A DNA stretch of 64,000 nt from an uncultured virus (IMG/VR IMGVR_UViG_3300026549_002537) (lineage: Duplodnaviria > Heunggongvirae > Uroviricota > Caudoviricetes). Position numbers and translations under genes: made by a program. The stretch lies in the IMG/VR virus record IMGVR_UViG_3300026549_002537. One strand, written 5' to 3'. Positions 1-64,000 of this stretch are shown in pieces (positions within the stretch are counted from its first letter, which is position 1; each line of letters begins with the position of its first letter). The notes under the pieces were generated by a model. That model was not told the DNA's origin. It made no database searches and saw only the letters and a program-made list of their open reading frames with translations.

Positions 1-1314
1 TCATTTATATGCCATCTCCTTACGCTCTTCTTCATTTATATCGTCTATATCATCATAGTTTCTTCGCTTGCGAGGATTGTTGTCACCATTGGATGATGGA
101 ACAAAGGTGGAACTGGCATAGAGTTTCATGTAGTCGAAGATGGTATTCTCTATGAGGGAAAGAGCTGCGGAGCGTTTTTCGGGTCTTGAAAACTCTCTGC
201 GGATGTAGCCTTCAATGAGGGGCTTATAGTATTTGGCGATGACTTCTTCTTTCGTCAAGTCACCATTCTTGAAAGCCATAAAGTCCTCGTTGCTCATCTT
301 CTCGCTATATTCCTTGGAACCACCAGTAAACATCATGGCGATGTGGCACTGTCCTTGCTTGTCTTTATAGATGCGTGTAGCATCTACATTGATGAAAGAG
401 GGTAGGACATAACGCTCTGGGTAAGCCTTGCGCTTTAAGTCCCGATTTTCCTTGAGTAGATTCTCGTTGAAGGAGGCATTCTTTTCATTGTTGCGACGCA
501 ACTGGGCATTTTCTTCCCTTAATGCTGATATGGTCTTTTGGTCCTGCTCACGTTGTTGCTTTCTGCGTTCAATATCTGCTTGAAGTTGAGTGACCTTTTC
601 AGTCAGTTGCTCTACCTGTTGCTGAAGCTGAATATTCATTGGGTCAGCCTTTAGATCCTCTACGAGTTGGTCTATCTTCTTATAGAGTGCATTCTTGGCA
701 TTTTGGGAGAGAAATGACTTGTAGACCAGTTTCCTAAGGGAAGAGATATTCTCAAGAGCCTTTTTCTCCTTGTACTGTACTGCATTGAGATGCTTTATGT
801 TAGAACTACTACCACGTTCCATCTTGAGACATTCGGCTCCAATAGTCTGCATTTTTGAGGTGTCTTGTGGAGTCAGGCGCAATGACGTTCCATTGGCATG
901 TGTCCAGTCTGCTACAAAATGAGCATGTAGATTCAACTTCGAGGGATCTGGATTATCCTTGCTAAAGCCTTCATCACGATGGATATGAAGCTGAATGCAT
1001 TTGATGCCGAACTCCTTTTCAAGTTGCTTTGCCAATAGTTGGAGATCTGCCATTGTGGTATCAGGCTTGATAACGATGACTGCTTCACGGATGGGAGCGG
1101 CTTTTGCTTGCATTTTCTGACCTACATGAGTCTGATAACGGTCTGCGATTTCCTTACGAATATCTGCCAAGGTCTGACCTTCGTATCGAGGATCAACCCA
1201 GTGCTCGTTGTTTGGTGTGAGTTCTTTGATCACGTAATCAAGTTCTTTCTCACGGAGATTGTGTATCTCACTCCCAGATTTTACTGGGACGAAATGTATT
1301 GATGTCTTAGCCAT
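1..1314 (-). CDS. Mobilization protein / relaxase (MOBV, Mob_Pre-like) with C-terminal coiled coil
   Basis: N-terminus MAKTSIHF..SEIHNLR; HIHRDEG...NLHAH relaxase His motifs typical of Bacteroidetes Mob proteins. Confidence 0.85.
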   Translation of the reverse strand: MAKTSIHFVPVKSGSEIHNLREKELDYVIKELTPNNEHWVDPRYEGQTLADIRKEIADRYQTHVGQKMQAKAAPIREAVIVIKPDTTMADLQLLAKQLEKEFGIKCIQLHIHRDEGFSKDNPDPSKLNLHAHFVADWTHANGTSLRLTPQDTSKMQTIGAECLKMERGSSSNIKHLNAVQYKEKKALENISSLRKLVYKSFLSQNAKNALYKKIDQLVEDLKADPMNIQLQQQVEQLTEKVTQLQADIERRKQQREQDQKTISALREENAQLRRNNEKNASFNENLLKENRDLKRKAYPERYVLPSFINVDATRIYKDKQGQCHIAMMFTGGSKEYSEKMSNEDFMAFKNGDLTKEEVIAKYYKPLIEGYIRREFSRPEKRSAALSLIENTIFDYMKLYASSTFVPSSNGDNNPRKRRNYDDIDDINEEERKEMAYK

Positions 1315-1357
1315 AGTGCATGTTTGATTATATGATTGTTACTTCAAAAGATGGGGT

Positions 1358-1460
1358 CAAGGGGCGAAGCCCTTGTGGAAAGGTTCTTAGGGAATGCTTC
1401 CCTGAGCCCATTGCACTCTTTAGGGTGCTAGTGGGCTATCACCCTTCTAAGGAAGAGTAA
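1358..1460. other. Putative oriT (inverted repeats upstream of mob)
   Basis: Hairpin caaggggc-gaa-gcccttg (1358-1375) and imperfect IR agcccattgcactc-ttta-gggtgctagtgggct (1405-1437) directly upstream of the relaxase. Confidence 0.55.
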
Positions 1461-1581
1461 CAGGGAACTCCTGCGGAGGGCTTATGTCGGCCATATTTGT
1501 CACAAATGTTGCGTAGTTGCGGCCTATTCTTGTGTATATTACTGATAACCAGGACATAACTTGAAAATTTGGCGCAACTTG

Positions 1582-2781
1582 TCAACTCGGGTCTTTCTTG
1601 TTGACAGCCTTGCTTACATATTGACGAGAACAGCCAAGCGCATCGGCCAACTTCTGCAGATTCACTTCACCCTTATAGGTGTTATAGAGTATCTGTAGGC
1701 TTTGCTCTTTGGTGAAACCCTGATACATTCCTCCACTAATCTCATGATAGACCTTCTCTGCTGCACTCTCAAAGTAGTTCATACACTGAATAGCTTGTAA
1801 CATTTCATCACCTGAGATAGTGTCTTTGCGATAGTATTCGAAAGTTTTCTCCCATAGCAGGTGAGTAACGATAGACCAGCGTAGGATGATAATCTGGAAC
1901 TTACTATAGACGTACTGCATATAGTCATCAGAAGAGGACTTCTTGTCTTGCAGCATGTTATAGTAAGTGCAATAGAAGTCTTTAGCCTCAGGGGAAAGAG
2001 ATAGCGTAGTTGGTTCTAACTTCATCAGATCTCTAACGAAGTTTGTCCAGTAGGGCATGATGGCTTCACTGAGCAGATTATCGGAATAGTAGGTGACAGG
2101 AAGCTTATCGGGATAGACAAAAAGAATGCGTTGGTTAAATCCACTAATCATCAACTGTGGATTACCGAATGTTGACTTCAATAGCCCAGGTTGAATACCA
2201 CCAAGTATATCCAAGAATGGCTCTCGGATGAAGGTTGGGTCTTCCGTCTTACGGTCGATGCAGAAGCTGGTACTATCCCAGATGGAGAGCATATTGCTGA
2301 TGATACCGCTACGGTTATAGCGGTCGAAGTCATCAATCATGCCCTTTATCTCATCACGATAAACCATCTGCGGCATAAAGGAAAGTGCCTTGTAAATAGC
2401 TTCGGGGGTAGTGTCGGTGAGTGACAGTTTCTTACAGATAGGCTTAGGCTTGTTGCTATCGTCTTTGTCAGTATGTCGAAGTTCTTCATAGTAAGCCATC
2501 ACCGCTTCCTCGTTTAGTTCGTTGATTGGCTTGAATAGCATCTTCACTGGCGCACTCTTGTTACTACCGCTGGGAGCCACATGACAAATCCACATAGAAG
2601 GATAGTTTGTGTATTTGCCGTCAAACAGTTTGACTGACTTGTTGACGGCAATACTCACAATAGCGTAGATGGTTGACACAATGATGTCTGCATCGCACTG
2701 GTATACTTCGGCAAAGTTCTTGATGATGTGTTGAATCTCCACCTGCAAGCACTCAAATGGTAAATACTGTTTGTTAATCAT
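1582..2781 (-). CDS. DUF3987 (YfjI-like) P-loop protein
   Basis: Walker-A-like APSGSNKS, D-T-T-P-E-A, RDEI, GGIQPG and GFNQRILF motifs. Confidence 0.8.
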   Translation of the reverse strand: MINKQYLPFECLQVEIQHIIKNFAEVYQCDADIIVSTIYAIVSIAVNKSVKLFDGKYTNYPSMWICHVAPSGSNKSAPVKMLFKPINELNEEAVMAYYEELRHTDKDDSNKPKPICKKLSLTDTTPEAIYKALSFMPQMVYRDEIKGMIDDFDRYNRSGIISNMLSIWDSTSFCIDRKTEDPTFIREPFLDILGGIQPGLLKSTFGNPQLMISGFNQRILFVYPDKLPVTYYSDNLLSEAIMPYWTNFVRDLMKLEPTTLSLSPEAKDFYCTYYNMLQDKKSSSDDYMQYVYSKFQIIILRWSIVTHLLWEKTFEYYRKDTISGDEMLQAIQCMNYFESAAEKVYHEISGGMYQGFTKEQSLQILYNTYKGEVNLQKLADALGCSRQYVSKAVNKKDPS

Positions 2782-2792
2782 ATATCAGATGA

Positions 2793-3149
2793 TTAGTGGT
2801 TAGCACTTGGCAGGTGGTGAATCCCTTTCCGAATCTCATTGAGCATCTCTTCAGAGTTTATGCCATAGCAGTTCTGCCTGCCACCTTCAATCCATCTGTA
2901 GAGTTCATCCTCGTAGAAGTAAAGTTTGTTACCTCTTTTGTAATGAGGGATGATACCTTTACGGGCATTGGCGTAGATGGTGGGCTTTGCCTTGCCGGTA
3001 ATACGCATGGCTCCTTCAATGTCAGTGAGGACATGACGGTTAGATACTGATGATTGCTCACATGGAGTAATCATTTTCGATAACTCATAAACGAATTGAG
3101 TGAGTTGATTGACTTGCTCAGTCAGATTTTTTATTTCTTCTTCTAACAT
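2793..3149 (-). CDS. Excisionase-like HTH_17 DNA-binding protein
   Basis: TGKAKPTIY...GIIPHYKRGNKLYFYEDELYRWI winged-HTH signature. Confidence 0.85.
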   Translation of the reverse strand: MLEEEIKNLTEQVNQLTQFVYELSKMITPCEQSSVSNRHVLTDIEGAMRITGKAKPTIYANARKGIIPHYKRGNKLYFYEDELYRWIEGGRQNCYGINSEEMLNEIRKGIHHLPSANH

Positions 3150-3207
3150 ATGATAAATCCAGTCCCTTTAGTGGAACATCGCTGCAAAGGAACTGGGTTT
3201 ATCAATG

Positions 3208-3258
3208 GTATATCCTTATACCGCTATAAACTAAAATAAACTGGGAATAAACTATACT
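3208..3258. promoter_or_regulatory. TAAACT-repeat regulatory motif upstream of the xis-like gene (second copy at 5532-5572)
   Basis: gtatatccttataccgctataaact...gaataaactatact vs gtatatccttaaactgctataaactgagaataaactatact. Confidence 0.55.
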
Positions 3259-3285
3259 ATTAAGCTTATTCCCAGTGATTATTGA

Positions 3286-4176
3286 TTATATCTGCTTGAT
3301 AAGTTCTTCTGTAATATGACCGCAGAATTTCTTCGATATACTGTGGTTGTCACCCCAACATACTTCTGGAATTGGGATAGATAGATTCTTCGACTCGCTT
3401 GAAGACAACTTTGTTGCAACGGTGCTGAATTCTACGTCTTTAAGCTGATGAGGAAATACTTCTTTTATGAAGGCTGCACCATATTCATTACGTTTTTTGA
3501 GGAAGAACTTCACGACAAAACCAATGTGATAGATGTCTTCCGTAACGAGACTCGAGAATTTTGATGTGGCCTTAACTGTATATGGAAGATGTGGCTTTAG
3601 TCCTGTTGTGTTCAAATCCAACAACCGATTATCTACAGCGAGGTAAATATCATCCAAAAGAATATTGGCATCTTCATCTGGTATAATTCCCTTAACGTGT
3701 TTATCAACAAAGGCATAAAAGAGATTCTTGTACTTTGTAGACTCTTCTTGTTGAGCTTGATTAATTGCGTTGGGGCTTGAAGGGGAAAGAGTTGGAGGTT
3801 CCTCTTTCACCTTATTATATATAATAGGCTCTGTTACTTCAACAGGTTCTTTCTCTATAATAGGTTCAGCTGTATTGGAGATGATTGTGGGACTATTTTC
3901 TTCTCTTGATGTGTTAGATGGGTAATAGGGGAGCATCAGTAGTTCTGCGTGCTTCATCTTTTTCTTTCGTTTACGCCAGTTATCTGGTACAACGTATAGG
4001 AAGAAGTGTAACATAGCAGAGATACATGCAGTAGCCACTACATAGTAGAGTAGACTTGGGAATAGCAACATGTGCTGGTATTGAACCCAGTATGCCAAGG
4101 GCAGCGTCATTGCCAGAGCAGGCCCAACAATGATGCTTGCAAACAGCGTCTTGTGAAAATATTCGTCAATACTCAT
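3286..4176 (-). CDS. Hypothetical protein with two N-terminal transmembrane segments
   Basis: 296-aa ORF with hydrophobic N-terminus; TAnnTTTG promoter box at ~4201-4209 upstream. Confidence 0.65.
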   Translation of the reverse strand: MSIDEYFHKTLFASIIVGPALAMTLPLAYWVQYQHMLLFPSLLYYVVATACISAMLHFFLYVVPDNWRKRKKKMKHAELLMLPYYPSNTSREENSPTIISNTAEPIIEKEPVEVTEPIIYNKVKEEPPTLSPSSPNAINQAQQEESTKYKNLFYAFVDKHVKGIIPDEDANILLDDIYLAVDNRLLDLNTTGLKPHLPYTVKATSKFSSLVTEDIYHIGFVVKFFLKKRNEYGAAFIKEVFPHQLKDVEFSTVATKLSSSESKNLSIPIPEVCWGDNHSISKKFCGHITEELIKQI

Positions 4177-4267
4177 TACTTGTTATCCTAAAAACTGGCT
4201 GCAAAGGTACTAATTATTATTGATAACGAGTAATATTTGATGCGAAAAATAAACTTTTCAATAAGGA

Positions 4268-4326
4268 AATCGAGCCTTATCCTTCTTTCCGTAAAACTAT
4301 GAAAATAAGAAGGATATGGCTTGATT
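4268..4326. terminator. Inverted repeat / likely terminator downstream of the integrase
   Basis: aatcgagccttatccttct ... agaaggatatggcttgatt. Confidence 0.5.
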
Positions 4327-4347
4327 GTTAATGATGTCTTTTGATGA

Positions 4348-5460
4348 CTATTTCAGAGAAATGAGCTCGGAAGCCTTACGCTTGTTGGCATCGTTCAAAT
4401 CTGCATATATTTGGGTTGTAGTCACATTCTTGTGACCAAGCATCTTTGATACAGTGTAGATGGGGGATCCCATACTTACCTGAAGGGAAGCAAAAGTGTG
4501 ACGAAGACAGTGGAAAGTAATGTGCTTGTCTATACCAGCAGCCTCCAGCCATTCTTTTAAGTTGTAGCCGACTATACTATAACGAAGTCCCTTGAAAATC
4601 TTGCCTGTACTGCGTTCACCACAAAATTCCAAGGTTTCCTCACTTATAGGGAGTGTTTCTTCTGCACCAGTCTTTTTAATACGATATTGAATAACATAAC
4701 CACCATCACTACCAATGCGAATATTGTCCCAGCTCAACCTGAGTATGTCACTTACACGCAATCCTGTCAGACAAGAGAATAGTGCAGCCTGCTTCAACAC
4801 AGGAATCTTGCAGGGAGTCTGATTTAGTTTCTTCAACTCATCAAGAGTGAGTGTTTCCTTGCGCACATCTACAGTCTCAATCTTGTCGAGATAGTCATTG
4901 ATGTTTTCATTCAGCCATTTCTCTCTATAAGCCATATACAATAGTTCTTTGAAGATGGAATAGTAGCTGGCCGCAGAATTTTGACTAAGCATCAGGCGGG
5001 TGTGTTTCAACTGATGTGCGTTGAGAAGATACTCGCGAAATCCTCTGCACAGTTCAATAGTGATTTCTCCAAAGGTACACTTCCCGTTTACGTACTTGGA
5101 AAAATGCTTGTACACCATGTCCCATTTTTGTTGCTTGGTACGGCCTTTCTCTTTGAAATAAGCGAGAAAGTCAGCCTTCTGCTTTGTCTTGTCGAGAAAT
5201 CCGAACTGTTCATTAATAAGCGACTGTACACGGATACAACGAATACCTTCGGCCTTCATGAGCATGTCTTTGTTAAACTCATCTTCTATCTGATTCTTTG
5301 GATTGGCATATATATAAATGCCAAGGAATTCGCGACGAGTCATTTTCATTGTCTTAGGATTGCGGATTGCAGGATAGAAATCCAGATAGAGTGAGATCAT
5401 TCCGTTTTTGAGCTTGGCTTGGCGAACGGTTACCTTTGTGCATGTGTTACTTCTGTTCAT
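4348..5460 (-). CDS. Tyrosine recombinase/integrase (Bacteroidetes Arm-DNA-bind + SAM-like + catalytic domains)
   Basis: SLYLDFYP N-terminus; TGLRVSD, HITFHCLRHTFA, LGHKNVTTTQIY (R-H-R-H-Y catalytic set). Confidence 0.95.
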   Translation of the reverse strand: MNRSNTCTKVTVRQAKLKNGMISLYLDFYPAIRNPKTMKMTRREFLGIYIYANPKNQIEDEFNKDMLMKAEGIRCIRVQSLINEQFGFLDKTKQKADFLAYFKEKGRTKQQKWDMVYKHFSKYVNGKCTFGEITIELCRGFREYLLNAHQLKHTRLMLSQNSAASYYSIFKELLYMAYREKWLNENINDYLDKIETVDVRKETLTLDELKKLNQTPCKIPVLKQAALFSCLTGLRVSDILRLSWDNIRIGSDGGYVIQYRIKKTGAEETLPISEETLEFCGERSTGKIFKGLRYSIVGYNLKEWLEAAGIDKHITFHCLRHTFASLQVSMGSPIYTVSKMLGHKNVTTTQIYADLNDANKRKASELISLK

Positions 5461-5531
5461 AATGTGTTAATGTTTAATCGTTTATATTTCTGTTTGAAAA
5501 ACTGGGCGCAAAATTAGGGAGTGTATCGTCA

Positions 5532-5572
5532 GTATATCCTTAAACTGCTATAAACTGAGAATAAACTATACT
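5532..5572. promoter_or_regulatory. TAAACT-repeat regulatory motif upstream of the integrase
   Basis: Near-identical to 3208-3258. Confidence 0.55.
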
Positions 5573-7080
5573 GACAATGGATCTTGAGGTATGTTATCAC
5601 ATTTCGCTGGTACTTTACCTTGCTTGCGTTCCTCTATAATACGGTTGAAATCATGAAAACTGAGTTTGATGTACTTGCCACACTTCTTCTTCGGTACATG
5701 ATAGAAGCGTATAACCTCTCTTACCTGATGGATGGTCATTTTATACATGCTCATCAATTCCTCTACGGTCTTGTAATCATCCTCAGGCTGGAGTATGTTC
5801 TTCTCTTTGTCAACATGCATCTTCGAGTAGTACGGCTTTGTGCCGACATACTTTCGAGGGATATGATGCTTGCAAACGAAAGAAGCGATTTGATTGTAGG
5901 TCATGTCGTATTTCGCTTGGATTTCTTCACAAGTGTACCATTCAGTCAGTTCTGGAATGGGATTGTCCTTGATGAAATAGTTGTCAACGGCTGCTTTAGG
6001 GAAACATTTCTTATCCCCTAAAGTGAATACATCTATATTCTGGGCTTTGGCAATGCGATAGACTGTTGTTTCTTTTACCTTATATTTATCTATGATCTCA
6101 TCAATGGTGTAGAACGGGTTTGGTTCTTGCGGTTTGGGAGCTTCAGAAAAATGACTTGCCTGGTATTTTGCAACAAATGCATCCCAGTCCGTCTTCAAGA
6201 TGAGTAGTTTCCTATTGACTCTCTTGACCTTCAGTTTCTCGTTTTTTGCATAATATCGAACTTGAAACGTAGAGAAACTGCTATTTTTGACAACGTCTTG
6301 AACGGTGTAGTAGTTGTCGTCCGGCATTGTTGTAAGTCGTTTGAGATTATCAATGTGGTTCTTCGAGTAATAGGTAATGTTCTGAAACTGGATGCGTGGC
6401 ACATTATGCCGAAGGGCGTACTTGTTTAGAGCGGAACGTTTCATTCCGTAAATGTCCTCTATTTGCTGGGCATTATACCAATCCTTCAGGTCATATTGTA
6501 CAAGCAATTCTTTGAAATGTACATCTACGTCTTCTTTCCTCCAAAAAGTCCTTCTTCCTTCAACGATTTTGGGAATGCCAAACTGTTCGCATCTGCGTGA
6601 TACAGTTGTCTTACTGATCTTGAATTTCTCCATCATTTCTTTGAGGGAGTAATACTCATTTTGAGTTTTCTTTCCCTTTTGCATATTGCCACGCTTCTTG
6701 TAGGATGGAGCATCATCGAATAGTTTCTCGATGTCACTTCTTCTGATGATAGTCTTTCCACGAAACTGCTTGGCCTTCAGTTCATGTTGCCAAAGATAAT
6801 TGTAGATGGTACTTCTGCAAACGCCAAGTAGCTTTGCTGCCTCTGAGGGAGAAAGGAACTGCTTCTCCTTTAGAGATTCCTTGAAGCGTTTACGTTCATC
6901 AACTCTTCGTGATAAGGTACTCAAGTCAGTTTTGCCATCTACGGGTGTGTATTTCCCTGATTGAATCTTTCTTTTGTACCTGTAGGCTTGATCACAGCAT
7001 TTACTGCTGCAAAATCTTGCCGTAACCATCTGTGCAATGAATGTTTTGTGACACCATTCGCATTTCTTAACTATTTCCAT
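5566..7080 (-). CDS. Zn-finger plus tandem HTH_17 repeat protein (integrase-associated)
   Basis: N-terminal CEWC...FCSSKC; multiple repeats of type YYTxxE..xKY...xxYxxxxxxxIPK. Confidence 0.8.
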   Translation of the reverse strand: MEIVKKCEWCHKTFIAQMVTARFCSSKCCDQAYRYKRKIQSGKYTPVDGKTDLSTLSRRVDERKRFKESLKEKQFLSPSEAAKLLGVCRSTIYNYLWQHELKAKQFRGKTIIRRSDIEKLFDDAPSYKKRGNMQKGKKTQNEYYSLKEMMEKFKISKTTVSRRCEQFGIPKIVEGRRTFWRKEDVDVHFKELLVQYDLKDWYNAQQIEDIYGMKRSALNKYALRHNVPRIQFQNITYYSKNHIDNLKRLTTMPDDNYYTVQDVVKNSSFSTFQVRYYAKNEKLKVKRVNRKLLILKTDWDAFVAKYQASHFSEAPKPQEPNPFYTIDEIIDKYKVKETTVYRIAKAQNIDVFTLGDKKCFPKAAVDNYFIKDNPIPELTEWYTCEEIQAKYDMTYNQIASFVCKHHIPRKYVGTKPYYSKMHVDKEKNILQPEDDYKTVEELMSMYKMTIHQVREVIRFYHVPKKKCGKYIKLSFHDFNRIIEERKQGKVPAKCDNIPQDPLSV

Positions 7081-7115
7081 ATGTCCATTTTTTGTATGTT
7101 ACCGTTTCTTAATTC

Positions 7116-7155
7116 TGTCCAAATGTGTCCAATAGTGTCCAAATGTGTCCAACGT
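7116..7155. repeat. 10-bp tandem repeat (TGTCCAAnnn x4)
   Basis: tgtccaaatg tgtccaatag tgtccaaatg tgtccaacgt upstream of the multi-HTH gene; extra tgtccaa near 7191. Confidence 0.8.
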
Positions 7156-7252
7156 GTACCACGTGAGGACATTAGTTAGCAATCCAATGGTGTCCAACAT
7201 GTTCCAGTCGGAGACATTGAGTGAGCATTTGCCGACGTTGGGATTTTTCCCG

Positions 7253-7272
7253 ACGTACAAATAACGTACAAA
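7253..7272. other. Putative integrase arm-type sites of the IME
   Basis: Direct repeat acgtacaaa x2 with 11-bp period. Confidence 0.5.
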
Positions 7273-7280
7273 AATGAGCG

Positions 7281-7315
7281 AAAAAAATATCACCAACGAT
7301 TAACGCTGATGATAT
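7281..7315 (-). terminator. Rho-independent terminator downstream of the att site
   Basis: Minus strand atatcatcagcg-ttaat-cgttggtgatat followed by a T-run. Confidence 0.55.
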
Positions 7316-7392
7316 TGCGAGTGTGGAAATGGTTGAAAGTGAGTGATTTAACTAATATCGATTAATATCGAGTGATTACCGTTAATCGTATT

Positions 7393-7413
7393 CTACTTTC
7401 CCACGCAGAAATT
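7393..7413 (-). other. Putative att site: duplicated 3' end of mnmE (trmE)
   Basis: Minus strand aat ttc tgc gtg gga aag tag = N-F-C-V-G-K-stop, matching the conserved FC(I/V)GK C-terminus of MnmE; sits at the phage/IME junction between arm-like repeats. Confidence 0.75.
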
Positions 7414-7473
7414 AGACAAGTCGCTGTAAGTGTGCTGATTATAAGCCTCTTAGGTGGTTCTTGTTTCTCGTCG

Positions 7474-7494
7474 AGCAACAATCCAGCAACAAAA
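7474..7494. other. Putative phage integrase arm-type sites
   Basis: Direct repeat agcaacaa x2 with 11-bp period, ~60 bp from the att core. Confidence 0.5.
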
Positions 7495-7522
7495 ATGCAG
7501 AAAAACCACTTTCGGATGAATG

Positions 7523-7559
7523 AAAAAGCCCCCATACCTGACGAAGGACACGGGGGCTT
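7523..7559 (-). terminator. Terminator at the end of the late/lysis operon
   Basis: aagccccc...gggggctt stem followed by a T-run on the minus strand. Confidence 0.6.
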
Positions 7560-7608
7560 ACGCAATACTGATATGTCCTAAAACATTATCAGACGGGTGC
7601 AAAGGTAG

Positions 7609-8181
7609 TCATTTTTTTCGGAACGGCCAAATTTTGGAGAGGGAAAAATTATATTGGACTCCCAAACCGATATATGGCTGCATCCCTGCTGGGGTTATTC
7701 CGTACCCAGCCTGCACTCCGAAAGTGAACGCCGGGGGAGGCTCCCGTCTTGTGACGGTAATCATCTTGCTGTACACGCTGATGCTGTCGAGCTTCGCATC
7801 AAAGCCGCTGACGTATGCGGTATAGTTTGAGTCCCGATAGACCTTCTGCGTGATGGGAAGAGAGATCGTCACGCTGTCGCTGTCCTCTGGAATAATTCCG
7901 ACGGCAATGTAGCATGAGTCTGGAATAGAATCAGGCTGATTGTTGCCGATTATCGGCTGTTTCCGTCGGTTTCCACGGACTTTGACAGCGGAGGCAGGGA
8001 TTTTATAGTCCTTGACTGCTACCTGTGCGCTGTCGGACGCAGAATCAGGTACAAACGTGCTGACAATGGTAGTGGTGTCGATAGACACCTCTCCTGGTTC
8101 TGGCTTGCATCCCCTGTTCAGCAGTACCAGGTTCAGCAGTATCGATACCAGCAGCAGGATCGGAACAATACTCTTCTTCAT
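7609..8181 (-). CDS. Membrane-anchored lysis accessory protein (spanin-like, DUF6808-like)
   Basis: N-terminal TM; YTAYVSGFDAKLDSI and FGVQAGYG..PYIGLGVQY motifs; follows the endolysin. Confidence 0.6.
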   Translation of the reverse strand: MKKSIVPILLLVSILLNLVLLNRGCKPEPGEVSIDTTTIVSTFVPDSASDSAQVAVKDYKIPASAVKVRGNRRKQPIIGNNQPDSIPDSCYIAVGIIPEDSDSVTISLPITQKVYRDSNYTAYVSGFDAKLDSISVYSKMITVTRREPPPAFTFGVQAGYGITPAGMQPYIGLGVQYNFSLSKIWPFRKK

Positions 8182-8834
8182 GACATATACTTTTGAATGT
8201 AGTCAACGATTCCTTCCACATGCAGCCTCTCGATGGCATGACGGCCCTCGTCAGACATGAGGTAGGCCACATCTTCCTTGTTGTCCTGGAACAGGTTCTC
8301 AGTAAGGACGGCAGGACATGCGGTGTTACTGAGGATATACAGCCCGGCATTGTTCCAGTATTTCTGGCTTGCCGACGGCTGTCGCATCTTCAAGCCGTTG
8401 CCCTTGGCAGCGTCGAAGAGACAGCCTGCCAGAAGCTTGCTTTTGGAAGAAGCCTTTGGCGACACATTGACCTGCCACCCTCTGGCCTCATGCCACTTGC
8501 CGTCTGACCCTGCAGCATTCACATGGATGCTGATGTAGATGACATTGGCTGCACCGTAATCCTTGCACATCTGATTCACGTTGGCGACACGCAGGGCAAG
8601 TTCCCGCTGCTGCTCCAGCTTGGCCATTGGCGTCTGCATGGTCTTAGGCAGCTTGTCACCGTCATAGTCGAAAGCAACGGTATATCCGAGTGCTTCCAGC
8701 TTGGCCTTGATATCACGTCCCACCTCACGGCTGTAGATGGCCTCGCGGAATTTTCCGTCGGGCGACCGCTTGCCTGGTGTGGTCAGAAGGTGAGCAAAGC
8801 CGATGATGATTAAAATTCTCTTTTTCATAATCAC
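8178..8834 (-). CDS. Endolysin, N-acetylmuramoyl-L-alanine amidase (Amidase_3)
   Basis: TPGKRSPDGKFREA, ISIHVNAA and PAVLTENLFQD motifs. Confidence 0.9.
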   Translation of the reverse strand: MIMKKRILIIIGFAHLLTTPGKRSPDGKFREAIYSREVGRDIKAKLEALGYTVAFDYDGDKLPKTMQTPMAKLEQQRELALRVANVNQMCKDYGAANVIYISIHVNAAGSDGKWHEARGWQVNVSPKASSKSKLLAGCLFDAAKGNGLKMRQPSASQKYWNNAGLYILSNTACPAVLTENLFQDNKEDVAYLMSDEGRHAIERLHVEGIVDYIQKYMS

Positions 8835-9334
8835 TCCAAATTTTCGTTTTCAAGTAATGTTCTGTCACTTATCCCTGAGCCTACCTCGCTTTTCATTCTT
8901 GTGCGCAGTATCTCAAGCACCGTTTCCTTGTCGAGTATCTGGGCCAGTGCTGTTGCGGCTGCATCCATTCGCTTACGCTGCTTCCTGTCTGCCTTCTCCT
9001 TCACGCTCCATGCCTCGACCAAACAGAGGATTATTCCCCAGACTATAGTCATCAGAGGAACAAAGTACGATCCGTCCATCAGCATAGCCCATACGAAGTG
9101 TACCATGGTATCGATGCAAACGCCAATGAGAAGGATTCCCTCATAGATTAGGAACTTTGTCAATGAGCGTGATGCGGCATAGCTCGTATGCTCGTCACCT
9201 CGGAGACGGGCCTTACGCCATCCGCTAAGAAAGTCAACAACCATAGCCACTATTACGGCTACCATTACCACTACGGCCAGGCAATACATGACTCCCAAGC
9301 CGTCAAATACAAGTTCTTTCATGTTCTCATTCAT
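8831..9334 (-). CDS. Phage holin
   Basis: Three TM segments, DFLSGWRKA...S motif, VEAWSVKEK; upstream of the endolysin. Confidence 0.8.
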   Translation of the reverse strand: MNENMKELVFDGLGVMYCLAVVVMVAVIVAMVVDFLSGWRKARLRGDEHTSYAASRSLTKFLIYEGILLIGVCIDTMVHFVWAMLMDGSYFVPLMTIVWGIILCLVEAWSVKEKADRKQRKRMDAAATALAQILDKETVLEILRTRMKSEVGSGISDRTLLENENLE

Positions 9335-9821
9335 TGTTATAAAGTTGGTTTACCCAGTCACGCGCCGAATCTTTCTCCACCCATCCTGCAGCAAGGGTCT
9401 GCTGGATGAAGGAAATTGCACCAGTATAGAAGTCCGTAAACGCGTTCATGCTGTTGAATGTGTGGTACATCGGCAGTCCGTCGGCATCCTCTCCAAGCTT
9501 GAACTTGATGGGGAGCGTGGCACCGCCCGTCTGTACGGCGACGTCATAGGCCGCCTTGAAGTTGAACTGGTTCTCAGATGAAAGGTACACATTCTTACCC
9601 TGCCACCGATAGCCAGTGATAATCTTCTGATCCGTAAGTGAGTCCACATGGTCTGTGATGACCTTCAGCAGCTCTGCTGCCGTCGGCTGACGGTCAAACC
9701 TGTGCCGATAGTCGAAACCCTGGCCATCCTCTTCACCATGACCGTAAATCAGAACACATTGGCCCGTACCAAGCACTATTAGCTGGTCGTGCCTCTCTTC
9801 TGCTCCATAACACTTTTCCAT
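9327..9821 (-). CDS. Phage hypothetical protein (DUF4376-like; possible fibre-assembly factor)
   Basis: VYLSSENQFNFKAAYD...LPIKFKLG motif; lies between the RT and the holin. Confidence 0.55.
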   Translation of the reverse strand: MEKCYGAEERHDQLIVLGTGQCVLIYGHGEEDGQGFDYRHRFDRQPTAAELLKVITDHVDSLTDQKIITGYRWQGKNVYLSSENQFNFKAAYDVAVQTGGATLPIKFKLGEDADGLPMYHTFNSMNAFTDFYTGAISFIQQTLAAGWVEKDSARDWVNQLYNNE

Positions 9822-9832
9822 AGTTGTATTCT

Positions 9833-11143
9833 TTATGTGAATTGATACCGAACCTTCCCCTGACCGAAGTACTGGGGCTTGATAGTGGTCTCAAAAGGAA
9901 TATTGCCAGCCTTCTTGAACTCTTCAAGCCAGAACTTCTGTTCCGAGTCGTTTGTAAGATACTTGCACAGAACGCCGTCCTGCTTCTTGTACTGGACTAC
10001 ATAGCGAGGCCCGTTCTGGGTCTGCACGTCCGGCTCGAAGTCGAGGACGGTAATCTGCATGTTCACCAGTGAGCGCAGATTCTCCGGTGTTCCCGGAAGG
10101 ATCCGCTTTCCATCCTTGCCAGTGTAGTCAACACCAGCGCCTTGTCTTTTTTTCTTCAATTCTGCAAATGATTCCATATTCTTTCCTGTTAATGTTTTAT
10201 ACAAATTCTTGCAGTCACCCCATTTGGCCATGCCTTTGAGGCTTCCGATGATTTCCTGCCTACGCTTGCGACTCTTGACCTTTGACAGCTTGCGGGCCGC
10301 TTTCTGCTTAGTCCTTTTCCTGAGTCGTGCCTTTTCGCCGTCGTACACGAAGCCGAGGAAGTCTATTCCCTCCTTGATGGGCTTCACGCTCTCATTGGGC
10401 TTTATCTGGAGGCCTAACTCTGCAACCTTCTCATGCATAATGTCGCGGAGCATCCAGAGCTTACTCTTGGAGTCTGCCAGTATGACGATGTCGTCACAAT
10501 AGCGGTAGTAGTACTTGACTCCCAGCACATCCTTGAAGTAGTGGTCGATACAGCTCAGTATGATGTTACCGTAACACTGGCTCGACCTCAGACCGATGGA
10601 GAGGCCCTTCGGCATCATGGTGATGAAGCTATGCAGGATCGGTAGAAGAACGGGGTCTTTTATGTAGTGCTTCACGCACCGCCACATCACTTCCTGGTCT
10701 ATCGACTCAAAGAACTTCTTGATGTCGCACTTGTAAAAGAACCTCGTGCCTTCCGGGTCGCTCTCGATGTCGTGGCGCATCTTCTCGAAAAGATGGTGCA
10801 TTCCACGACCGGGGATGCTTGCTGCAGATGTCTTGATTACGCCCGGATATAGCACATCTTCAACGATACGCATGATGGCGTTGCATCCTACCCTGTCAGT
10901 CACGCACGGGCTTTGCACCAGTCTTATCTTAGGCCCGTCCGTTACAAGCATTTCCTGATAGCCCCTCACCCTGAAAGTGCCGTCGGATATCTCCTTTGTC
11001 AGCCAGGCGATAATCGTTTCACGCTTGTTACGATAGTATGTACGCCTTGGCTCCTTTAGCTGGTCAACCACTTCGTCAAATGCCCGATCCATATTGGAAC
11101 GCTCAACGATCCTTGCGACCAGATGACCATATCTTTTAGCCAT
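9833..11143 (-). CDS. DGR reverse transcriptase with C-terminal extension
   Basis: KCDIKKFFESID, GLSIGLRSSQCYGN, YYYRYCDDIVIL, GIDFLGF; adjacent TR/VR pair. Start taken at MAKRYGH; the ORF track starts at 11176. Confidence 0.95.
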   Translation of the reverse strand: MAKRYGHLVARIVERSNMDRAFDEVVDQLKEPRRTYYRNKRETIIAWLTKEISDGTFRVRGYQEMLVTDGPKIRLVQSPCVTDRVGCNAIMRIVEDVLYPGVIKTSAASIPGRGMHHLFEKMRHDIESDPEGTRFFYKCDIKKFFESIDQEVMWRCVKHYIKDPVLLPILHSFITMMPKGLSIGLRSSQCYGNIILSCIDHYFKDVLGVKYYYRYCDDIVILADSKSKLWMLRDIMHEKVAELGLQIKPNESVKPIKEGIDFLGFVYDGEKARLRKRTKQKAARKLSKVKSRKRRQEIIGSLKGMAKWGDCKNLYKTLTGKNMESFAELKKKRQGAGVDYTGKDGKRILPGTPENLRSLVNMQITVLDFEPDVQTQNGPRYVVQYKKQDGVLCKYLTNDSEQKFWLEEFKKAGNIPFETTIKPQYFGQGKVRYQFT

Positions 11144-11365
11144 TACAATTCTTCTTCGTTCGTGTGGCCATAGCATGTTCGAGCAGATGCCTACTTATCC
11201 ATAATCGGCCACACCCTGTGATGTTCCAGTTTTCCATCCTGTAAAGGATGCTGTTACTGAGGCTCAAATCCCTCGCCGTCAGCCTTCACCCATCCCGTGA
11301 GTGTTCGCCGTAGCGACGATTGTTTCTCCAGGTGATTGCTCACCGTGAAGCAGAGTTTCGATTTA
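11144..11365 (-). other. TR-RT spacer, candidate structured cis-element of the DGR RNA
   Basis: Non-coding gap 3' of the TR; small hairpin catcct-gtaa-aggatg at 11235-11250. Confidence 0.5.
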
Positions 11366-11480
11366 GCAGAGCCGACCACCGTTGTTCGTGTTCGAGTTCG
11401 TGGAGGCGTTATTCGTGTTCGAATAAGCGACACCCGCGTTCGCATTCGCATTGTTGTTCGAGCGACCGAGCACCCGGCCT
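11366..11480 (-). repeat. DGR template repeat (TR)
   Basis: 115 bp, intergenic, 12 AAY codons (reads GRVLGRSNNNANANAGVAYSNTNNASTNSNTNNGGRLC then TAA); differs from VR1 and VR2 only at A. Confidence 0.97.
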
Positions 11481-11528
11481 GTGGGATTTTCTACCTTTTT
11501 CATATTTCAATCTCGTTTCCCGTTCGGG

Positions 11529-11546
11529 GGTGGCCCTTCGGCCACC
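11529..11546 (-). promoter_or_regulatory. GC-rich hairpin/cruciform downstream of VR1 (DGR homing element)
   Basis: ggtggcc-gaag-ggccacc: 7-bp perfect stem, 4-nt loop, just after the target stop codon. Confidence 0.75.
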
Positions 11547-11551
11547 ACGTT

Positions 11552-14500
11552 CTACGCTGCCGCTTCAAGCTCGCTCTCGTTCTCAATCTCACCGAAGAAG
11601 CAGAGCCGACCACCGCTGTCCGCGTGCGAGTACGCGGAGGCGCCATCCGTGCTCGAACAAGCGACACCCGCGTACGCACTCGCATAGCTGCCCGAGCGAC
11701 CGAGCACCCGGCCTCGACCGCTATTAGTGGACTGATAAGCGGCATAGCACATAGCGTAGGTGGTCTCACCAGTATATGATGATACCACAATCTCACATCG
11801 TCTGCCGAAGCGGACACGGGCTGCACAGGTAGCCTGATTCTGGGTAGCTGCCTTAACCCTGCGCTCATTGCCGTCCTGTTGCAAGATGTTGTAGAAGTAG
11901 TCTATGGGATAGCTGTTGTTCGCGTCTGGCCGCTTGTCTTTGAGGAACTTGGCAAACGACGGCGCATTCATGCAGCCCTTGTCAGTCCACTCGTAGGTTG
12001 ATGCCGTCCAGCACTCAAGACCCCACATCTTGTTATGCTGGTTCTGTTCTGCATAGTCGGAGTCACCCATACCGATATTGTTGCGGACACCAGTTGTCTC
12101 ACCAGCCGAAGAACCGCGTCCTACGATGGTTTCAATGTCCCTGGTGCCGAACCATGCCATCAGCAGGTTTGCCATATCCTTCGATGTCTCGAAAGGCACG
12201 GTGGTATATTCACCGTTGAGAACTCCAGACTGATAGGTACGGTATCTTGCAAGGTTGAAGAAATCCTGTGCCGTACCGTTCAGCTTTGTCCCTGGGAGAT
12301 TTGTCGGGTTACCGTTGCCGTCATACGTCCAGTTGGAATTAGTTGTCGATGTACCATTACCGCGTATCACCACCTTTCCGCTGATGGAGCGTAAACCTCC
12401 AGTGGCAATGCCTCCAGATGCTCCGCTCATACCCTCGGCCCAACCTTGATAGATACCTATAAGCTCTGACTTGTGCTCTACCCAGTCAGGCTCGATGGCC
12501 TCCACTTCCATGCTGTCGGTAAGAATGACCTCCGGCAAGGTGGCTGCCGACTCCTTCGTACATGCGAAATAGATATACTTGGCATTCTCCGGGATAGTCA
12601 GGAAGATGTAGTCGCCTATGTTGTTGTCGAAGTCCGCAGGGTTGACAATGGATCCGTTCACGATGATATCCTGCATTTCAAATTTGAAGACCTGCAGCAC
12701 CTTGTTATTGAAGCCGACGAAGAGGACACATGCGAGGCCGTCGCTCCTGTCATGGTAGCCCGGGAACCTCACCTGTTTCATACCGCCGCTAACGTCCACC
12801 TTGTAAGTGTCGATGGCGTTTGAATTGTAAAGCAGGGCCTCGTTCATGGTGTCGCCTACATGGTGTCTCGTATTCAGTGGCACCGAGTCGGCCAGCTTGG
12901 TAACTGCTGCATCCGTAAGCTGTAACCTTGTCGTCATGCTTGCCGTGCTTTCTGGTACTGTGGTACGGTTTGAGAGGAACAGGTGCTTCCTTGCATTCTT
13001 ATAGTCGTTGACACCCTTGTAGTGGTACTTCGGTACATATAAGAACACGTCACGCAGAAGGACTGACGAGTTACCTGTGATATCGGCAGACGTGCCGTCC
13101 GCTTTCAGAGTATAGTTCGCCTTTGAAAGAGGCTCAACGTGCATCTTGTGGGTGTCAGGATTGACGTATGCAGTAACAGGCACACAACGGTCATGAATCA
13201 GCTCTACATGACCCGAATGGAAATATCCGTTGGGGTGTTCCGTCGTGCTGTCTGCTCCTGCCCGATAGTCATAGCCAGTCTTGTTGTCCTCATTGGTGAT
13301 GTTCGACGGGTCTGTTTCCTCGTCGTTGAAGATATACTCCGAATACTGGCTTTCGATGACGGTAAGGCCGCAGCGCTCGAAGAACGTCTGCATGGCGGCG
13401 AAGTCATCCACAACGTCGATAAGCTGCACGGTTCCGATCAGTGCCGGGTAGGTCTGCTCTGCACCTGTGGCGGTGAGGCCCATGAAGCCAGACATGAACG
13501 GTCTCAGTACAGAGGAACGTACACGTCCGCTCATTCCCTCTATGCGCACATGGTCGATGTTCTGGCACTGCTGGAGCAGGATTCTCCAGTCGAGGTTAGG
13601 ACACTCGGCGAAGTTGAGCGCACGTACAGAGGACGCATTCTGCAATGTAAGCCCGCTATGGGTGAGGTTTGGAAGGTAACGCAAAGTCAGCGTCTGCAAA
13701 GTAGAAGGCAACGTGAGAGTTGTTACAGGCGCACCTTCAGCTATGCTTACCTTGGTGAATGACGTGCCTCCTGCAAGCATGGTTGTCAAGCGAGTGTGCT
13801 TCGATACGTCAAACTCTCCTGGTGTTCCAGAATGTACGGCTGTCTGTCCCGTCACGTCAATATACTGGAGCTTCGATATGTCGCCAAATGTGATAGGAGC
13901 GTTAGCAATGCCATTGGTTGCAGGCATCACCAGTTTCTCCAGCATCGTACAAAGAGAGAGGTTTACGGTGCCATTCAATTGACTACCCATATTGGTGAAG
14001 TCAAGTTCCTTGATACATGAAGCGCCGCCCAGCATAAGCGGGTCGTTGGTCGCAAGATGCTGGGTGAAGTTCAATGTAAGATTCTCACCCTGTGCTGCTT
14101 GTGAAGGGCCTTGTAGCCAGAGACCATTCAGCTTGTAGCCGAAATAGTATAGGTCACCACTCTTCAACGTCAAACTGGATGGGGTGTCATTGGCATTGCG
14201 TACAACGGTGAAGGTAATCACATCACCATTATAATCACCTGCTCCGTATCTGGCATCGAGAAGCCTTGCGCGGTCTGTAAGGAAAGCGGTACGGTGTGCC
14301 TCACGGTTTCCTGTCAGCGTATAGACATAGTTCATTCTGTCTATGGTGTCGATATACTTCAACTTGCCAGACTTGTTATACTGACGTTCACTCCAGTTGC
14401 CCTGCATATTGATATTGAACTCTTCCAGCATCTTTGCAGTGGTGAGCTGGTTGCGAAGGTTGGCGGCACATTGCTTCAACTCATCCTCAAAGTTGGCCAG

Positions 14501-17500
14501 TACCAGGCACCATAACCATGAGCTGTGGCCCTCAAAGGCATATTTTGAACGTTCATTGTCGTAGGTGTCCCTGGTGACATTATAGAGGTACACCATAAAA
14601 GCATCGTTACGGATAGACTGAGCGGTATCACCGTCATAGTAGGTAGCCCACCATTTGAGGCCGTCCCATGTACGCCAAAGGATATTCTTGGCTCTCTGGT
14701 CAACGCTTGCCCAATAGTCCGTGAACAGATAATATGTCAATAGGTGATTCACGTTGAAATACTGCGAGGCCTCATTTTTGAACTTAGTGCTTACCCACTT
14801 GGCCTTTGAAACGTCACTCCAGCCTGCGGACGTGCCGTAGTCTGGGTTGGTTCTCATGGCAGAAGGTACGCAGTCATAGATCCATCCCATCCAACGCTTG
14901 ATAGCGTCTCTGGCTCCTGGTGCAGGCTTCACGCTCCACTTGTTTTTTGCAGAATCCCATTGTCCTTCATCTATGTTGGCCCACTTTGCATCCTCCGGAA
15001 AGTTGAATTCAAATCCATTGTCAAACTCTGCTGCCAGTTGGTTTGCAAGTGCATTGCTGTTAGCTGTACCAGCAGGTTGGAACAGGGTCATAGGCGAAGA
15101 GTTGTTCAAAGCCTCCAGTGCGATAGAAAGTGGGTTGTTCTCTGAACCGCTAAAGCCAGTAACACCCTCCATTCCGAATATCTTGCCGGACTTGGATTTC
15201 TCATTGTTGAGAACGAACTGGCCGCGATATGTCAATGCACCTTGCTCACTGGTTCCGCAGAAGATGTCACAGGGAAGTCCATCAATGGCCTGTCTCACCC
15301 TTGCATCATGCTCTTGCGGTGGCGTTTCAAGATGCAGTGCTTTCATTACGGTATCGAAAAGGTGAGCACCGCCAGTGTTCAGTACCAGAGAGGAATCCAC
15401 GAAGTCAGTCTTACAACAGATAACACCCTGCTCGATACTGTTACCTTCACCTCTTAAAGGATAGCCTTTGCCGGAGGCCGTTACATCTGTAGTACCGATG
15501 ACAAGTGAGCGTGTACCATCCTGTTCAGTGGTCAGGTAGATACGGATATTCTTATATGGGTACTTGACCGACGAAGTACCTTGGATTCTGACTCTGACAT
15601 TCCTTGCCTCGAAGCCCTCGCCGATCTTGTTTCCGTTGGCATCCAAAGGAGGATCCCACCTTACGAGGTCTGCCTTGAAGTTCTGCTTTTTATCTACGCA
15701 GGTGAAGAGGTCATCCATGCCGTCGCCGCTGTCACCGCTACGAATGATAGTCAACACTCCATGACCCTTTGACAGCAATGCATCACGGCTTATGGCGAGA
15801 TTACCATCAGAATCAGCCGTATTGTTGCTGTCACCAACGGCATTGTTGTTGTGGGCATCCTGTATCTCTGCTGCCGTCGGACGGTCAAGAATCCAGTTTG
15901 ACAATACCTCATCCGCTGTCAGAGGCGTACGATAGTAGCGCATACCCCTGATTCTGACATCAGCCTTATCGCTGTCAACGGTAATCATCTGCGGGGTGTT
16001 CTGTCTCAAAGCACCAGAATAGCGGTTGGCACGGCTTAATACACCATTGATGAACAGCATTGCCAATCCGTTACCGTTGGTCACTGGCAAAACAACGAAG
16101 GTGATATGCAGCCATTTGTCAGGACTGATATTCATGGAAACACCGTGCGGACGTGTCACCTTCAAAGGCACTTTGTGAGATTCATCAACGATGTTGCCCT
16201 CATAGTCGATGTAGTTGCCATTCTCATCAACCAAATCTTCAGCTGTAGTGATTTCCTCAACTCCACCGAAGTACAGTCCTGCCTCTTCCGTTGTAATCTT
16301 GATACCCATTGGATATCCTTGCCCTCCGTTATCCCAGAGACAGCTAACAACGGTTGCGCCACGCTGCATGACCTGCGAAATCTTCAACTCCATTTCAAAG
16401 GTCATACCGCTGTTCTGTATGGAGTAGTCATTATCGGATGAATCAAGAACGAATGGCATGATGTTGTGAACGGACTTTGCGCCATTTGTCAGCAGCAGGG
16501 CCGTTACTCCCTGCTGGTCGGTGTTCCAACCGTTGGTGCGGAAGTCAACGCCTGTAAACGTCGTGATACCGCCCCAGTCGCTTCGTGTGGCAAGGCTCTC
16601 GCTGTTGGTGCGCCCGTTTGCAGTCAGTTTGTTCCTGTAGCCGACAGCCTCAGTTTCTGTCACTCCTGCAGATGCGGACACAACCACGGCGAATGTGCGC
16701 GTCACGCTGCCGACAGAGATTGTCAGGGTATGGGTACCGCTCTCGTCGAAACGCTGGTTGAGCATCTGCATGGTACGGTCTGCAGAAAGGGTCTGTGTGG
16801 TCACTCCGTCAACGGCCACGACGACATTTGCCTCCAGTGAGTCTGCCTGCCATACGGCATAGTCCAAGGAGAGTGATCCGAACTGCTCAGCAGAAAGAGG
16901 TACAGCCTCGTTGCCGTAGGCGTATGGGAGAGGCATTTCCGAAAGCTGGGAAATAGGAACGGACATTCTGAAACCGAGGTAATTGTTTGAACTACCTGCT
17001 TTCAGTAAGTCGATGCTTACGACGTTGCTCAAAAGCCCGGAACTGACTGCTACGAGCTGGATATTGTGCCGTCCAGCCGAAAGGTCAGCCGCCGTCAGAT
17101 AGAGATTGCCCCTGGCTGTGCCGCTGACGGTTGCAGTATCAAACAGAACACCGTCCTTATAGATGTAGATAGTGGTGCCAGCAGGAACGGTGTAGGTATA
17201 AGGTATAGTGATAGTCTGCCCGTTCACGAAGCCGTTACTCAGGGCCAGAGCCGATGCCGGGTCAAAGGAGGTGGCCAAGTCCATGGTGATGACGCTCACG
17301 CTCTTGAATCCCTGCGCCCTCTGAGGTTCCTCGCCATATACCGTCTGTGCAATGACGTAGATGTTCACCGTGCCAGCCTGTGTGATGACATCAGGGCCAA
17401 GGGTCAGCACCTCGGTAGTTCCTGCTGCCACCATCGGCTTGGTAACGCTATATACCTCGGTAGTTCCAATCAATGCGCGTATGGTGATTGTCTGCGCTGC

Positions 17501-18064
17501 CGTACCGCTCGAAGTCTGCACACCCTCTTCCTGAATGATGTGGTCATACGTCCACCTCACGCTGATGGAGTCGCCGAGCTTCACACGGGCAGGTGTCAGA
17601 AGCTCCGTTGCAACCCTCGGGAACGTCACGGTTCCAATCTCACTTGCTGCAGGGATTCTGACAGAGGCAAAGTCGGTGCCTTGCTCGTTGGTGAAAACGA
17701 GGTCTAGCTGTGACGAGTCGCCCTCTACAGGATCGGTGCGGATGCTGTCGATTGTATTGCCCTTGATGCTGTTTATCTCATGCGCAACAGCCGCATTCTG
17801 GACAGCATTAGGACTTTCCTCAGACAATGACTGGTCAACGACGGGAAGGGTGATATCCACCACTCCGTTAACGTCCTTTGACTGCATCTGGTTATTCACT
17901 CTGATTCCAGACATCTTGCCTGCAATCGATGTGTCGTGAGAACCCAACTTCGCTTGAAGTGATTTCTCGATGTCGTAGCCGTAGTAGTCATCGAAATTGC
18001 CGTTGACAATATCAAACTGAACACCTTCGGCCTTGCTTCTTGGTTTGTTACTTCTTCTTGCCAT
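11552..18064 (-). CDS. Large DGR target protein (Ig-like/LamG + CotH-kinase-like + LRR + C-terminal CLec-type variable domain); putative virion adhesin
   Basis: WLHITFV...LFINGV (LamG-like); RIQGTSS..YPYKN, DQRAKN, YYDGDT (CotH-like); LxxLxL repeats; C-terminus contains VR1. Confidence 0.8.
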   Translation of the reverse strand: MARRSNKPRSKAEGVQFDIVNGNFDDYYGYDIEKSLQAKLGSHDTSIAGKMSGIRVNNQMQSKDVNGVVDITLPVVDQSLSEESPNAVQNAAVAHEINSIKGNTIDSIRTDPVEGDSSQLDLVFTNEQGTDFASVRIPAASEIGTVTFPRVATELLTPARVKLGDSISVRWTYDHIIQEEGVQTSSGTAAQTITIRALIGTTEVYSVTKPMVAAGTTEVLTLGPDVITQAGTVNIYVIAQTVYGEEPQRAQGFKSVSVITMDLATSFDPASALALSNGFVNGQTITIPYTYTVPAGTTIYIYKDGVLFDTATVSGTARGNLYLTAADLSAGRHNIQLVAVSSGLLSNVVSIDLLKAGSSNNYLGFRMSVPISQLSEMPLPYAYGNEAVPLSAEQFGSLSLDYAVWQADSLEANVVVAVDGVTTQTLSADRTMQMLNQRFDESGTHTLTISVGSVTRTFAVVVSASAGVTETEAVGYRNKLTANGRTNSESLATRSDWGGITTFTGVDFRTNGWNTDQQGVTALLLTNGAKSVHNIMPFVLDSSDNDYSIQNSGMTFEMELKISQVMQRGATVVSCLWDNGGQGYPMGIKITTEEAGLYFGGVEEITTAEDLVDENGNYIDYEGNIVDESHKVPLKVTRPHGVSMNISPDKWLHITFVVLPVTNGNGLAMLFINGVLSRANRYSGALRQNTPQMITVDSDKADVRIRGMRYYRTPLTADEVLSNWILDRPTAAEIQDAHNNNAVGDSNNTADSDGNLAISRDALLSKGHGVLTIIRSGDSGDGMDDLFTCVDKKQNFKADLVRWDPPLDANGNKIGEGFEARNVRVRIQGTSSVKYPYKNIRIYLTTEQDGTRSLVIGTTDVTASGKGYPLRGEGNSIEQGVICCKTDFVDSSLVLNTGGAHLFDTVMKALHLETPPQEHDARVRQAIDGLPCDIFCGTSEQGALTYRGQFVLNNEKSKSGKIFGMEGVTGFSGSENNPLSIALEALNNSSPMTLFQPAGTANSNALANQLAAEFDNGFEFNFPEDAKWANIDEGQWDSAKNKWSVKPAPGARDAIKRWMGWIYDCVPSAMRTNPDYGTSAGWSDVSKAKWVSTKFKNEASQYFNVNHLLTYYLFTDYWASVDQRAKNILWRTWDGLKWWATYYDGDTAQSIRNDAFMVYLYNVTRDTYDNERSKYAFEGHSSWLWCLVLANFEDELKQCAANLRNQLTTAKMLEEFNINMQGNWSERQYNKSGKLKYIDTIDRMNYVYTLTGNREAHRTAFLTDRARLLDARYGAGDYNGDVITFTVVRNANDTPSSLTLKSGDLYYFGYKLNGLWLQGPSQAAQGENLTLNFTQHLATNDPLMLGGASCIKELDFTNMGSQLNGTVNLSLCTMLEKLVMPATNGIANAPITFGDISKLQYIDVTGQTAVHSGTPGEFDVSKHTRLTTMLAGGTSFTKVSIAEGAPVTTLTLPSTLQTLTLRYLPNLTHSGLTLQNASSVRALNFAECPNLDWRILLQQCQNIDHVRIEGMSGRVRSSVLRPFMSGFMGLTATGAEQTYPALIGTVQLIDVVDDFAAMQTFFERCGLTVIESQYSEYIFNDEETDPSNITNEDNKTGYDYRAGADSTTEHPNGYFHSGHVELIHDRCVPVTAYVNPDTHKMHVEPLSKANYTLKADGTSADITGNSSVLLRDVFLYVPKYHYKGVNDYKNARKHLFLSNRTTVPESTASMTTRLQLTDAAVTKLADSVPLNTRHHVGDTMNEALLYNSNAIDTYKVDVSGGMKQVRFPGYHDRSDGLACVLFVGFNNKVLQVFKFEMQDIIVNGSIVNPADFDNNIGDYIFLTIPENAKYIYFACTKESAATLPEVILTDSMEVEAIEPDWVEHKSELIGIYQGWAEGMSGASGGIATGGLRSISGKVVIRGNGTSTTNSNWTYDGNGNPTNLPGTKLNGTAQDFFNLARYRTYQSGVLNGEYTTVPFETSKDMANLLMAWFGTRDIETIVGRGSSAGETTGVRNNIGMGDSDYAEQNQHNKMWGLECWTASTYEWTDKGCMNAPSFAKFLKDKRPDANNSYPIDYFYNILQQDGNERRVKAATQNQATCAARVRFGRRCEIVVSSYTGETTYAMCYAAYQSTNSGRGRVLGRSGSYASAYAGVACSSTDGASAYSHADSGGRLCFFGEIENESELEAAA
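11600..11714 (-). repeat. DGR variable repeat VR1
   Basis: 17 mismatches to the TR, all at TR adenines (13 A>G, 3 A>T, 1 A>C). Confidence 0.97.
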
Positions 18065-18081
18065 ATTTCTTGTTTATTTAC

Positions 18082-18258
18082 TTAGGTTGTTCCCTTCCAG
18101 CCTTCTTCGCCAATCCAAGGCTTATCACCTATCCATGCCCCGGAACCGAAGCATGAGCGAACGGCCATCCATACGAGCAACAGGCCGCGATATACGGCCA
18201 TCGCCACCTTATTTCCCTTCCTCCGGGAAACGAGTTCATGACCACCCTTGATAATCAT
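18082..18258 (-). CDS. Small phage tail-region protein (58 aa)
   Basis: Hand-translated MIIKGGHELVSRRKGNKVAMAVYRGLLLVWMAVRSCFGSGAWIGDKPWIGEEGWKGTT; fills the gap in the operon. Confidence 0.7.
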   Translation of the reverse strand: MIIKGGHELVSRRKGNKVAMAVYRGLLLVWMAVRSCFGSGAWIGDKPWIGEEGWKGTT

Positions 18259-18260
18259 AG

Positions 18261-18572
18261 CTATTCCTCATAGATGTTATACTCAGTGTCTGCCGCCACC
18301 GTCCCTGCTGAGACGAGGGCATCGTACTGCTCCTGAGTGAGCCAGACACTCTTTGTAGATGCTTTCAGCAGGTTGATGTCCTGCGTGTTCTGCGCCAGAC
18401 GCTCACCATGTGTGCCAAGCGTCTCGTTGATTGTCCCGATGGCCGTCTTGTGGCCATTCAGAATACCAGCGTTGTTGTTCACAACCTCCTTCACCTCATT
18501 GGCCTCAGTAGCCGTCCACAGGTCACCCCTGCTCTTGGCCGCATAGCCGATTGTCATTACATTCTCTGCCAT
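18261..18572 (-). CDS. Phage tail-region hypothetical protein
   Basis: TATEANEVKEVVN and LTQEQYDAL...YNIYEE motifs. Confidence 0.7.
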   Translation of the reverse strand: MAENVMTIGYAAKSRGDLWTATEANEVKEVVNNNAGILNGHKTAIGTINETLGTHGERLAQNTQDINLLKASTKSVWLTQEQYDALVSAGTVAADTEYNIYEE

Positions 18573-18573
18573 A

Positions 18574-18858
18574 TTATACTATTATTCTGTCGGTTTCTGA
18601 TTCTAACTCGAAGTCCAGGGCATATGGGAACCCGAAGCCTTTCTCCATCGGGAAATCAAGCGTGTAGTCAAAGCCTACATGAGTGCCAGCATCCAAAATG
18701 TCGCTGTGCTTCAGGGCATTCAGAATGATTGGCAGCTCGTTCGTGGTAAGCTGTGGCTTGTCACTGTTGAGCAACCTGATGGAGACCTTGACAACACCGT
18801 TGGCAAGTACCTCTCTCCCCTGTACGATGAACCCTATCTTATTATTGCTGTTTGCCAT
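18574..18858 (-). CDS. Hypothetical protein
   Basis: Tightly packed ORF; FDYTLDF / FPYALDF repeats. Confidence 0.65.
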   Translation of the reverse strand: MANSNNKIGFIVQGREVLANGVVKVSIRLLNSDKPQLTTNELPIILNALKHSDILDAGTHVGFDYTLDFPMEKGFGFPYALDFELESETDRIIV

Positions 18859-19123
18859 TGAGAGCTTGCAACAGATAACGCTTGATAGCTGCTATGTAAG
18901 CACCATTAGAAATGACCTGTACGAGAGGCTGAACATACTGGGTCGGTATCTCTACCTCAGAGTCTGAGAAATAGATTTGCCGTGCCAGTTCCTCAAAGCC
19001 GATGTCACAGATGACCGGGCCATTATACATCATGTCATTGCCAACATCCTTCGCAATGTTGAAGGTATGGCGAGTGCCGTCAAACGACACCTGCACATCA
19101 ATTGTCGTGAAATCAATTTTCAT
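18842..19123 (-). CDS. Hypothetical protein
   Basis: Overlapping ORF within the operon. Confidence 0.65.
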   Translation of the reverse strand: MKIDFTTIDVQVSFDGTRHTFNIAKDVGNDMMYNGPVICDIGFEELARQIYFSDSEVEIPTQYVQPLVQVISNGAYIAAIKRYLLQALNGKQQ

Positions 19124-19457
19124 AACTTTTCCTATTTAAATAGTTAAACCATGTGAAATGCTTGCGACTGGCGAGATAGGCGACATCGTCTTGGTTGGCA
19201 TACGCCTCACGCTCGAATGAAATGTTACGGTATGCCTTGTGCCAGTTGCGGTACTGGCACAGACGGAACAGGAACTCCAGACCATACCACAGGAAGAAAA
19301 ACAGGATCAGCATTTCCTTCTGCTGCTCACTGTGAATTTCCTCATGGTTGATGAGTCGTGACGTGATGGCAACACCCTTCCTCACAATCAGCCACCATAC
19401 CAGTGTGATGGCTGCATACCCATTGAACGGGAACCAGGAACTTCTTACTATCTTCAT
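19113..19457 (-). CDS. Hypothetical protein with HExxH motif (metallopeptidase-like)
   Basis: INHEEIHSEQQKE...YRNISFEREAY. Confidence 0.7.
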   Translation of the reverse strand: MKIVRSSWFPFNGYAAITLVWWLIVRKGVAITSRLINHEEIHSEQQKEMLILFFFLWYGLEFLFRLCQYRNWHKAYRNISFEREAYANQDDVAYLASRKHFTWFNYLNRKSYEN

Positions 19458-19460
19458 ATC

Positions 19461-22400
19461 CTAATCTTGTCTGTTAAGTATTCTTGCTGTGTAGTAGCAT
19501 GAGTAATCGTCTATGGTCAGAGACTTGCTGCTATCGTAAACCAAAAGGAACGTCAGACTGTCACCTGCACCCATTGACACCTCATCCCAGTTGCTACCAT
19601 CCCAGTGAGTGATGAGCGGTAGTTCGGTAGTGTTCCAAGGCTTATTGCCGCCGCTGTCTTGTGTACGGCAACGACCACGGACAACAAAACTGTTTGAATT
19701 GAGGTCTGATATTACGGTCACAACTACGGCAAAGTTGGTGCTTGAACTGATTCCAAGCGCACTTCTTACCTCAGTCAGTCTCGGCAGTCCTATTCCAGAG
19801 TTGCTTACTGAACTATATACGATGAACGTATTGTTAGTTTTCAGTTCTGCATATCCAGAGCCGGAGTAGATGGTGTTGGCCGTTGACAACGTTAATTTGG
19901 TGAACTTGCAGCCTCCTATCCATCCGTTAAGAACGCCGTTGCCTTCACCCATAAAGGCGAAGTTACGGGTATTGTTCTTAGCACGCAGAACGAGAGCGAT
20001 GTTTGCACCTCCACCGAACCAGTCATCATTGTCCTCAATCTCATACCTTGCCAAAGCCCTTGCGGTGGAATATGATGGCAGGACATTGGGGCCTATGCCG
20101 ACAAAGCACCTGTGGGAATCGTTTCTGAGGATGACGTATGCATCATTCGTAAACGTGCCATTGTCATTCTCGTTGGTGAGTCCGTTACCCGAAATCTTGA
20201 AGCCGCCAATCTTTCCGCTTGTGGCAGTAATAGAGCCTGTGATGGTGGCGTTTGTGGCCTTGAAACCATCCATAGTCACATTACCATTTGCGTCAACGGT
20301 AAACTTGTTGTTGATTACGGTCTTTCCGACAAAGTTAATATTGTCAGCGGAAATCTTCAGCGAACCACTCTGGAAGTCTATCTTATCAGCTCTTATCTTG
20401 ACACCACTCTCGATGATACCATTTGAATCATGGGTCACGAACGCGCTCATGTGTGCCTCTGCAATCTTATTGCCGTCTGCATCGGTTGCCTCTGCAAAAA
20501 GTTCAGCCCAATCAGTGCTTGAAATGAATCCTGCGGCTGTACCATAGTCACCTGCACGCTGATATGCAACGGCACGGATATATCCTTTGATGTTCTCGAT
20601 GATGCTGTGTGTCGATTCCTGCAACACCTCCCAACCTGTTCCGTTGTACATCTGAATGCAGATACCACCCTCTACGGTCTGATAACCCGAAGGAGCGTTG
20701 CTGTCAGTGAAGTTGACAGGAGTACATACCAAGTCGTACAAATTCGGTGATGACGGCTTCGTACGGTAGATTCTGATAGTATATGAACCGATGACACCAT
20801 ACATTGCATCAAGTGCTGTTTTCAGTGTATCGTTTGACACCGAAACCCATCCTGCCGTGCTATTTGGGTACTGATAGACGGAACCATTATAATAAGAGAT
20901 GTCACCGTTTGCATGGCCAGAAGAAGGCTTCGAGCCGAGATATACGGCCAGATATGAGTTTGAACTTTTGTCCCTTATGTACCCCCCAGCATAACTATAA
21001 ACCATGTTGCACAATGCGGAAAGCAGAACCCTCGGGTCTCTCTTCTCTGTAATATCTGACAGGTCGGCCCAGTCGCTATCTGCACCTGTAGCACCTGCGC
21101 TGCGCCCATAGACACAGAGCATCATGTTGTTGCCATTGTTTGTCTGAATCCAGATATCACCTACCTTGTAAGGAGGTGTCGGACGTGAGCTCTGTGCGAA
21201 GACCTGAATCTTCGATGTTGAGCCTGATGCAAGCAGTGACGATCTGGCTTCATAGTAATTGCGCCACAGTTGCTTGAACACGCTGCCGTTTATGGTGGTG
21301 TTTCCAGAAGTCACCAGGATGGCAGGAGCCGTCCCCGTGAACTCTGAGTAGTCGGTCATCGACAGGTTATCGAGGTAGTGCGAAAGCAGGTTGAAGCAGT
21401 TGGAAAGCGTGGTTGTCGAAGTGCTCGGGTCATTGGCAAACTGCGACACCAACGAGGCGCGTTCTGCCTTGGCCGCTTCCCATTCCCTCAGACATACCAT
21501 TTTCTCAAATTCTGTGAGGATATCATCATCGGCCATATTATCCAGCTCTTCCAGGGCATCGTCAGCGAGTGATTTCACCTTATCACCGATGGCCTCAATC
21601 AGAAGCGTCAACTGGATATAGTAATCATTCCACTTGGAACGGTATTGGTCAGCCGTGAGGCTGTAGTCGGACAGCTTGGTATCAAGTATAATATTTGTCG
21701 TTGTCAGCCATGCAGGGCGCGTTGAGCCGTTCAAGATGGCGGCAGATGCTGGTGTTCCTCCGTTGAGCATGGTGGCCAATGCTGTATATGCAGTGACATA
21801 CGACGTCTTCGTAACGCTGTAATTGTCTGCTTGGTCAGTGTACTTTAGGTATTCCTGTATGCACCTCTGCCAGTCAATGAAGACACCGCTTTTCTCTGCA
21901 CCGCCACTAAGGATTCCGTCAGATACAACGTCATCAATACGGTCATGGGCACTGTCGGCGGTGTCCTGAGCATGGTCTGTAAGCGCGGTGAGGACTGCCG
22001 TACGCTTAGCGTAGAAGTCTGACCATTTCTGCCTCCATATACTGCCAGTGATGGTGTTCTTTGCGGACATGTGGGCCGTTGTCACCTCTCCTTGACCGTT
22101 CACCTCATCATTCCTGATCCATAAGGGAAGTTTGCTGTCAGTGAATTGTGCAAGGGAAGGCTCAGTCCATGAAGTACCTCCATTAAGGTAAGTACCGAGG
22201 GCACGGAAGGCTGTTATATACGGGAGAATATAATCGTTGTATGTAATGAGCCACTGGCCGCTGCCGTCCTTTGCCATATCAAGGATGCCGGAAGCATAGC
22301 CAGCTTCATCAGTGTCCATCATTTCGTGGTACAGGGCAATGAACTCACGTTTGACCGTAATCTTTTCCGTAGGGTCTAACACGCCGTCATCAGCCATGTC

Positions 22401-25400
22401 GGAAATCTTACCGAGTGCATCATCTGCATCTGCCTGCGCATGGTCGGCCAAAGCCTTTGCGATTCTCTGAATCTCTTTCAGAAGGGCCGCGAGTGTTGTA
22501 TAATAGTCAGCCCACTTTGCCCTGTAGTCAGTAGGTGATGGTATGACTGTTTCTGTCTGCAGGTTCTGGAGCCATGACGGTGTGGGGATTTCACTAAGAG
22601 AGTCGCTTGTAATCAAATCGGTACCACCATTGAGCAGCTTGCCAAGAGCCTTGAAAGCTGCACGGTAGTTGGTCAGCTCTGTTGTGATTCCATAGTCTCT
22701 GGCCTGTTCGGTGTACTTTAGGTATTCCTCAGAGGCTTTCTGCCAGTCGAGGAACACCCTCACTTTCTCTGCACCGCCAGTGAGCTTTCCGTCACTGGCA
22801 ACGTCAGCGATTTTCTCCAGGGCGTCGATGGTGTCCTGGTCTGTGACATCTTCCCAGTAATAGATGATGGTGTTATTGGCACCTTCTGCGGCTATCCAAC
22901 GCCATGCCCTGCCTCTCTGTGTGGCAGGAGCCTTGTATGTGTCATAGAACAGATCCTGCGCATGCAGGGCCTTTAAATCATCCGTTATCCACTCAGATGC
23001 TGGATAGTTGGCTGTGGCCGAAGGGTTATTCTTGTTAGGAAGCGGCTCGTACGCACCGAACCATATCTCCATTTTCTTGTCTGCCTGGTTCTTGATGTCA
23101 TTCAAGGCATCTATGAGTGCGCGTAACTGGTCATCGATGGTGTCACCGTCACCAGTGTTACCGCCCTGACCGTCAACAACGGAATGGAACTCGCCATAGA
23201 TGACGTTCTTTGACGGTGATAGCAATAGGGTGGGGCTTGGCATTACGAAATGCTGACCGTTTGCACCGACACCAGAATACTCCATGATGGCCGGGGAGCC
23301 CTCACCTTCCACCTGAAGGTATATAACGCCCTGCCTTGCGCTGTTAGTCCAGTTACCGAACTGAACGATGACATCCTCTGGTTCCGGGTAGTCACTGCCG
23401 ATGGCACAGTCGGACATCGATATGTCAACGTACTGGTACTGGGTAGGCGTCGGGACGGTTTCGCCTGCATATTCTGGTTGAACAACCTGCGACGGTATTA
23501 CACCCCTGCCAATACCTGTTGCCCTGCGCCAGTAGAACTTGTTGCTGACATTCTCATGCACTCCCTCGTCGATGTTGAAGGTGCGGCACATGACCTGATC
23601 ATCCACGGCCCATTTGTTGATGGTGGCCGTCGTACCGTCATCGGAATAGAGGTAGCACCTGAACCTGTGGACATTGGCTATGCTTCCAACGGCCTTGTCG
23701 ATAACGTTACCGTTTGCATCGAGCCAGTCAACATAATAGATACGGCTACCTGATGCAGAGAAAACGTAGTTGCCTCCGAGGTACGATATTTCACGGATCT
23801 CCAGCTTTGCGAAGAAGGCCCTTATGCGGACAAACAACTCGTCTATCTCGAGGCGGGTCTTGACACCACCATTGGAATCGGTCTTAGATATAAGCTCGAA
23901 GCCTTTGCCAAACAGGTTGTCCTCGTTGGCATTGTTGCTGCCGTAGTCTTCCGTCTGGATGCCCCTGCGCATACCATGGCCGTGCTTGAACGTCCAAAGT
24001 GAACTGATGATATCATCCCTGTTCTTACGGGCATACTGCCTGTCTGAGCGGAGAGCGGAGTAAACATTTCCGTCACCGGGCGTTGCATTGTCATTTACAC
24101 CGATTACATAGACATTCCCACCGACACCAGAGTAACCATACTCGCTGTTTCGGTAGTTGATGGAGTTCACTGCATCGTTCAGCTTCGCCTCAGAGTCTTT
24201 CTTGCTCGAATAGGTGGCAGACTCACCAACATAGATAACAGGGCTGTCATAGGGCTTATCCAGTTTGTACTCATAGCCAACAACCCTCGATACCCTGCGA
24301 CCTCCTGCGAAGTAGGCATCACTGATTAACTGTATTCTCTGGCCCAGTTCAAAGGAGCCCACCTTGCTATAGTTCGGGTCTTGGTGCCCGTTGTGGAGTC
24401 CGTACATGTAGTCGGACATCATGGTACACGGGTATGTCAGAGGGTCTTTCTTCAGCCGTGCCGCATAGTCCCGTACCCTTGCCAGCACCTCATTCTCGGC
24501 AGCGGTAACGAGACCCATGCCGTTCTCAACCTTCGTTATATCCCATCCTAACAGAATGAAGGAGTCACCGTATGATGGTTTCAGCGTCTCGTTGGGAAGG
24601 AGCAATCCGTAGGTGTCATTCCTTACGATCTCGAATACCTGCGCTTCGGGGTTTGTGACCTCGACACGTTCATCATTGGCACCATGAGCACTGATTTTCT
24701 CAGACACTCCCTCTGGGTTGAAGGCGACATCGAAAATCATGCCGTTAAGCCTGCCAGACGTGAACTGCATCTGCAGCGTCTGCCCGGCAAGGATATAATC
24801 CTTACTGAATATATACGCCCCCGTCTTGATGCGGTAGAACGTGGCCATTTCCTGCTCTCCTTCCTGTTCCACGTTGTCAGTGGTGGCCTCCGTAGTGGAA
24901 TCGCTCTCGTTGACTGGTTTCTCTATCTCGGTAACTTCTGTTATCGTTGCCTCAGTCCTGGGAAACACGTCATCGAAGAACACGATGCCCTCGACGATCT
25001 CGTCAGCTGCAAGGTTCTGCTCAATATCGACATACGGTGTGGAAGCAGGCATCATGACCCTTTTCTGGACTACGCCGTTAAGAAGAACCTGCTCGTCGTT
25101 CTTTCGGTAGTCTGGTGGAAGGTTCCTTGCGGCACCGAAGGCATAGAGGCGTGTGATGTACTGCCCCTGTGTCTTCTCTGCCGTCATTTCCTCGACATTG
25201 ACACCTTCCTCGAAATTGATGGCGTTGCCGTACTCTGCCTTTCCAAGATGGATGATGTTGTCAGTTATCCACCACTCCACATTGAAAGCCTCGGCTATCT
25301 GCGTAAGGGCATCAAGGATATACTTGTTGCTGAACTCGATGAATACAGCCTTATCCACGCCTTCCACCAGATATGAATTCTGGTCAACGGTGTAGTTCCA

Positions 25401-25790
25401 TCCGTGATGCGTCAGGTTTCTCAGGAACACGGCCATGTGGTTCCGCAAGTTGTCGGTGAGCGACCAGCTTGCCTCGTTACGGTTGCTGCTTGGCTCGAAC
25501 TTGTAAAGCTTATTGTTCCACCTGTAGTGAGGCGCGTCAAACTGAATGTCATAGTCATAGCCTCCAGTGCTCTTGTTATATGACCCCTTCTGCGGCTTCG
25601 TCACATAGAACGTACCCCAGTCGGTATTGATGTAGTCACCGAGGCGTATGTTTATCTTCTCATTGGTGGAGAATACCAGGCGCACATAGTCCTCTTTCAT
25701 CAGTTCCAGCTTACGCACTGACTCCTGCTCTGGGACAACGGTGTGTGAACTGCCGCCAACCCCGTATATTTCGATTGTTGCTGCTGCCAT
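19461..25790 (-). CDS. Tail tip / baseplate hub-host specificity protein
   Basis: 2109 aa after the distal tail gene; ITRLYAFGAARNLP motif; four internal D-G-x-L-xxx-E-K repeats; GKIGGFKIS beta repeats. Confidence 0.8.
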   Translation of the reverse strand: MAAATIEIYGVGGSSHTVVPEQESVRKLELMKEDYVRLVFSTNEKINIRLGDYINTDWGTFYVTKPQKGSYNKSTGGYDYDIQFDAPHYRWNNKLYKFEPSSNRNEASWSLTDNLRNHMAVFLRNLTHHGWNYTVDQNSYLVEGVDKAVFIEFSNKYILDALTQIAEAFNVEWWITDNIIHLGKAEYGNAINFEEGVNVEEMTAEKTQGQYITRLYAFGAARNLPPDYRKNDEQVLLNGVVQKRVMMPASTPYVDIEQNLAADEIVEGIVFFDDVFPRTEATITEVTEIEKPVNESDSTTEATTDNVEQEGEQEMATFYRIKTGAYIFSKDYILAGQTLQMQFTSGRLNGMIFDVAFNPEGVSEKISAHGANDERVEVTNPEAQVFEIVRNDTYGLLLPNETLKPSYGDSFILLGWDITKVENGMGLVTAAENEVLARVRDYAARLKKDPLTYPCTMMSDYMYGLHNGHQDPNYSKVGSFELGQRIQLISDAYFAGGRRVSRVVGYEYKLDKPYDSPVIYVGESATYSSKKDSEAKLNDAVNSINYRNSEYGYSGVGGNVYVIGVNDNATPGDGNVYSALRSDRQYARKNRDDIISSLWTFKHGHGMRRGIQTEDYGSNNANEDNLFGKGFELISKTDSNGGVKTRLEIDELFVRIRAFFAKLEIREISYLGGNYVFSASGSRIYYVDWLDANGNVIDKAVGSIANVHRFRCYLYSDDGTTATINKWAVDDQVMCRTFNIDEGVHENVSNKFYWRRATGIGRGVIPSQVVQPEYAGETVPTPTQYQYVDISMSDCAIGSDYPEPEDVIVQFGNWTNSARQGVIYLQVEGEGSPAIMEYSGVGANGQHFVMPSPTLLLSPSKNVIYGEFHSVVDGQGGNTGDGDTIDDQLRALIDALNDIKNQADKKMEIWFGAYEPLPNKNNPSATANYPASEWITDDLKALHAQDLFYDTYKAPATQRGRAWRWIAAEGANNTIIYYWEDVTDQDTIDALEKIADVASDGKLTGGAEKVRVFLDWQKASEEYLKYTEQARDYGITTELTNYRAAFKALGKLLNGGTDLITSDSLSEIPTPSWLQNLQTETVIPSPTDYRAKWADYYTTLAALLKEIQRIAKALADHAQADADDALGKISDMADDGVLDPTEKITVKREFIALYHEMMDTDEAGYASGILDMAKDGSGQWLITYNDYILPYITAFRALGTYLNGGTSWTEPSLAQFTDSKLPLWIRNDEVNGQGEVTTAHMSAKNTITGSIWRQKWSDFYAKRTAVLTALTDHAQDTADSAHDRIDDVVSDGILSGGAEKSGVFIDWQRCIQEYLKYTDQADNYSVTKTSYVTAYTALATMLNGGTPASAAILNGSTRPAWLTTTNIILDTKLSDYSLTADQYRSKWNDYYIQLTLLIEAIGDKVKSLADDALEELDNMADDDILTEFEKMVCLREWEAAKAERASLVSQFANDPSTSTTTLSNCFNLLSHYLDNLSMTDYSEFTGTAPAILVTSGNTTINGSVFKQLWRNYYEARSSLLASGSTSKIQVFAQSSRPTPPYKVGDIWIQTNNGNNMMLCVYGRSAGATGADSDWADLSDITEKRDPRVLLSALCNMVYSYAGGYIRDKSSNSYLAVYLGSKPSSGHANGDISYYNGSVYQYPNSTAGWVSVSNDTLKTALDAMYGVIGSYTIRIYRTKPSSPNLYDLVCTPVNFTDSNAPSGYQTVEGGICIQMYNGTGWEVLQESTHSIIENIKGYIRAVAYQRAGDYGTAAGFISSTDWAELFAEATDADGNKIAEAHMSAFVTHDSNGIIESGVKIRADKIDFQSGSLKISADNINFVGKTVINNKFTVDANGNVTMDGFKATNATITGSITATSGKIGGFKISGNGLTNENDNGTFTNDAYVILRNDSHRCFVGIGPNVLPSYSTARALARYEIEDNDDWFGGGANIALVLRAKNNTRNFAFMGEGNGVLNGWIGGCKFTKLTLSTANTIYSGSGYAELKTNNTFIVYSSVSNSGIGLPRLTEVRSALGISSSTNFAVVVTVISDLNSNSFVVRGRCRTQDSGGNKPWNTTELPLITHWDGSNWDEVSMGAGDSLTFLLVYDSSKSLTIDDYSCYYTARILNRQD

Positions 25791-25791
25791 C

Positions 25792-26190
25792 TTACCTGTT
25801 GTTTGGGTTGTATTCTCTTAATCTCAGGACAAACTTTCCCACACCTCTCATGAACTGGCTGAACTGCTGACATGAAAGGTAGGTGCAACGGTACGTTACA
25901 CCAAGCACACCAATGTTCACAAGGCCAGTTCTCAGTTCAGCGCACAAGGCATTGTAGTTGGTGAGGAAAGCACTCTCATCAGCACCGTACACGCTAAGGT
26001 TCAGCGTGAAGTCCCTTGCTGCAACATAAGGGGTGTCATCAGTCACCACTCGGACACCATGCTCAATCCTGCTCTCGCTCTGCACCCTCTCCTTCATGGG
26101 TGGCGGTGTCATCAACTGACCAAGGGAACTCGGATCAAGCGATATGCCCGGCAGTGTCTTTCCATTGATTGTTACTGCTACTCTGCTCAT
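25792..26190 (-). CDS. Distal tail protein (Dit-like)
   Basis: Follows the tape measure gene; C-terminal LREYNPNNR. Confidence 0.65.
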   Translation of the reverse strand: MSRVAVTINGKTLPGISLDPSSLGQLMTPPPMKERVQSESRIEHGVRVVTDDTPYVAARDFTLNLSVYGADESAFLTNYNALCAELRTGLVNIGVLGVTYRCTYLSCQQFSQFMRGVGKFVLRLREYNPNNR

Positions 26191-26192
26191 AT

Positions 26193-29100
26193 TTACTTCG
26201 TGTTTGAATTTATCTTATCCAGTTTCTTACCGAAATCCTTGTAGATGACCTTCGTGGCTTCGAGAATGTCCTCCAGGAAAGCGTTGTTGGTAATCATGAG
26301 GTTTCGGATCTCCAAAAGCGTAAGATTGCCAGTCTCAGTGTTGGTATAGATAGCGGCCATCGTGGTAACCATCGTAATGATACCCTCGCTGATCCTTTCG
26401 CCGGAAGCCTGCAAAGCGGTGAAACGCCCGTTGATTTCCTGGCCAGTGTCTTCACCCAGGGACTGCCAACCGCCCTGTGATGCTTTCTGCTCGTACTTCT
26501 CAGAATCTTCGGTTGGCTTAATAAGCCCTGCATCTATGAGGTTCTGTCTTCGGGCAATCATTTCATTGGCAATCTTCTCGTTCTCTGAACGGATATAATT
26601 CAGCTCGGTTTCATCAAGACCGTCACCTGCATGGTCGGCAATGTACTTATACAGGGCCTTTATCCTATCACGGTACTCTTCATTTACAAGTGACTCCAAG
26701 AGGGCGTTGCTGATGATGTCCTCTATCTTGTCACCGAAATCTTCCGTTGTACTGGTGAGGTTCTTAATAAGCGTCTTATAGGAATCGAGGAAACCGTCCC
26801 AGCTGTAGCCGGTCAGCTTTTCATTGAGCGCACTTGTCAACTCTTCAATCTGACCAGCACTCTCGATGTATTCATCAATCAGATCCTTCGGGTTGCTCTC
26901 ACCGTCACCATTCAGGAGCTTGGCCCATTCAGCAGGAGCGAAGTCACGTAACAACTGCATTTCCTCTGGTGAGAGTCCCCAGATATTATTCCTGTTGACG
27001 TTAGTGTTATAGCCGTTCTGTCTCAGTACCTCAGAGAACTTGGCCCAACCGCTCCATGTGTTATCTGGCAGATAGTAGTTGAACGAGTGTTCACCACCCA
27101 GACCCATAAAGCCGTGACCTGAGTTAGACCACTCGGAAGCCCTTGCATCAATGGCATTCCTCTGGTTCTGCTGCCACTCCTTTGCGGCCTGTAACTGTTT
27201 CTGGTATGCCTCGATGGATTCCTTATTGGTGCTATCACTCCTGCTAATCACCTCTGCGAGGTCATCGATGCTCTTGGAAAGTGCCTCGTTAGCGGTTTTC
27301 AGTTCCTCGATACGGGCCTCCATTTCATCCTTATTGCTACCGAAGGCAGCACTTCCAGAGAACAGGTTGCCAATACCCTTGATGATTCCACCAACGATAT
27401 TGAGCACACCGCCAATGATATTGACAACAAGCTGTGGAAGGTCACTAAGGATTGCTTCAACAACCCTTGCTATTCTATCCAGCAGGTCTTTGATGAATCC
27501 TGCCGGGTCTTCACCGAGGGCATCGATGATTTGAAGGATGGCACCGATGATACCTCCTATCTTTCCACCGAGTTCACCCAGTGATGCAACAACCTTATTG
27601 CCGGAGCCGCTTAACTGGTTAATGAGGTTGGCCACACCAACGGCAAAGCCGCTCAATGTGCCTGACGTTATCTGGCTAAGTATGGTGGAGAAATTCTGTA
27701 GGCCCTGCGTTGCTGCTTCTGTAGCGTCATGAAGGTCTCTGTTGGACTTGTCTTTCTTATCCTTGGCATCGTTGACTTCGGTTGCCGTTGAGTTTACCGT
27801 GGCCTGCGCTTCATCGACCTTTATCTGGGCCAGTGCCTTAGCTGCCGGAGTGGTGGCCTTCTTCAACTCTTCCTGTGCCTTTATCAGGGCATCAACGGCA
27901 TCCTTGTGCCTCTGCTGTGTTTCAAGGAAAGAAGATACATCGGCCTTATATTGATTGGCAAGGCGAGAAATCTCATCCCATGTAGATGACTTGAACGGAC
28001 TGCGGGCATCGACACCTCCTGCATCTACCAACTCGTTTCTGAGGTCTTGGTATGATTTCTTGTCGGAGGCATTGAGCTTTTTGTACTCGTCGGTGTTCAT
28101 GTAGTCATCGACTTTCTTCAGCGTGTCTTTGGCGATTTCCTGGAGGACATTGCCGATGCCGCTGAACGTCTGACTCCAGTCGATATCCTCTGCAATCGAC
28201 TGTGCCTCTATCTGAGACAAAAGACTGTTACGTTCCGCCTCCAGCAGTTTCTTCTTATTCTCACTGGTCTCTTTGGTAATCTTTTCTTCATAGTCCATGA
28301 TGACAGCGTAACGCTTCTGCTCCATCGTACCGTACTCTGACAGGAAATCATAGAGGTACTGCAGCTCCTGTTTGGAAAGAGACTCTATCTGACGTTTGTA
28401 CTCTTCGATGTTAGACTGGATCCTGACATCGTAGTTCTTCTGCTCGACGGCTGTAGGCGTAGTATCAACGCTGTTAGGGTCAAACGCCTTATCTTTGTTT
28501 TTGGGATCAGCCTCCCATAGCTTACGGGCATTCTCGATTTTTTTCTGGCGAAGGTCTTCAAATCCTTTCTCAATCTCAAATGCCCTGCGCTGGAAATCCA
28601 ACTGAATCTGAGCGAGAACCTTATCATTTCCGTCTGCCATCATATCTATCTCGGCCTGGCGCGTCTGCAACTCCAATTCGCGGTTGGTACGCTCCAACTC
28701 CCTCTGCTGCCTATACCTTTCTTCCAGAAGCTTGCGGCCATCATTTGCAGCGTTTACCGTATTTCCTGTGGTGGTTGCGCTGGGTGACAGCTTCTTGGTG
28801 CTTGTCTCGCCAAGGCTCTGCAACTTGCCGTCGATATCATCAATCTTGTCACCGATGGCCTTCCAGTCATTGTTTATCTGCACCAGAGAGGCGTCACTTT
28901 CAAGAAGGGCCGCGTTGTACTCTTCAGCACCCTTGGCGGTAAAGGCGAACTTGCCAGAACCTTGATTGTACGTGTATCTGCCTCCGTTGTATGTCCCACC
29001 TGTTCGGTCTGCATACATGGACGTACCCTCTGGTGCCGCCTGGCCCTGATAGACCTTACGGGTGTTGTACCTGTCATAATACTTTTGCTCTAAATCCATC

Positions 29101-30926
29101 TGCTGTCGGTACAGCTCTGTCATCTGTGCCGCAAGAGCTGCTGCCTGTGCCCTGCGCTTGAAGCTGTCAACGACATTCTGTGTATTGTTACGGAAGATGT
29201 CTTCGGCATCCTTTACACCGTTCACGCTGAGACCCAGTTCATTGAAAGCAGACTTGTTGTCCTTTATCCACTTCGTGCGCTGATGGTCAGAAGAAAGACG
29301 GTTCCACTCGCGTCTGAGTTCTGAGTATTTTGACATCATGCCAGCATAGCTGCTGGAAAGGGTGTTCTTATACTGCTCGGCGGCTTCCTTTGATTTCTCC
29401 AGGGCCTCTTGATGCAGTTTCTCGGCCTGTGTCGCCTCCTTCGTACCACTGGTAAAGAGCGCAATGGCACCTACAACGGAAATTAGGGCTGTCGCTAAAA
29501 GAACGTATGGATTCGCCTTGGCTACGACATTGAAAGCGGCCTGTGCCACCGTTGCAGCCTTGGTGACGATGATGTTCTTACCCTTGGCGGCAATAACCAG
29601 GTTCTCACCCAAAACGGCTGCTTTCCTCTGTAGGTTGGTAACACCTATCATGAGCGCACTTTCCTTCTGCAAATTGTTCTGGATAACAGACAGGGCATTG
29701 CTGATGGCAAGTGAGGCCTGTAGCTTCGTCTGGATAGCTATTAGGTCTTCCTGCTCGGCACCGAAGAGCGCCGCCGCTCCAGTGACCGCACCGATGGATG
29801 AAGTGACCACGTTGAAACCTCCTGCCAGAGCGTCGAAGTTCTTAGTGTCACTGGCAGTTGACGTGATGGCCCTGTTTACGTCTGCCATGGCGTCTCTTAG
29901 GTCTCCTGCGCGTGTTGTCAGCTCCTGCAGCTTCATCATCAACTCTCTGCCTGCCGAAGAACGCTTTTCCTCGTCTGACATCTGTCGGTAGTTCAATGTG
30001 AGAGTGGCAATCTCTACGGTGAGGTTCCGTAACTGTGTTCTTAGGTTCATAGTGGAGTCACCATGGAAAGTCATCTTAACCTTCTCATGCTCTGACCTCA
30101 GATTCACCAGCTCCATCTTCGCACTCTGCAACTGATCAGCCAGGGCATCATATTTCATGGTGGCATCGTCAATGGCTTGGGTGTCACCGCTTGCCTTGGC
30201 GTTTTCAAGGGCAGTTGCAGCATCATTCAGCTTGTTAGATAGCTCGGCAACCTTTCCAGTCTGTTTGTCAACAGCGTCACTCAACTGGAAGAATCTCTGA
30301 GAGACCTCTGCGGCCTTCTCACCATCCTCACCGAGTGCGGCTGCTGCCTCCACCGCCTTCATCTGTGCACCTCTCAGTTCGTCCTGCATGCCTGAAAGCT
30401 GGGAGCGAAGCCCCTGCAGATCAGACTCAGAACCTTCGAATGTGGCTATCTGCATACGCAAGTCCTCGATGCCGGAGGTGAGACGCTGGACGTTCCTGTA
30501 TTCTTCTTCCGTGTTGAACAGCATGGGGGCTGTGACGTTCCCGGTGCTGTTGCCTGCCATTGCGTTGACCATAGCGAGGGCATCACGGTACTCGTTCGTC
30601 TCATTAATGAGTTCCTGCATGCTCTTTGCCTCGGCCTCGATATCATTGGTGATAACCTCGAATAGCTTGGTGTCGCCGCTGTTGAATGCTGCTTCTGCAT
30701 CCTTCTTCCACTTGTTGATGGTGTTCTGATGGCGCAGGATAACGTCTTCATTGTCACGGATGACCTTGCTCAAAGCCTCTATCTTATCATCAACCGTAGC
30801 GATGTTGAAATTCTTACCGACTTCCTCGATAATCTTGGAAGTCCTACTCACATCATCCCGAACCTGCTTCATTGAGTCGAGGAAATTCTTGTTGTCGCCT
30901 GTGATGTCAAACTTGATTGATGCCAT
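26193..30926 (-). CDS. Tail tape measure protein
   Basis: ~1580 aa, coiled-coil and Ala/Gly/Ile-rich; ANPYVLLATAL, GQEINGRFTALQ. Confidence 0.9.
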   Translation of the reverse strand: MASIKFDITGDNKNFLDSMKQVRDDVSRTSKIIEEVGKNFNIATVDDKIEALSKVIRDNEDVILRHQNTINKWKKDAEAAFNSGDTKLFEVITNDIEAEAKSMQELINETNEYRDALAMVNAMAGNSTGNVTAPMLFNTEEEYRNVQRLTSGIEDLRMQIATFEGSESDLQGLRSQLSGMQDELRGAQMKAVEAAAALGEDGEKAAEVSQRFFQLSDAVDKQTGKVAELSNKLNDAATALENAKASGDTQAIDDATMKYDALADQLQSAKMELVNLRSEHEKVKMTFHGDSTMNLRTQLRNLTVEIATLTLNYRQMSDEEKRSSAGRELMMKLQELTTRAGDLRDAMADVNRAITSTASDTKNFDALAGGFNVVTSSIGAVTGAAALFGAEQEDLIAIQTKLQASLAISNALSVIQNNLQKESALMIGVTNLQRKAAVLGENLVIAAKGKNIIVTKAATVAQAAFNVVAKANPYVLLATALISVVGAIALFTSGTKEATQAEKLHQEALEKSKEAAEQYKNTLSSSYAGMMSKYSELRREWNRLSSDHQRTKWIKDNKSAFNELGLSVNGVKDAEDIFRNNTQNVVDSFKRRAQAAALAAQMTELYRQQMDLEQKYYDRYNTRKVYQGQAAPEGTSMYADRTGGTYNGGRYTYNQGSGKFAFTAKGAEEYNAALLESDASLVQINNDWKAIGDKIDDIDGKLQSLGETSTKKLSPSATTTGNTVNAANDGRKLLEERYRQQRELERTNRELELQTRQAEIDMMADGNDKVLAQIQLDFQRRAFEIEKGFEDLRQKKIENARKLWEADPKNKDKAFDPNSVDTTPTAVEQKNYDVRIQSNIEEYKRQIESLSKQELQYLYDFLSEYGTMEQKRYAVIMDYEEKITKETSENKKKLLEAERNSLLSQIEAQSIAEDIDWSQTFSGIGNVLQEIAKDTLKKVDDYMNTDEYKKLNASDKKSYQDLRNELVDAGGVDARSPFKSSTWDEISRLANQYKADVSSFLETQQRHKDAVDALIKAQEELKKATTPAAKALAQIKVDEAQATVNSTATEVNDAKDKKDKSNRDLHDATEAATQGLQNFSTILSQITSGTLSGFAVGVANLINQLSGSGNKVVASLGELGGKIGGIIGAILQIIDALGEDPAGFIKDLLDRIARVVEAILSDLPQLVVNIIGGVLNIVGGIIKGIGNLFSGSAAFGSNKDEMEARIEELKTANEALSKSIDDLAEVISRSDSTNKESIEAYQKQLQAAKEWQQNQRNAIDARASEWSNSGHGFMGLGGEHSFNYYLPDNTWSGWAKFSEVLRQNGYNTNVNRNNIWGLSPEEMQLLRDFAPAEWAKLLNGDGESNPKDLIDEYIESAGQIEELTSALNEKLTGYSWDGFLDSYKTLIKNLTSTTEDFGDKIEDIISNALLESLVNEEYRDRIKALYKYIADHAGDGLDETELNYIRSENEKIANEMIARRQNLIDAGLIKPTEDSEKYEQKASQGGWQSLGEDTGQEINGRFTALQASGERISEGIITMVTTMAAIYTNTETGNLTLLEIRNLMITNNAFLEDILEATKVIYKDFGKKLDKINSNTK

Positions 30927-30986
30927 ATAATTCCATTGTTTCTGATTCAACTATGATTGGCCTACCAGCCTTTTTGAAATAGGGCG

Positions 30987-31733
30987 TCAATTCTGTCCTG
31001 ACGCCCCAATCCCTCTGTCCTTTAACGCTGCCATGATTTTCTCGGCATTAGCGGGGTCGCTTGCATCAAGGAAACGGCCTCCAGCGTCACTCGGAATCTC
31101 CTGCATCTCTTCGTCGGTGCAATGGATGGACGTTATCTTGTCTGCAAGAATCAGCCGTAGATAGGAGAAACCACGCTCATACACGATCTCGTCATCTGAG
31201 TACCCCATTTCCTTTAGCTGGCCGATGAACGTACCGAACATCGACTTACCACAGAAATAGAGGGTGTTCTTATCGTTCCTGCGCTTGATTTCCATGACTT
31301 TCGCCAGTCTCTCACGCTCAATGTCCAGACCGTAATATTTGATGATTTCGTCCGTTTTGTCAGCGGACAGGACGTATATCATCAGCGACGCTAGGTCTTC
31401 TCTGTCGATTTCCTTGGCGAAGTGCTTCTGCCTCTTCTCGATTGCTTTGATATCATATAGGGCTTTCCTGGTGTTCTCTGCGGTGTGGTAGGCGATGATA
31501 TGGCAACAGTCTTCACGCTTGGACTTTGCCAGACGTAAAGCTTCCATATACGGGTTTGACTTCAACAGCTTCTCATTGATGTCGAGAGCGTCAATCTGCC
31601 TTTTAAGCAGGAACATCTTAGCGAGGGTGATGGGATAGAGATAAAAATGCTTACGGCCTACCACGAATCCGTGAGGTCTGCCGATAATTACATCTGCGAT
31701 GTCATATTCAATGTCTTTTGTCTCTATCTTCAC
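30987..31733 (-). CDS. Putative tail assembly chaperone
   Basis: Position between the tail tube and tape measure genes; LYPITLAK motif. Confidence 0.6.
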   Translation of the reverse strand: MKIETKDIEYDIADVIIGRPHGFVVGRKHFYLYPITLAKMFLLKRQIDALDINEKLLKSNPYMEALRLAKSKREDCCHIIAYHTAENTRKALYDIKAIEKRQKHFAKEIDREDLASLMIYVLSADKTDEIIKYYGLDIERERLAKVMEIKRRNDKNTLYFCGKSMFGTFIGQLKEMGYSDDEIVYERGFSYLRLILADKITSIHCTDEEMQEIPSDAGGRFLDASDPANAEKIMAALKDRGIGASGQN

Positions 31734-31737
31734 ATTG

Positions 31738-31808
31738 TTCTGGGTACGAGGCTCGAACTCGTGACCTCTCCTGTATGAGGGAGTGTTCTACCACTGAACT
31801 AACCCAGA
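31738..31808 (-). tRNA. Degenerate tRNA with CAT-like anticodon (Met/Ile2), possibly a pseudo-tRNA
   Basis: Acceptor tctgggt/acccaga, D-arm gttc-agtggta-gaac, T-arm acgag-ttcgagc-ctcgt; anticodon arm 16 nt instead of 17; no encoded CCA. Confidence 0.7.
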
Positions 31809-31834
31809 TGTCGGCATTATACCGACAGCGAGTG

Positions 31835-32266
31835 TCAGCCTCCGGCAACTGCGCCTTTGGCTGCAAAGGTGATGTCTGTCAGCAGTCCGTTTGCATCGAC
31901 AGCGCCCTTTGTCTTCCACTTGGTGACCTCTACGAGACCATCCTTGGAATCGAATTTCACTGACACATGCTTGGAGCATCCTGTCAGGGTGCAACAGATT
32001 GCGCCAGTCAGTTCTGGCGTGACGGTTACACTACCAGCGTTCTCGGTATAACCGCACTGCACTTCGGCAGCGGAACCTACACGGCGGTGGTATGTCAGGA
32101 TGTACTTGTCGGGAGCTTTCTTGCGACCTTCAGCAGAGCCGCCTTCGATGTTGGCTTCCTGCTCCTGGCCCTCTTCACAAGAGAGGTCGGTAGAGCCATC
32201 GACAATGTCATCCTTACCGTCACAGGAGCATTTGCCCCATCCTAATACTTTTACAGGGTCTGGCAT
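31835..32266 (-). CDS. Putative major tail tube protein
   Basis: N-terminal VLGWGK motif; position after the tail terminator. Confidence 0.6.
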   Translation of the reverse strand: MPDPVKVLGWGKCSCDGKDDIVDGSTDLSCEEGQEQEANIEGGSAEGRKKAPDKYILTYHRRVGSAAEVQCGYTENAGSVTVTPELTGAICCTLTGCSKHVSVKFDSKDGLVEVTKWKTKGAVDANGLLTDITFAAKGAVAGG

Positions 32267-32285
32267 AATTCTTCAATTTAAGTTG

Positions 32286-32708
32286 TTATTCTGCACATCT
32301 TTTAAACTTGATTCGCGTATGAATGAATGTCTCTCCAGTTTGGGGATCATCGTAAGATTTGATTGTGGGCCTTTCATCTGCAGGTATCAGGTACTCCACA
32401 TTGGCCCACTGGTCGAGCCAGTCACGTATAAGCAGCTCCAAGGCATCGACACGGGCTATGTCCTTAACAGGCTCTGTGTCCTTGCCGAAGGGTTTCTTAG
32501 GCACGAACACGTTAACGACTACCACACCGTCTTGAATCTGCCCGTCTAGCCCGGCCACGAATGCGACCACAGCATCCTCGGCCTTGGAATTCCGCGGCCT
32601 GGTGCCGTCGCGGTACACTTGGCCTCCGATGGCTGATGCTATAGGGCTGTTCTTAACGAGACGGTAGAAGTCCTTTTCAATCTGTGTCTCGGTCTTGATG
32701 TTGCTCAT
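32286..32708 (-). CDS. Putative tail terminator/completion protein
   Basis: GQVYRDGTRP..S.AEDAVV; position in the head-tail module. Confidence 0.6.
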   Translation of the reverse strand: MSNIKTETQIEKDFYRLVKNSPIASAIGGQVYRDGTRPRNSKAEDAVVAFVAGLDGQIQDGVVVVNVFVPKKPFGKDTEPVKDIARVDALELLIRDWLDQWANVEYLIPADERPTIKSYDDPQTGETFIHTRIKFKRCAE

Positions 32709-33157
32709 TTCTTACTGACTTTGAATCCTATCTGTTCCAATAACTGCGGTACCAAACGCTCGGCAAGAAGCTCCGCTGACGTAAGGACGTTATAGCCGCG
32801 CCCTTCGACATAGGAGGCGTAATTCATTCCGGCCACTACAATGAGACAGATTCCAGAGGAATGCTCAGAGGCAAGGCGTTCAAGAAAGGCTTCCGCCTCC
32901 TTCGTGCCTTCCGTTCCATTCTTGACCAGATCCACTACATTCTTGCGAACGATTTGCCCGTCAACAACTACGACATAGCCGATGGACGAACGGAGGTTTC
33001 CCGTCTGATCCATGTAGGAGCCATTGTCCCTTGCCTCTGTGATACACCTGTTACCGACTTCGGAGAACGTGTCGATAAGGGCGTTCACGGCGTCTTCGAT
33101 GGCCACGTCAATGTAGGCATCTATCTCAGACTGAGGGGTGACTAACTTGATCGGCAT
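32705..33157 (-). CDS. HK97 gp10-like head-tail component
   Basis: DQTGNLRSSIGY...GMNYASYVE motif. Confidence 0.8.
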   Translation of the reverse strand: MPIKLVTPQSEIDAYIDVAIEDAVNALIDTFSEVGNRCITEARDNGSYMDQTGNLRSSIGYVVVVDGQIVRKNVVDLVKNGTEGTKEAEAFLERLASEHSSGICLIVVAGMNYASYVEGRGYNVLTSAELLAERLVPQLLEQIGFKVSKK

Positions 33158-33474
33158 CAGACAATGATTTTGATTCGGTCAAGGCACACTTCCTGAATGT
33201 CCTGCACCTTGAACTCACCAAGGTCTTTCCTGCCTCTGACAAGGCGCACGGTATCGGTGTCGAGACCACCGGGAATCCGCTCTATCAGCACTTCGTATGC
33301 CTCATTGGTGAATGTCCCGCTAATGCTGACTCCTTTATTGTCGTGCGTATTGGTCTTGATGAAGCAGCGGACAGGATCGCTCCAGACAGAATCGGCGACG
33401 ATGGGCTGGCCATCCTCGTCGAACTGCCCGGCGGCGGCTCCGATTCTGTATGTCATTGTTCCGTTGGTACGCAT
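33157..33474 (-). CDS. Putative head-tail adaptor/stopper
   Basis: Position in the module; GQFDEDGQP motif. Confidence 0.55.
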   Translation of the reverse strand: MRTNGTMTYRIGAAAGQFDEDGQPIVADSVWSDPVRCFIKTNTHDNKGVSISGTFTNEAYEVLIERIPGGLDTDTVRLVRGRKDLGEFKVQDIQEVCLDRIKIIV

Positions 33475-33475
33475 A

Positions 33476-33814
33476 TCAGTACATTTCAGACCCGTCCTGG
33501 ATGACGGTCATACAATCAGAGAGATACTCGGAAGCATCCAGTCCGAACCGCTGGCACCAGAAGAGAATGTTCTTTTCCACCGCCTCGCGGTTTATGCTCA
33601 CGTTGATGCCACCCTCGCTGCGGGCAGACTCAACCCATCCCTTGACGACAACGATAGCGGCCTTGACGATTTCCACGTTATTAGGCACGGCATTGTCGCT
33701 TGGCTTGATGCCTGCATCCTCCAGCACGTCAATGAGCACGTCATCGTCGGCATAGCAGGTGTCGCATATCAGCTTGCACTTCGCCCTGAGTGCTTCCAAG
33801 TTAGTTCTTTCCAT
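33476..33814 (-). CDS. Putative head-tail connector (DUF6706-like)
   Basis: MERTNLEAL...SEGGINVS motif, immediately after the capsid gene. Confidence 0.6.
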   Translation of the reverse strand: MERTNLEALRAKCKLICDTCYADDDVLIDVLEDAGIKPSDNAVPNNVEIVKAAIVVVKGWVESARSEGGINVSINREAVEKNILFWCQRFGLDASEYLSDCMTVIQDGSEMY

Positions 33815-34914
33815 TACAGCTGGGTTTTGAGGGTATAGATATCCTGACCTTCCGTAATGATTGGCAAAGAGAGGGATTCTGCCTTGGTGAACTCACCGTG
33901 GTTGTCACCCTTGGTCTCGCCGACGTTCCACTGGCTGATGCGGATGCGACCGTAGTTGCTGTAGGCAACATCGGCCTCCTGCTTCAGCTCATTGTCGCTG
34001 TAGGCATTCTTGACCGTACCGAGCTTTCCATCCGGGATAGCCACAAGGTTCTTCTCGTTCCATGGAGTGTAGCTGAGGAACTGCTTGCCCTTCTGCACAC
34101 GCAGCTTGCGGCGCACCTTCTCGAAGACGGGATAATCGTTGCTCAGCATGTACTCGTTGATGTCCTTCAAGGTGACAATCTTCGAGGACTTGTCTGTGCC
34201 CCAGATCATCTGCTTCATCTTCTTTGTGCGGCACATGTAGCTGATACGGCTTGGCGCACACAGAATCTTCGAGATATTGGACTTATCCTCAGCAGCGTCA
34301 ATCAGCTCGAACACGTCCTCCATCGGGTCAACCGTATCAAGGTTGGCCTCCGTCCACTGGGTGTGAGCGGTGGCAAGGTTGGCCTGGGGGAAGTTCATGC
34401 TGAGACCGCCGCGGATCGGGCCCTCGGGGTTGTTCTGCTCGTTGAACTCGAACACACCGTGGTTAGACAGCAGACCGAGGAAAATCATGTCAAGCTTGCC
34501 CTCTACGGAGTTGACCACCGTCTGGACGTTGCCCCACATGATGTTAACCAGCTGCTTGGTCTTCTGCTTGTCACTGATGCTCTTGGAGTCGAGAATCTGG
34601 AGAATCTTACGATAGTCCTTCATGCTCAGAGGCAACGTGAGGGCGTGGTTCATCACGCTCTTCTTGATTGTCTCGATACCTTCCGTCTGGAGGATAGGCT
34701 CCTTGGAATCAATGCCAATGGTCGGAGCGACAACGGTGATGTTGTACTTGCCGACAAGTTCCTCGAAGTCAAGGCCGATTGTAGGATCGTCCCAGTCGAG
34801 AAAACGGGTGTAGAGAACCTTGTCAAAAAGCTGCTTCTGCAGCTCCGAGCCCTTGTCGATGCGAATCTGCACATTCTTAGTGAGTTCGCCAAAAAGTGAA
34901 CTGAGTTCTGCCAT
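33814..34914 (-). CDS. Major capsid protein
   Basis: 366 aa, phage major capsid E-like; follows the scaffold and decoration genes. Confidence 0.8.
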   Translation of the reverse strand: MAELSSLFGELTKNVQIRIDKGSELQKQLFDKVLYTRFLDWDDPTIGLDFEELVGKYNITVVAPTIGIDSKEPILQTEGIETIKKSVMNHALTLPLSMKDYRKILQILDSKSISDKQKTKQLVNIMWGNVQTVVNSVEGKLDMIFLGLLSNHGVFEFNEQNNPEGPIRGGLSMNFPQANLATAHTQWTEANLDTVDPMEDVFELIDAAEDKSNISKILCAPSRISYMCRTKKMKQMIWGTDKSSKIVTLKDINEYMLSNDYPVFEKVRRKLRVQKGKQFLSYTPWNEKNLVAIPDGKLGTVKNAYSDNELKQEADVAYSNYGRIRISQWNVGETKGDNHGEFTKAESLSLPIITEGQDIYTLKTQL

Positions 34915-34916
34915 AG

Positions 34917-35651
34917 TTACTGCTCAATGACTTTGATGTTTGGATTTGATTTCAGCACATAACCATCCTCCACAAGCCAGCTTTCGGGGAAGGCAGGGAG
35001 AATGTCTTTCAGAGCAACTGCGTCATACGCAGGAGAGAGAGCGGGGTAACGCTCCTTTACAAACTCTTCATCCTCGGCAAGGATAGAGTTAGGCACATAC
35101 TTCGGAGCGGCCTTCTGCAGCACAACGTAATCGTTGGCAGCGAGGGTCTTTTCACCGAGATACGGAGTGACAGAAGCGAGAGCAATCTGTCCCTCACTGG
35201 GCTCAGATGCGACAATCTTCAAGGCACCCTCTGTGGTGCTCTCAGCGTCGATGTAGCCGTAGTCGATAGCCTCCTGGATGAAGTGACCCTCTGCCAGCGT
35301 AGAGATAGCGGCATTGAGAGTCAGAACGTCATAGTCAGGGTTGCTGGTGTCGATGGACTTGATGGTTGTCGTCTTGGCATCGTTGGAGAGATCCATCACC
35401 GTGTCGCCAACCTGGAAGTAACCATCCTTCGCAACTCTCGGCTTGGTAGTGGTACCGCCAGTGAGAACCTTAGCCACCTTTACGACGGCACAGGTCAGCC
35501 CGGCGAGAACGGCAATCCAAGCACCCTTGTAGATTTTGGTACCTACAGGGAATTCCTGCACGGGCTTGAAACCTGCTGGCAGGATGCGTCGCTCCTGGCG
35601 CCAGAAGGGATTCGGATGCTTCGTGTAGGAAGTTGAAGCGAATTCAATCAT
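34917..35651 (-). CDS. Head decoration/fibre protein
   Basis: Position between scaffold and capsid; LPAGF and VKVAKV motifs. Confidence 0.55.
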   Translation of the reverse strand: MIEFASTSYTKHPNPFWRQERRILPAGFKPVQEFPVGTKIYKGAWIAVLAGLTCAVVKVAKVLTGGTTTKPRVAKDGYFQVGDTVMDLSNDAKTTTIKSIDTSNPDYDVLTLNAAISTLAEGHFIQEAIDYGYIDAESTTEGALKIVASEPSEGQIALASVTPYLGEKTLAANDYVVLQKAAPKYVPNSILAEDEEFVKERYPALSPAYDAVALKDILPAFPESWLVEDGYVLKSNPNIKVIEQ

Positions 35652-35656
35652 CGTTC

Positions 35657-36295
35657 TTAATCGGTTTTGTTGTCAGGCAATGATTTGGCCCACTCGTCGG
35701 CATCATCCTCCATTGCCTTTTGAGAGGATGATAAGATGTCAGCCTTTTCGACTGGCATCAGTTTGTTGGTGACCAGATCCTGCTTGTATTCCTTCAACTC
35801 CTTCTCGATGTCTGCGTCATCGGCAATGCTGAAACGCTTCATGAGGAAGTCGGGGATTCCAAGCTCTTTCGCTTTCAGAGTGATGGCTGCATGACGCTCG
35901 CCCTTGGCCTTCTCTGCTTTGAGTGCAGCATTTTCATCCTGCAATGCCTTTACGGCCGCATCGTTCTGCTTCTTGTATTTGCGGAACCATGCAGGGGGAT
36001 TCTTGCCGTCATCGTCGCCCTCATCGTCGTCACCTGTTCCCTCATCGTCATCATCCCCAGTCTTTTTGGACGTGGTCTTAGATTTGGGAGCCGTTTTGCG
36101 CGTCTTCCTCGTAATCTCCCCCTGGATAATCTTCGCAGTGGGAATGAGAGAATCCGCAGCACTGTTGATGTCCTCGTCTGAGGCATCGTCACCTAAACCC
36201 TCGGAAGCTGACTCGGCCAGCTCCTCGATTGCCTTGTCTGTCAATCCAAAGTCTTTGCATTTGTCTTGCAGAACCTTCAATAGTTTCTTATTCAT
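35657..36295 (-). CDS. Capsid scaffolding protein
   Basis: Acidic linker, PPAWF, AKELGIP, coiled coil. Confidence 0.7.
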   Translation of the reverse strand: MNKKLLKVLQDKCKDFGLTDKAIEELAESASEGLGDDASDEDINSAADSLIPTAKIIQGEITRKTRKTAPKSKTTSKKTGDDDDEGTGDDDEGDDDGKNPPAWFRKYKKQNDAAVKALQDENAALKAEKAKGERHAAITLKAKELGIPDFLMKRFSIADDADIEKELKEYKQDLVTNKLMPVEKADILSSSQKAMEDDADEWAKSLPDNKTD

Positions 36296-36349
36296 ATTTG
36301 TACAAAAAAGTGATTAATCGCGGCAAATTTACTCATTTTTATTGAGATA

Positions 36350-36364
36350 GTGCGTAATAAGCAC
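36350..36364. promoter_or_regulatory. Palindromic operator GTGCNTAAYAAGCAC (copy 1)
   Basis: gtgcgtaataagcac; related copies at 36482, 42312, 42380, 47468, 48748. Confidence 0.65.
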
Positions 36365-36520
36365 GAATAAATTTATCGTCTTTTAAAGTTAAACTTTCTT
36401 AAATAATTAGTAATAAAGGTGGTGCAAATCATAAAAACCTTGGATATGTTAAACATATTATATATTTTTGCATCATAAAACGTGCCTAACAAGCAATAAC
36501 AACATAATAATAAATAGGAT

Positions 36521-36646
36521 ATGAATCATCATGATAAAGTTGAAATGATCGGGTGTCTGGTAGGTTTCACCCTAATGGGTTTCTCGGCGATATCAATATT
36601 GATGTCGATCGCCATTGTGTTTCTGAGTCTGGCAGAAGGAATGTAG
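36521..36646 (+). CDS. Small transmembrane peptide (41 aa)
   Basis: Hand-translated MNHHDKVEMIGCLVGFTLMGFSAISILMSIAIVFLSLAEGM; TAnnTTTG box at 36463-36470. Confidence 0.45.
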   Translation: MNHHDKVEMIGCLVGFTLMGFSAISILMSIAIVFLSLAEGM

Positions 36647-36658
36647 TATAACAGGTTT

Positions 36659-36895
36659 ATGAAGAAGCGAAGGATCATTCACATAGAACTGAAAAAGCCT
36701 TTCGATGGCAAGCGTCATTTCTACTTCGGCTCGAAAAAGGCGATATTTGACGTTTTATCACACGATGCAGTGGGAATCACTTATGCCTACCTTGTGAACT
36801 CTGTAAAGCTACAGAATGGCCCCTACGAGAATAAAAAGTGTATCATCAGACAGGGTAATTTGATAACAACTTACCTGATTAGAGCAAAAAAGTGA
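36659..36895 (+). CDS. Small basic hypothetical protein (possible DNA-binding)
   Basis: HFYFGSKKAIF...GITY...PYENKKCIIRQG; 78 aa. Confidence 0.7.
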   Translation: MKKRRIIHIELKKPFDGKRHFYFGSKKAIFDVLSHDAVGITYAYLVNSVKLQNGPYENKKCIIRQGNLITTYLIRAKK

Positions 36896-36902
36896 CGAAT
36901 TA

Positions 36903-36934
36903 TTTGGAAGTATCGGAAATTATTCCTATATTTG
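36903..36934 (+). promoter_or_regulatory. Bacteroidetes sigma-A promoter (-33 TTTG, -7 TAnnTTTG)
   Basis: tttg at 36903-36906 and tatatttg at 36927-36934. Confidence 0.65.
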
Positions 36935-36938
36935 CAGC

Positions 36939-37040
36939 GCGGAATGAGAGAGGGAGGTCATGCCCCCGCATTCTGCACCAGTCTGGCGAGGGGGTGTTTA
37001 GCACAAATACGCATTAGGCGGTTTGCTCCGCCTTTTTTTA
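36939..37040 (+). ncRNA. Candidate small RNA with a tRNA acceptor-stem-like 5' hairpin
   Basis: Own promoter; GCGGAAT...ATTCTGC-A-CCA (36939-36980); ends in terminator aggcgg-tttgct-ccgcct plus T-run. Confidence 0.45.
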
Positions 37041-37043
37041 TTT

Positions 37044-38714
37044 TCAAAGGCTCCGTAATTTCCCATCTTCATTCATAACATAAACAGTAGGTAGTTCAGA
37101 CAGGTTCCTCCCCAGTACAATAAGCCGACCTCTTTCGCGATTGACCGCCGTTATAACATCCTTATCTCTTTTCGCCTCAGAGTAGAAAATAACTGCCTGG
37201 GCTTTTCTTGCATCCTTGTAATAAGACCTGATAGTGTTCTCATTGGCCATAGAGATATATTTAACGTCCCATGTGAGACCATCAAACGCAAGATCAGGTT
37301 TACCAGTACCCTTGCCGTTCTCAGGCAAGAACTCCACTTGTTTTGCTCCTACGTCCGCCAGTGTTCGACCGACATGCTTTTCTGCTTCACCACCAGACAT
37401 TTTGGCACCTGCGGCTTTGGTTCCAGAGAACTGATGTGAACGGTGGTAAACATTGTAGCCGCCGTTTTCTTCATTGAAATACGCCTTTTCCCATTCTTCA
37501 TCGTATGTTTGGTATTTTCGCCTTGCCTCGTTGATGGTGTTTCTTTCATCCATTTTCGCCCCCGGCCCTGTTGAACTTGTGTCCGTCTTGACATACTTCG
37601 GGTTGTCCTTTATCCAGTAGGGCAGGGTGTCGCGCTCGGCGGCTCTACCGATGCGCTCCTGGTTCTCGTCAATCCATTGGCTGAAACCGTCATGAGGCTT
37701 CGTAATCTCCCCGCTGAACTGCCAGTTGCTGACATCTTCCCCGTTGAGCATGGCCCGGCGATAGGCAATGATCTCATTTTCGTCGGCCAGAACGTCGGTA
37801 GTGTAGCACCTGCACTGCGGATGCCAGCCAACAAACTTGAAATCCTTCGGGTACCTACCTGTCAGTCTCTCGCATATCTTGCACGGGAATTTGTGCTTTG
37901 ACCGCTTTACCTCGACGCCGATAATCCACGGATGCTGCTGTCTGCGCTCATTGTCGGCGGCACGGTAGGCCATATTGGTTTCAGTCCTGGCAAGGCGCAT
38001 GGCGTTCTTATAGCTGCTGCGGTACTCACCACGTCCGGGATGGTACGCTGCGGCCCTCTTCGACAGCTTCAAGTTTCCCTTCTCGTCACGTACCCGACGG
38101 AAAAGACGGTCGGGCTCCTGCAGGTACTGGCGCACATGACGCGACACGGTGGCCGCAGAGTCGCCACGCCCGAGGCTTACGCTGAGTGCCAGTTCCATTT
38201 CCTCCTTGAACTGGCTGGTGTACTTCCACACCTTCTGGGAGAGGTTCAGTCCGCCGTACTCGCTCTTGCGGCTGAAGAAGGCGTCCATGGCCTCACGGTT
38301 GCGGGCAAACAGGCGGGCAAAGCGACTGTCATCCTTCGTGCCCTTGCCCATGGCCAGCTCAACCATCCGGTCATTGGCATCATTGGCAAACTCCCACTCG
38401 CGGATGACGCCACTGCGGATCTCCCCATAGACGGCACTGTAGAGGTAGCGAAGTATGGCATTGCTCTTTTCCGACATTCGCTTGGTGCTATTGAAGCTGA
38501 ATACCTCGTTTTCCGCATCCAGTTCCACCCTTGCCGACAGTTTCAGCAGCTCGTCAAGGGCAGTGGTATAATATTGGCCCACATGGTCAGCATATTCCTC
38601 GGTACGCCCGAAGAGTCCGATGGCCATCTCGTCGGCTATCTGGGCGGTCTGCCACTCTATCTGATTGCGCCCGGCCTTCCGCTTCGGTCTTTCTTTCTCT
38701 TTTTTCTTGCTCAT
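37044..38714 (-). CDS. MuF / minor head morphogenesis protein with C-terminal PD-(D/E)XK nuclease-like (toxin) domain
   Basis: RLARTETNMAY, CKICERL, GWHPQCRC (MuF); C-terminal extension GKPDLAFDGLTWDVKY. Confidence 0.8.
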   Translation of the reverse strand: MSKKKEKERPKRKAGRNQIEWQTAQIADEMAIGLFGRTEEYADHVGQYYTTALDELLKLSARVELDAENEVFSFNSTKRMSEKSNAILRYLYSAVYGEIRSGVIREWEFANDANDRMVELAMGKGTKDDSRFARLFARNREAMDAFFSRKSEYGGLNLSQKVWKYTSQFKEEMELALSVSLGRGDSAATVSRHVRQYLQEPDRLFRRVRDEKGNLKLSKRAAAYHPGRGEYRSSYKNAMRLARTETNMAYRAADNERRQQHPWIIGVEVKRSKHKFPCKICERLTGRYPKDFKFVGWHPQCRCYTTDVLADENEIIAYRRAMLNGEDVSNWQFSGEITKPHDGFSQWIDENQERIGRAAERDTLPYWIKDNPKYVKTDTSSTGPGAKMDERNTINEARRKYQTYDEEWEKAYFNEENGGYNVYHRSHQFSGTKAAGAKMSGGEAEKHVGRTLADVGAKQVEFLPENGKGTGKPDLAFDGLTWDVKYISMANENTIRSYYKDARKAQAVIFYSEAKRDKDVITAVNRERGRLIVLGRNLSELPTVYVMNEDGKLRSL

Positions 38715-38884
38715 TTCTTTCTCGGCTTAAAATGGTCATTGCAGCCCTCATGGTTCATCAGCATGGAAAACGGCTGGTAAGGGCATCGGCACATAAAGAA
38801 CTCACCCTTCACATTCTTGCAATGGAAGTCGTAAGCCTTGGCGCAGTCACGGCACAGGTGCTTTGGCTTTTCGATTTTCCCCAT
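38711..38884 (-). CDS. Small Cys-rich protein (57 aa)
   Basis: Hand-translated MGKIEKPKHLCRDCAKAYDFHCKNVKGEFFMCRCPYQPFSMLMNHEGCNDHFKPRKK; TAATG and ATGA overlaps with its neighbours. Confidence 0.7.
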   Translation of the reverse strand: MGKIEKPKHLCRDCAKAYDFHCKNVKGEFFMCRCPYQPFSMLMNHEGCNDHFKPRKK

Positions 38885-40341
38885 TACTCAGCACCTCCGA
38901 AAACGTCACCCTTCTTCTGGGTACTGGCAAAGATGTTGCGCTGCTCCTGGGCGGCTTCCTCCTTCTGCTTCCTGATGCGCTCTTTCTCCTGCACCTTATC
39001 CTTAATGAGCGGGTTCTGCTCGATGCCGCTTTCCTCTGACATGGTGCCGCCGTCGATGGCCTCATTGATATTCTTGATGGTCTCTGCAATGTCCTCACCG
39101 AAAGGCTCCTGGTAGTCGTGGTCACACTCCAGCTGGTCAAGCTTGTATTCGCTCTTGGTGATATACAGGACGTTGGCCATGATGGATATGACAAGCGAGG
39201 CGGTTCTATCCAGCAGCTCGTCGTAGTTCTCCTTGTGCTTCGTGGCCTTGATGTCTGCAAGGAGCATCATCTGTTTGAGGGCCTTGCCCGACATCTGAGA
39301 CATTCCCTTGAACTGGCTCCAGTCGATGTCCGGCGTGAACGTCTTGGTCAGGATATGGTGGCGCAACCACTCCAGCTCATCCTTCTTGCTCTCGTTCTGG
39401 CCGTCCCATGTGAGGAAGGAAGCCATCTTGCTGACATCTTCCACGTTGTCGTTGGCAACAAGCGTCTTATTCTCCACATCCTTGTCAGGCATGGACTTCA
39501 AGAGGGCTGCTTTAAGTACCAGATAGGGGTCGCTGAAATAGTCGTTGGTGTCGGCACGTCGAGAGGCCACGTATTCCTCGCGGTTGATCAGTTCCTCGAC
39601 ACCGTCCCATTCCTTCTTCTGCTTGAAGTAGATGACGGGGATTTTCCCGATGGGGTTGTCCTCTTCATCCACCTCCCATCCGAACGTTCCGCGCTGGCAA
39701 TGGTAGATGGTATTGTCCGTGAAGATGTCGAGGTGATAGGTGGTCTTTCCTGCCACGTCCTTTGAGTAGTGGCCCCATGCGAAGGTGATAAGGTTCTCGT
39801 ACACGTCCCAGCGGGTGTAAATCTCGTCACCCTTGGAACGAGCGAGGACGCGGATCTGACAATCAGGCTCATTCTTCTTGTTGCGGTACACACGGAAGAG
39901 CATAGCTGATTCCGTCTCGCTTCCTGCCAGTCGCTTGCACTGTCTTATCTTGCTGTTGAAGTGCATCCTTTTCAGCAAGTCGGTGTAAGCCTGGAATCCA
40001 GCGTCGGCACCCTCGCTCTTCTGTTTCCACTTCACGGGCTGTCCGAAGAGGAACACAAGGGAAATCTCATTGATGTACACAGGATAGCCAACAGGAAGCT
40101 TCCAGCGTGTCAGCGTGCCCTTGCGCTTTCCTGTGAGGTCTTTCAGCACCTTATCCTTGCGCTCCATAATGAGGTGCGTCTTCGGATCGTACTCCTTCAT
40201 GGCTTCCTCGGCCTCTAACTGGTGAGAGTCAAGCAGACTCATAACTCTGGTGATGTCCTTGGCGGCAATAAGCTGCTCAAAGTCCTGGTTCCTGCCTACG
40301 GTGGCATTGAACAGGTTGGTAATCGAATTGATAATTGACAT
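38884..40341 (-). CDS. Portal protein (SPP1 gp6-like)
   Basis: Follows the terminase; NPIGKIPVIYF, TFTPD, MSGKALK motifs. Confidence 0.9.
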   Translation of the reverse strand: MSIINSITNLFNATVGRNQDFEQLIAAKDITRVMSLLDSHQLEAEEAMKEYDPKTHLIMERKDKVLKDLTGKRKGTLTRWKLPVGYPVYINEISLVFLFGQPVKWKQKSEGADAGFQAYTDLLKRMHFNSKIRQCKRLAGSETESAMLFRVYRNKKNEPDCQIRVLARSKGDEIYTRWDVYENLITFAWGHYSKDVAGKTTYHLDIFTDNTIYHCQRGTFGWEVDEEDNPIGKIPVIYFKQKKEWDGVEELINREEYVASRRADTNDYFSDPYLVLKAALLKSMPDKDVENKTLVANDNVEDVSKMASFLTWDGQNESKKDELEWLRHHILTKTFTPDIDWSQFKGMSQMSGKALKQMMLLADIKATKHKENYDELLDRTASLVISIMANVLYITKSEYKLDQLECDHDYQEPFGEDIAETIKNINEAIDGGTMSEESGIEQNPLIKDKVQEKERIRKQKEEAAQEQRNIFASTQKKGDVFGGAE

Positions 40342-40364
40342 AACTTTACTATTATTGGTTACTA

Positions 40365-41825
40365 CTATATTGCTAACATGGAACCGACGTACTCAGGCAC
40401 CTCGAAGCTATCCTCTACGAAATAGTTGATGGCATAGCCCAGTATATCGACATATTCATCATGGGTCTTGGCAGGGAAGCCGCAGACCTCGTCTATAAAT
40501 TCCTCGTTCCAGTCGCCTTCAACCAGATACACGCGGCCACATTCAATCTTCGGGGCCACAGCATAGAGTCGCGTGTCCTTGGGATCGGAAGGCGACGGCG
40601 TGTAGGTGACATTGAGCGAACTGACAACCTGTAGCTGCTGGCAGACGCTCACGCCGTTGGCTTTCGGCTCGATGCGCAGCGTGCTCTCTCCGTTGGCATC
40701 GTTAGCAGCCATGAAGTCCGGCAGATAGCGTATGAGGTCTGGAAACTCCTTGTAAACCTTCTGTGCGCAGGTGATGTAGATATTATTCCGTATCTTGCAG
40801 GCCCCGATGATGCCGCTGGGGTCATTGTCGCTCTTCTGTTTCTTGTTGTAGGCGGTATCGAGGAAGAAGTGAATGGGTTCGCGGAAATGCAGGGCGTGAT
40901 AGTCGGCCAGGCTGATGTGCCTGAACCATTTCTCCTTGATGATGTTACCGCCCTCGGCTGTCGGGCTTTGTTCGTACTGCCCGGCATATCCGCGACTGCC
41001 GAGGTCTGTCTTTGCTTCATTCAGTACGGGCCTCGGGAGTCTTACAGGATCGAGCAGACCGTCCACATATTTCTCCCTCAGTTCCACAGGCTTCACGTTG
41101 TCGGACAGCTCGGCAGGGAGGCAGATGTGACGGATATTCTCGCCTTTCTTCTTCAGCAGGTAGCCAGTGACATCTTCCTCATGGAGTCGCTGCATGATGG
41201 TGACCACAGGCGTATTGGCTTTGTCAACCTTACGTGAGGAAAGCGTCTTGGTGTGCTCATTGGCAGCAGTACGCATCTGCTCAGATTCGGCCTGCTTGGG
41301 GTTTACAGGGTCGTCATTGATGATAACGTGAGCATGGAAGCCAGTAATGGTGGCTCCCGTCGATGTGGCATAGCGGTAGCCAGTTTCTGTATTCTCATAG
41401 TTCTGCTTACCGCTCTTGTCTCGCCTTATCTTTATCTCGGGGAACAGCTTGCGGAACTTGTCGCTCTCGATGATATCCTTTGATTTGGTGGCATGGTCAA
41501 TAGACAATGCGCCGGAGTATGAGTTGGTGATGATGCGGATGCTGGGGTCTTGCGTCCACAGCCATACGGGCCACATCACCGTGACGATGGTACTCTTGGT
41601 TGTGCCTGGAGGAATGTTGATAATCAGATCATACGGCTTTGGCCTACGCTCAACGATAGACACGGAAAGCTTCTGGAGCTCACCGCAAAGATATGGAATG
41701 TGCCAGTTGTACACAGGTTCCTCTTTGATGATGACGTCCCAGAAGGTCTTGACGAAGAAGAAGAAACTCTTCCTGCACTCGTCAGCTACCACGGCGATTG
41801 CCAATTCCGAATAGTCAATGTTCAT
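40365..41825 (-). CDS. terL: Terminase large subunit
   Basis: Walker A PPGTTKS, IINDDP, IMQRLHEED, C-terminal FPAKTHDEYVD. Confidence 0.95.
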   Translation of the reverse strand: MNIDYSELAIAVVADECRKSFFFFVKTFWDVIIKEEPVYNWHIPYLCGELQKLSVSIVERRPKPYDLIINIPPGTTKSTIVTVMWPVWLWTQDPSIRIITNSYSGALSIDHATKSKDIIESDKFRKLFPEIKIRRDKSGKQNYENTETGYRYATSTGATITGFHAHVIINDDPVNPKQAESEQMRTAANEHTKTLSSRKVDKANTPVVTIMQRLHEEDVTGYLLKKKGENIRHICLPAELSDNVKPVELREKYVDGLLDPVRLPRPVLNEAKTDLGSRGYAGQYEQSPTAEGGNIIKEKWFRHISLADYHALHFREPIHFFLDTAYNKKQKSDNDPSGIIGACKIRNNIYITCAQKVYKEFPDLIRYLPDFMAANDANGESTLRIEPKANGVSVCQQLQVVSSLNVTYTPSPSDPKDTRLYAVAPKIECGRVYLVEGDWNEEFIDEVCGFPAKTHDEYVDILGYAINYFVEDSFEVPEYVGSMLAI

Positions 41826-42256
41826 TCCTTCTTGTTAATGAGGTCAAGCCCGATGGAAAGCAGCACTTCACGCTGCTCTTCCGTAAGCTGGTCTAAGTCG
41901 ATTTTCTGCTTTGGTACCAGAGATTCGCCATCCTTGCCGACAATCTCCCTGCGCTCGGTGTAGCCCCTGTCCTTCATCTGGGTCTTGGCATAGAAGATTA
42001 GCATCGACGTGTCGCCGTCCTCGATCTTCTTCAGGATGAGCGCCTCGGCGAAGTCCTTCTGCAGCTCCTTCACGTCATCCACCTTGTCGTGGAATTCCGG
42101 GTCTTCGTTGTACCAGCGGTAGAAGGTGGCGGGCGACACGCCCGTCACACGGCAGGCAGGGCGCACGATGCCCTTGGTGCCGTCGAGGGCTACAAGGAAG
42201 CCTTCCTTCTCTTTCCTTACACGCTCCTCAATGGTTGATTCGTTGTTGTTAGCCAT
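41822..42256 (-). CDS. terS: Terminase small subunit
   Basis: HTH ACRVTGVSPATFYRW; MLIFYAKTQMKDRGY; directly upstream of terL. Confidence 0.85.
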   Translation of the reverse strand: MANNNESTIEERVRKEKEGFLVALDGTKGIVRPACRVTGVSPATFYRWYNEDPEFHDKVDDVKELQKDFAEALILKKIEDGDTSMLIFYAKTQMKDRGYTERREIVGKDGESLVPKQKIDLDQLTEEQREVLLSIGLDLINKKE

Positions 42257-42311
42257 ATATCAATATATCTTTCTGTTATTCGCCCGCAAAGTTAAGCAAA
42301 ATTCCGCAAAA

Positions 42312-42394
42312 GTGCTTAATAAGCACATCTAAATTGTGATATTTTGTCTTTTGTATAAATTGTAAGCATTAAAATTGTGTGTCTTAACAAGCAC
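42312..42394. promoter_or_regulatory. Two palindromic operator copies upstream of terS
   Basis: gtgcttaataagcac (42312-42326) and tgtcttaacaagcac (42380-42394). Confidence 0.65.
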
Positions 42395-42684
42395 TAAATA
42401 TATTATATAAGTATCCATGAGGGCCTGAATCATGCCCCCGTCGGCACGCAGAACCCCTTTCCCCGTTCCTTTTCCCCACACCCCTTTTTCTTTTCCCCCC
42501 ATACCCCCTTATATTCTATTATTTATATTATATTATTGAGTATAAGCGCGCACGCGAGGGAGAAACGGCCATTTAACGTTTATTAGGTCGATCATTGCGT
42601 CATCGTCAGCGTCATGTTTTTACAACAAACATTAAATCCTTTAACTAAATCGCTGGAAACGCCCATTTTTCGTGAATTTTGCTG

Positions 42685-42823
42685 CGGCAAAACTATCGGC
42701 AAACGCCGCGGCAAAATCATCGGCAAATACTGCGGCAAAATGTCCGGCAAGTGCCGCGACAAAAATGGCGGCAAACATAGCGGCAAATTTTCAAGTTTTG
42801 CCGCGTCATTTGCCGCGACAAAA
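42685..42823. repeat. Iteron-like array: CGGCAAA core x9 at an exact 12-bp period plus inverted copies; candidate replication origin
   Basis: Cores start at 42685, 42697, ... 42781; pyrimidine tract and AT-rich stretch upstream (42455-42545). Confidence 0.75.
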
Positions 42824-42923
42824 AACACGTTTTGAAAAATCATAACAAACAGCAAAAAGCCCCAGCGGAAAACTCCACCGGGGCAGCAACAAAGGTACGA
42901 AAAAGTGCGTCGAGAGAGAAGCG

Positions 42924-43637
42924 TCACAAGACGCCTGCCATCTTGCCCAGGAGGGCAATCTGGTTACGCATCGCCTCCATCCGCAACTGCATGGCGGTCT
43001 CGCCCTTGGCTATGCCGTAGTTGCGGCTGAAGAACATCAGGAAGGCTTCGTCGAGCTGGCCGAAGAGGGACTTCAGCGACTGCTCGAAGGTCAGGCCGGG
43101 GGCAAGCACGATGCCCGACTGCTCACGGCAGACAGGGCCGTAGCCCGTGCCAAGGAAGTAGCGGCCGTCGCTCGTGTACTCCTTCAGGCGCTTGTTGAAG
43201 GCCGTCACCTGACGGCGAAGCAGCTTGTCGGCATCCTGAGTGCGCGAGTCGCGCAGCTCTGTCAGCAGATGCTCCGTGCTGTCGGTGACGGCGGGATTGG
43301 GGACGGTGTAGGCTCCCGTGCGGCGGATGGCCGGAAGAACCTCGCTCGTCACCCAACGCTTGAACTGCTTGGCCTGCGGAAGCTTCGAAGAGAGAATCAG
43401 AGAGTAAAGGCCGGACTCGTTGATGAGAGTAATTTTTTGTTTTCCACCAGGGGTGACCATTTCGTTCACCCCTTTATCCTCATCGTCAACATGGTCGCGG
43501 ATTGCCCTTTGAACATTGCGATACCCCAAAGCCTTCGCCACATCCTTGCCGACAAACAGGATATTCCCGTCATTGTCGGCCAGCGTTCGGATGTCTCCGA
43601 ATTGCGGGTTGTTGAATACCTGGATTGCTGTTTCCAT
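42924..43637 (-). CDS. BRO-N domain antirepressor
   Basis: FVGKDVAKALGY...INESGLYSLILSSKLPQAKQFKRWVTSEVLPAIRRTG. Confidence 0.92.
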   Translation of the reverse strand: METAIQVFNNPQFGDIRTLADNDGNILFVGKDVAKALGYRNVQRAIRDHVDDEDKGVNEMVTPGGKQKITLINESGLYSLILSSKLPQAKQFKRWVTSEVLPAIRRTGAYTVPNPAVTDSTEHLLTELRDSRTQDADKLLRRQVTAFNKRLKEYTSDGRYFLGTGYGPVCREQSGIVLAPGLTFEQSLKSLFGQLDEAFLMFFSRNYGIAKGETAMQLRMEAMRNQIALLGKMAGVL

Positions 43638-43676
43638 TGTTAATAACTTGATTAGTGAAATATATAATCGTTCATA

Positions 43677-43964
43677 TCAGTATTGCGTGTCGGTGGCGGC
43701 TTCTTCCTTTCCCATAGGCGGTTTCGTTTTAGTTGAACATTGCTCCAGTCGTATCTCGGCCATCCAACTGAACACCTGGACCAGTCGGTCGCCGACAATG
43801 AGGGTGAGAATCACGCCCTTGGTGGTGCGCGTCTCAAAGATGATGCCTTTCAGCATACCGCGTACATGCTGCCGTGAGGTGGGTTCTGGGCGCAATGTCA
43901 CGCTCCGACCCATCCACTCTTTTACATAAACCTCGTCGAGAGGTTCAAACTCCTTCGTTCTCAT
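43677..43964 (-). CDS. Hypothetical protein
   Basis: 95-aa ORF within the operon. Confidence 0.55.
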   Translation of the reverse strand: MRTKEFEPLDEVYVKEWMGRSVTLRPEPTSRQHVRGMLKGIIFETRTTKGVILTLIVGDRLVQVFSWMAEIRLEQCSTKTKPPMGKEEAATDTQY

Positions 43965-43968
43965 AGGC

Positions 43969-44259
43969 TCAGATAAACTTGTAGTCAGTCTCTACCTTGA
44001 TGTTCACTGAGTAGGCACTGATGAAATTCGACATCTCTGAATCGACATCGGCAATAGCCCTCATCAGCTTATCGGTCTCTTCTTCCAAGTTATAGACGCG
44101 GGCCAGCTTGCATTCAAACTCGTTGTTGATGAAACGGCTAATGTCTATCAGCATGGCTTGACACTTCAGCAGCTTTCTTGTGGTGTCGCTGATCTGTACT
44201 CGCTCCACGTTCTGTGTCATCGTGAAGTCCTGTTCCAGGTTCTTTCCTTGATTCTCCAT
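43969..44259 (-). CDS. Hypothetical protein (paralog of 44271-44549)
   Basis: ISDTTRKLLKCQAM...TDYKFI. Confidence 0.7.
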   Translation of the reverse strand: MENQGKNLEQDFTMTQNVERVQISDTTRKLLKCQAMLIDISRFINNEFECKLARVYNLEEETDKLMRAIADVDSEMSNFISAYSVNIKVETDYKFI

Positions 44260-44270
44260 GATAGTATGTT

Positions 44271-44549
44271 TTAGATGAATTCATAATTGGTCTTGAGCTG
44301 GATTTCGTGAGAGTAGTCCGAATGCAGATCTTCTATTGCGGATATTGCTTCGGCAATCTTCCCAAGTGCATTGCAGACGCAACGGACAAAATCATACTTC
44401 CTGGTCTCGCTATCCTCTTCCATGTTCTGGATGCATTCAAAGACATCGTTCATCATGGCCTCACACTTCAAGAACAGCTTGCTTGTCTCGCTGATGGCGA
44501 TTCCCTGCACATTGGCGGTATTCGCAAATGGTTTTCTTTTCTTCTCCAT
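44271..44549 (-). CDS. Hypothetical protein (paralog of 43969-44259)
   Basis: ISETSKLFLKCEAM...TNYEFI. Confidence 0.7.
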   Translation of the reverse strand: MEKKRKPFANTANVQGIAISETSKLFLKCEAMMNDVFECIQNMEEDSETRKYDFVRCVCNALGKIAEAISAIEDLHSDYSHEIQLKTNYEFI

Positions 44550-44600
44550 AATTCTTTGAGTTTAATTGATGTTTATTTTATTTTGTTTGTGAATTTGGGT

Positions 44601-44715
44601 GCAAATGTAAATTAAATAAATTACATATACAAGAAAATAGTAATTTAATTTATTTCGTTTAACGTTATTTAGTAATTGATTTGAATTACAAACGAAATAA
44701 AAAGATTACCTTTGC
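44601..44715. promoter_or_regulatory. Divergent promoters with GTAATT/AATTAC-type operators
   Basis: TAnnTTTG on both strands (44602-44609 minus, ~44707-44714 plus); palindrome gtaatt-gatttg-aattac at 44672-44689 and variants. Confidence 0.55.
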
Positions 44716-44734
44716 ACTATTAAAATAATAATAT

Positions 44735-44995
44735 ATGGATATTACAGCAAGAATAGAAAGCCTTATCAAAGAGAAAGGTTATAATAAGAGTCAGTTTGCA
44801 GAGAAACTTGGCACTCAAAGACAGAATCTAAACAATTTAATAAAATCCCCATCGTTTCCAACTCTGGAAAAGATAGCAGAGGCTTTAGATATCCCTCTTT
44901 GGCAACTTTTCAAAGATGGAGATGATGATATGCCCTCTACTCCTTCTATTACTTGCCCTTACTGTGGCCATGAATTATCAATTGATATAAAATAG
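44735..44995 (+). CDS. XRE/Cro-like HTH transcriptional regulator with C-terminal CxxC
   Basis: QFAEKLG..RQNL...PSFPTLEKIAEALDIPLWQLF; CPYCG. Confidence 0.9.
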   Translation: MDITARIESLIKEKGYNKSQFAEKLGTQRQNLNNLIKSPSFPTLEKIAEALDIPLWQLFKDGDDDMPSTPSITCPYCGHELSIDIK

Positions 44996-45004
44996 GCGTT
45001 CACA

Positions 45005-46132
45005 ATGGGATTTTTTGAATTTTTCAAAAGAAAGAAGCCTGTTGGCCAAGAGGACGAAAGAGGGGAGGCCAATCAAGAAGAAGGACTGCAAGCTTCAAAG
45101 ATCAAAATTCCTCTTGAGGAAGCAATAAAAATCACGCTCCATGGCGACGATGAAGAAATGCTGATGTTTTTTAGTACGCTGAAACATAAGGCAATATTTA
45201 ACGGAGAAACCCCACCTGGGTATGTTGAAATGGACGTTGAGCGTTACGAGCGGGATTTGCGTATTAGTAATGAACGTCTGGAGCGTGACGAATTGCTCAA
45301 TGAGACAGCAAGGCTAAACAACGTAGGTATTGCGCTGGAAAAAGAAGGTAGGATAGACGAGGCGATTGAGACATACGAAAATAATATTTCTTTAGGCTAT
45401 AAAGCCGCCCATTCGTTTGACAGGCTGCGCATACTCTACCGCAAGCGTAAGGACTATGAGAACATGATCCGTGTTATCAAACGGGAGGGTGAAGTGTTTG
45501 ATTATACCCAAGTAGAGATAGAAGACAAGATAAACCGATATTTGGAGAAAAAGGACAGGCCAAAGATTGATATAGTTCTCCCTCGTGTAAGGCAACAGGC
45601 GGTGATTGAAGGCGAGACGCTTGAAAGTAAGTTCAAGGCCATTACCGATAGGTTGCCGGAGTTTGATTTCTACACAACAGCAGATCAAGGGCAACGGAAC
45701 ATTATACCAATGGACGAATCTCGCAACATGGCTGATATTCGAGACGAGATCAAACACAAAATAGATTTGGGGGCAGAACACGAACGTCATGGAAGGCTCG
45801 ACTTGGCGGTTCCATTATATGAGGATCTAATCGCAAACCACGTTCACAATACAAAGCCATACGATAGGCTTATAATGATATACAAACGTGCCAAGTTGTT
45901 TGATGATGCAAGAGACGTTTTAGAGTTCTCTATTAACTTTTTCAGAAGCCTAAAACAAAACCAATATAAGTACATTCACTATCTTGCTGACAAATATGGA
46001 GTAAGTGAAATTCACGGCGTGCCAATTGACGAATATGGGAAGATATACTATTATGCTGGTGTCTTTGAACTTTACAACCCATATCCAATCATTGAGAAAT
46101 GGGAAAAGCAATTAGAATCATTGAAGAACTAA
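45005..46132 (+). CDS. TPR-like repeat protein
   Basis: Two copies of G..LE..GR.D.A...YE..I.......(H/P).DRL..(L/I)Y. Confidence 0.7.
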   Translation: MGFFEFFKRKKPVGQEDERGEANQEEGLQASKIKIPLEEAIKITLHGDDEEMLMFFSTLKHKAIFNGETPPGYVEMDVERYERDLRISNERLERDELLNETARLNNVGIALEKEGRIDEAIETYENNISLGYKAAHSFDRLRILYRKRKDYENMIRVIKREGEVFDYTQVEIEDKINRYLEKKDRPKIDIVLPRVRQQAVIEGETLESKFKAITDRLPEFDFYTTADQGQRNIIPMDESRNMADIRDEIKHKIDLGAEHERHGRLDLAVPLYEDLIANHVHNTKPYDRLIMIYKRAKLFDDARDVLEFSINFFRSLKQNQYKYIHYLADKYGVSEIHGVPIDEYGKIYYYAGVFELYNPYPIIEKWEKQLESLKN

Positions 46133-46155
46133 CAGCCCGCCCCCCAATACAGCAG

Positions 46156-46182
46156 AAGCCCCGGCCATTGCGGTCGGGGCTT
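46156..46182. terminator. Bidirectional terminator
   Basis: aagccccggcc-attgc-ggtcggggctt between convergent genes. Confidence 0.7.
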
Positions 46183-46200
46183 TAATTATAGTAGTTTTCT

Positions 46201-46611
46201 TTAGGTGCTGTGATAGACGTCACCGAAATTCGCTTCTATGAAGATTGGGTAAATAACGCCGTCGGCAATGTAGCACACAAAGGCGTGGTTGTCACCTGCA
46301 GCACGGAACACCGGGAACTTCTTTACATCGTTAAACACTGCCGGGATGGACTTTGCGGGCTTTATCTGGCTCCTGTTGATCTTCTCGAATCCATACTGGT
46401 GCTTGTCGGAACTGTTTATTTCATTCCATGTCCTCTCAGAAAGTGCAACCAGCCGTTTTGTGAACTCGCGGAAAATCTTGTCGTCACACTTCTTCACAGA
46501 CACCCGCATGTTCAGGTAGCGGAAAGAGAACAGGGGACATTTCAGCCCAGAGTCATCTTGTTTGGGCTGGGCAGATACTGGTTTAGGCCTGTGCTTGGGC
46601 ATCGTGTTCAA
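46201..46611 (-). CDS. Putative toxin (RelE-like RNase fold)
   Basis: FSFRYL...TWNEI...GFEKI...VFR...IFIE.NFGDVY; overlaps the Panacea gene. Confidence 0.6.
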   Translation of the reverse strand: MNTMPKHRPKPVSAQPKQDDSGLKCPLFSFRYLNMRVSVKKCDDKIFREFTKRLVALSERTWNEINSSDKHQYGFEKINRSQIKPAKSIPAVFNDVKKFPVFRAAGDNHAFVCYIADGVIYPIFIEANFGDVYHST

Positions 46612-47038
46612 TCTGTGTCAGGAAAAATGCACGCATCTCCTCATTGGTAATGACCTCTCCAAGCTCGTGGTCTTTCCACGGGCCTTCCTCATGAGTGAGG
46701 TTCATCAGTCCAACGGCAGAGTATTGGCTGTACTCGGAATACACATTCTCGAACACAGTTGCCTCTTCCGGGGTAAGCTCCAGGGTGTCGGTGAACTTCT
46801 CGGGGTTAATGGAAAGGCTCTTGAACTTCTTGAACTCGTTGTACACGGCTGGTACAACAGGCCCGTAGGCCCATGCCTGTATTTCCTCATTGAACAGCGG
46901 CTCATTGAAGAATGCCAGATGGAAGCCCTGCATGTAATAAAGCAGCTTCTGGAGCTTCAGGTTGGATATGGAATCACCGTGCTCAGTGTCGGTGCGCACG
47001 ATAATCTTCTTTGCGATGTCGATGGCGTTGTAAGTCAT
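46583..47038 (-). CDS. Panacea (DUF4065/SocA/GepA-like) antitoxin
   Basis: SNLKLQKLLYY, IQAWAYGPVVPAVY, LTHEEGPW; start taken at MTYNAIDIA. Confidence 0.9.
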   Translation of the reverse strand: MTYNAIDIAKKIIVRTDTEHGDSISNLKLQKLLYYMQGFHLAFFNEPLFNEEIQAWAYGPVVPAVYNEFKKFKSLSINPEKFTDTLELTPEEATVFENVYSEYSQYSAVGLMNLTHEEGPWKDHELGEVITNEEMRAFFLTQIEHDAQAQA

Positions 47039-47240
47039 AATCTTGTTGTTTATATCAATATTGCGCTGCAAATTTACTGTTTTTATTTCATAAAACAAAG
47101 AAAAACGCAACTTTTTAACGTGCGAGGCGCAAAAATTATATGCAAAAGGCGTGCCAGTCATATCGCTTTCTGACAATAACCATACTGGAAAACGACGATT
47201 ATCATACTGATTATAACCGATAACCATATCAGAAAAAATG

Positions 47241-47462
47241 TTAATCGGTGGGGGCGCCCAGACAGTCCACGATAAGGCGCACTTGTCGGGGCGTGAAACT
47301 GCGGGAGTGGGAGGTGTAGCCGATGGAGCGCAAGCCGTCCATCAGTCCGGGGTATAGGGCGAGCCACCGCTTGAATTTCTTCCAAGCGGACTCCGGGGCA
47401 ATGTCGGGACAATATTCCTGGGCAAGCTCCGTTCTGCCGTATTCCCTAATCTTGAATTCCAT
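47241..47462 (-). CDS. DUF4248 protein
   Basis: YGRTELAQEYCP...GY....RSFTPRQVRLIVDCLGAP. Confidence 0.85.
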   Translation of the reverse strand: MEFKIREYGRTELAQEYCPDIAPESAWKKFKRWLALYPGLMDGLRSIGYTSHSRSFTPRQVRLIVDCLGAPTD

Positions 47463-47634
47463 TTAGAGTGCCTAACAAGCGGCAAAGGTACGCATTTTCC
47501 GCGTGACGAAAGAAGGTTTTACCGCACAAAACAGGACATAACAGGACGGAGGGTGACAGAACCATTTTCGTGAGCCCGCGAAAATGTACCTTTGCGGCGG
47601 CAATAGTGCCACAGAACCAATGAAAAAATGCGTT

Positions 47635-48519
47635 ATGATCAAGTACAAGAAGTACAAAAACACAAATGAAAAGTCGACCTGCTTCGGCAAGTGGTATGGC
47701 CGCGCCGTGCATGAGCTGATGGAGTTCGACGAGTTCGTGGAGCACATGGCAAAGCACCACTGCGTGTACAGCGAGGGGACAATCCGCGGCGTGCTCATCG
47801 AGATGGAGATCTGTCTGCGTGAGATGCTGCTGGAGGGCAAGGCCGTCCGCTTCGATGACCTGGGCATCTTCCGTCTCGGGCTGGAGACTGTAGGCGAGGA
47901 AGACCCGTCCAAGTTCACTGCCGCCGGCATCAAGGGCATCCGCATGAACCTCTACCTCGGCAAGCGTTTCCGCGCTGCACAGCTGTTCAAGGATGCCAAG
48001 TTCAAGGAACTGGAGAAGTATGTCGGCGACGGCATCGACTTCGACCCAGAACCAGACGGCGAGAACGCTGCTACCGATGGCCAGGAGAGTACTCAGGGCG
48101 GCACTCAGGAACAGGGCGGCTCGCAGAACGGCTCCACTGGTGCTGGCAGTTCCAGCGGAACAGGTAGCAACACTGGCGGCTCGACGGGTGGCAACACCAG
48201 CGGCAACAGTGGCTCGCAGAGCGGCACAGAGGGTGACTACAGGATGGTCATCTACAAGTACGGCAGCGGCACATCGACCGTGACCGATGACAACGGACAG
48301 GTCATCAACAACAATGACAATGTCCACTCTGGCTCGAATGTGAACATCAGCGTCGTGCCTGTGGACGGCAAAGAGCCTATTGCCAAGGTCAACGGCAACC
48401 GCATCATGCTGACTGAGAGCAACGGAACCTACACGGGCTCGTTCCAGATGCCTACCAAGGGCACTGTGCTGGAAGTCAACACCGAACCCAACGAGTGGGA
48501 CTACGCTGACGAGAACTAA
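47635..48519 (+). CDS. HU-like DNA-binding protein with Gly/Ser/Thr linker and C-terminal beta-rich domain
   Basis: GKWYGRA...LLEGKAVRFDDLGIF (Bacteroidetes HU-like); low-complexity linker; start taken at MIKYKKY. Confidence 0.8.
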   Translation: MIKYKKYKNTNEKSTCFGKWYGRAVHELMEFDEFVEHMAKHHCVYSEGTIRGVLIEMEICLREMLLEGKAVRFDDLGIFRLGLETVGEEDPSKFTAAGIKGIRMNLYLGKRFRAAQLFKDAKFKELEKYVGDGIDFDPEPDGENAATDGQESTQGGTQEQGGSQNGSTGAGSSSGTGSNTGGSTGGNTSGNSGSQSGTEGDYRMVIYKYGSGTSTVTDDNGQVINNNDNVHSGSNVNISVVPVDGKEPIAKVNGNRIMLTESNGTYTGSFQMPTKGTVLEVNTEPNEWDYADEN

Positions 48520-48784
48520 TCGGTAGCAAAGACCCAAAAGCCACGTTTTTTCGGTTTTTGCTTGGCTGTACGGGGATAATTGACTAACTTTGCACCGTTG
48601 TTCGACGACCGCGACGCTTCCAAGGAGCCGACCAGTTCGTATTCGTAAGGGCCACCGAGAATGCTGAATCTCTTCGTCATCAGCCGCTTCTCGGAGGCCC
48701 TCTTTTTTATACTGTTTCATTCGTCTGCGATTTTTTGATTTTGCACAGTGCTTTATAAGCACTCTTTATGAGCAAAAAAAATAA

Positions 48785-49219
48785 TCACTCCTTCAAATAA
48801 CAGCGCACTTCCTTAACAAATTCGTCTATACTTCTGACCACTACGTACTTGTTTCCGTGAGCCTCTGCGTCTGCCTGCCACAGCTTCTGACTGGCTGACT
48901 GCTTGCCGTCCTTTGTCTTGAACTCTATGCACAGACAACCGTAGCCTTTTCTGGGTATGAGGATAATCATGTCTGCCACTCCTGCGGTGACTCCCTCTCC
49001 CTTCATGATGGCCGCTTCGCGTGCGTTCCTGGCACCACCATTGGGTACAGCGAAGCACAGACGGCTCAGCTTAGGATATTGAAGGTCAAACCATGTTTTG
49101 CATGACCGCTGAAGCTCGCTCTCGATGTGTGCGGGTTTCTCGATGGTGCCTTTGTTGCCTCTGGCCAGCATCATCATGAACTTCTCTTCCGGGCTTTTTC
49201 TCCCTGTTCTCTGTGCCAT
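48785..49219 (-). CDS. VRR-NUC domain nuclease
   Basis: ESELQ..C..WF, FAVPNGG.R, GVADM, IEFKT..GKQS..QK. Confidence 0.9.
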   Translation of the reverse strand: MAQRTGRKSPEEKFMMMLARGNKGTIEKPAHIESELQRSCKTWFDLQYPKLSRLCFAVPNGGARNAREAAIMKGEGVTAGVADMIILIPRKGYGCLCIEFKTKDGKQSASQKLWQADAEAHGNKYVVVRSIDEFVKEVRCYLKE

Positions 49220-49223
49220 GGTG

Positions 49224-49601
49224 TCAGAAGGTGATAGCGTCGCCGCCGTTTGACTGATTGCTGTTGGAAGGCTTGGGGTCGAGAAGCTCCAGCACATCGA
49301 CGTGAATCTCCGTCACGTAGCACTTGCGCCCCTGGTTGTCATCATACGAACGGGTCTTTATCTTCCCCTCAATGTAGAGCTTGGAGCCCTTGTGTACATA
49401 CTTGGCCACCACATCGGCGGTCTTTCCCCATGCAATGCAGTTGTGCCACTCTGTGCGGTCTGGTACCTGAGTACCGTTCTGCAAGGTATAGCCTCTCTCC
49501 GTAGTGGCGAGGGAGAACTGAGCCACATTTCCGTTTGAATAGGTCTGGGTCTTCGGATCATTGCCGACGTTTCCGACCAAGATTGCTTTGTTTATCGACA
49601 T
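49224..49601 (-). CDS. ssb: Single-stranded DNA-binding protein
   Basis: SINKAILVGNVGNDP...TEWHNC...KGSKLYIEGKIKTRSY. Confidence 0.95.
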   Translation of the reverse strand: MSINKAILVGNVGNDPKTQTYSNGNVAQFSLATTERGYTLQNGTQVPDRTEWHNCIAWGKTADVVAKYVHKGSKLYIEGKIKTRSYDDNQGRKCYVTEIHVDVLELLDPKPSNSNQSNGGDAITF

Positions 49602-49645
49602 ATAGATTGTACTATTTAAGATTATACTACTATACACCACCCATA

Positions 49646-50143
49646 CTATGGGTTAGTACTATGTTCACTATTGTAGCGAAAGTCTGTAAAGTGGATGATG
49701 ATGCCGCTGTAAATGTCACGGCTCATGCCCTGACCGAAGAACCAGTCCTTGAACTCTTCGAGCGTCATGCCGTCATTCTTGGCCAGTGTCGCTATGTCGG
49801 TGAATCTCTTGCCGTCGATGACACATTTCAGCTCGTCGGTGTCACGGTCGTACTTCATCGTGAAACGCTGGTACCCTGCCTTGCGGTACTCCTTGATGAC
49901 CTTCTGCTTCACGCCTTTTCCGTAGGGTCTGCCGTCCCACTCGCGGACTGACATCACATAGCCTTTGTCATTCACCTTGTCAATGTTGCTGGCCCATCCG
50001 TCGTAGCGGCCTCTGCAGGTGTGGATTTTCCTGCCGTCCAGCAGCTTCTCTTTGAAATGGGTTGGCTTTCCCGCATGGATGGCGGTTTTCGGGTAGTGGT
50101 GCGACAGCATCAGTACCACGGTCTTACTCCTTGTTGTTTCCAT
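49646..50143 (-). CDS. Hypothetical protein (ASCH/PUA-like)
   Basis: KIHTCR, LAKNDGMTLEEFKDWF, IIHFTDFRY. Confidence 0.6.
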   Translation of the reverse strand: METTRSKTVVLMLSHHYPKTAIHAGKPTHFKEKLLDGRKIHTCRGRYDGWASNIDKVNDKGYVMSVREWDGRPYGKGVKQKVIKEYRKAGYQRFTMKYDRDTDELKCVIDGKRFTDIATLAKNDGMTLEEFKDWFFGQGMSRDIYSGIIIHFTDFRYNSEHSTNP

Positions 50144-50159
50144 ACTCTAATGTTGTTTA

Positions 50160-50660
50160 CTAAAATAATGATAATTGAATTGTCTCTGTATGCTTCTTGG
50201 CTGGTGCCTTGGTGCATGGTTTTGTTCCGACTTCTGGAACTGGCTTCCTTGCCGGGGCCTCTATGTGGCCTTGTGGTGTGTGCTCCATCTTCCAGAGGGA
50301 ATAGAACTCGTCGAGGGAGTCCGTTCTGAGGTGGTTTCGCTCGTTGTCCCAATGGGCTTTCCTGAATGCTTCGGACATGCTCGTTTCGGAAACTTTTGGA
50401 ACGTTTTCGGAATATTTCGGTACGCTTTCTTCAATTTCTGGTACGCTTTTGGCAATTTTCGGAACACTTTCGGAATTTTCCGCATCCTCTGCTTTGTCGT
50501 ACACATGACCAGGAGTGAAGAGGGCTATCGGGTGCTGACTCTGCAGCGGAATCCTCACCGCCGTCATTCCCATCATGTCATTCTCCCTTACGACGTTGCC
50601 TTGGAGCACCTTGCCGTACCAGCGGACAAATACGGGGGTTCCTATAGTTTCATGTCTCAT
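50160..50660 (-). CDS. Hypothetical protein with 7-aa repeats and C-terminal QLSLF
   Basis: SVPK/SVPE repeats; ends TIQLSLF. Confidence 0.6.
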   Translation of the reverse strand: MRHETIGTPVFVRWYGKVLQGNVVRENDMMGMTAVRIPLQSQHPIALFTPGHVYDKAEDAENSESVPKIAKSVPEIEESVPKYSENVPKVSETSMSEAFRKAHWDNERNHLRTDSLDEFYSLWKMEHTPQGHIEAPARKPVPEVGTKPCTKAPAKKHTETIQLSLF

Positions 50661-51157
50661 TATGATTTTGGGTTTAACAATACATATTTGCCTTCTATTT
50701 TACTTCTTTTCAGACGCTTGTCGCATTCATTCCCAAAAGCAACCAGGCATGACCCGAAAAATGAGTGTCCTGTTGTGCCGTCTGGTCTTGTGAATTTAAT
50801 ACGGTGCCTCATGAATATCATAGATGTTGCCGAAGGAAAGATTACCTCTTGCCATAGCAAGTTGTCTTGTCTGTTAACGAGAAGAGCAATGCCGTTTCCA
50901 TGATCAGCAAGTTTCTCACAGAAAGCCCGAAGCGGTTTACTGCTGTAAGGTGGATTCATCCATACTACAGAATCCCTGGGCCAATCGTGGGCAAGTCCGT
51001 TTTGTTCCTTGTTGTAGCTCAAAGGTGCTATCTCAAACGGTGGCTGCATCGGAGCACAAGGGTCAAGGTCAAACGGCCCAAGCTCGTCGATAATCCATTT
51101 GGGGGTGTACCATTCATCAGACGAAGCCACAGATTTTTTACGTTGCCTTTTATCCAT
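50660..51157 (-). CDS. Phage DNA N6-adenine methyltransferase
   Basis: DEWYTP, FDLDPCA, WMNPPYS. Confidence 0.9.
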   Translation of the reverse strand: MDKRQRKKSVASSDEWYTPKWIIDELGPFDLDPCAPMQPPFEIAPLSYNKEQNGLAHDWPRDSVVWMNPPYSSKPLRAFCEKLADHGNGIALLVNRQDNLLWQEVIFPSATSMIFMRHRIKFTRPDGTTGHSFFGSCLVAFGNECDKRLKRSKIEGKYVLLNPKS

Positions 51158-51160
51158 ACA

Positions 51161-51904
51161 TCAATAGACACATTTTGGCATTTGTTTCCATTCCTTGCCG
51201 TCGAGCAGACGGCCATTGTCTTTCTTGTTGCGCTTTATGCCGTCCTCGCCGTATGCTCCCCATTGCTTGAAGAAGAAAGGAACATTTGCTTTGATGCAAC
51301 GGTCTCTGAGGTCGCGGAAACAATTTGCTGGTGTGTACCTTGCGCACGATCCGCTCTCGCCTCCAGTGATAACCCAATCAATGCCGTCAAGGTTGATGTT
51401 ATCCAGATAGCCCATCAGAGGCTCACAACTGAGGAAGCGGACGGGTGCTTTGTCAATCCATCTGAGCCAGTCGATGCGGTCATAGTGATTGAAGCTCTCA
51501 CAGGTGACACCCAGCCATGCATTCTTAGGAACACCTTCACTCGCACCACCCATGAAGTATTTCGCCATCCTCTCAGCCCTCTTTGTGAGTATCTGGAAGG
51601 TGTGCTGTGGGTTCTCGCGTATCACCTGCATTACCTGGTCTATGTAGTCACAGGGTACGTCACGGTGGAACAGGTCGCCCATGGAGCAGACGAACACCAT
51701 GCTTGGCTTCTTCCACTTGTAGGGGTCTTTCAGCACGTCGGGGTTCAATGTTGGCTTGAAGCCGTTCTCATAGCTCTTGATGTGGTTGCCCTGCAATCTG
51801 CGGGCCATCACTTCTGCATAGCAATGTTCACATGCCGAGCTTACCTTGGTGCAACCGTGCATTGGTTGCCAGACTCTATCAGTCCATTCTATCTTTGTTG
51901 CCAT
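51161..51904 (-). CDS. Phage Gp37/Gp68 (DUF5131) protein
   Basis: TKIEWTD..W.P..GCTKVS..C..CYA, FVCSMGDLFH, WVITGGESG, PFFFKQWG. Confidence 0.92.
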   Translation of the reverse strand: MATKIEWTDRVWQPMHGCTKVSSACEHCYAEVMARRLQGNHIKSYENGFKPTLNPDVLKDPYKWKKPSMVFVCSMGDLFHRDVPCDYIDQVMQVIRENPQHTFQILTKRAERMAKYFMGGASEGVPKNAWLGVTCESFNHYDRIDWLRWIDKAPVRFLSCEPLMGYLDNINLDGIDWVITGGESGSCARYTPANCFRDLRDRCIKANVPFFFKQWGAYGEDGIKRNKKDNGRLLDGKEWKQMPKCVY

Positions 51905-51963
51905 ACTGCAATGATATTAAATACTACTATACACACTACTCAATACATTGTACTATCCAGAGG

Positions 51964-52989
51964 TTACTTGCGAGGCTTCTTGATCAGGAACGTCACATAG
52001 TCTCTGGTGCGTGAGAGGTTGTCGGATATATCGACAAGGACGCGCTCAGTCGTCTTGTCATATCCGAGGGCTTTAATCAGGAACTCAACCAGGTCTTTAT
52101 TGCTGACGGTCACGTTCCTTTTGTTCTTGATGCAACACGCGGCCCCGTTGGTGGTGTTGAAAACGAAATGCAGTGCTCCCGTGATATTGTCCTGTCTCAG
52201 TCGCAGGCGCATGAGGTTCGCGTCGATGATAACCTTGCTGTCCTCGATGTTCATTACCACGGTGTAATTGCCTTTCTTGTTATTGATGGCGAACTTGTTG
52301 GGGCCGATGCTGTTTACCAAGCTGCTCTTCTTATCAAAGTCGAAAAATGTGAAGTCTTCCATTTTCTTCGGTGTTGTTGGTGTAGTAATAGGTTCTGGGA
52401 TCTCCTTGTCAGAAACTTGTGCCGCATAGTTCAGGGCGTGCTCAATCTCCTTTTCCCTCTGCCTGTCAATGGTTTCAGTAGCACCAGTAAGCCTTTGTAG
52501 TTTGGCCTGCTTCTCGCCAATCTCCTTTTCAAGCTGGCGGGCCTGTTTCTCCAGCTGCTCCTGCTCCTTTGCGGCTTTCTCTTTCTCCTTTTTCACTCGG
52601 TCAAACTCCCCGGACTCGCATTCCTGGCAGTGCTTGTGGAGCTGGCCTTTGCTATTGTAGAGGAATGAGGACTTCGGCATCATGCGCTTGCAATGAGGGC
52701 AGTAAACCTGCTGCTCTGGCACGTCCATCTTGCCTGTATCGCGGAATTCCTGCAACTTGCGCTGCCATTTCTCATCGAGCTTCTTCCAGTACTGGAAATT
52801 GAAGATGGTGTTGCGGGCCTCTCCCATGTCGAAAGCATCCAAGATGGCATCTTCTGGGGCTACCTGTTCCAGATAGACATCGATGCTGATGCGCTTGAAG
52901 CGGTGGTTGGCATAGAAATACTCGAAGTTGTTGAGCGTCCCCTTGTCTGTGAGGAACTTGCGGAATAGTGTTATCTCATCATACGTCAT
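51964..52989 (-). CDS. Hypothetical protein with Zn ribbon and coiled coil
   Basis: CPHC...CQEC. Confidence 0.6.
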   Translation of the reverse strand: MTYDEITLFRKFLTDKGTLNNFEYFYANHRFKRISIDVYLEQVAPEDAILDAFDMGEARNTIFNFQYWKKLDEKWQRKLQEFRDTGKMDVPEQQVYCPHCKRMMPKSSFLYNSKGQLHKHCQECESGEFDRVKKEKEKAAKEQEQLEKQARQLEKEIGEKQAKLQRLTGATETIDRQREKEIEHALNYAAQVSDKEIPEPITTPTTPKKMEDFTFFDFDKKSSLVNSIGPNKFAINNKKGNYTVVMNIEDSKVIIDANLMRLRLRQDNITGALHFVFNTTNGAACCIKNKRNVTVSNKDLVEFLIKALGYDKTTERVLVDISDNLSRTRDYVTFLIKKPRK

Positions 52990-53007
52990 ACGATACTCCT
53001 TTCTGCA

Positions 53008-53781
53008 TTACTGCTCAATAAGTGGAATGATGTTGGCTTTCTTCAACTCGTCATAGAGGAACAGACGGCCTTTCTGCGTCCACTCTGAGTTGTACTTGAT
53101 TTCCTTCCGGCCATCCCTTCGGGTGATCTCGACGGGCTTAGAGTGCATGTAGCCCTGCGAAAGGTAGGGAGCATAGAGAATCCATTGGTCACCGACCTTG
53201 TGCTGGATGCGCATCATGTAGAGCTTCTGATTGAACGCCTTGGCAGACATACCGTAGTCGAGGGCAATCTGTGTGGTTAGCACGGTGGACTTGTTGTTGA
53301 GGATGGTGTCATAGTAGCTTACCTTTGGCTGCATCTGCTCTATCTCCTGAGAGAGTGCGAACACCTGCTGCTCGGCAGCGTCAGCACGCTTCGACTCAAT
53401 CAGCTTTGCCTCATACTCTGAGGCCCATGCCCTTGCAGCTTCAGCGGGGTTGGAGAAGTTCGGTAGTGCCGTCATGCTGCTGCGCTCCTTGACTTCGAGC
53501 TGCTTCCATCTGAGGACGAGCTTTGCACGGGCTTCATCCTTGAACTTGGTGGCCACGTACAGGCACTCTTCCTTGTCGAGGTAGTAACAGGGCCTCTGCT
53601 GGTTGTTGGCATCCTGATACGTGCCGAGCGTAAATTTCCGCCCGGCGGTTTTCTCCCATGCAGCCTCCATCTTACGGATGGCCTCCAGCACGTCCGAATG
53701 TCTCTTTCCTGTGAGTTCCGCGATTTCGATGGAACTCATCGTCTTTGGGCTTTCGCCTAACTTGATTACTTCATTACTCAT
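53008..53781 (-). CDS. Rha family + ANT/KilAC antirepressor
   Basis: MSSIEIAELTGKRH (Rha); PKVSYYD, TTQIA, WTQKGRLFLY (ANT). Confidence 0.9.
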   Translation of the reverse strand: MSNEVIKLGESPKTMSSIEIAELTGKRHSDVLEAIRKMEAAWEKTAGRKFTLGTYQDANNQQRPCYYLDKEECLYVATKFKDEARAKLVLRWKQLEVKERSSMTALPNFSNPAEAARAWASEYEAKLIESKRADAAEQQVFALSQEIEQMQPKVSYYDTILNNKSTVLTTQIALDYGMSAKAFNQKLYMMRIQHKVGDQWILYAPYLSQGYMHSKPVEITRRDGRKEIKYNSEWTQKGRLFLYDELKKANIIPLIEQ

Positions 53782-53792
53782 GGCTGTTTATT

Positions 53793-54608
53793 TTATAAGT
53801 CAAACAATGTTCTTTCTCTGACAGGCTCAAAGTTACAGACAAGCACTTCAACCTTGTGCCGGGCATTGGTAAAGTTCGCAACCTTCAAAGGCAACTCAAT
53901 CTCTGTGTGTAGCCATCCGTTCCTAATGATGAAAGCAGACAGCATGTCGCACATATAGTTGGAAAGGATGAATTTTCCCTTGATGGTCTGTAAGAGAGTG
54001 AGTAACTCCTCCAGATTCTCGAAGGAGTACCCGCTGTAGTGTTTCATGTCTGCCATCGGATAAGGCGGATCGAGATAAAACACGGTATCTGGAGTGTCGC
54101 GCTGTCTGATGACATCGAGCGCATCACGACAGCTAATCTGTACGTCCGAAAGGCGGTTATGGAGCCATTCGGAAAACTCATGCCTACGACGGCGCATATA
54201 TACTCCCGTATGGCTTCCGGCATTGCCGTTGTCCCATTTCCAGCCACCACGCGGACTGCCAGAGAAGGAAAAGTTTGTCACCATCCAGACAGCCCATGCA
54301 GTTTCAACGTCTGATGCAGGAACGCGGCGGTTGTATATCTCCCTGGCCCTGTTATACTCTGATTCTGCATCGAGCGTGGTCTGTACCATCTGCTGAAGCT
54401 CGTCGAAGTTGGTCATCACTTGCTTGTAGAATGTGACCAGTCGCTCGTTAGTGTCATTGATGGCTTCGAGATAGCTCTTAGGCTTGGCAAAGAACACGGC
54501 ACCGCCACCGAAGAACGGCTCACAATATATCTTGTGGGCTGGAAGCATCGACACGATTGTCTGTGCCAATGTCTGCTTACCACCGTAGTATGTGATTGGT
54601 GTTCTCAT
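53793..54608 (-). CDS. DNA adenine methyltransferase (D12/Dam class)
   Basis: PITYYGGK, EPFFGGGAVF, FYLDPPY. Confidence 0.92.
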   Translation of the reverse strand: MRTPITYYGGKQTLAQTIVSMLPAHKIYCEPFFGGGAVFFAKPKSYLEAINDTNERLVTFYKQVMTNFDELQQMVQTTLDAESEYNRAREIYNRRVPASDVETAWAVWMVTNFSFSGSPRGGWKWDNGNAGSHTGVYMRRRRHEFSEWLHNRLSDVQISCRDALDVIRQRDTPDTVFYLDPPYPMADMKHYSGYSFENLEELLTLLQTIKGKFILSNYMCDMLSAFIIRNGWLHTEIELPLKVANFTNARHKVEVLVCNFEPVRERTLFDL

Positions 54609-54609
54609 A

Positions 54610-54825
54610 TTACTCTTTTATTACAATTACTAAATCACCTCCAATCTGGAAGCCTTTCTCGAATAGTTCCTTGCACCGCTTCGGGATATTGGCCCACCTG
54701 CTCTTGTGCTTGGAGAAGCATGTGCAGAATCCCATCGTGTCCTCACGCCCGGCAAGGAAGAAGGGGCAGGTTCCGCACATCGTCGGCATTTCATAGAAGG
54801 TCTGTCCATTAATAGTCATCTCCAA
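54610..54825 (-). CDS. Small Cys-containing hypothetical protein
   Basis: CGTCPF; ORF within the operon. Confidence 0.55.
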   Translation of the reverse strand: MEMTINGQTFYEMPTMCGTCPFFLAGREDTMGFCTCFSKHKSRWANIPKRCKELFEKGFQIGGDLVIVIKE

Positions 54826-55645
54826 ACAGGCTTAGTTGAATGGGAGCAGACTTTGGCTTTGCCGATGGCTCTGCCTTGACTGGCTCCACGATTACTGCTT
54901 CTTTGATTCTGGGGCTTTCCTTGGCCTGTTCCCTTGCTTTCCATAGACGACACCCGATGAACACGTTCGGGTCTGTAAAGCGACGTATGGTAGGCAAAGC
55001 AGGGAAAGGATAAAGCCCCTCATTCACGATGTAGCCGAAACGGGCCTCTCCTGGTTCGCAAAGGGTGTCATGACAGATGACCTCGCCGTAGCAGCCGTGA
55101 ATCATCATATTGATTGCCGTCTGCTTGCAGCACATAGCATCGATATCCTCACCTATGAGATAGGGCTTTTCGGCACCGATGCGCTCCAGCTTGCTTGCAG
55201 CGGCCAGAAGGAGGCGACCACTGCCACAGGCGCAGTCGCTGACGGTGATACGTCGGCCAAAGCCGTTGCAGTTCACTTGCGGAACATCTGGCTTGGTGTC
55301 GCCAAAGGTGCAATCGGCCATCATGTCGCAGATGCAGGCTGGAGTAAAGCACTGGCCGAGGGCGTTCTTGCTCCCGGCCCATTCCATAAAGAGGTCGCCA
55401 AAGGCATCATGCCATCCGTCATGAACGAGGGCATCCTGCATGATGTTGAAGTACACGGACATCATCGAGTAGAAACACTGGTTCTGCTCCTTGTTGTACC
55501 GCCATCCATCGACGGGCTTTCCCTCTGGATCCATGCAGCCGATGATGTAGTCGAGCAGTGCGGACAGAGTTTCAGCCATGCCAATGCCATATCGGTAGCC
55601 GAATTTCTCCATTTCCTGTGAGAGTGGTTTTATTGAGTACTTCAT
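54809..55645 (-). CDS. N-6 DNA methylase (HsdM-like) SAM-binding protein lacking an obvious catalytic NPPY/F
   Basis: GQCFTP, DCACGSGRLL, GEDID; no NPP motif; ends QLSLFGDDY. Confidence 0.75.
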   Translation of the reverse strand: MKYSIKPLSQEMEKFGYRYGIGMAETLSALLDYIIGCMDPEGKPVDGWRYNKEQNQCFYSMMSVYFNIMQDALVHDGWHDAFGDLFMEWAGSKNALGQCFTPACICDMMADCTFGDTKPDVPQVNCNGFGRRITVSDCACGSGRLLLAAASKLERIGAEKPYLIGEDIDAMCCKQTAINMMIHGCYGEVICHDTLCEPGEARFGYIVNEGLYPFPALPTIRRFTDPNVFIGCRLWKAREQAKESPRIKEAVIVEPVKAEPSAKPKSAPIQLSLFGDDY

Positions 55646-56994
55646 GCTGCTTTCTTGAATAGTCCGATGTTCTGCTCTACCAGCTTTACAATCTCGTTGT
55701 GGTACTTTGTCATGGAGTTCTGAACGCCCCTTGATTGCATCACAGCGAAGGTTTTAAGGTTCAGCTCTATTGTCTCTATACGTTCACCTGTTTCGCGGCT
55801 CTTTGCAGACAGAATCAGCGAGAACTTCTTTTTATAGTAGCCCATAGAGAATACGCAGTGGTGCATGTGCTGCCCTTCGTCTGCCATTTCAGCGATGCTC
55901 TGAATGACGGTTATCACTACGTTCTCATTGCCGAAGCAGATACCAAAATACTTGCCTTTCTCCTTCTTGTAGGTGTCCTCATTGAACTTGGCATCACGCA
56001 ACTTGCGCTCATATTCTTCTTTGGCCTTGATTCTTTGCACTCTCGCTACATACATGTCATGGGCCGCTTTGAGATCAGACGGGCAGACATAGTGGGCGTT
56101 GTGGGTATCAAGATTGAGGTAGTGAAGCGCATCGAGCAGGTCATACCACATCGATGCATCCTTGACGATGTAGTGATTGCGGTTGGCAATTCTGATGGCA
56201 TGGAAGAAATCAAACTGGCGGTCGCGGGAAAGGTGGTTGCCGTTACGCATCCAGTACCTGAGAATATCGTGCTGACCAGTTTTGGCAAGCATTTCAATGT
56301 CGCTGTTAGAAAGGAGCTGCTGCATCAATTCTACGATGTTGATGCCTCTAAGTTGGGCGAGACATGACTGCCAGCCGTTGCGCTTGAAAATGGGAAGAAC
56401 ACTTATTCTTGGATAGAAGTAGTTGTCGGTCACGTCAAAAACATCATCCATTGCATAGCTTCCAGTGGCACGGTCGTTGTGTTTCTGAATTCCCCAGTCT
56501 GAATGTACGTTCCAGCGGAAATGGAATGGGCTACGCGTGTACGACTTGGAAACGATGGTCTCATTACCTTTATCGTCGATCCAGTTCTGGTACACCTCGA
56601 AGATGGTGTAAGAAGTGTCGTGGCCCTGAAGGTTGTACCTGTTAACGTCAAATGTGCGGAACACCTGATATCCCTTGAACGTAGTGATGATTGTCAGATA
56701 CACCCCTTCGTGCTTCTCACGGCGGTTACTTTCAAGCCAGTGCTTCAGTTTGAGGTGAGCTCCACAATGGGGGCATGTTTCATCATCCAACTCAAGTGAC
56801 ACGGCGAGAATGCTGTGGTCTTGGTGATATATGTGGCCGCAGTGTTGGCACCAAACCTTTCCAGTTGTTTTCCAGTAGTAGCCAACCTTTTCGAATATAT
56901 GCTCCTTGGGATAGTCTCTCTGTATGTCTGTCAATGGTGGAAGCTGTGAGGCCATATCCACGAACATTTGCTGTTTCTTGGTTCTTGGTTTCAT
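55642..56994 (-). CDS. PcfJ domain protein
   Basis: MKPRTK start; WYDLLDAL, PSDLKAAHD, EGQHMHHCV, IETIE, QSRG. Confidence 0.88.
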   Translation of the reverse strand: MKPRTKKQQMFVDMASQLPPLTDIQRDYPKEHIFEKVGYYWKTTGKVWCQHCGHIYHQDHSILAVSLELDDETCPHCGAHLKLKHWLESNRREKHEGVYLTIITTFKGYQVFRTFDVNRYNLQGHDTSYTIFEVYQNWIDDKGNETIVSKSYTRSPFHFRWNVHSDWGIQKHNDRATGSYAMDDVFDVTDNYFYPRISVLPIFKRNGWQSCLAQLRGINIVELMQQLLSNSDIEMLAKTGQHDILRYWMRNGNHLSRDRQFDFFHAIRIANRNHYIVKDASMWYDLLDALHYLNLDTHNAHYVCPSDLKAAHDMYVARVQRIKAKEEYERKLRDAKFNEDTYKKEKGKYFGICFGNENVVITVIQSIAEMADEGQHMHHCVFSMGYYKKKFSLILSAKSRETGERIETIELNLKTFAVMQSRGVQNSMTKYHNEIVKLVEQNIGLFKKAA

Positions 56995-57045
56995 ACCTTT
57001 TTTCTCCTTTACGTTACCTATACAATAACCTGATAAACACATAAG

Positions 57046-57576
57046 CTACATCATGTCAAAAAGTGATAACTGCAAGGACTTCTGGCGCTCTTCCGCTTCT
57101 CTCTGCTTCCTGATGCGTTCCTCCTTGGCCTTGCGCTCCTTTTCCTCACGCTTGCGCTCTTCCTCCTTTAGCTTGGCAAGCTGCTCTTTCTCATAGTCTG
57201 CCTTGGCTTTCTCCTTCGCCTCGGCCTTCTCTTCATCGGACAGCTCTACGGTGTGGTTTACGACTATCTTGGCGGCAGCTACTGGCTTCACGTCCTTGAT
57301 GTCATCCTCGTCATAGTAGTGAATGGCCATGTTGTAGATTTCGTCGTCATCGAATCCACAACAGCCTGACTTCTTCACCTGCTGGAGAATGTAGTTACAG
57401 CACTCGTCAAGGTTCTTATTCTCCTTGGCGTAAGTCTTTGCGAAAAGCGCATCTTCAGCCGCTCTCTTGTCGAGATATGCCTTGATGGTTTTCTTGAAAG
57501 AGGTGGAAACCTTCTCACCTCTGGGAGCGGACTTCTTCTGTTCCTGCTCCTTCTTGGTCTCATTCTTTGTTGCCAT
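57046..57576 (-). CDS. PcfK-like protein
   Basis: FKKTIKAYLDKRA.ED.LFA..Y...KNLDECCNYI...GFDDDEIYNMAIHYYDED; ends QLSLFDMM. Confidence 0.88.
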   Translation of the reverse strand: MATKNETKKEQEQKKSAPRGEKVSTSFKKTIKAYLDKRAAEDALFAKTYAKENKNLDECCNYILQQVKKSGCCGFDDDEIYNMAIHYYDEDDIKDVKPVAAAKIVVNHTVELSDEEKAEAKEKAKADYEKEQLAKLKEEERKREEKERKAKEERIRKQREAEERQKSLQLSLFDMM

Positions 57577-57593
57577 ATCAATATTGCGTTGAA

Positions 57594-58337
57594 TTAAAGT
57601 TTTCTTCTGTCCTGCCCCTTTATCTCCATGTAGTTGCACATTTCCACAAGTCGGCTGGCCACACGGTCGCCGTAACGCTCGATAAGGGTCTTGTGGGACA
57701 TGGGATAGTTTGAGGTGAACAATGTGATTAAATCCGTCCTGTCACCCCTCGACTCAATGAGGGTACGCAGGACTTCCAGTTTGTTTCCCATGAAGCAGCA
57801 CTCCGTAGGTTCTGCCCCAAGGTCTTGAATGCCGATGATGTTGGTTTTCTTATAGCCGTCAATGTTGCCAGTATTGGTGAATCTGGCACACACATCATCT
57901 GCACTTACGTTAGCCCAGACAAGCTGATTGAGCTTGTCATCGAAGGTTATCTGGAATCCCATCAAGCGTGAGTATTCGAGGATGATTTCGAGAGCCCACG
58001 ACTTACCTGTGCCAGTGTTCCCGGCAATGTAGATGCCACGCTTCAAGTCCCCCTTGCGCACCTCCTTGCTGTCAGCATCGAGGCACTGCATGGAAGCGTC
58101 GCCGTGTACCCACTTGATCAGGTTCGTATAGGTAAAGCGGTTTTCATCGTCAATCACGAACTTCTGCGTCCTGCTCTTACCCAATATCTCTATCATCTGC
58201 AGGGACTCGTTGATGTCATAGTCCGTGTAGCGGTAGCGGATAATGTCATTGAACAGGCCGCGCTGCTTCATCTTCTCCAGAAGGAGGCTGATTCTGTTCG
58301 TGCGGATCACTTCGCCTTTCTCGTTCTTTATTTCCAT
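57594..58337 (-). CDS. DnaC/IstB-like ATPase (helicase loader)
   Basis: GNTGTGKS, IQDLGAE, TSN, RYGDRVASRLVEMCN. Confidence 0.85.
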   Translation of the reverse strand: MEIKNEKGEVIRTNRISLLLEKMKQRGLFNDIIRYRYTDYDINESLQMIEILGKSRTQKFVIDDENRFTYTNLIKWVHGDASMQCLDADSKEVRKGDLKRGIYIAGNTGTGKSWALEIILEYSRLMGFQITFDDKLNQLVWANVSADDVCARFTNTGNIDGYKKTNIIGIQDLGAEPTECCFMGNKLEVLRTLIESRGDRTDLITLFTSNYPMSHKTLIERYGDRVASRLVEMCNYMEIKGQDRRKL

Positions 58338-59053
58338 AGATCATTCACTTGATTGGTTCCAGAAGATGATTCCTTGCCGCTCTTCCTCAGTTCGTCTTTG
58401 TACTTGTCAACGACCCAGTTGAGAATTGCCCTGTAGTCTGACTTGTAGGATCGGCCAGTAGCGGCCTTGTAGTTATCAAGGAGTTCAACCATCCTCTTTG
58501 CTCCGGCCTCGCCGTATTCCTCCACCAGCTTTGAGTACTCAGCGTCAGTCATCTTGACCGTATCTGTGTACTTGTGCTTGACGTCGGATTTCGGCTTTGC
58601 CGGGGCTTTTACCGATGGATTTGCCGTCTCGTTTGCTGCATCATTTGTCGCGGCAAAACGCTTGTTGGTGATGGATGACCCCCTGCGTCCGGCTTCTGCA
58701 CGCTTCTCGCTGATTTCCGAGTCGCGTATCATCCGCTTCTGGCACAGATAGTTGCCTTCCACGTAGAGGACACCTTCACCGACAAGCTCTTTCAGGGCGT
58801 TAAGAATCTCTTTCTTGTCGTATGGCATGTGACGAACCAACTGGGAGGCGAACTGCTCCAGCGGCTCGATACCACCGAAGAGGGAAATATCCCTCGACTT
58901 GATGGCTATCTTGCCGTAGGGGTCAGACTTATGCATCATACACATCAGTCTGATGTAGATGCCTGTTGCCGATGCGGAACACTCCAGCAACTTTTCATCG
59001 TTGAGGAAGTCCTGCACGTTCAACGGCAAACATGGTTGGTCTCTTAATGCCAT
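58328..59053 (-). CDS. Putative replication initiator (DUF1376/YdaU-like)
   Basis: QDFLNDEKL..CS..ATGIYIRLMC; QKRMIRD; C-terminal YKSDYRAILNWV; upstream of the DnaC-like gene. Confidence 0.75.
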   Translation of the reverse strand: MALRDQPCLPLNVQDFLNDEKLLECSASATGIYIRLMCMMHKSDPYGKIAIKSRDISLFGGIEPLEQFASQLVRHMPYDKKEILNALKELVGEGVLYVEGNYLCQKRMIRDSEISEKRAEAGRRGSSITNKRFAATNDAANETANPSVKAPAKPKSDVKHKYTDTVKMTDAEYSKLVEEYGEAGAKRMVELLDNYKAATGRSYKSDYRAILNWVVDKYKDELRKSGKESSSGTNQVNDLWK

Positions 59054-59058
59054 AATCT

Positions 59059-59937
59059 CTACTTCTCGTTATAAACCAGTGAGAACTCTTTCGGAACGAA
59101 GCCCTTGGCAGGCATCGGTACGGCTTTCTCGATGCAGAGCGTAGCCATCCGCACCTGGTACTCGCCGCCTTCCTTCTCTGCACGTTCCTTGCGCTTTTCC
59201 TCGCATTCCTGCAGATACCTGCTGATGACCACCAAGGCACGGTTCGTGTCGATGGTGTTCACGATGAAGGACTGGTGCAGCTCAACGCCATCGTCATAGG
59301 TGATCTTCATATCCATCTGGAAGAACTTCTTCTGATCCTCCCTGATGGGTTCTTCATCCTCCTTGCTCTCTGTCTTGGCATTGATGTAGGTCTCCATGTC
59401 GATTTTGTCCTGAATATAGGCCACATCGATATTCTCCTTGCTCATTTCATCGGTGAGGATGATGCAGGAGTCCATTTCCTTGATGGCTGTGAACACGAAA
59501 CCGCCGCTCCTGTTCAGCTCCAGGTAGTCACGCATGATTTCCAGAACATTCTCGATGCCACAGGCGTAGAGGATGAAGCGAAGATTATCCTTGCCGATGC
59601 GGACGTTCACGCTGTAGGGGTAGAGGGCCGTGTTCTCCAGCTCGTAGGCCTCGCGGTTCTGATTGCTGACCTCAATCTCCTTACATTCCCCTGCTGCCTG
59701 TGAGAACTGAATCTTCTGGAGAACGTCGCGGGTGATGAGAGTACCCTTCTCGAAAAGCACCTCATTGCGTTCTATCTCACATGGCTTTCCCGTGTCATGG
59801 TCGAAGAACGTCTCTTTCCACGTCTTCAAGACCTTCTTGCAGATGTACTTGTTAAGCATCCGCTTCGGGTCAGCTGTCGTGATGCGGATTTCATCCTTCC
59901 GCGTCTCAACCTTCTTCTTGATTGCTTTCTTTGCCAT
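59059..59937 (-). CDS. Hypothetical protein with an N-terminal RpoB-like segment
   Basis: VLKTWKETFFDHDTGKPCEIERNEVL resembles a Bacteroidetes RpoB segment as I recall it. Confidence 0.6.
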   Translation of the reverse strand: MAKKAIKKKVETRKDEIRITTADPKRMLNKYICKKVLKTWKETFFDHDTGKPCEIERNEVLFEKGTLITRDVLQKIQFSQAAGECKEIEVSNQNREAYELENTALYPYSVNVRIGKDNLRFILYACGIENVLEIMRDYLELNRSGGFVFTAIKEMDSCIILTDEMSKENIDVAYIQDKIDMETYINAKTESKEDEEPIREDQKKFFQMDMKITYDDGVELHQSFIVNTIDTNRALVVISRYLQECEEKRKERAEKEGGEYQVRMATLCIEKAVPMPAKGFVPKEFSLVYNEK

Positions 59938-59939
59938 AG

Positions 59940-60542
59940 TTACTTACCATTTGTTGTGAACATCATAAACTCAGCCCAGATGTCGAGGAACTGCTTGCCT
60001 GCGTACTCAGCCAAATCTCTTGTCTTGAAGCAGAGCCGACCACCGCTGCCCGAGTTCGAGAACGTGGAGGCGTAATTCGCGTCCGAAAAAGCGACACCCG
60101 CGCTCGCACCCGCATAGTTGTTCGAGCGACCGAGCACCCGGCCTTTATCCTCTTCATCCATTTCGTCTATCTCCTTCTGTGTGTAGAGACAGAACCATGG
60201 ATAATAGCGGTATTCATCGGTTGTGAACTTAGGCTCCCATCCCTCATTGAGGGCATAGGCGATAATGGCCAGCTTCATATAGGCCAATATCTGGGGATTC
60301 TTGATATTGTCGGCATTGGACTCATAGTCTGCCAACAGGGTTGCAGCCGTATCGTCGCCAGAAAGGGCTTTCGTGTTCAACTCCTGGAGTGCATCGTCAA
60401 GCGTCTTTACACGCTCCATGATATCCTTTGGCTTGAACAGATCCTTTCCGAGCAGATGTTCCAGCAGTTCCTTACCCTCGGGTGATGCGTTCTTATAGGC
60501 ATTCAGCGCATTCTCTTCCGAAATCTTAATTTCCTTTTTCAT
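59940..60542 (-). CDS. Second DGR target protein (200 aa, no signal peptide or TM)
   Basis: Contains VR2 (GRVLGRSNNYAGASAGVAFSDANYASTFSNSGSGGRLCF); ALNEGWEP..YYPWF motif. Confidence 0.9.
   Translation of the reverse strand: MKKEIKISEENALNAYKNASPEGKELLEHLLGKDLFKPKDIMERVKTLDDALQELNTKALSGDDTAATLLADYESNADNIKNPQILAYMKLAIIAYALNEGWEPKFTTDEYRYYPWFCLYTQKEIDEMDEEDKGRVLGRSNNYAGASAGVAFSDANYASTFSNSGSGGRLCFKTRDLAEYAGKQFLDIWAEFMMFTTNGK
60030..60144 (-). repeat. DGR variable repeat VR2 (remote)
   Basis: 115 bp; 14 mismatches to the TR, all at TR adenines (8 A>G, 6 A>T). Confidence 0.96.
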
Positions 60543-60738
60543 TGTTACTTTCTTTAATTGATGATTTGAGTTTCTTATCCAGCTTCTTCGCCATAAGCCG
60601 CATGAGCCTTGCGCGGTTCTCCAATCGGAGGGTTCCGATTCCGAGTTTGTTCCTGCGGCATACCTCGACCGTTATAAGGGCGGCAGACTCTTCCAGAAAC
60701 TGGATGATATTCTTGATATCTGTCTTACATACTTCCAT
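60526..60738 (-). CDS. Small hypothetical protein
   Basis: MEVCKTD...NRARLMRLMAKKL. Confidence 0.6.
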   Translation of the reverse strand: MEVCKTDIKNIIQFLEESAALITVEVCRRNKLGIGTLRLENRARLMRLMAKKLDKKLKSSIKESNNEKGN

Positions 60739-60739
60739 G

Positions 60740-61495
60740 TCAGTACGGTTCTTTGGATAGGTCGAGCGTCATGCCTGCATTGGCAGCGTACACGCACTTT
60801 CCCGTCAGCTCTGAGACCTCACGGACAAAACGCTTCTCGTCTGAGTTTCCGTCGGAGAGGTGAATCAGGATGATGTTGCTTACGTCCGAGAGGTCATTGT
60901 CCTGTAGTATGAGCTTGGTGGTACCAATCTCCATGTGGGATTTCAGCAGACGGGGGCGCATAGCCGGGGGAACGCTGCCGTTCTCAATATTCCTGGTCAG
61001 AATGTCGTCGGCATAGTTCGCCTCAATCATGATGTGGTTCATGCGAGGCACAACCATGTCAAGCGTCATGGTGTCGGTGACGAACAGGATCCTTCCGCTT
61101 TCGGGATGGTCAATGACAAAACCGAGGCATCCGCATCTTGTGCCGTCATTGTTGGAATGATTGAGGGCAATCGGCATTATCTTGAAGTCGCCAACCTTGA
61201 TGCCGTGCAGCGGCTCGATGGCCCGAGTGAATGGAGCACCGAGCAGCTGCTTGGCTTCAAGTGTCTCAGAGAGTGCCAGAACCAGTACCCCGGAAGCGGC
61301 CAGTTCGCCGATGTACTTGGCGTGGTCATTGTGATGGTGGCTGATGATTGCCCCTACAATGCCGTTTATATTGAATCTGAGAGCCTTTTTCACTTCCAGA
61401 AACCTTACACCTGCCTCTACTATCAGAGAGCCGCTGGCGGCCTCCAAAACGTAGCAGTTGCCAAGTGAGTTGCTTCCAAGGATATGCAGTTTCAT
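60740..61495 (-). CDS. MBL-fold metallo-hydrolase (putative exonuclease partner of RecT)
   Basis: LGSNSLGNCY, SHHHNDHA, TDT, IEANY, HLSDGNS. Confidence 0.9.
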   Translation of the reverse strand: MKLHILGSNSLGNCYVLEAASGSLIVEAGVRFLEVKKALRFNINGIVGAIISHHHNDHAKYIGELAASGVLVLALSETLEAKQLLGAPFTRAIEPLHGIKVGDFKIMPIALNHSNNDGTRCGCLGFVIDHPESGRILFVTDTMTLDMVVPRMNHIMIEANYADDILTRNIENGSVPPAMRPRLLKSHMEIGTTKLILQDNDLSDVSNIILIHLSDGNSDEKRFVREVSELTGKCVYAANAGMTLDLSKEPY

Positions 61496-61514
61496 GCTGT
61501 CTGGCTTTTATGGG

Positions 61515-62453
61515 TTAATAACCTGGTTCGTCATCGTTCGCGGGAGCTGCAGGAGCAGGAGAAGGAGCGGATTCGGACTCTTGACCCTGCGACTGCTGAG
61601 TGGTGCCGCTGTTCGTGACGTCCTCATACTCCGCATCTTCGAGCTTGGTAGTAGAGCGGCCCTGCACCTCTGCGTCACGCTGACGCTGTGCGGTGTCCAC
61701 ATCATCCTCGTCTTGCTTGCCCTCATAGAGCCATGCGTCATCAGAGCTGTTGATGACCATCTTACAGGCACGGCCGATGACCGTCTTCTTACACATTTCG
61801 GCAGGGAAGTTCTTGTGTGCCGGACTCTGACCCTTGGTGGCTCCCTGGTTCCAAGCCTTCTTGATTTGGTCGATGGTCATGATAGTTACCTCAGTTCTGC
61901 CATCCTCAAAGGTGGTGATGGCGTAAGCTGCCTTGATTTTGGCATCGTCGATGTTCTCAATCTTCTGGTCGTGCTTGATGACCTTCATGAGTCCTGTTTC
62001 TGGATCGATGGTGTACACGAACTCGTCGCCCTCATAGATGACGTTGGCGACTGGTTCACGCTTGATGCCGCCACCGACACGCTTTGCCAGTGCAACGGTG
62101 CCGAAATAGGAACGCTGGAACTCCAGCTTGTTTCCGTAGGCAATGAAGTAACCCTGATTCTTGCTCACGGCCATACCCTGCAGCACCATGTCGAAAAGGG
62201 CGTTGGCAATGGATGCCTTTGTGCATACTTCCAGCACTGGCTTGTTGTTGCGGTCGAGGGTTTCTTGAAGAATGAGCCATGCTGACTTCATGTTGTTCTC
62301 CACGGAATAGTTCTTCGGGAGAATCAGGCCTCCGTCCGCAGTGAACTTGTTTACTTTTTCGAGAACCTGATCTGAAATGTTCTCGTACTTGACTACAGCA
62401 GTCTGTTGCTGCTGTGTTCCCGGCTGGGCTGTTGTCGATTGATTCTGTGACAT
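61515..62453 (-). CDS. recT: RecT family single-strand annealing recombinase
   Basis: SIANALFDMVLQG, YFIAYG, RSYFG, VIYEGDEF, EMCKKTVI. Confidence 0.9.
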   Translation of the reverse strand: MSQNQSTTAQPGTQQQQTAVVKYENISDQVLEKVNKFTADGGLILPKNYSVENNMKSAWLILQETLDRNNKPVLEVCTKASIANALFDMVLQGMAVSKNQGYFIAYGNKLEFQRSYFGTVALAKRVGGGIKREPVANVIYEGDEFVYTIDPETGLMKVIKHDQKIENIDDAKIKAAYAITTFEDGRTEVTIMTIDQIKKAWNQGATKGQSPAHKNFPAEMCKKTVIGRACKMVINSSDDAWLYEGKQDEDDVDTAQRQRDAEVQGRSTTKLEDAEYEDVTNSGTTQQSQGQESESAPSPAPAAPANDDEPGY

Positions 62454-62481
62454 ACAATCTTGAATTTAGGGTGAAACATTA

Positions 62482-64000
62482 TTATTGAACTTTGAGCTTC
62501 GTACAGGAAGCGTCAACTATCAAATTGATTACCTGGGAGTCCACGTCTATGATATCTGTGGCCGACTCCCTGTTGTCGATGAAGATGGGGGCGTTTACCT
62601 CATTGGCCCGGCAGATGGCATTGATGATGTCAAGCCCGGCATTGATTTTCTCTGAGTTGGATAGTACGGAGTAGGGGGTGCCGTGCATCATGCACTCGCA
62701 GGTCTCGACTTCGCCGCCGTTGATCTGTCGCTCGTACATCTTGAACTTGACGATGGAGAAAAGGCTGTTGATTTTGCCCTCTACCATGGCCACCTTCGCC
62801 TTGCCGAACTCCAAGATGTTGAACTCGATGCCTTCAAGCTCAGTCAGGGCCTCGTTGTTCTTCTTCAACTCTTTCTCCAGTTCCTCGATGCGCTTCAACG
62901 TGGCGGCAATGGTATCACGCTTTGCCAGACGCTTGCGGTCATCCTCTATGCCTTCCAGCAGGAGGTTCTTTCCGTCGGTGAGGAAATCGGTATCTGGCTT
63001 CTCGATGGGCTTGGCGATCTCTGCCTCCAGTGCGGCAATCTCCTTGTCGATTTGCTGAAGCTCTGCATCTGAGGCAATGCCGGAGGTGATATCTGGCTGA
63101 GTCGGTGCAGCCTCTGTGAAGGGCTTCTCGACGAGTGATGCCAGAAGGGCTTCTTTCTCCTTGATGACAGCCTCGGACTTGGCAATGCTCTCTTTCAGCT
63201 GGGCCACCTCAGCGGCAACCTTCTGGCCGTTGGTCTTATTCTCGGTGAGCAGGTGGGAGGTGTGAGCATTGTATGCCTGTCGCTGTTCCTCAATGCTTCG
63301 TTCAATCTGACTCTGCTCATAGGGACGGCCACAATGCGGGCAGACGGTTTCAAGGTTCTCTGGGTTGAACTCACGGGCCTTGATGCTGCGCCACTCGTCA
63401 CGGAGTCTGTTAAGCCGCTGTTCGCGCTCGTTGATGTCACATTGTAGGCTGATGATGACTTCACGCTCACGTCTGATTTCAGACTCGGCCATCCTGCGGC
63501 GCTGGCTGGTGTCGAAGCTCTGCTGCTGTGCTGCAATGCGTCGGTTGTTGTAGTCCTCGGTCTGCTTATAGAAGTCTTTCAGCAGTTCGTCGCGGACGGC
63601 ACCCTCACGGACGGCACGCTGGCGTTTCTTCTCGGCAAGTTCCTTGGCTTTAGAGGCTGTTTCCTGTGCCTTGGCCTGGTAAGCCTTGCCCTCGTCGGCA
63701 ATCTGGCCGTCAAGCTCCTTAATCTTCGCCTCCTTCTCCTTGATGTCCTTTTCAAGGGCTGACCAGTCCTCGGCCTCCGGCATCTGGCGTTTGTTCTCGT
63801 CGATGCGTGCAGGGATGGTCTCGATGGCTTCCTTGATGCGCTTCTTCTTCGCTCCTATCTCACGCTTGTATTCATCCAGCGTCTTGTGGCTCAGCTGCTC
63901 GGCGAGGTTGGCGAACTTCTCCTGGTCACTGGCCGCTACGTCGGCATCTGTGAGGTCACCTGCCATCTGGAACAGCATACCGCGCTGTATGGCTGGCTTC
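62482..64000 (-). CDS. SbcC/Rad50-like AAA coiled-coil ATPase (5' truncated)
   Basis: Long coiled coil with CPHCG hook; LSNSEKINAGLDIIN, PIFIDNRES; open to the window edge. Confidence 0.85.
   Translation of the reverse strand, partial: KPAIQRGMLFQMAGDLTDADVAASDQEKFANLAEQLSHKTLDEYKREIGAKKKRIKEAIETIPARIDENKRQMPEAEDWSALEKDIKEKEAKIKELDGQIADEGKAYQAKAQETASKAKELAEKKRQRAVREGAVRDELLKDFYKQTEDYNNRRIAAQQQSFDTSQRRRMAESEIRREREVIISLQCDINEREQRLNRLRDEWRSIKAREFNPENLETVCPHCGRPYEQSQIERSIEEQRQAYNAHTSHLLTENKTNGQKVAAEVAQLKESIAKSEAVIKEKEALLASLVEKPFTEAAPTQPDITSGIASDAELQQIDKEIAALEAEIAKPIEKPDTDFLTDGKNLLLEGIEDDRKRLAKRDTIAATLKRIEELEKELKKNNEALTELEGIEFNILEFGKAKVAMVEGKINSLFSIVKFKMYERQINGGEVETCECMMHGTPYSVLSNSEKINAGLDIINAICRANEVNAPIFIDNRESATDIIDVDSQVINLIVDASCTKLKVQ

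Follow-up and report, generated by a model that had tools for sequence, protein, structure and literature searches.

The mechanism applied in this work comes from Bordetella phage BPP-1, whose DGR has a single adjacent target, Mtd, with a solved C-type lectin fold, as well as an accessory protein, Avd. In that phage, a stem-loop 3' of the variable region (VR) enhances retrohoming. Distal DGR targets in Quimbyvirus and LoVEphage have been the subject of a study that is reportedly by Benler. According to the main text on Quimbyvirus (2021), a second and apparently non-structural target is located in a 'defence-related island', an arrangement then 'without precedent' (PMC8008677). We equate Quimbyvirus with LoVEphage via the text of PMC12629997, which cites both papers for LoVEphage; the same text (2025) describes four further prophage species with a remote second target. 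The Roseburia phage Shimadzu is described as having one TR and two VRs, of which VR2 lies in orf43, a gene of unknown function, and both VRs were mutated in virion reads, in culture and in mouse viromes (bioRxiv 10.1101/575076). Two-target DGRs have also been described in Faecalibacterium-type phages (PMC10743442; bioRxiv 10.1101/2024.10.15.618418). In a survey of 372 DGRs, 45 had non-adjacent targets, which its main text describes as common in phage-associated DGRs and as located in the same prophage (PMC5758913). A large metagenome survey used a method unable, by its own account, to detect remote targets (PMC8144416). The layout of one DGR with a distant second target is already published for related gut phages, as the main texts of these reports make clear (PMC5758913, PMC8008677, PMC12629997, bioRxiv 10.1101/575076). 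We saw no family-level analysis of second targets in the text of PMC12629997, and the main texts of the literature gave no statement that one protein family recurs as second target in the recombination/replication block across Bacteroidales phages.

The DNA analysed here (the window) is a stretch of 64,000 nucleotides. Its Bacteroidales-type prophage extends from about 7.5 kb to beyond 64 kb, that is, over at least 56 kb, with a G+C content of about 0.50 versus 0.40–0.43 in the first 7 kb. Pfam and PHROG searches identified portal, terminase, major head protein, tape measure, holin/amidase, DUF4248, PcfJ/PcfK, methyltransferases, SSB, RecT and replication genes. The region is contained in gut sequencing runs from cattle, sheep and goat (14 studies). 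The window contains a prophage from a rumen or gut Bacteroidales bacterium, and this prophage has one DGR.

The DGR cassette had no megablast match among 50,697 phage records. In a scan of viral contigs, a 17-nt invariant VR word occurred at 13 loci, of which the three related ones are the three copies on a single contig; the other 10 are unrelated sequences with the word alone in common. The related IMG/VR contig, UViG_3300031992_000093 (64,675 bp), carries the same trio of TR, VR1 and VR2. VR2 and the TR are 48,664 bp apart in the window, where the prophage is integrated, and about 12.2 kb apart, the other way round, on the relative. The shorter spacing on a viral contig indicates that the 48.7 kb in the window reflects the point at which the prophage was opened at integration; on the circular map the distance is about 12 kb.

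The DGR cassette is located at the end of the tail block and runs from the VR1 protein through a GC hairpin with a 4-nt loop, the TR and an RT-3 RNA to the reverse transcriptase (RT):

11552..18064, minus strand: VR1-bearing tail-block protein of 2170 aa (phrog_14959, E 0), downstream of a tape-measure-like ORF at 26193-30950
11600..11714, minus strand: VR1, at the C-terminal end of the 2170-aa tail-region protein; 17 of 115 positions mismatched to the TR, all at adenines
11529..11546, minus strand: GC hairpin GGTGGCC-GAAG-GGCCACC, about 54 nt 3' of VR1 and past the stop codon of the tail gene; its stem is present in the centroid structure (DNA fold)
11366..11480, minus strand: TR, 115 nt with 29 adenines
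11165..11321, minus strand: RT-3 RNA motif (Rfam RF03068), between the TR and the RT start; cmscan 92.9 bits (gathering score 40.5), E 1.1e-20, full model 1-148
9833..11176, minus strand: DGR reverse transcriptase, a 447-aa ORF; Pfam RVT_1 (E 9.6e-14) and phrog_1423 reverse transcriptase (E 8.2e-89)

The true start of the RT is likely the second methionine of the ORF (MAKRYG...). The protein has the motifs IGLRSSQ at residue 194 and YCDD at residue 226, which we take to fit the hallmarks of DGR-type RTs ([I/L/V]GxxxSQ and YxDD). The RT-3 motif probably represents the structured portion at the 3' end of the DGR RNA. Translation of the TR in the frame of the VRs gives G R V L G R S N N N A N A N A G V A Y S N T N N A S T N S N T N N G G R L C, after which comes TAA. 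No Avd or HRDC accessory family was detected among the 62 ORFs of the window (Pfam, E ≤ 0.01), and the 164-aa ORF that follows the RT has phrog_19239 (function unknown) as its sole match. Absence of Avd does not exclude membership among DGRs because accessory genes vary between them, as the main text of the survey reports (PMC5758913).

The second VR is harboured by a small gene far from the cassette, within a block of recombination and replication genes:

60740..63978, minus strand: upstream recombination genes (MBL-fold hydrolase 60740-61495, RecT 61515-62453, SbcC-like ATPase 62482-63978)
59940..60542, minus strand: second DGR target, a soluble, acidic 200-aa protein assigned to phrog_11581 (E 3.8e-58, residues 3-197)
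60030..60144, minus strand: VR2, residues ~134-171 of the 200-aa protein; 14 of 115 positions mismatched to the TR, all at TR adenines
57594..59937, minus strand: downstream replication genes (phrog_35807, function unknown, 59059-59937; replisome organizer 58328-59053; DnaC-like loader 57594-58337)

The start of the VR2 gene overlaps a 70-aa ORF immediately upstream, only 3 nt separate its stop from the next start, and all neighbours are on the same strand. Scanning 57000-64000 for sigma-70 promoters and terminators gave counts at shuffle level with models that omit Bacteroidales promoters. The 200-aa protein contains no hydrophobic N-terminus or TM-like stretch (maximal 19-residue Kyte-Doolittle mean 1.03); by the same measure none of 67 family members exceeds 1.6. 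Beyond VR2 the protein continues into a conserved C-terminal tail of 30 aa. Its similarity to the 2170-aa tail protein is confined to the 40-aa VR, and in the PHROG scan its sole match to a tail family is the 44-residue VR stretch of phrog_14959. The preliminary description had placed the gene between RecT/MBL nuclease and the replication initiator, had called it apparently non-structural, and had noted 200 residues lacking a signal peptide or TM; the location agrees with the Pfam/PHROG identities of the neighbours and with 63 family loci, and the hydropathy values agree with the latter statement.

On the coding (minus) strand, VR2 and the TR align without gaps. All 86 non-A positions are identical and all 14 mismatches occur at TR adenines, for which the hypergeometric chance is 2.2e-10. 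At the 5' edge of the repeat, one additional A is common to the copies and similarity then stops. At the 3' edge, the shared sequence ...CGGCTCTGC-T is followed by TC in both VRs versus AA in the TR, which completes TAA in the TR frame. The TR, VR1 and VR2 all contain an adenine-free 21-nt block at the 5' end and a 15-nt GC-rich block at the 3' end. The adenine-free GC-rich end ...GGTGGTCGGCTCTGCT, common to the TR and both VRs with TC (VRs) versus AA (TR) directly beyond it, follows the IMH versus IMH* pattern and is a putative IMH. Relative to the TR, 15 codons are changed in VR1 and 11 in VR2, with the same change at only two of them (AAT>TAT and the last AAC>AGC). A low-stringency blastn search with the TR region returned three copies in the window and no fourth. 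The preliminary description had read VR2 as a 115-bp TR copy mismatched only at adenines, with a sharp loss of flanking similarity at its edges and two changed codons in common with VR1, and each of these statements held when the repeat was realigned.

VR1 and VR2 thus differ from the TR at adenines only, and from each other. We consider it highly probable that the window has one DGR with one TR and two VRs, VR1 in the adjacent tail protein and VR2 in the distant 200-aa phrog_11581 protein. Under the BPP-1 model, the TR together with the downstream structured RNA would be transcribed and then reverse-transcribed with errors at adenines, and the resulting cDNA would replace VR1 or VR2 in trans. 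The guide for targeting would be the shared adenine-free GC-rich 3' end ...GGTGGTCGGCTCTGCT plus 5' homology. DNA folding revealed no hairpin downstream of VR2 like the one that follows VR1 (z +0.89), and VR2 may be targeted less often than VR1 if the hairpin helps homing here. Action of a DGR in trans has been shown experimentally, as stated in the main text of PMC5758913.

Variation among homologs of the 200-aa protein is concentrated in the codons that contain a TR adenine. A search with the protein yielded 1490 homologs at E ≤ 1e-3, and the 26 closest (at least 86% identity) were used to score variability by column. The 16 A-codon columns hold 3–10 different residues (mean 7.3) versus a mean of 1.17 for the other 184 columns, and the 22 adenine-free columns within VR2 hold only 1–2 residues each. 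VR2 is different in each of these 26 near-identical homologs while the remainder of the protein is nearly invariant. Four sequencing runs were also compared in the form of contigs. A 3760-nt contig from an independent sheep-gut run covers VR2 together with its surroundings on both sides; the differences listed for VR2 number 10, and each coincides with a TR adenine. Further deviating letters at VR2 in two of the runs (X2 and X5) came from TR or VR1 contigs misplaced on VR2, recognizable by loose ends that correspond to the TR or VR1 flanks, and were left uncounted. The contigs from RNA libraries that are identical to the region may stem from carry-over of DNA, and none of those in run X5 extends across VR2.

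The related contig UViG_3300031992_000093 bears on the link between VR2 and its TR. The TR of this relative differs from that of the window at only 1 of 115 positions, a non-adenine (T>C at repeat position 36). Both of its VRs follow, having C at this position, which is T in all three copies of the window. Judged from these sequence comparisons, VR2 is actively rewritten in nature. The proposal that VR2 is a second target of the same DGR, rewritten independently of VR1, is supported by the A-only mismatches, the variability among homologs and the TR-linked T>C. Two expectations that had accompanied it, adenine-restricted variability of VR2 across strains and a VR2 that tracks its own TR in a homologous phage, were likewise borne out, the first among the 26 homologs and the second at one site in one relative.

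The 200-aa protein has counterparts in other phages, and those of BI-TP1 and Versailles are distant DGR targets too. Homologs in LoVEphage records and in BI-TP1 are 33–36% identical over 96–97% of the query, with E down to 2e-26. The annotated phage homologs in general are 33–37% identical (58% over a half-length match in BT-TP2) and are labelled 'hypothetical', except for the one in Versailles, which is labelled 'tail protein'. In BI-TP1, a LoVEphage-like phage, all 14 mismatches of gp84 (35% identical) are at adenines in the TR that accompanies the phage's own RT, about 56 kb from gp84 on the linear record. For the Versailles protein WAK79127, 14 of 16 mismatches are at TR adenines; the other two, located at the 3' end, are shared by VR1 and VR2, as expected of a VR-specific end. 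Two 3'-terminal differences common to both VRs, as in the window, are present in Versailles and BI-TP1 as well. In all three phage records examined (window, BI-TP1 and Versailles), the gene contains a distant VR of the record's own TR.

A scan of one genome per species identified 224 relatives, nearly all from Bacteroidales. Seventeen gene copies in 15 species genomes, a non-random set picked for long contigs or named strains, were each compared with the sequence around every RT match of the same genome, out to 1.5 kb. In nine copies at least 80% of the mismatches are at TR adenines; these are from Alistipes putredinis DSM 17216 (20/20), Muribaculaceae MF13079 (14/14), Barnesiella WM24 (9/9) and Phocaeicola coprocola (14/15), as well as the copies L025 (10/11), L032 (12/12), L036 (14/14), L048 (18/21) and L085 (14/17). 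Three more (L019, L076 and L020) have 67–75% of mismatches at adenines. The remaining five are without an adenine-biased TR: the TR-position repeat of L056 has lost its adenines, L044 gave a VR-like match only, L023 has no repeat within 1.5 kb of an RT, and no RT was found for L026 and L035.

The genomic position of the family is equally recurrent. At the 63 loci whose flanks are complete, the first ORF of 100 aa or more to the left and to the right was classified, giving 126 proteins, one of which is a part of the gene itself. None of the 126 belongs to a PHROG tail, head, connector or lysis family, with 45 having no PHROG match. The upstream neighbours include 12 MBL hydrolases, 13 members of phrog_3657 and 2 NinB proteins, and the downstream neighbours include 12 DnaD-like proteins or replication initiators, 10 RecE-like exonucleases and 4 members of phrog_35807. 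The annotated gene contexts of BI-TP1 and Versailles agree with a non-structural location. Longer forms of the protein also occur, three of 362–404 aa and two of 337–338 aa, in which the first ~40 residues are swapped for other N-terminal modules; no Pfam family was found in these extensions, which offer no functional clue, and one long form (P0123) appears to read through into a membrane protein. By comparison of genes and neighbourhoods, phrog_11581 is one conserved second-target family, found in the recombination/replication block across at least three phage lineages and many Bacteroidales prophages.

AlphaFold2 models of the 200-aa protein from two runs on different alignments agree with each other (mean pLDDT 79.0 and 79.8; pTM 0.69 and 0.70). 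Both runs predict confident helices at residues 9-98, 122-127 and 175-193, and in both the VR (~136-167) is below pLDDT 50. A Foldseek search of the PDB gave no match at E ≤ 1e-3. The best VIA-align hit among 48,161 chains is a designed minibinder (Z 4.7), which we read as a common helical arrangement. Four BFVD models matched at E ≤ 1e-3, all of them an 'uncharacterized protein' of gut phages with one labelled crAss-like, and the ESM Atlas matches were to 'hypothetical protein' clusters only. Searching the PDB by sequence and by profile returned nothing below E 0.04.

Pfam families of the CLec, FGE-sulfatase or DUF1566 type were matched by none of 66 family members at E ≤ 1, and the 200-aa protein itself has no such profile match at E ≤ 10. 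The family does have a motif pattern flanking the VR, NEGWxPxF...RV(L/V)xR-[VR]-G(G/S)RL(A/C)F, which presumably resembles the GNVWEW...RVxRGGSW-[VR]-GFRLA of FGE-type targets. A minimal CLec fold, suggested in the preliminary description, is not supported by a predicted helical scaffold with an unmodelled VR, by the profile searches for lectin and FGE-sulfatase families or by the fold comparisons. The scaffold could be a helical, non-lectin presentation of a DGR variable region.

VR2 could be a fossil, an old retrohoming or gene-conversion product in which rewriting has ended, as might be suggested by the missing hairpin 3' of VR2 and by family members that sit beside decayed DGRs, such as L056 with its TR-position repeat devoid of adenines. 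Against this, 26 near-identical homologs each have a different VR2, the VR2 of the relative follows the T>C of its own TR, and VR2 still agrees with the TR at every one of the 86 non-A positions, all of which renders a fossil very unlikely. The same identity at 86 of 86 non-A positions speaks against a source of VR2 other than the TR at 11366-11480, namely a different DGR somewhere else in the host genome. Some Bacteroidales genomes do have several DGRs, with up to six RT matches in one genome, but the repeat edges of VR2 coincide with those of VR1, and the trio of TR, VR1 and VR2 is found together and co-varying on the 64.7-kb viral contig; a foreign source is therefore extremely improbable, even more so than a fossil.

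With VR2 assigned to the one DGR of the window, the role of the protein that carries it has to be considered. Because of the gene position and the lack of export signals, we favour, with some reserve, a soluble non-virion early protein whose variable surface would bind an intracellular partner that differs between strains, be it a protein of host defence or DNA metabolism or else a rival element. The preliminary description had proposed a comparable intracellular binder, directed at host defence, regulatory or replication proteins, which is plausible on the same grounds. It is rather unlikely that the protein is instead an accessory adhesin of the virion, its helical part docked on tail or capsid and its VR displayed like a stand-alone Mtd-type tip, with the early-region location being incidental. 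Such an adhesin would be in keeping with a VR2 served by the same cassette as the VR of the tail protein, with the 'tail protein' annotation of the Versailles homolog, and with the receptor binding proposed, in the main texts, for both targets of other two-target phage DGRs (PMC10743442; bioRxiv 10.1101/2024.10.15.618418). The Versailles label, however, derives from HHpred against PHROGs and probably arose through the VR of that protein, given that the 200-aa protein matches a tail family only in the 44-residue VR stretch. Moreover, none of 126 nearest neighbours at 63 loci is structural, and the gene is packed among recombination and replication genes on one strand. Selection on VR2 alleles in phage Shimadzu is reported to be weaker than on those of VR1 in the tail (10.1101/575076), which also argues against an adhesin. 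The chance that the protein is something other than an intracellular binder or a virion adhesin is limited, though somewhat greater than that of the adhesin.

The favoured role as an intracellular binder can be extended, tentatively, to the whole family. phrog_11581 might constitute a class of intracellular DGR-diversified binders, a phage-side 'antibody' that neutralises or senses strain-variable host factors attacking phage DNA ends or replication, for instance defence nucleases or RecBCD-like functions; we put this forward as a doubtful but possible generalization. If true, the DGR would tune post-entry host range alongside adsorption. DGR work has centred on adsorption proteins, and a conserved second target in the early block suggests that hypermutation also serves a post-entry step. 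The family offers a culturable test system, with BI-TP1 or LoVEphage in Bacteroides and Versailles in B. caecimuris. The window alone leaves existing knowledge unchanged; the additions made here are modest and consist of one conserved target family, a non-lectin prediction for it and a ruminant-gut lineage.

Compared with known systems, the window is like BPP-1 in its adenine-specific retrohoming from TR to VR and in the GC-rich 3' end of the repeat, and its VR1 is also followed by a GC hairpin with a 4-nt loop. It is unlike BPP-1 in having two targets, no Avd detected, a VR2 without a hairpin and a VR2 scaffold predicted to be helical. The 48.7 kb between TR and VR2 fits the non-adjacent pattern that PMC5758913 describes at the level of a survey. 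The Shimadzu phage, as described, differs in its Firmicutes host (bioRxiv 10.1101/575076). The prophages in the text of PMC12629997 are from gut Bacteroidota, with the remote VR found by BLAST of the TR and the second VR read there as part of a phage-host arms race. Quimbyvirus/LoVEphage, by the main text of PMC8008677, shares the layout of one TR and two VRs, one of them on the tail side and the other in a small protein encoded at a distance from the structural genes. In that text, the second target of Quimbyvirus is among methyltransferases, a nuclease and a tRNA ligase, whereas that of the window is between RecT/MBL hydrolase and replication initiators; the Quimbyvirus RT is split by frameshifts while the RT of the window is a single ORF; and both Quimbyvirus targets are called C-type lectin proteins, an assignment not recovered here for phrog_11581 (PMC8008677). 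The likeness extends to the target itself, since the small second target of LoVEphage and BI-TP1 is homologous to the 200-aa protein of the window.

The N-terminal part of the 200-aa protein encoded at 59940..60542 (-), the distant second target of the DGR, is found in alternative versions among close relatives, judging from assembled contigs, because a stretch of 173 bases within window positions 60229-60403 is replaced by 161 other letters in contigs from two ruminant-gut sequencing runs, X2 and X17. The replaced stretch falls in the part of the gene that encodes the predicted helical N-terminal portion of the protein. Longer members of the same family, phrog_11581, carry different N-terminal modules and point in the same direction as this replacement. 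A separate contig from run X2 (depth 10.5) joins 59934 to 60540, with a shorter side of only 30 letters. The junction in this one contig omits almost exactly the 200-aa gene, and the contig may, as a weak indication, come from a relative that lacks it.

Run X5, an RNA library, contains a 439-nt contig with the flanks of the template repeat (TR; window ~11155-11592). This contig would take in the TR together with the RT-3 RNA motif. It fits a transcribed DGR RNA, with DNA carried over into the RNA library being a possible source as well.

Three further features of the prophage and its border were annotated.

1582-7080: low-G+C block adjoining the prophage
31738-31808 (-): tRNA gene (Rfam tRNA, 55.3 bits)
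37044-38714 (-): 556-aa ORF adjoining the portal gene

The low-G+C block encodes a tyrosine integrase, a DUF3987 protein and HTH_17 proteins, and may be the module with which the phage itself integrates, or else a small integrative element in its own right. The tRNA gene, flanked by two small ORFs, sits immediately upstream of the tape-measure-like gene. ARAGORN gave it no name and called its anticodon as the four bases 'cata'; this could be a normal CAU tRNA whose loop was oddly called, or the gene could have some connection with the usual frameshift site of the tail chaperones. The 556-aa ORF, whose match to a CdiA C-terminal toxin domain is weak and sub-threshold (E 6e-4; 20.4 bits vs a cut-off of 26.6), probably encodes either a minor component of the head or a protein that is ejected.

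Among the compared Bacteroidales DGRs, that of Muribaculaceae MF13079 (L107/L101, at ~758 kb) lies 14 kb from a phrog_11581-family gene in which adenine bias was absent. In the repeat at its TR position nearly all adenines are gone, AAC-type codons having become GCC, GGT and similar; the template seems to have decayed or been overwritten.
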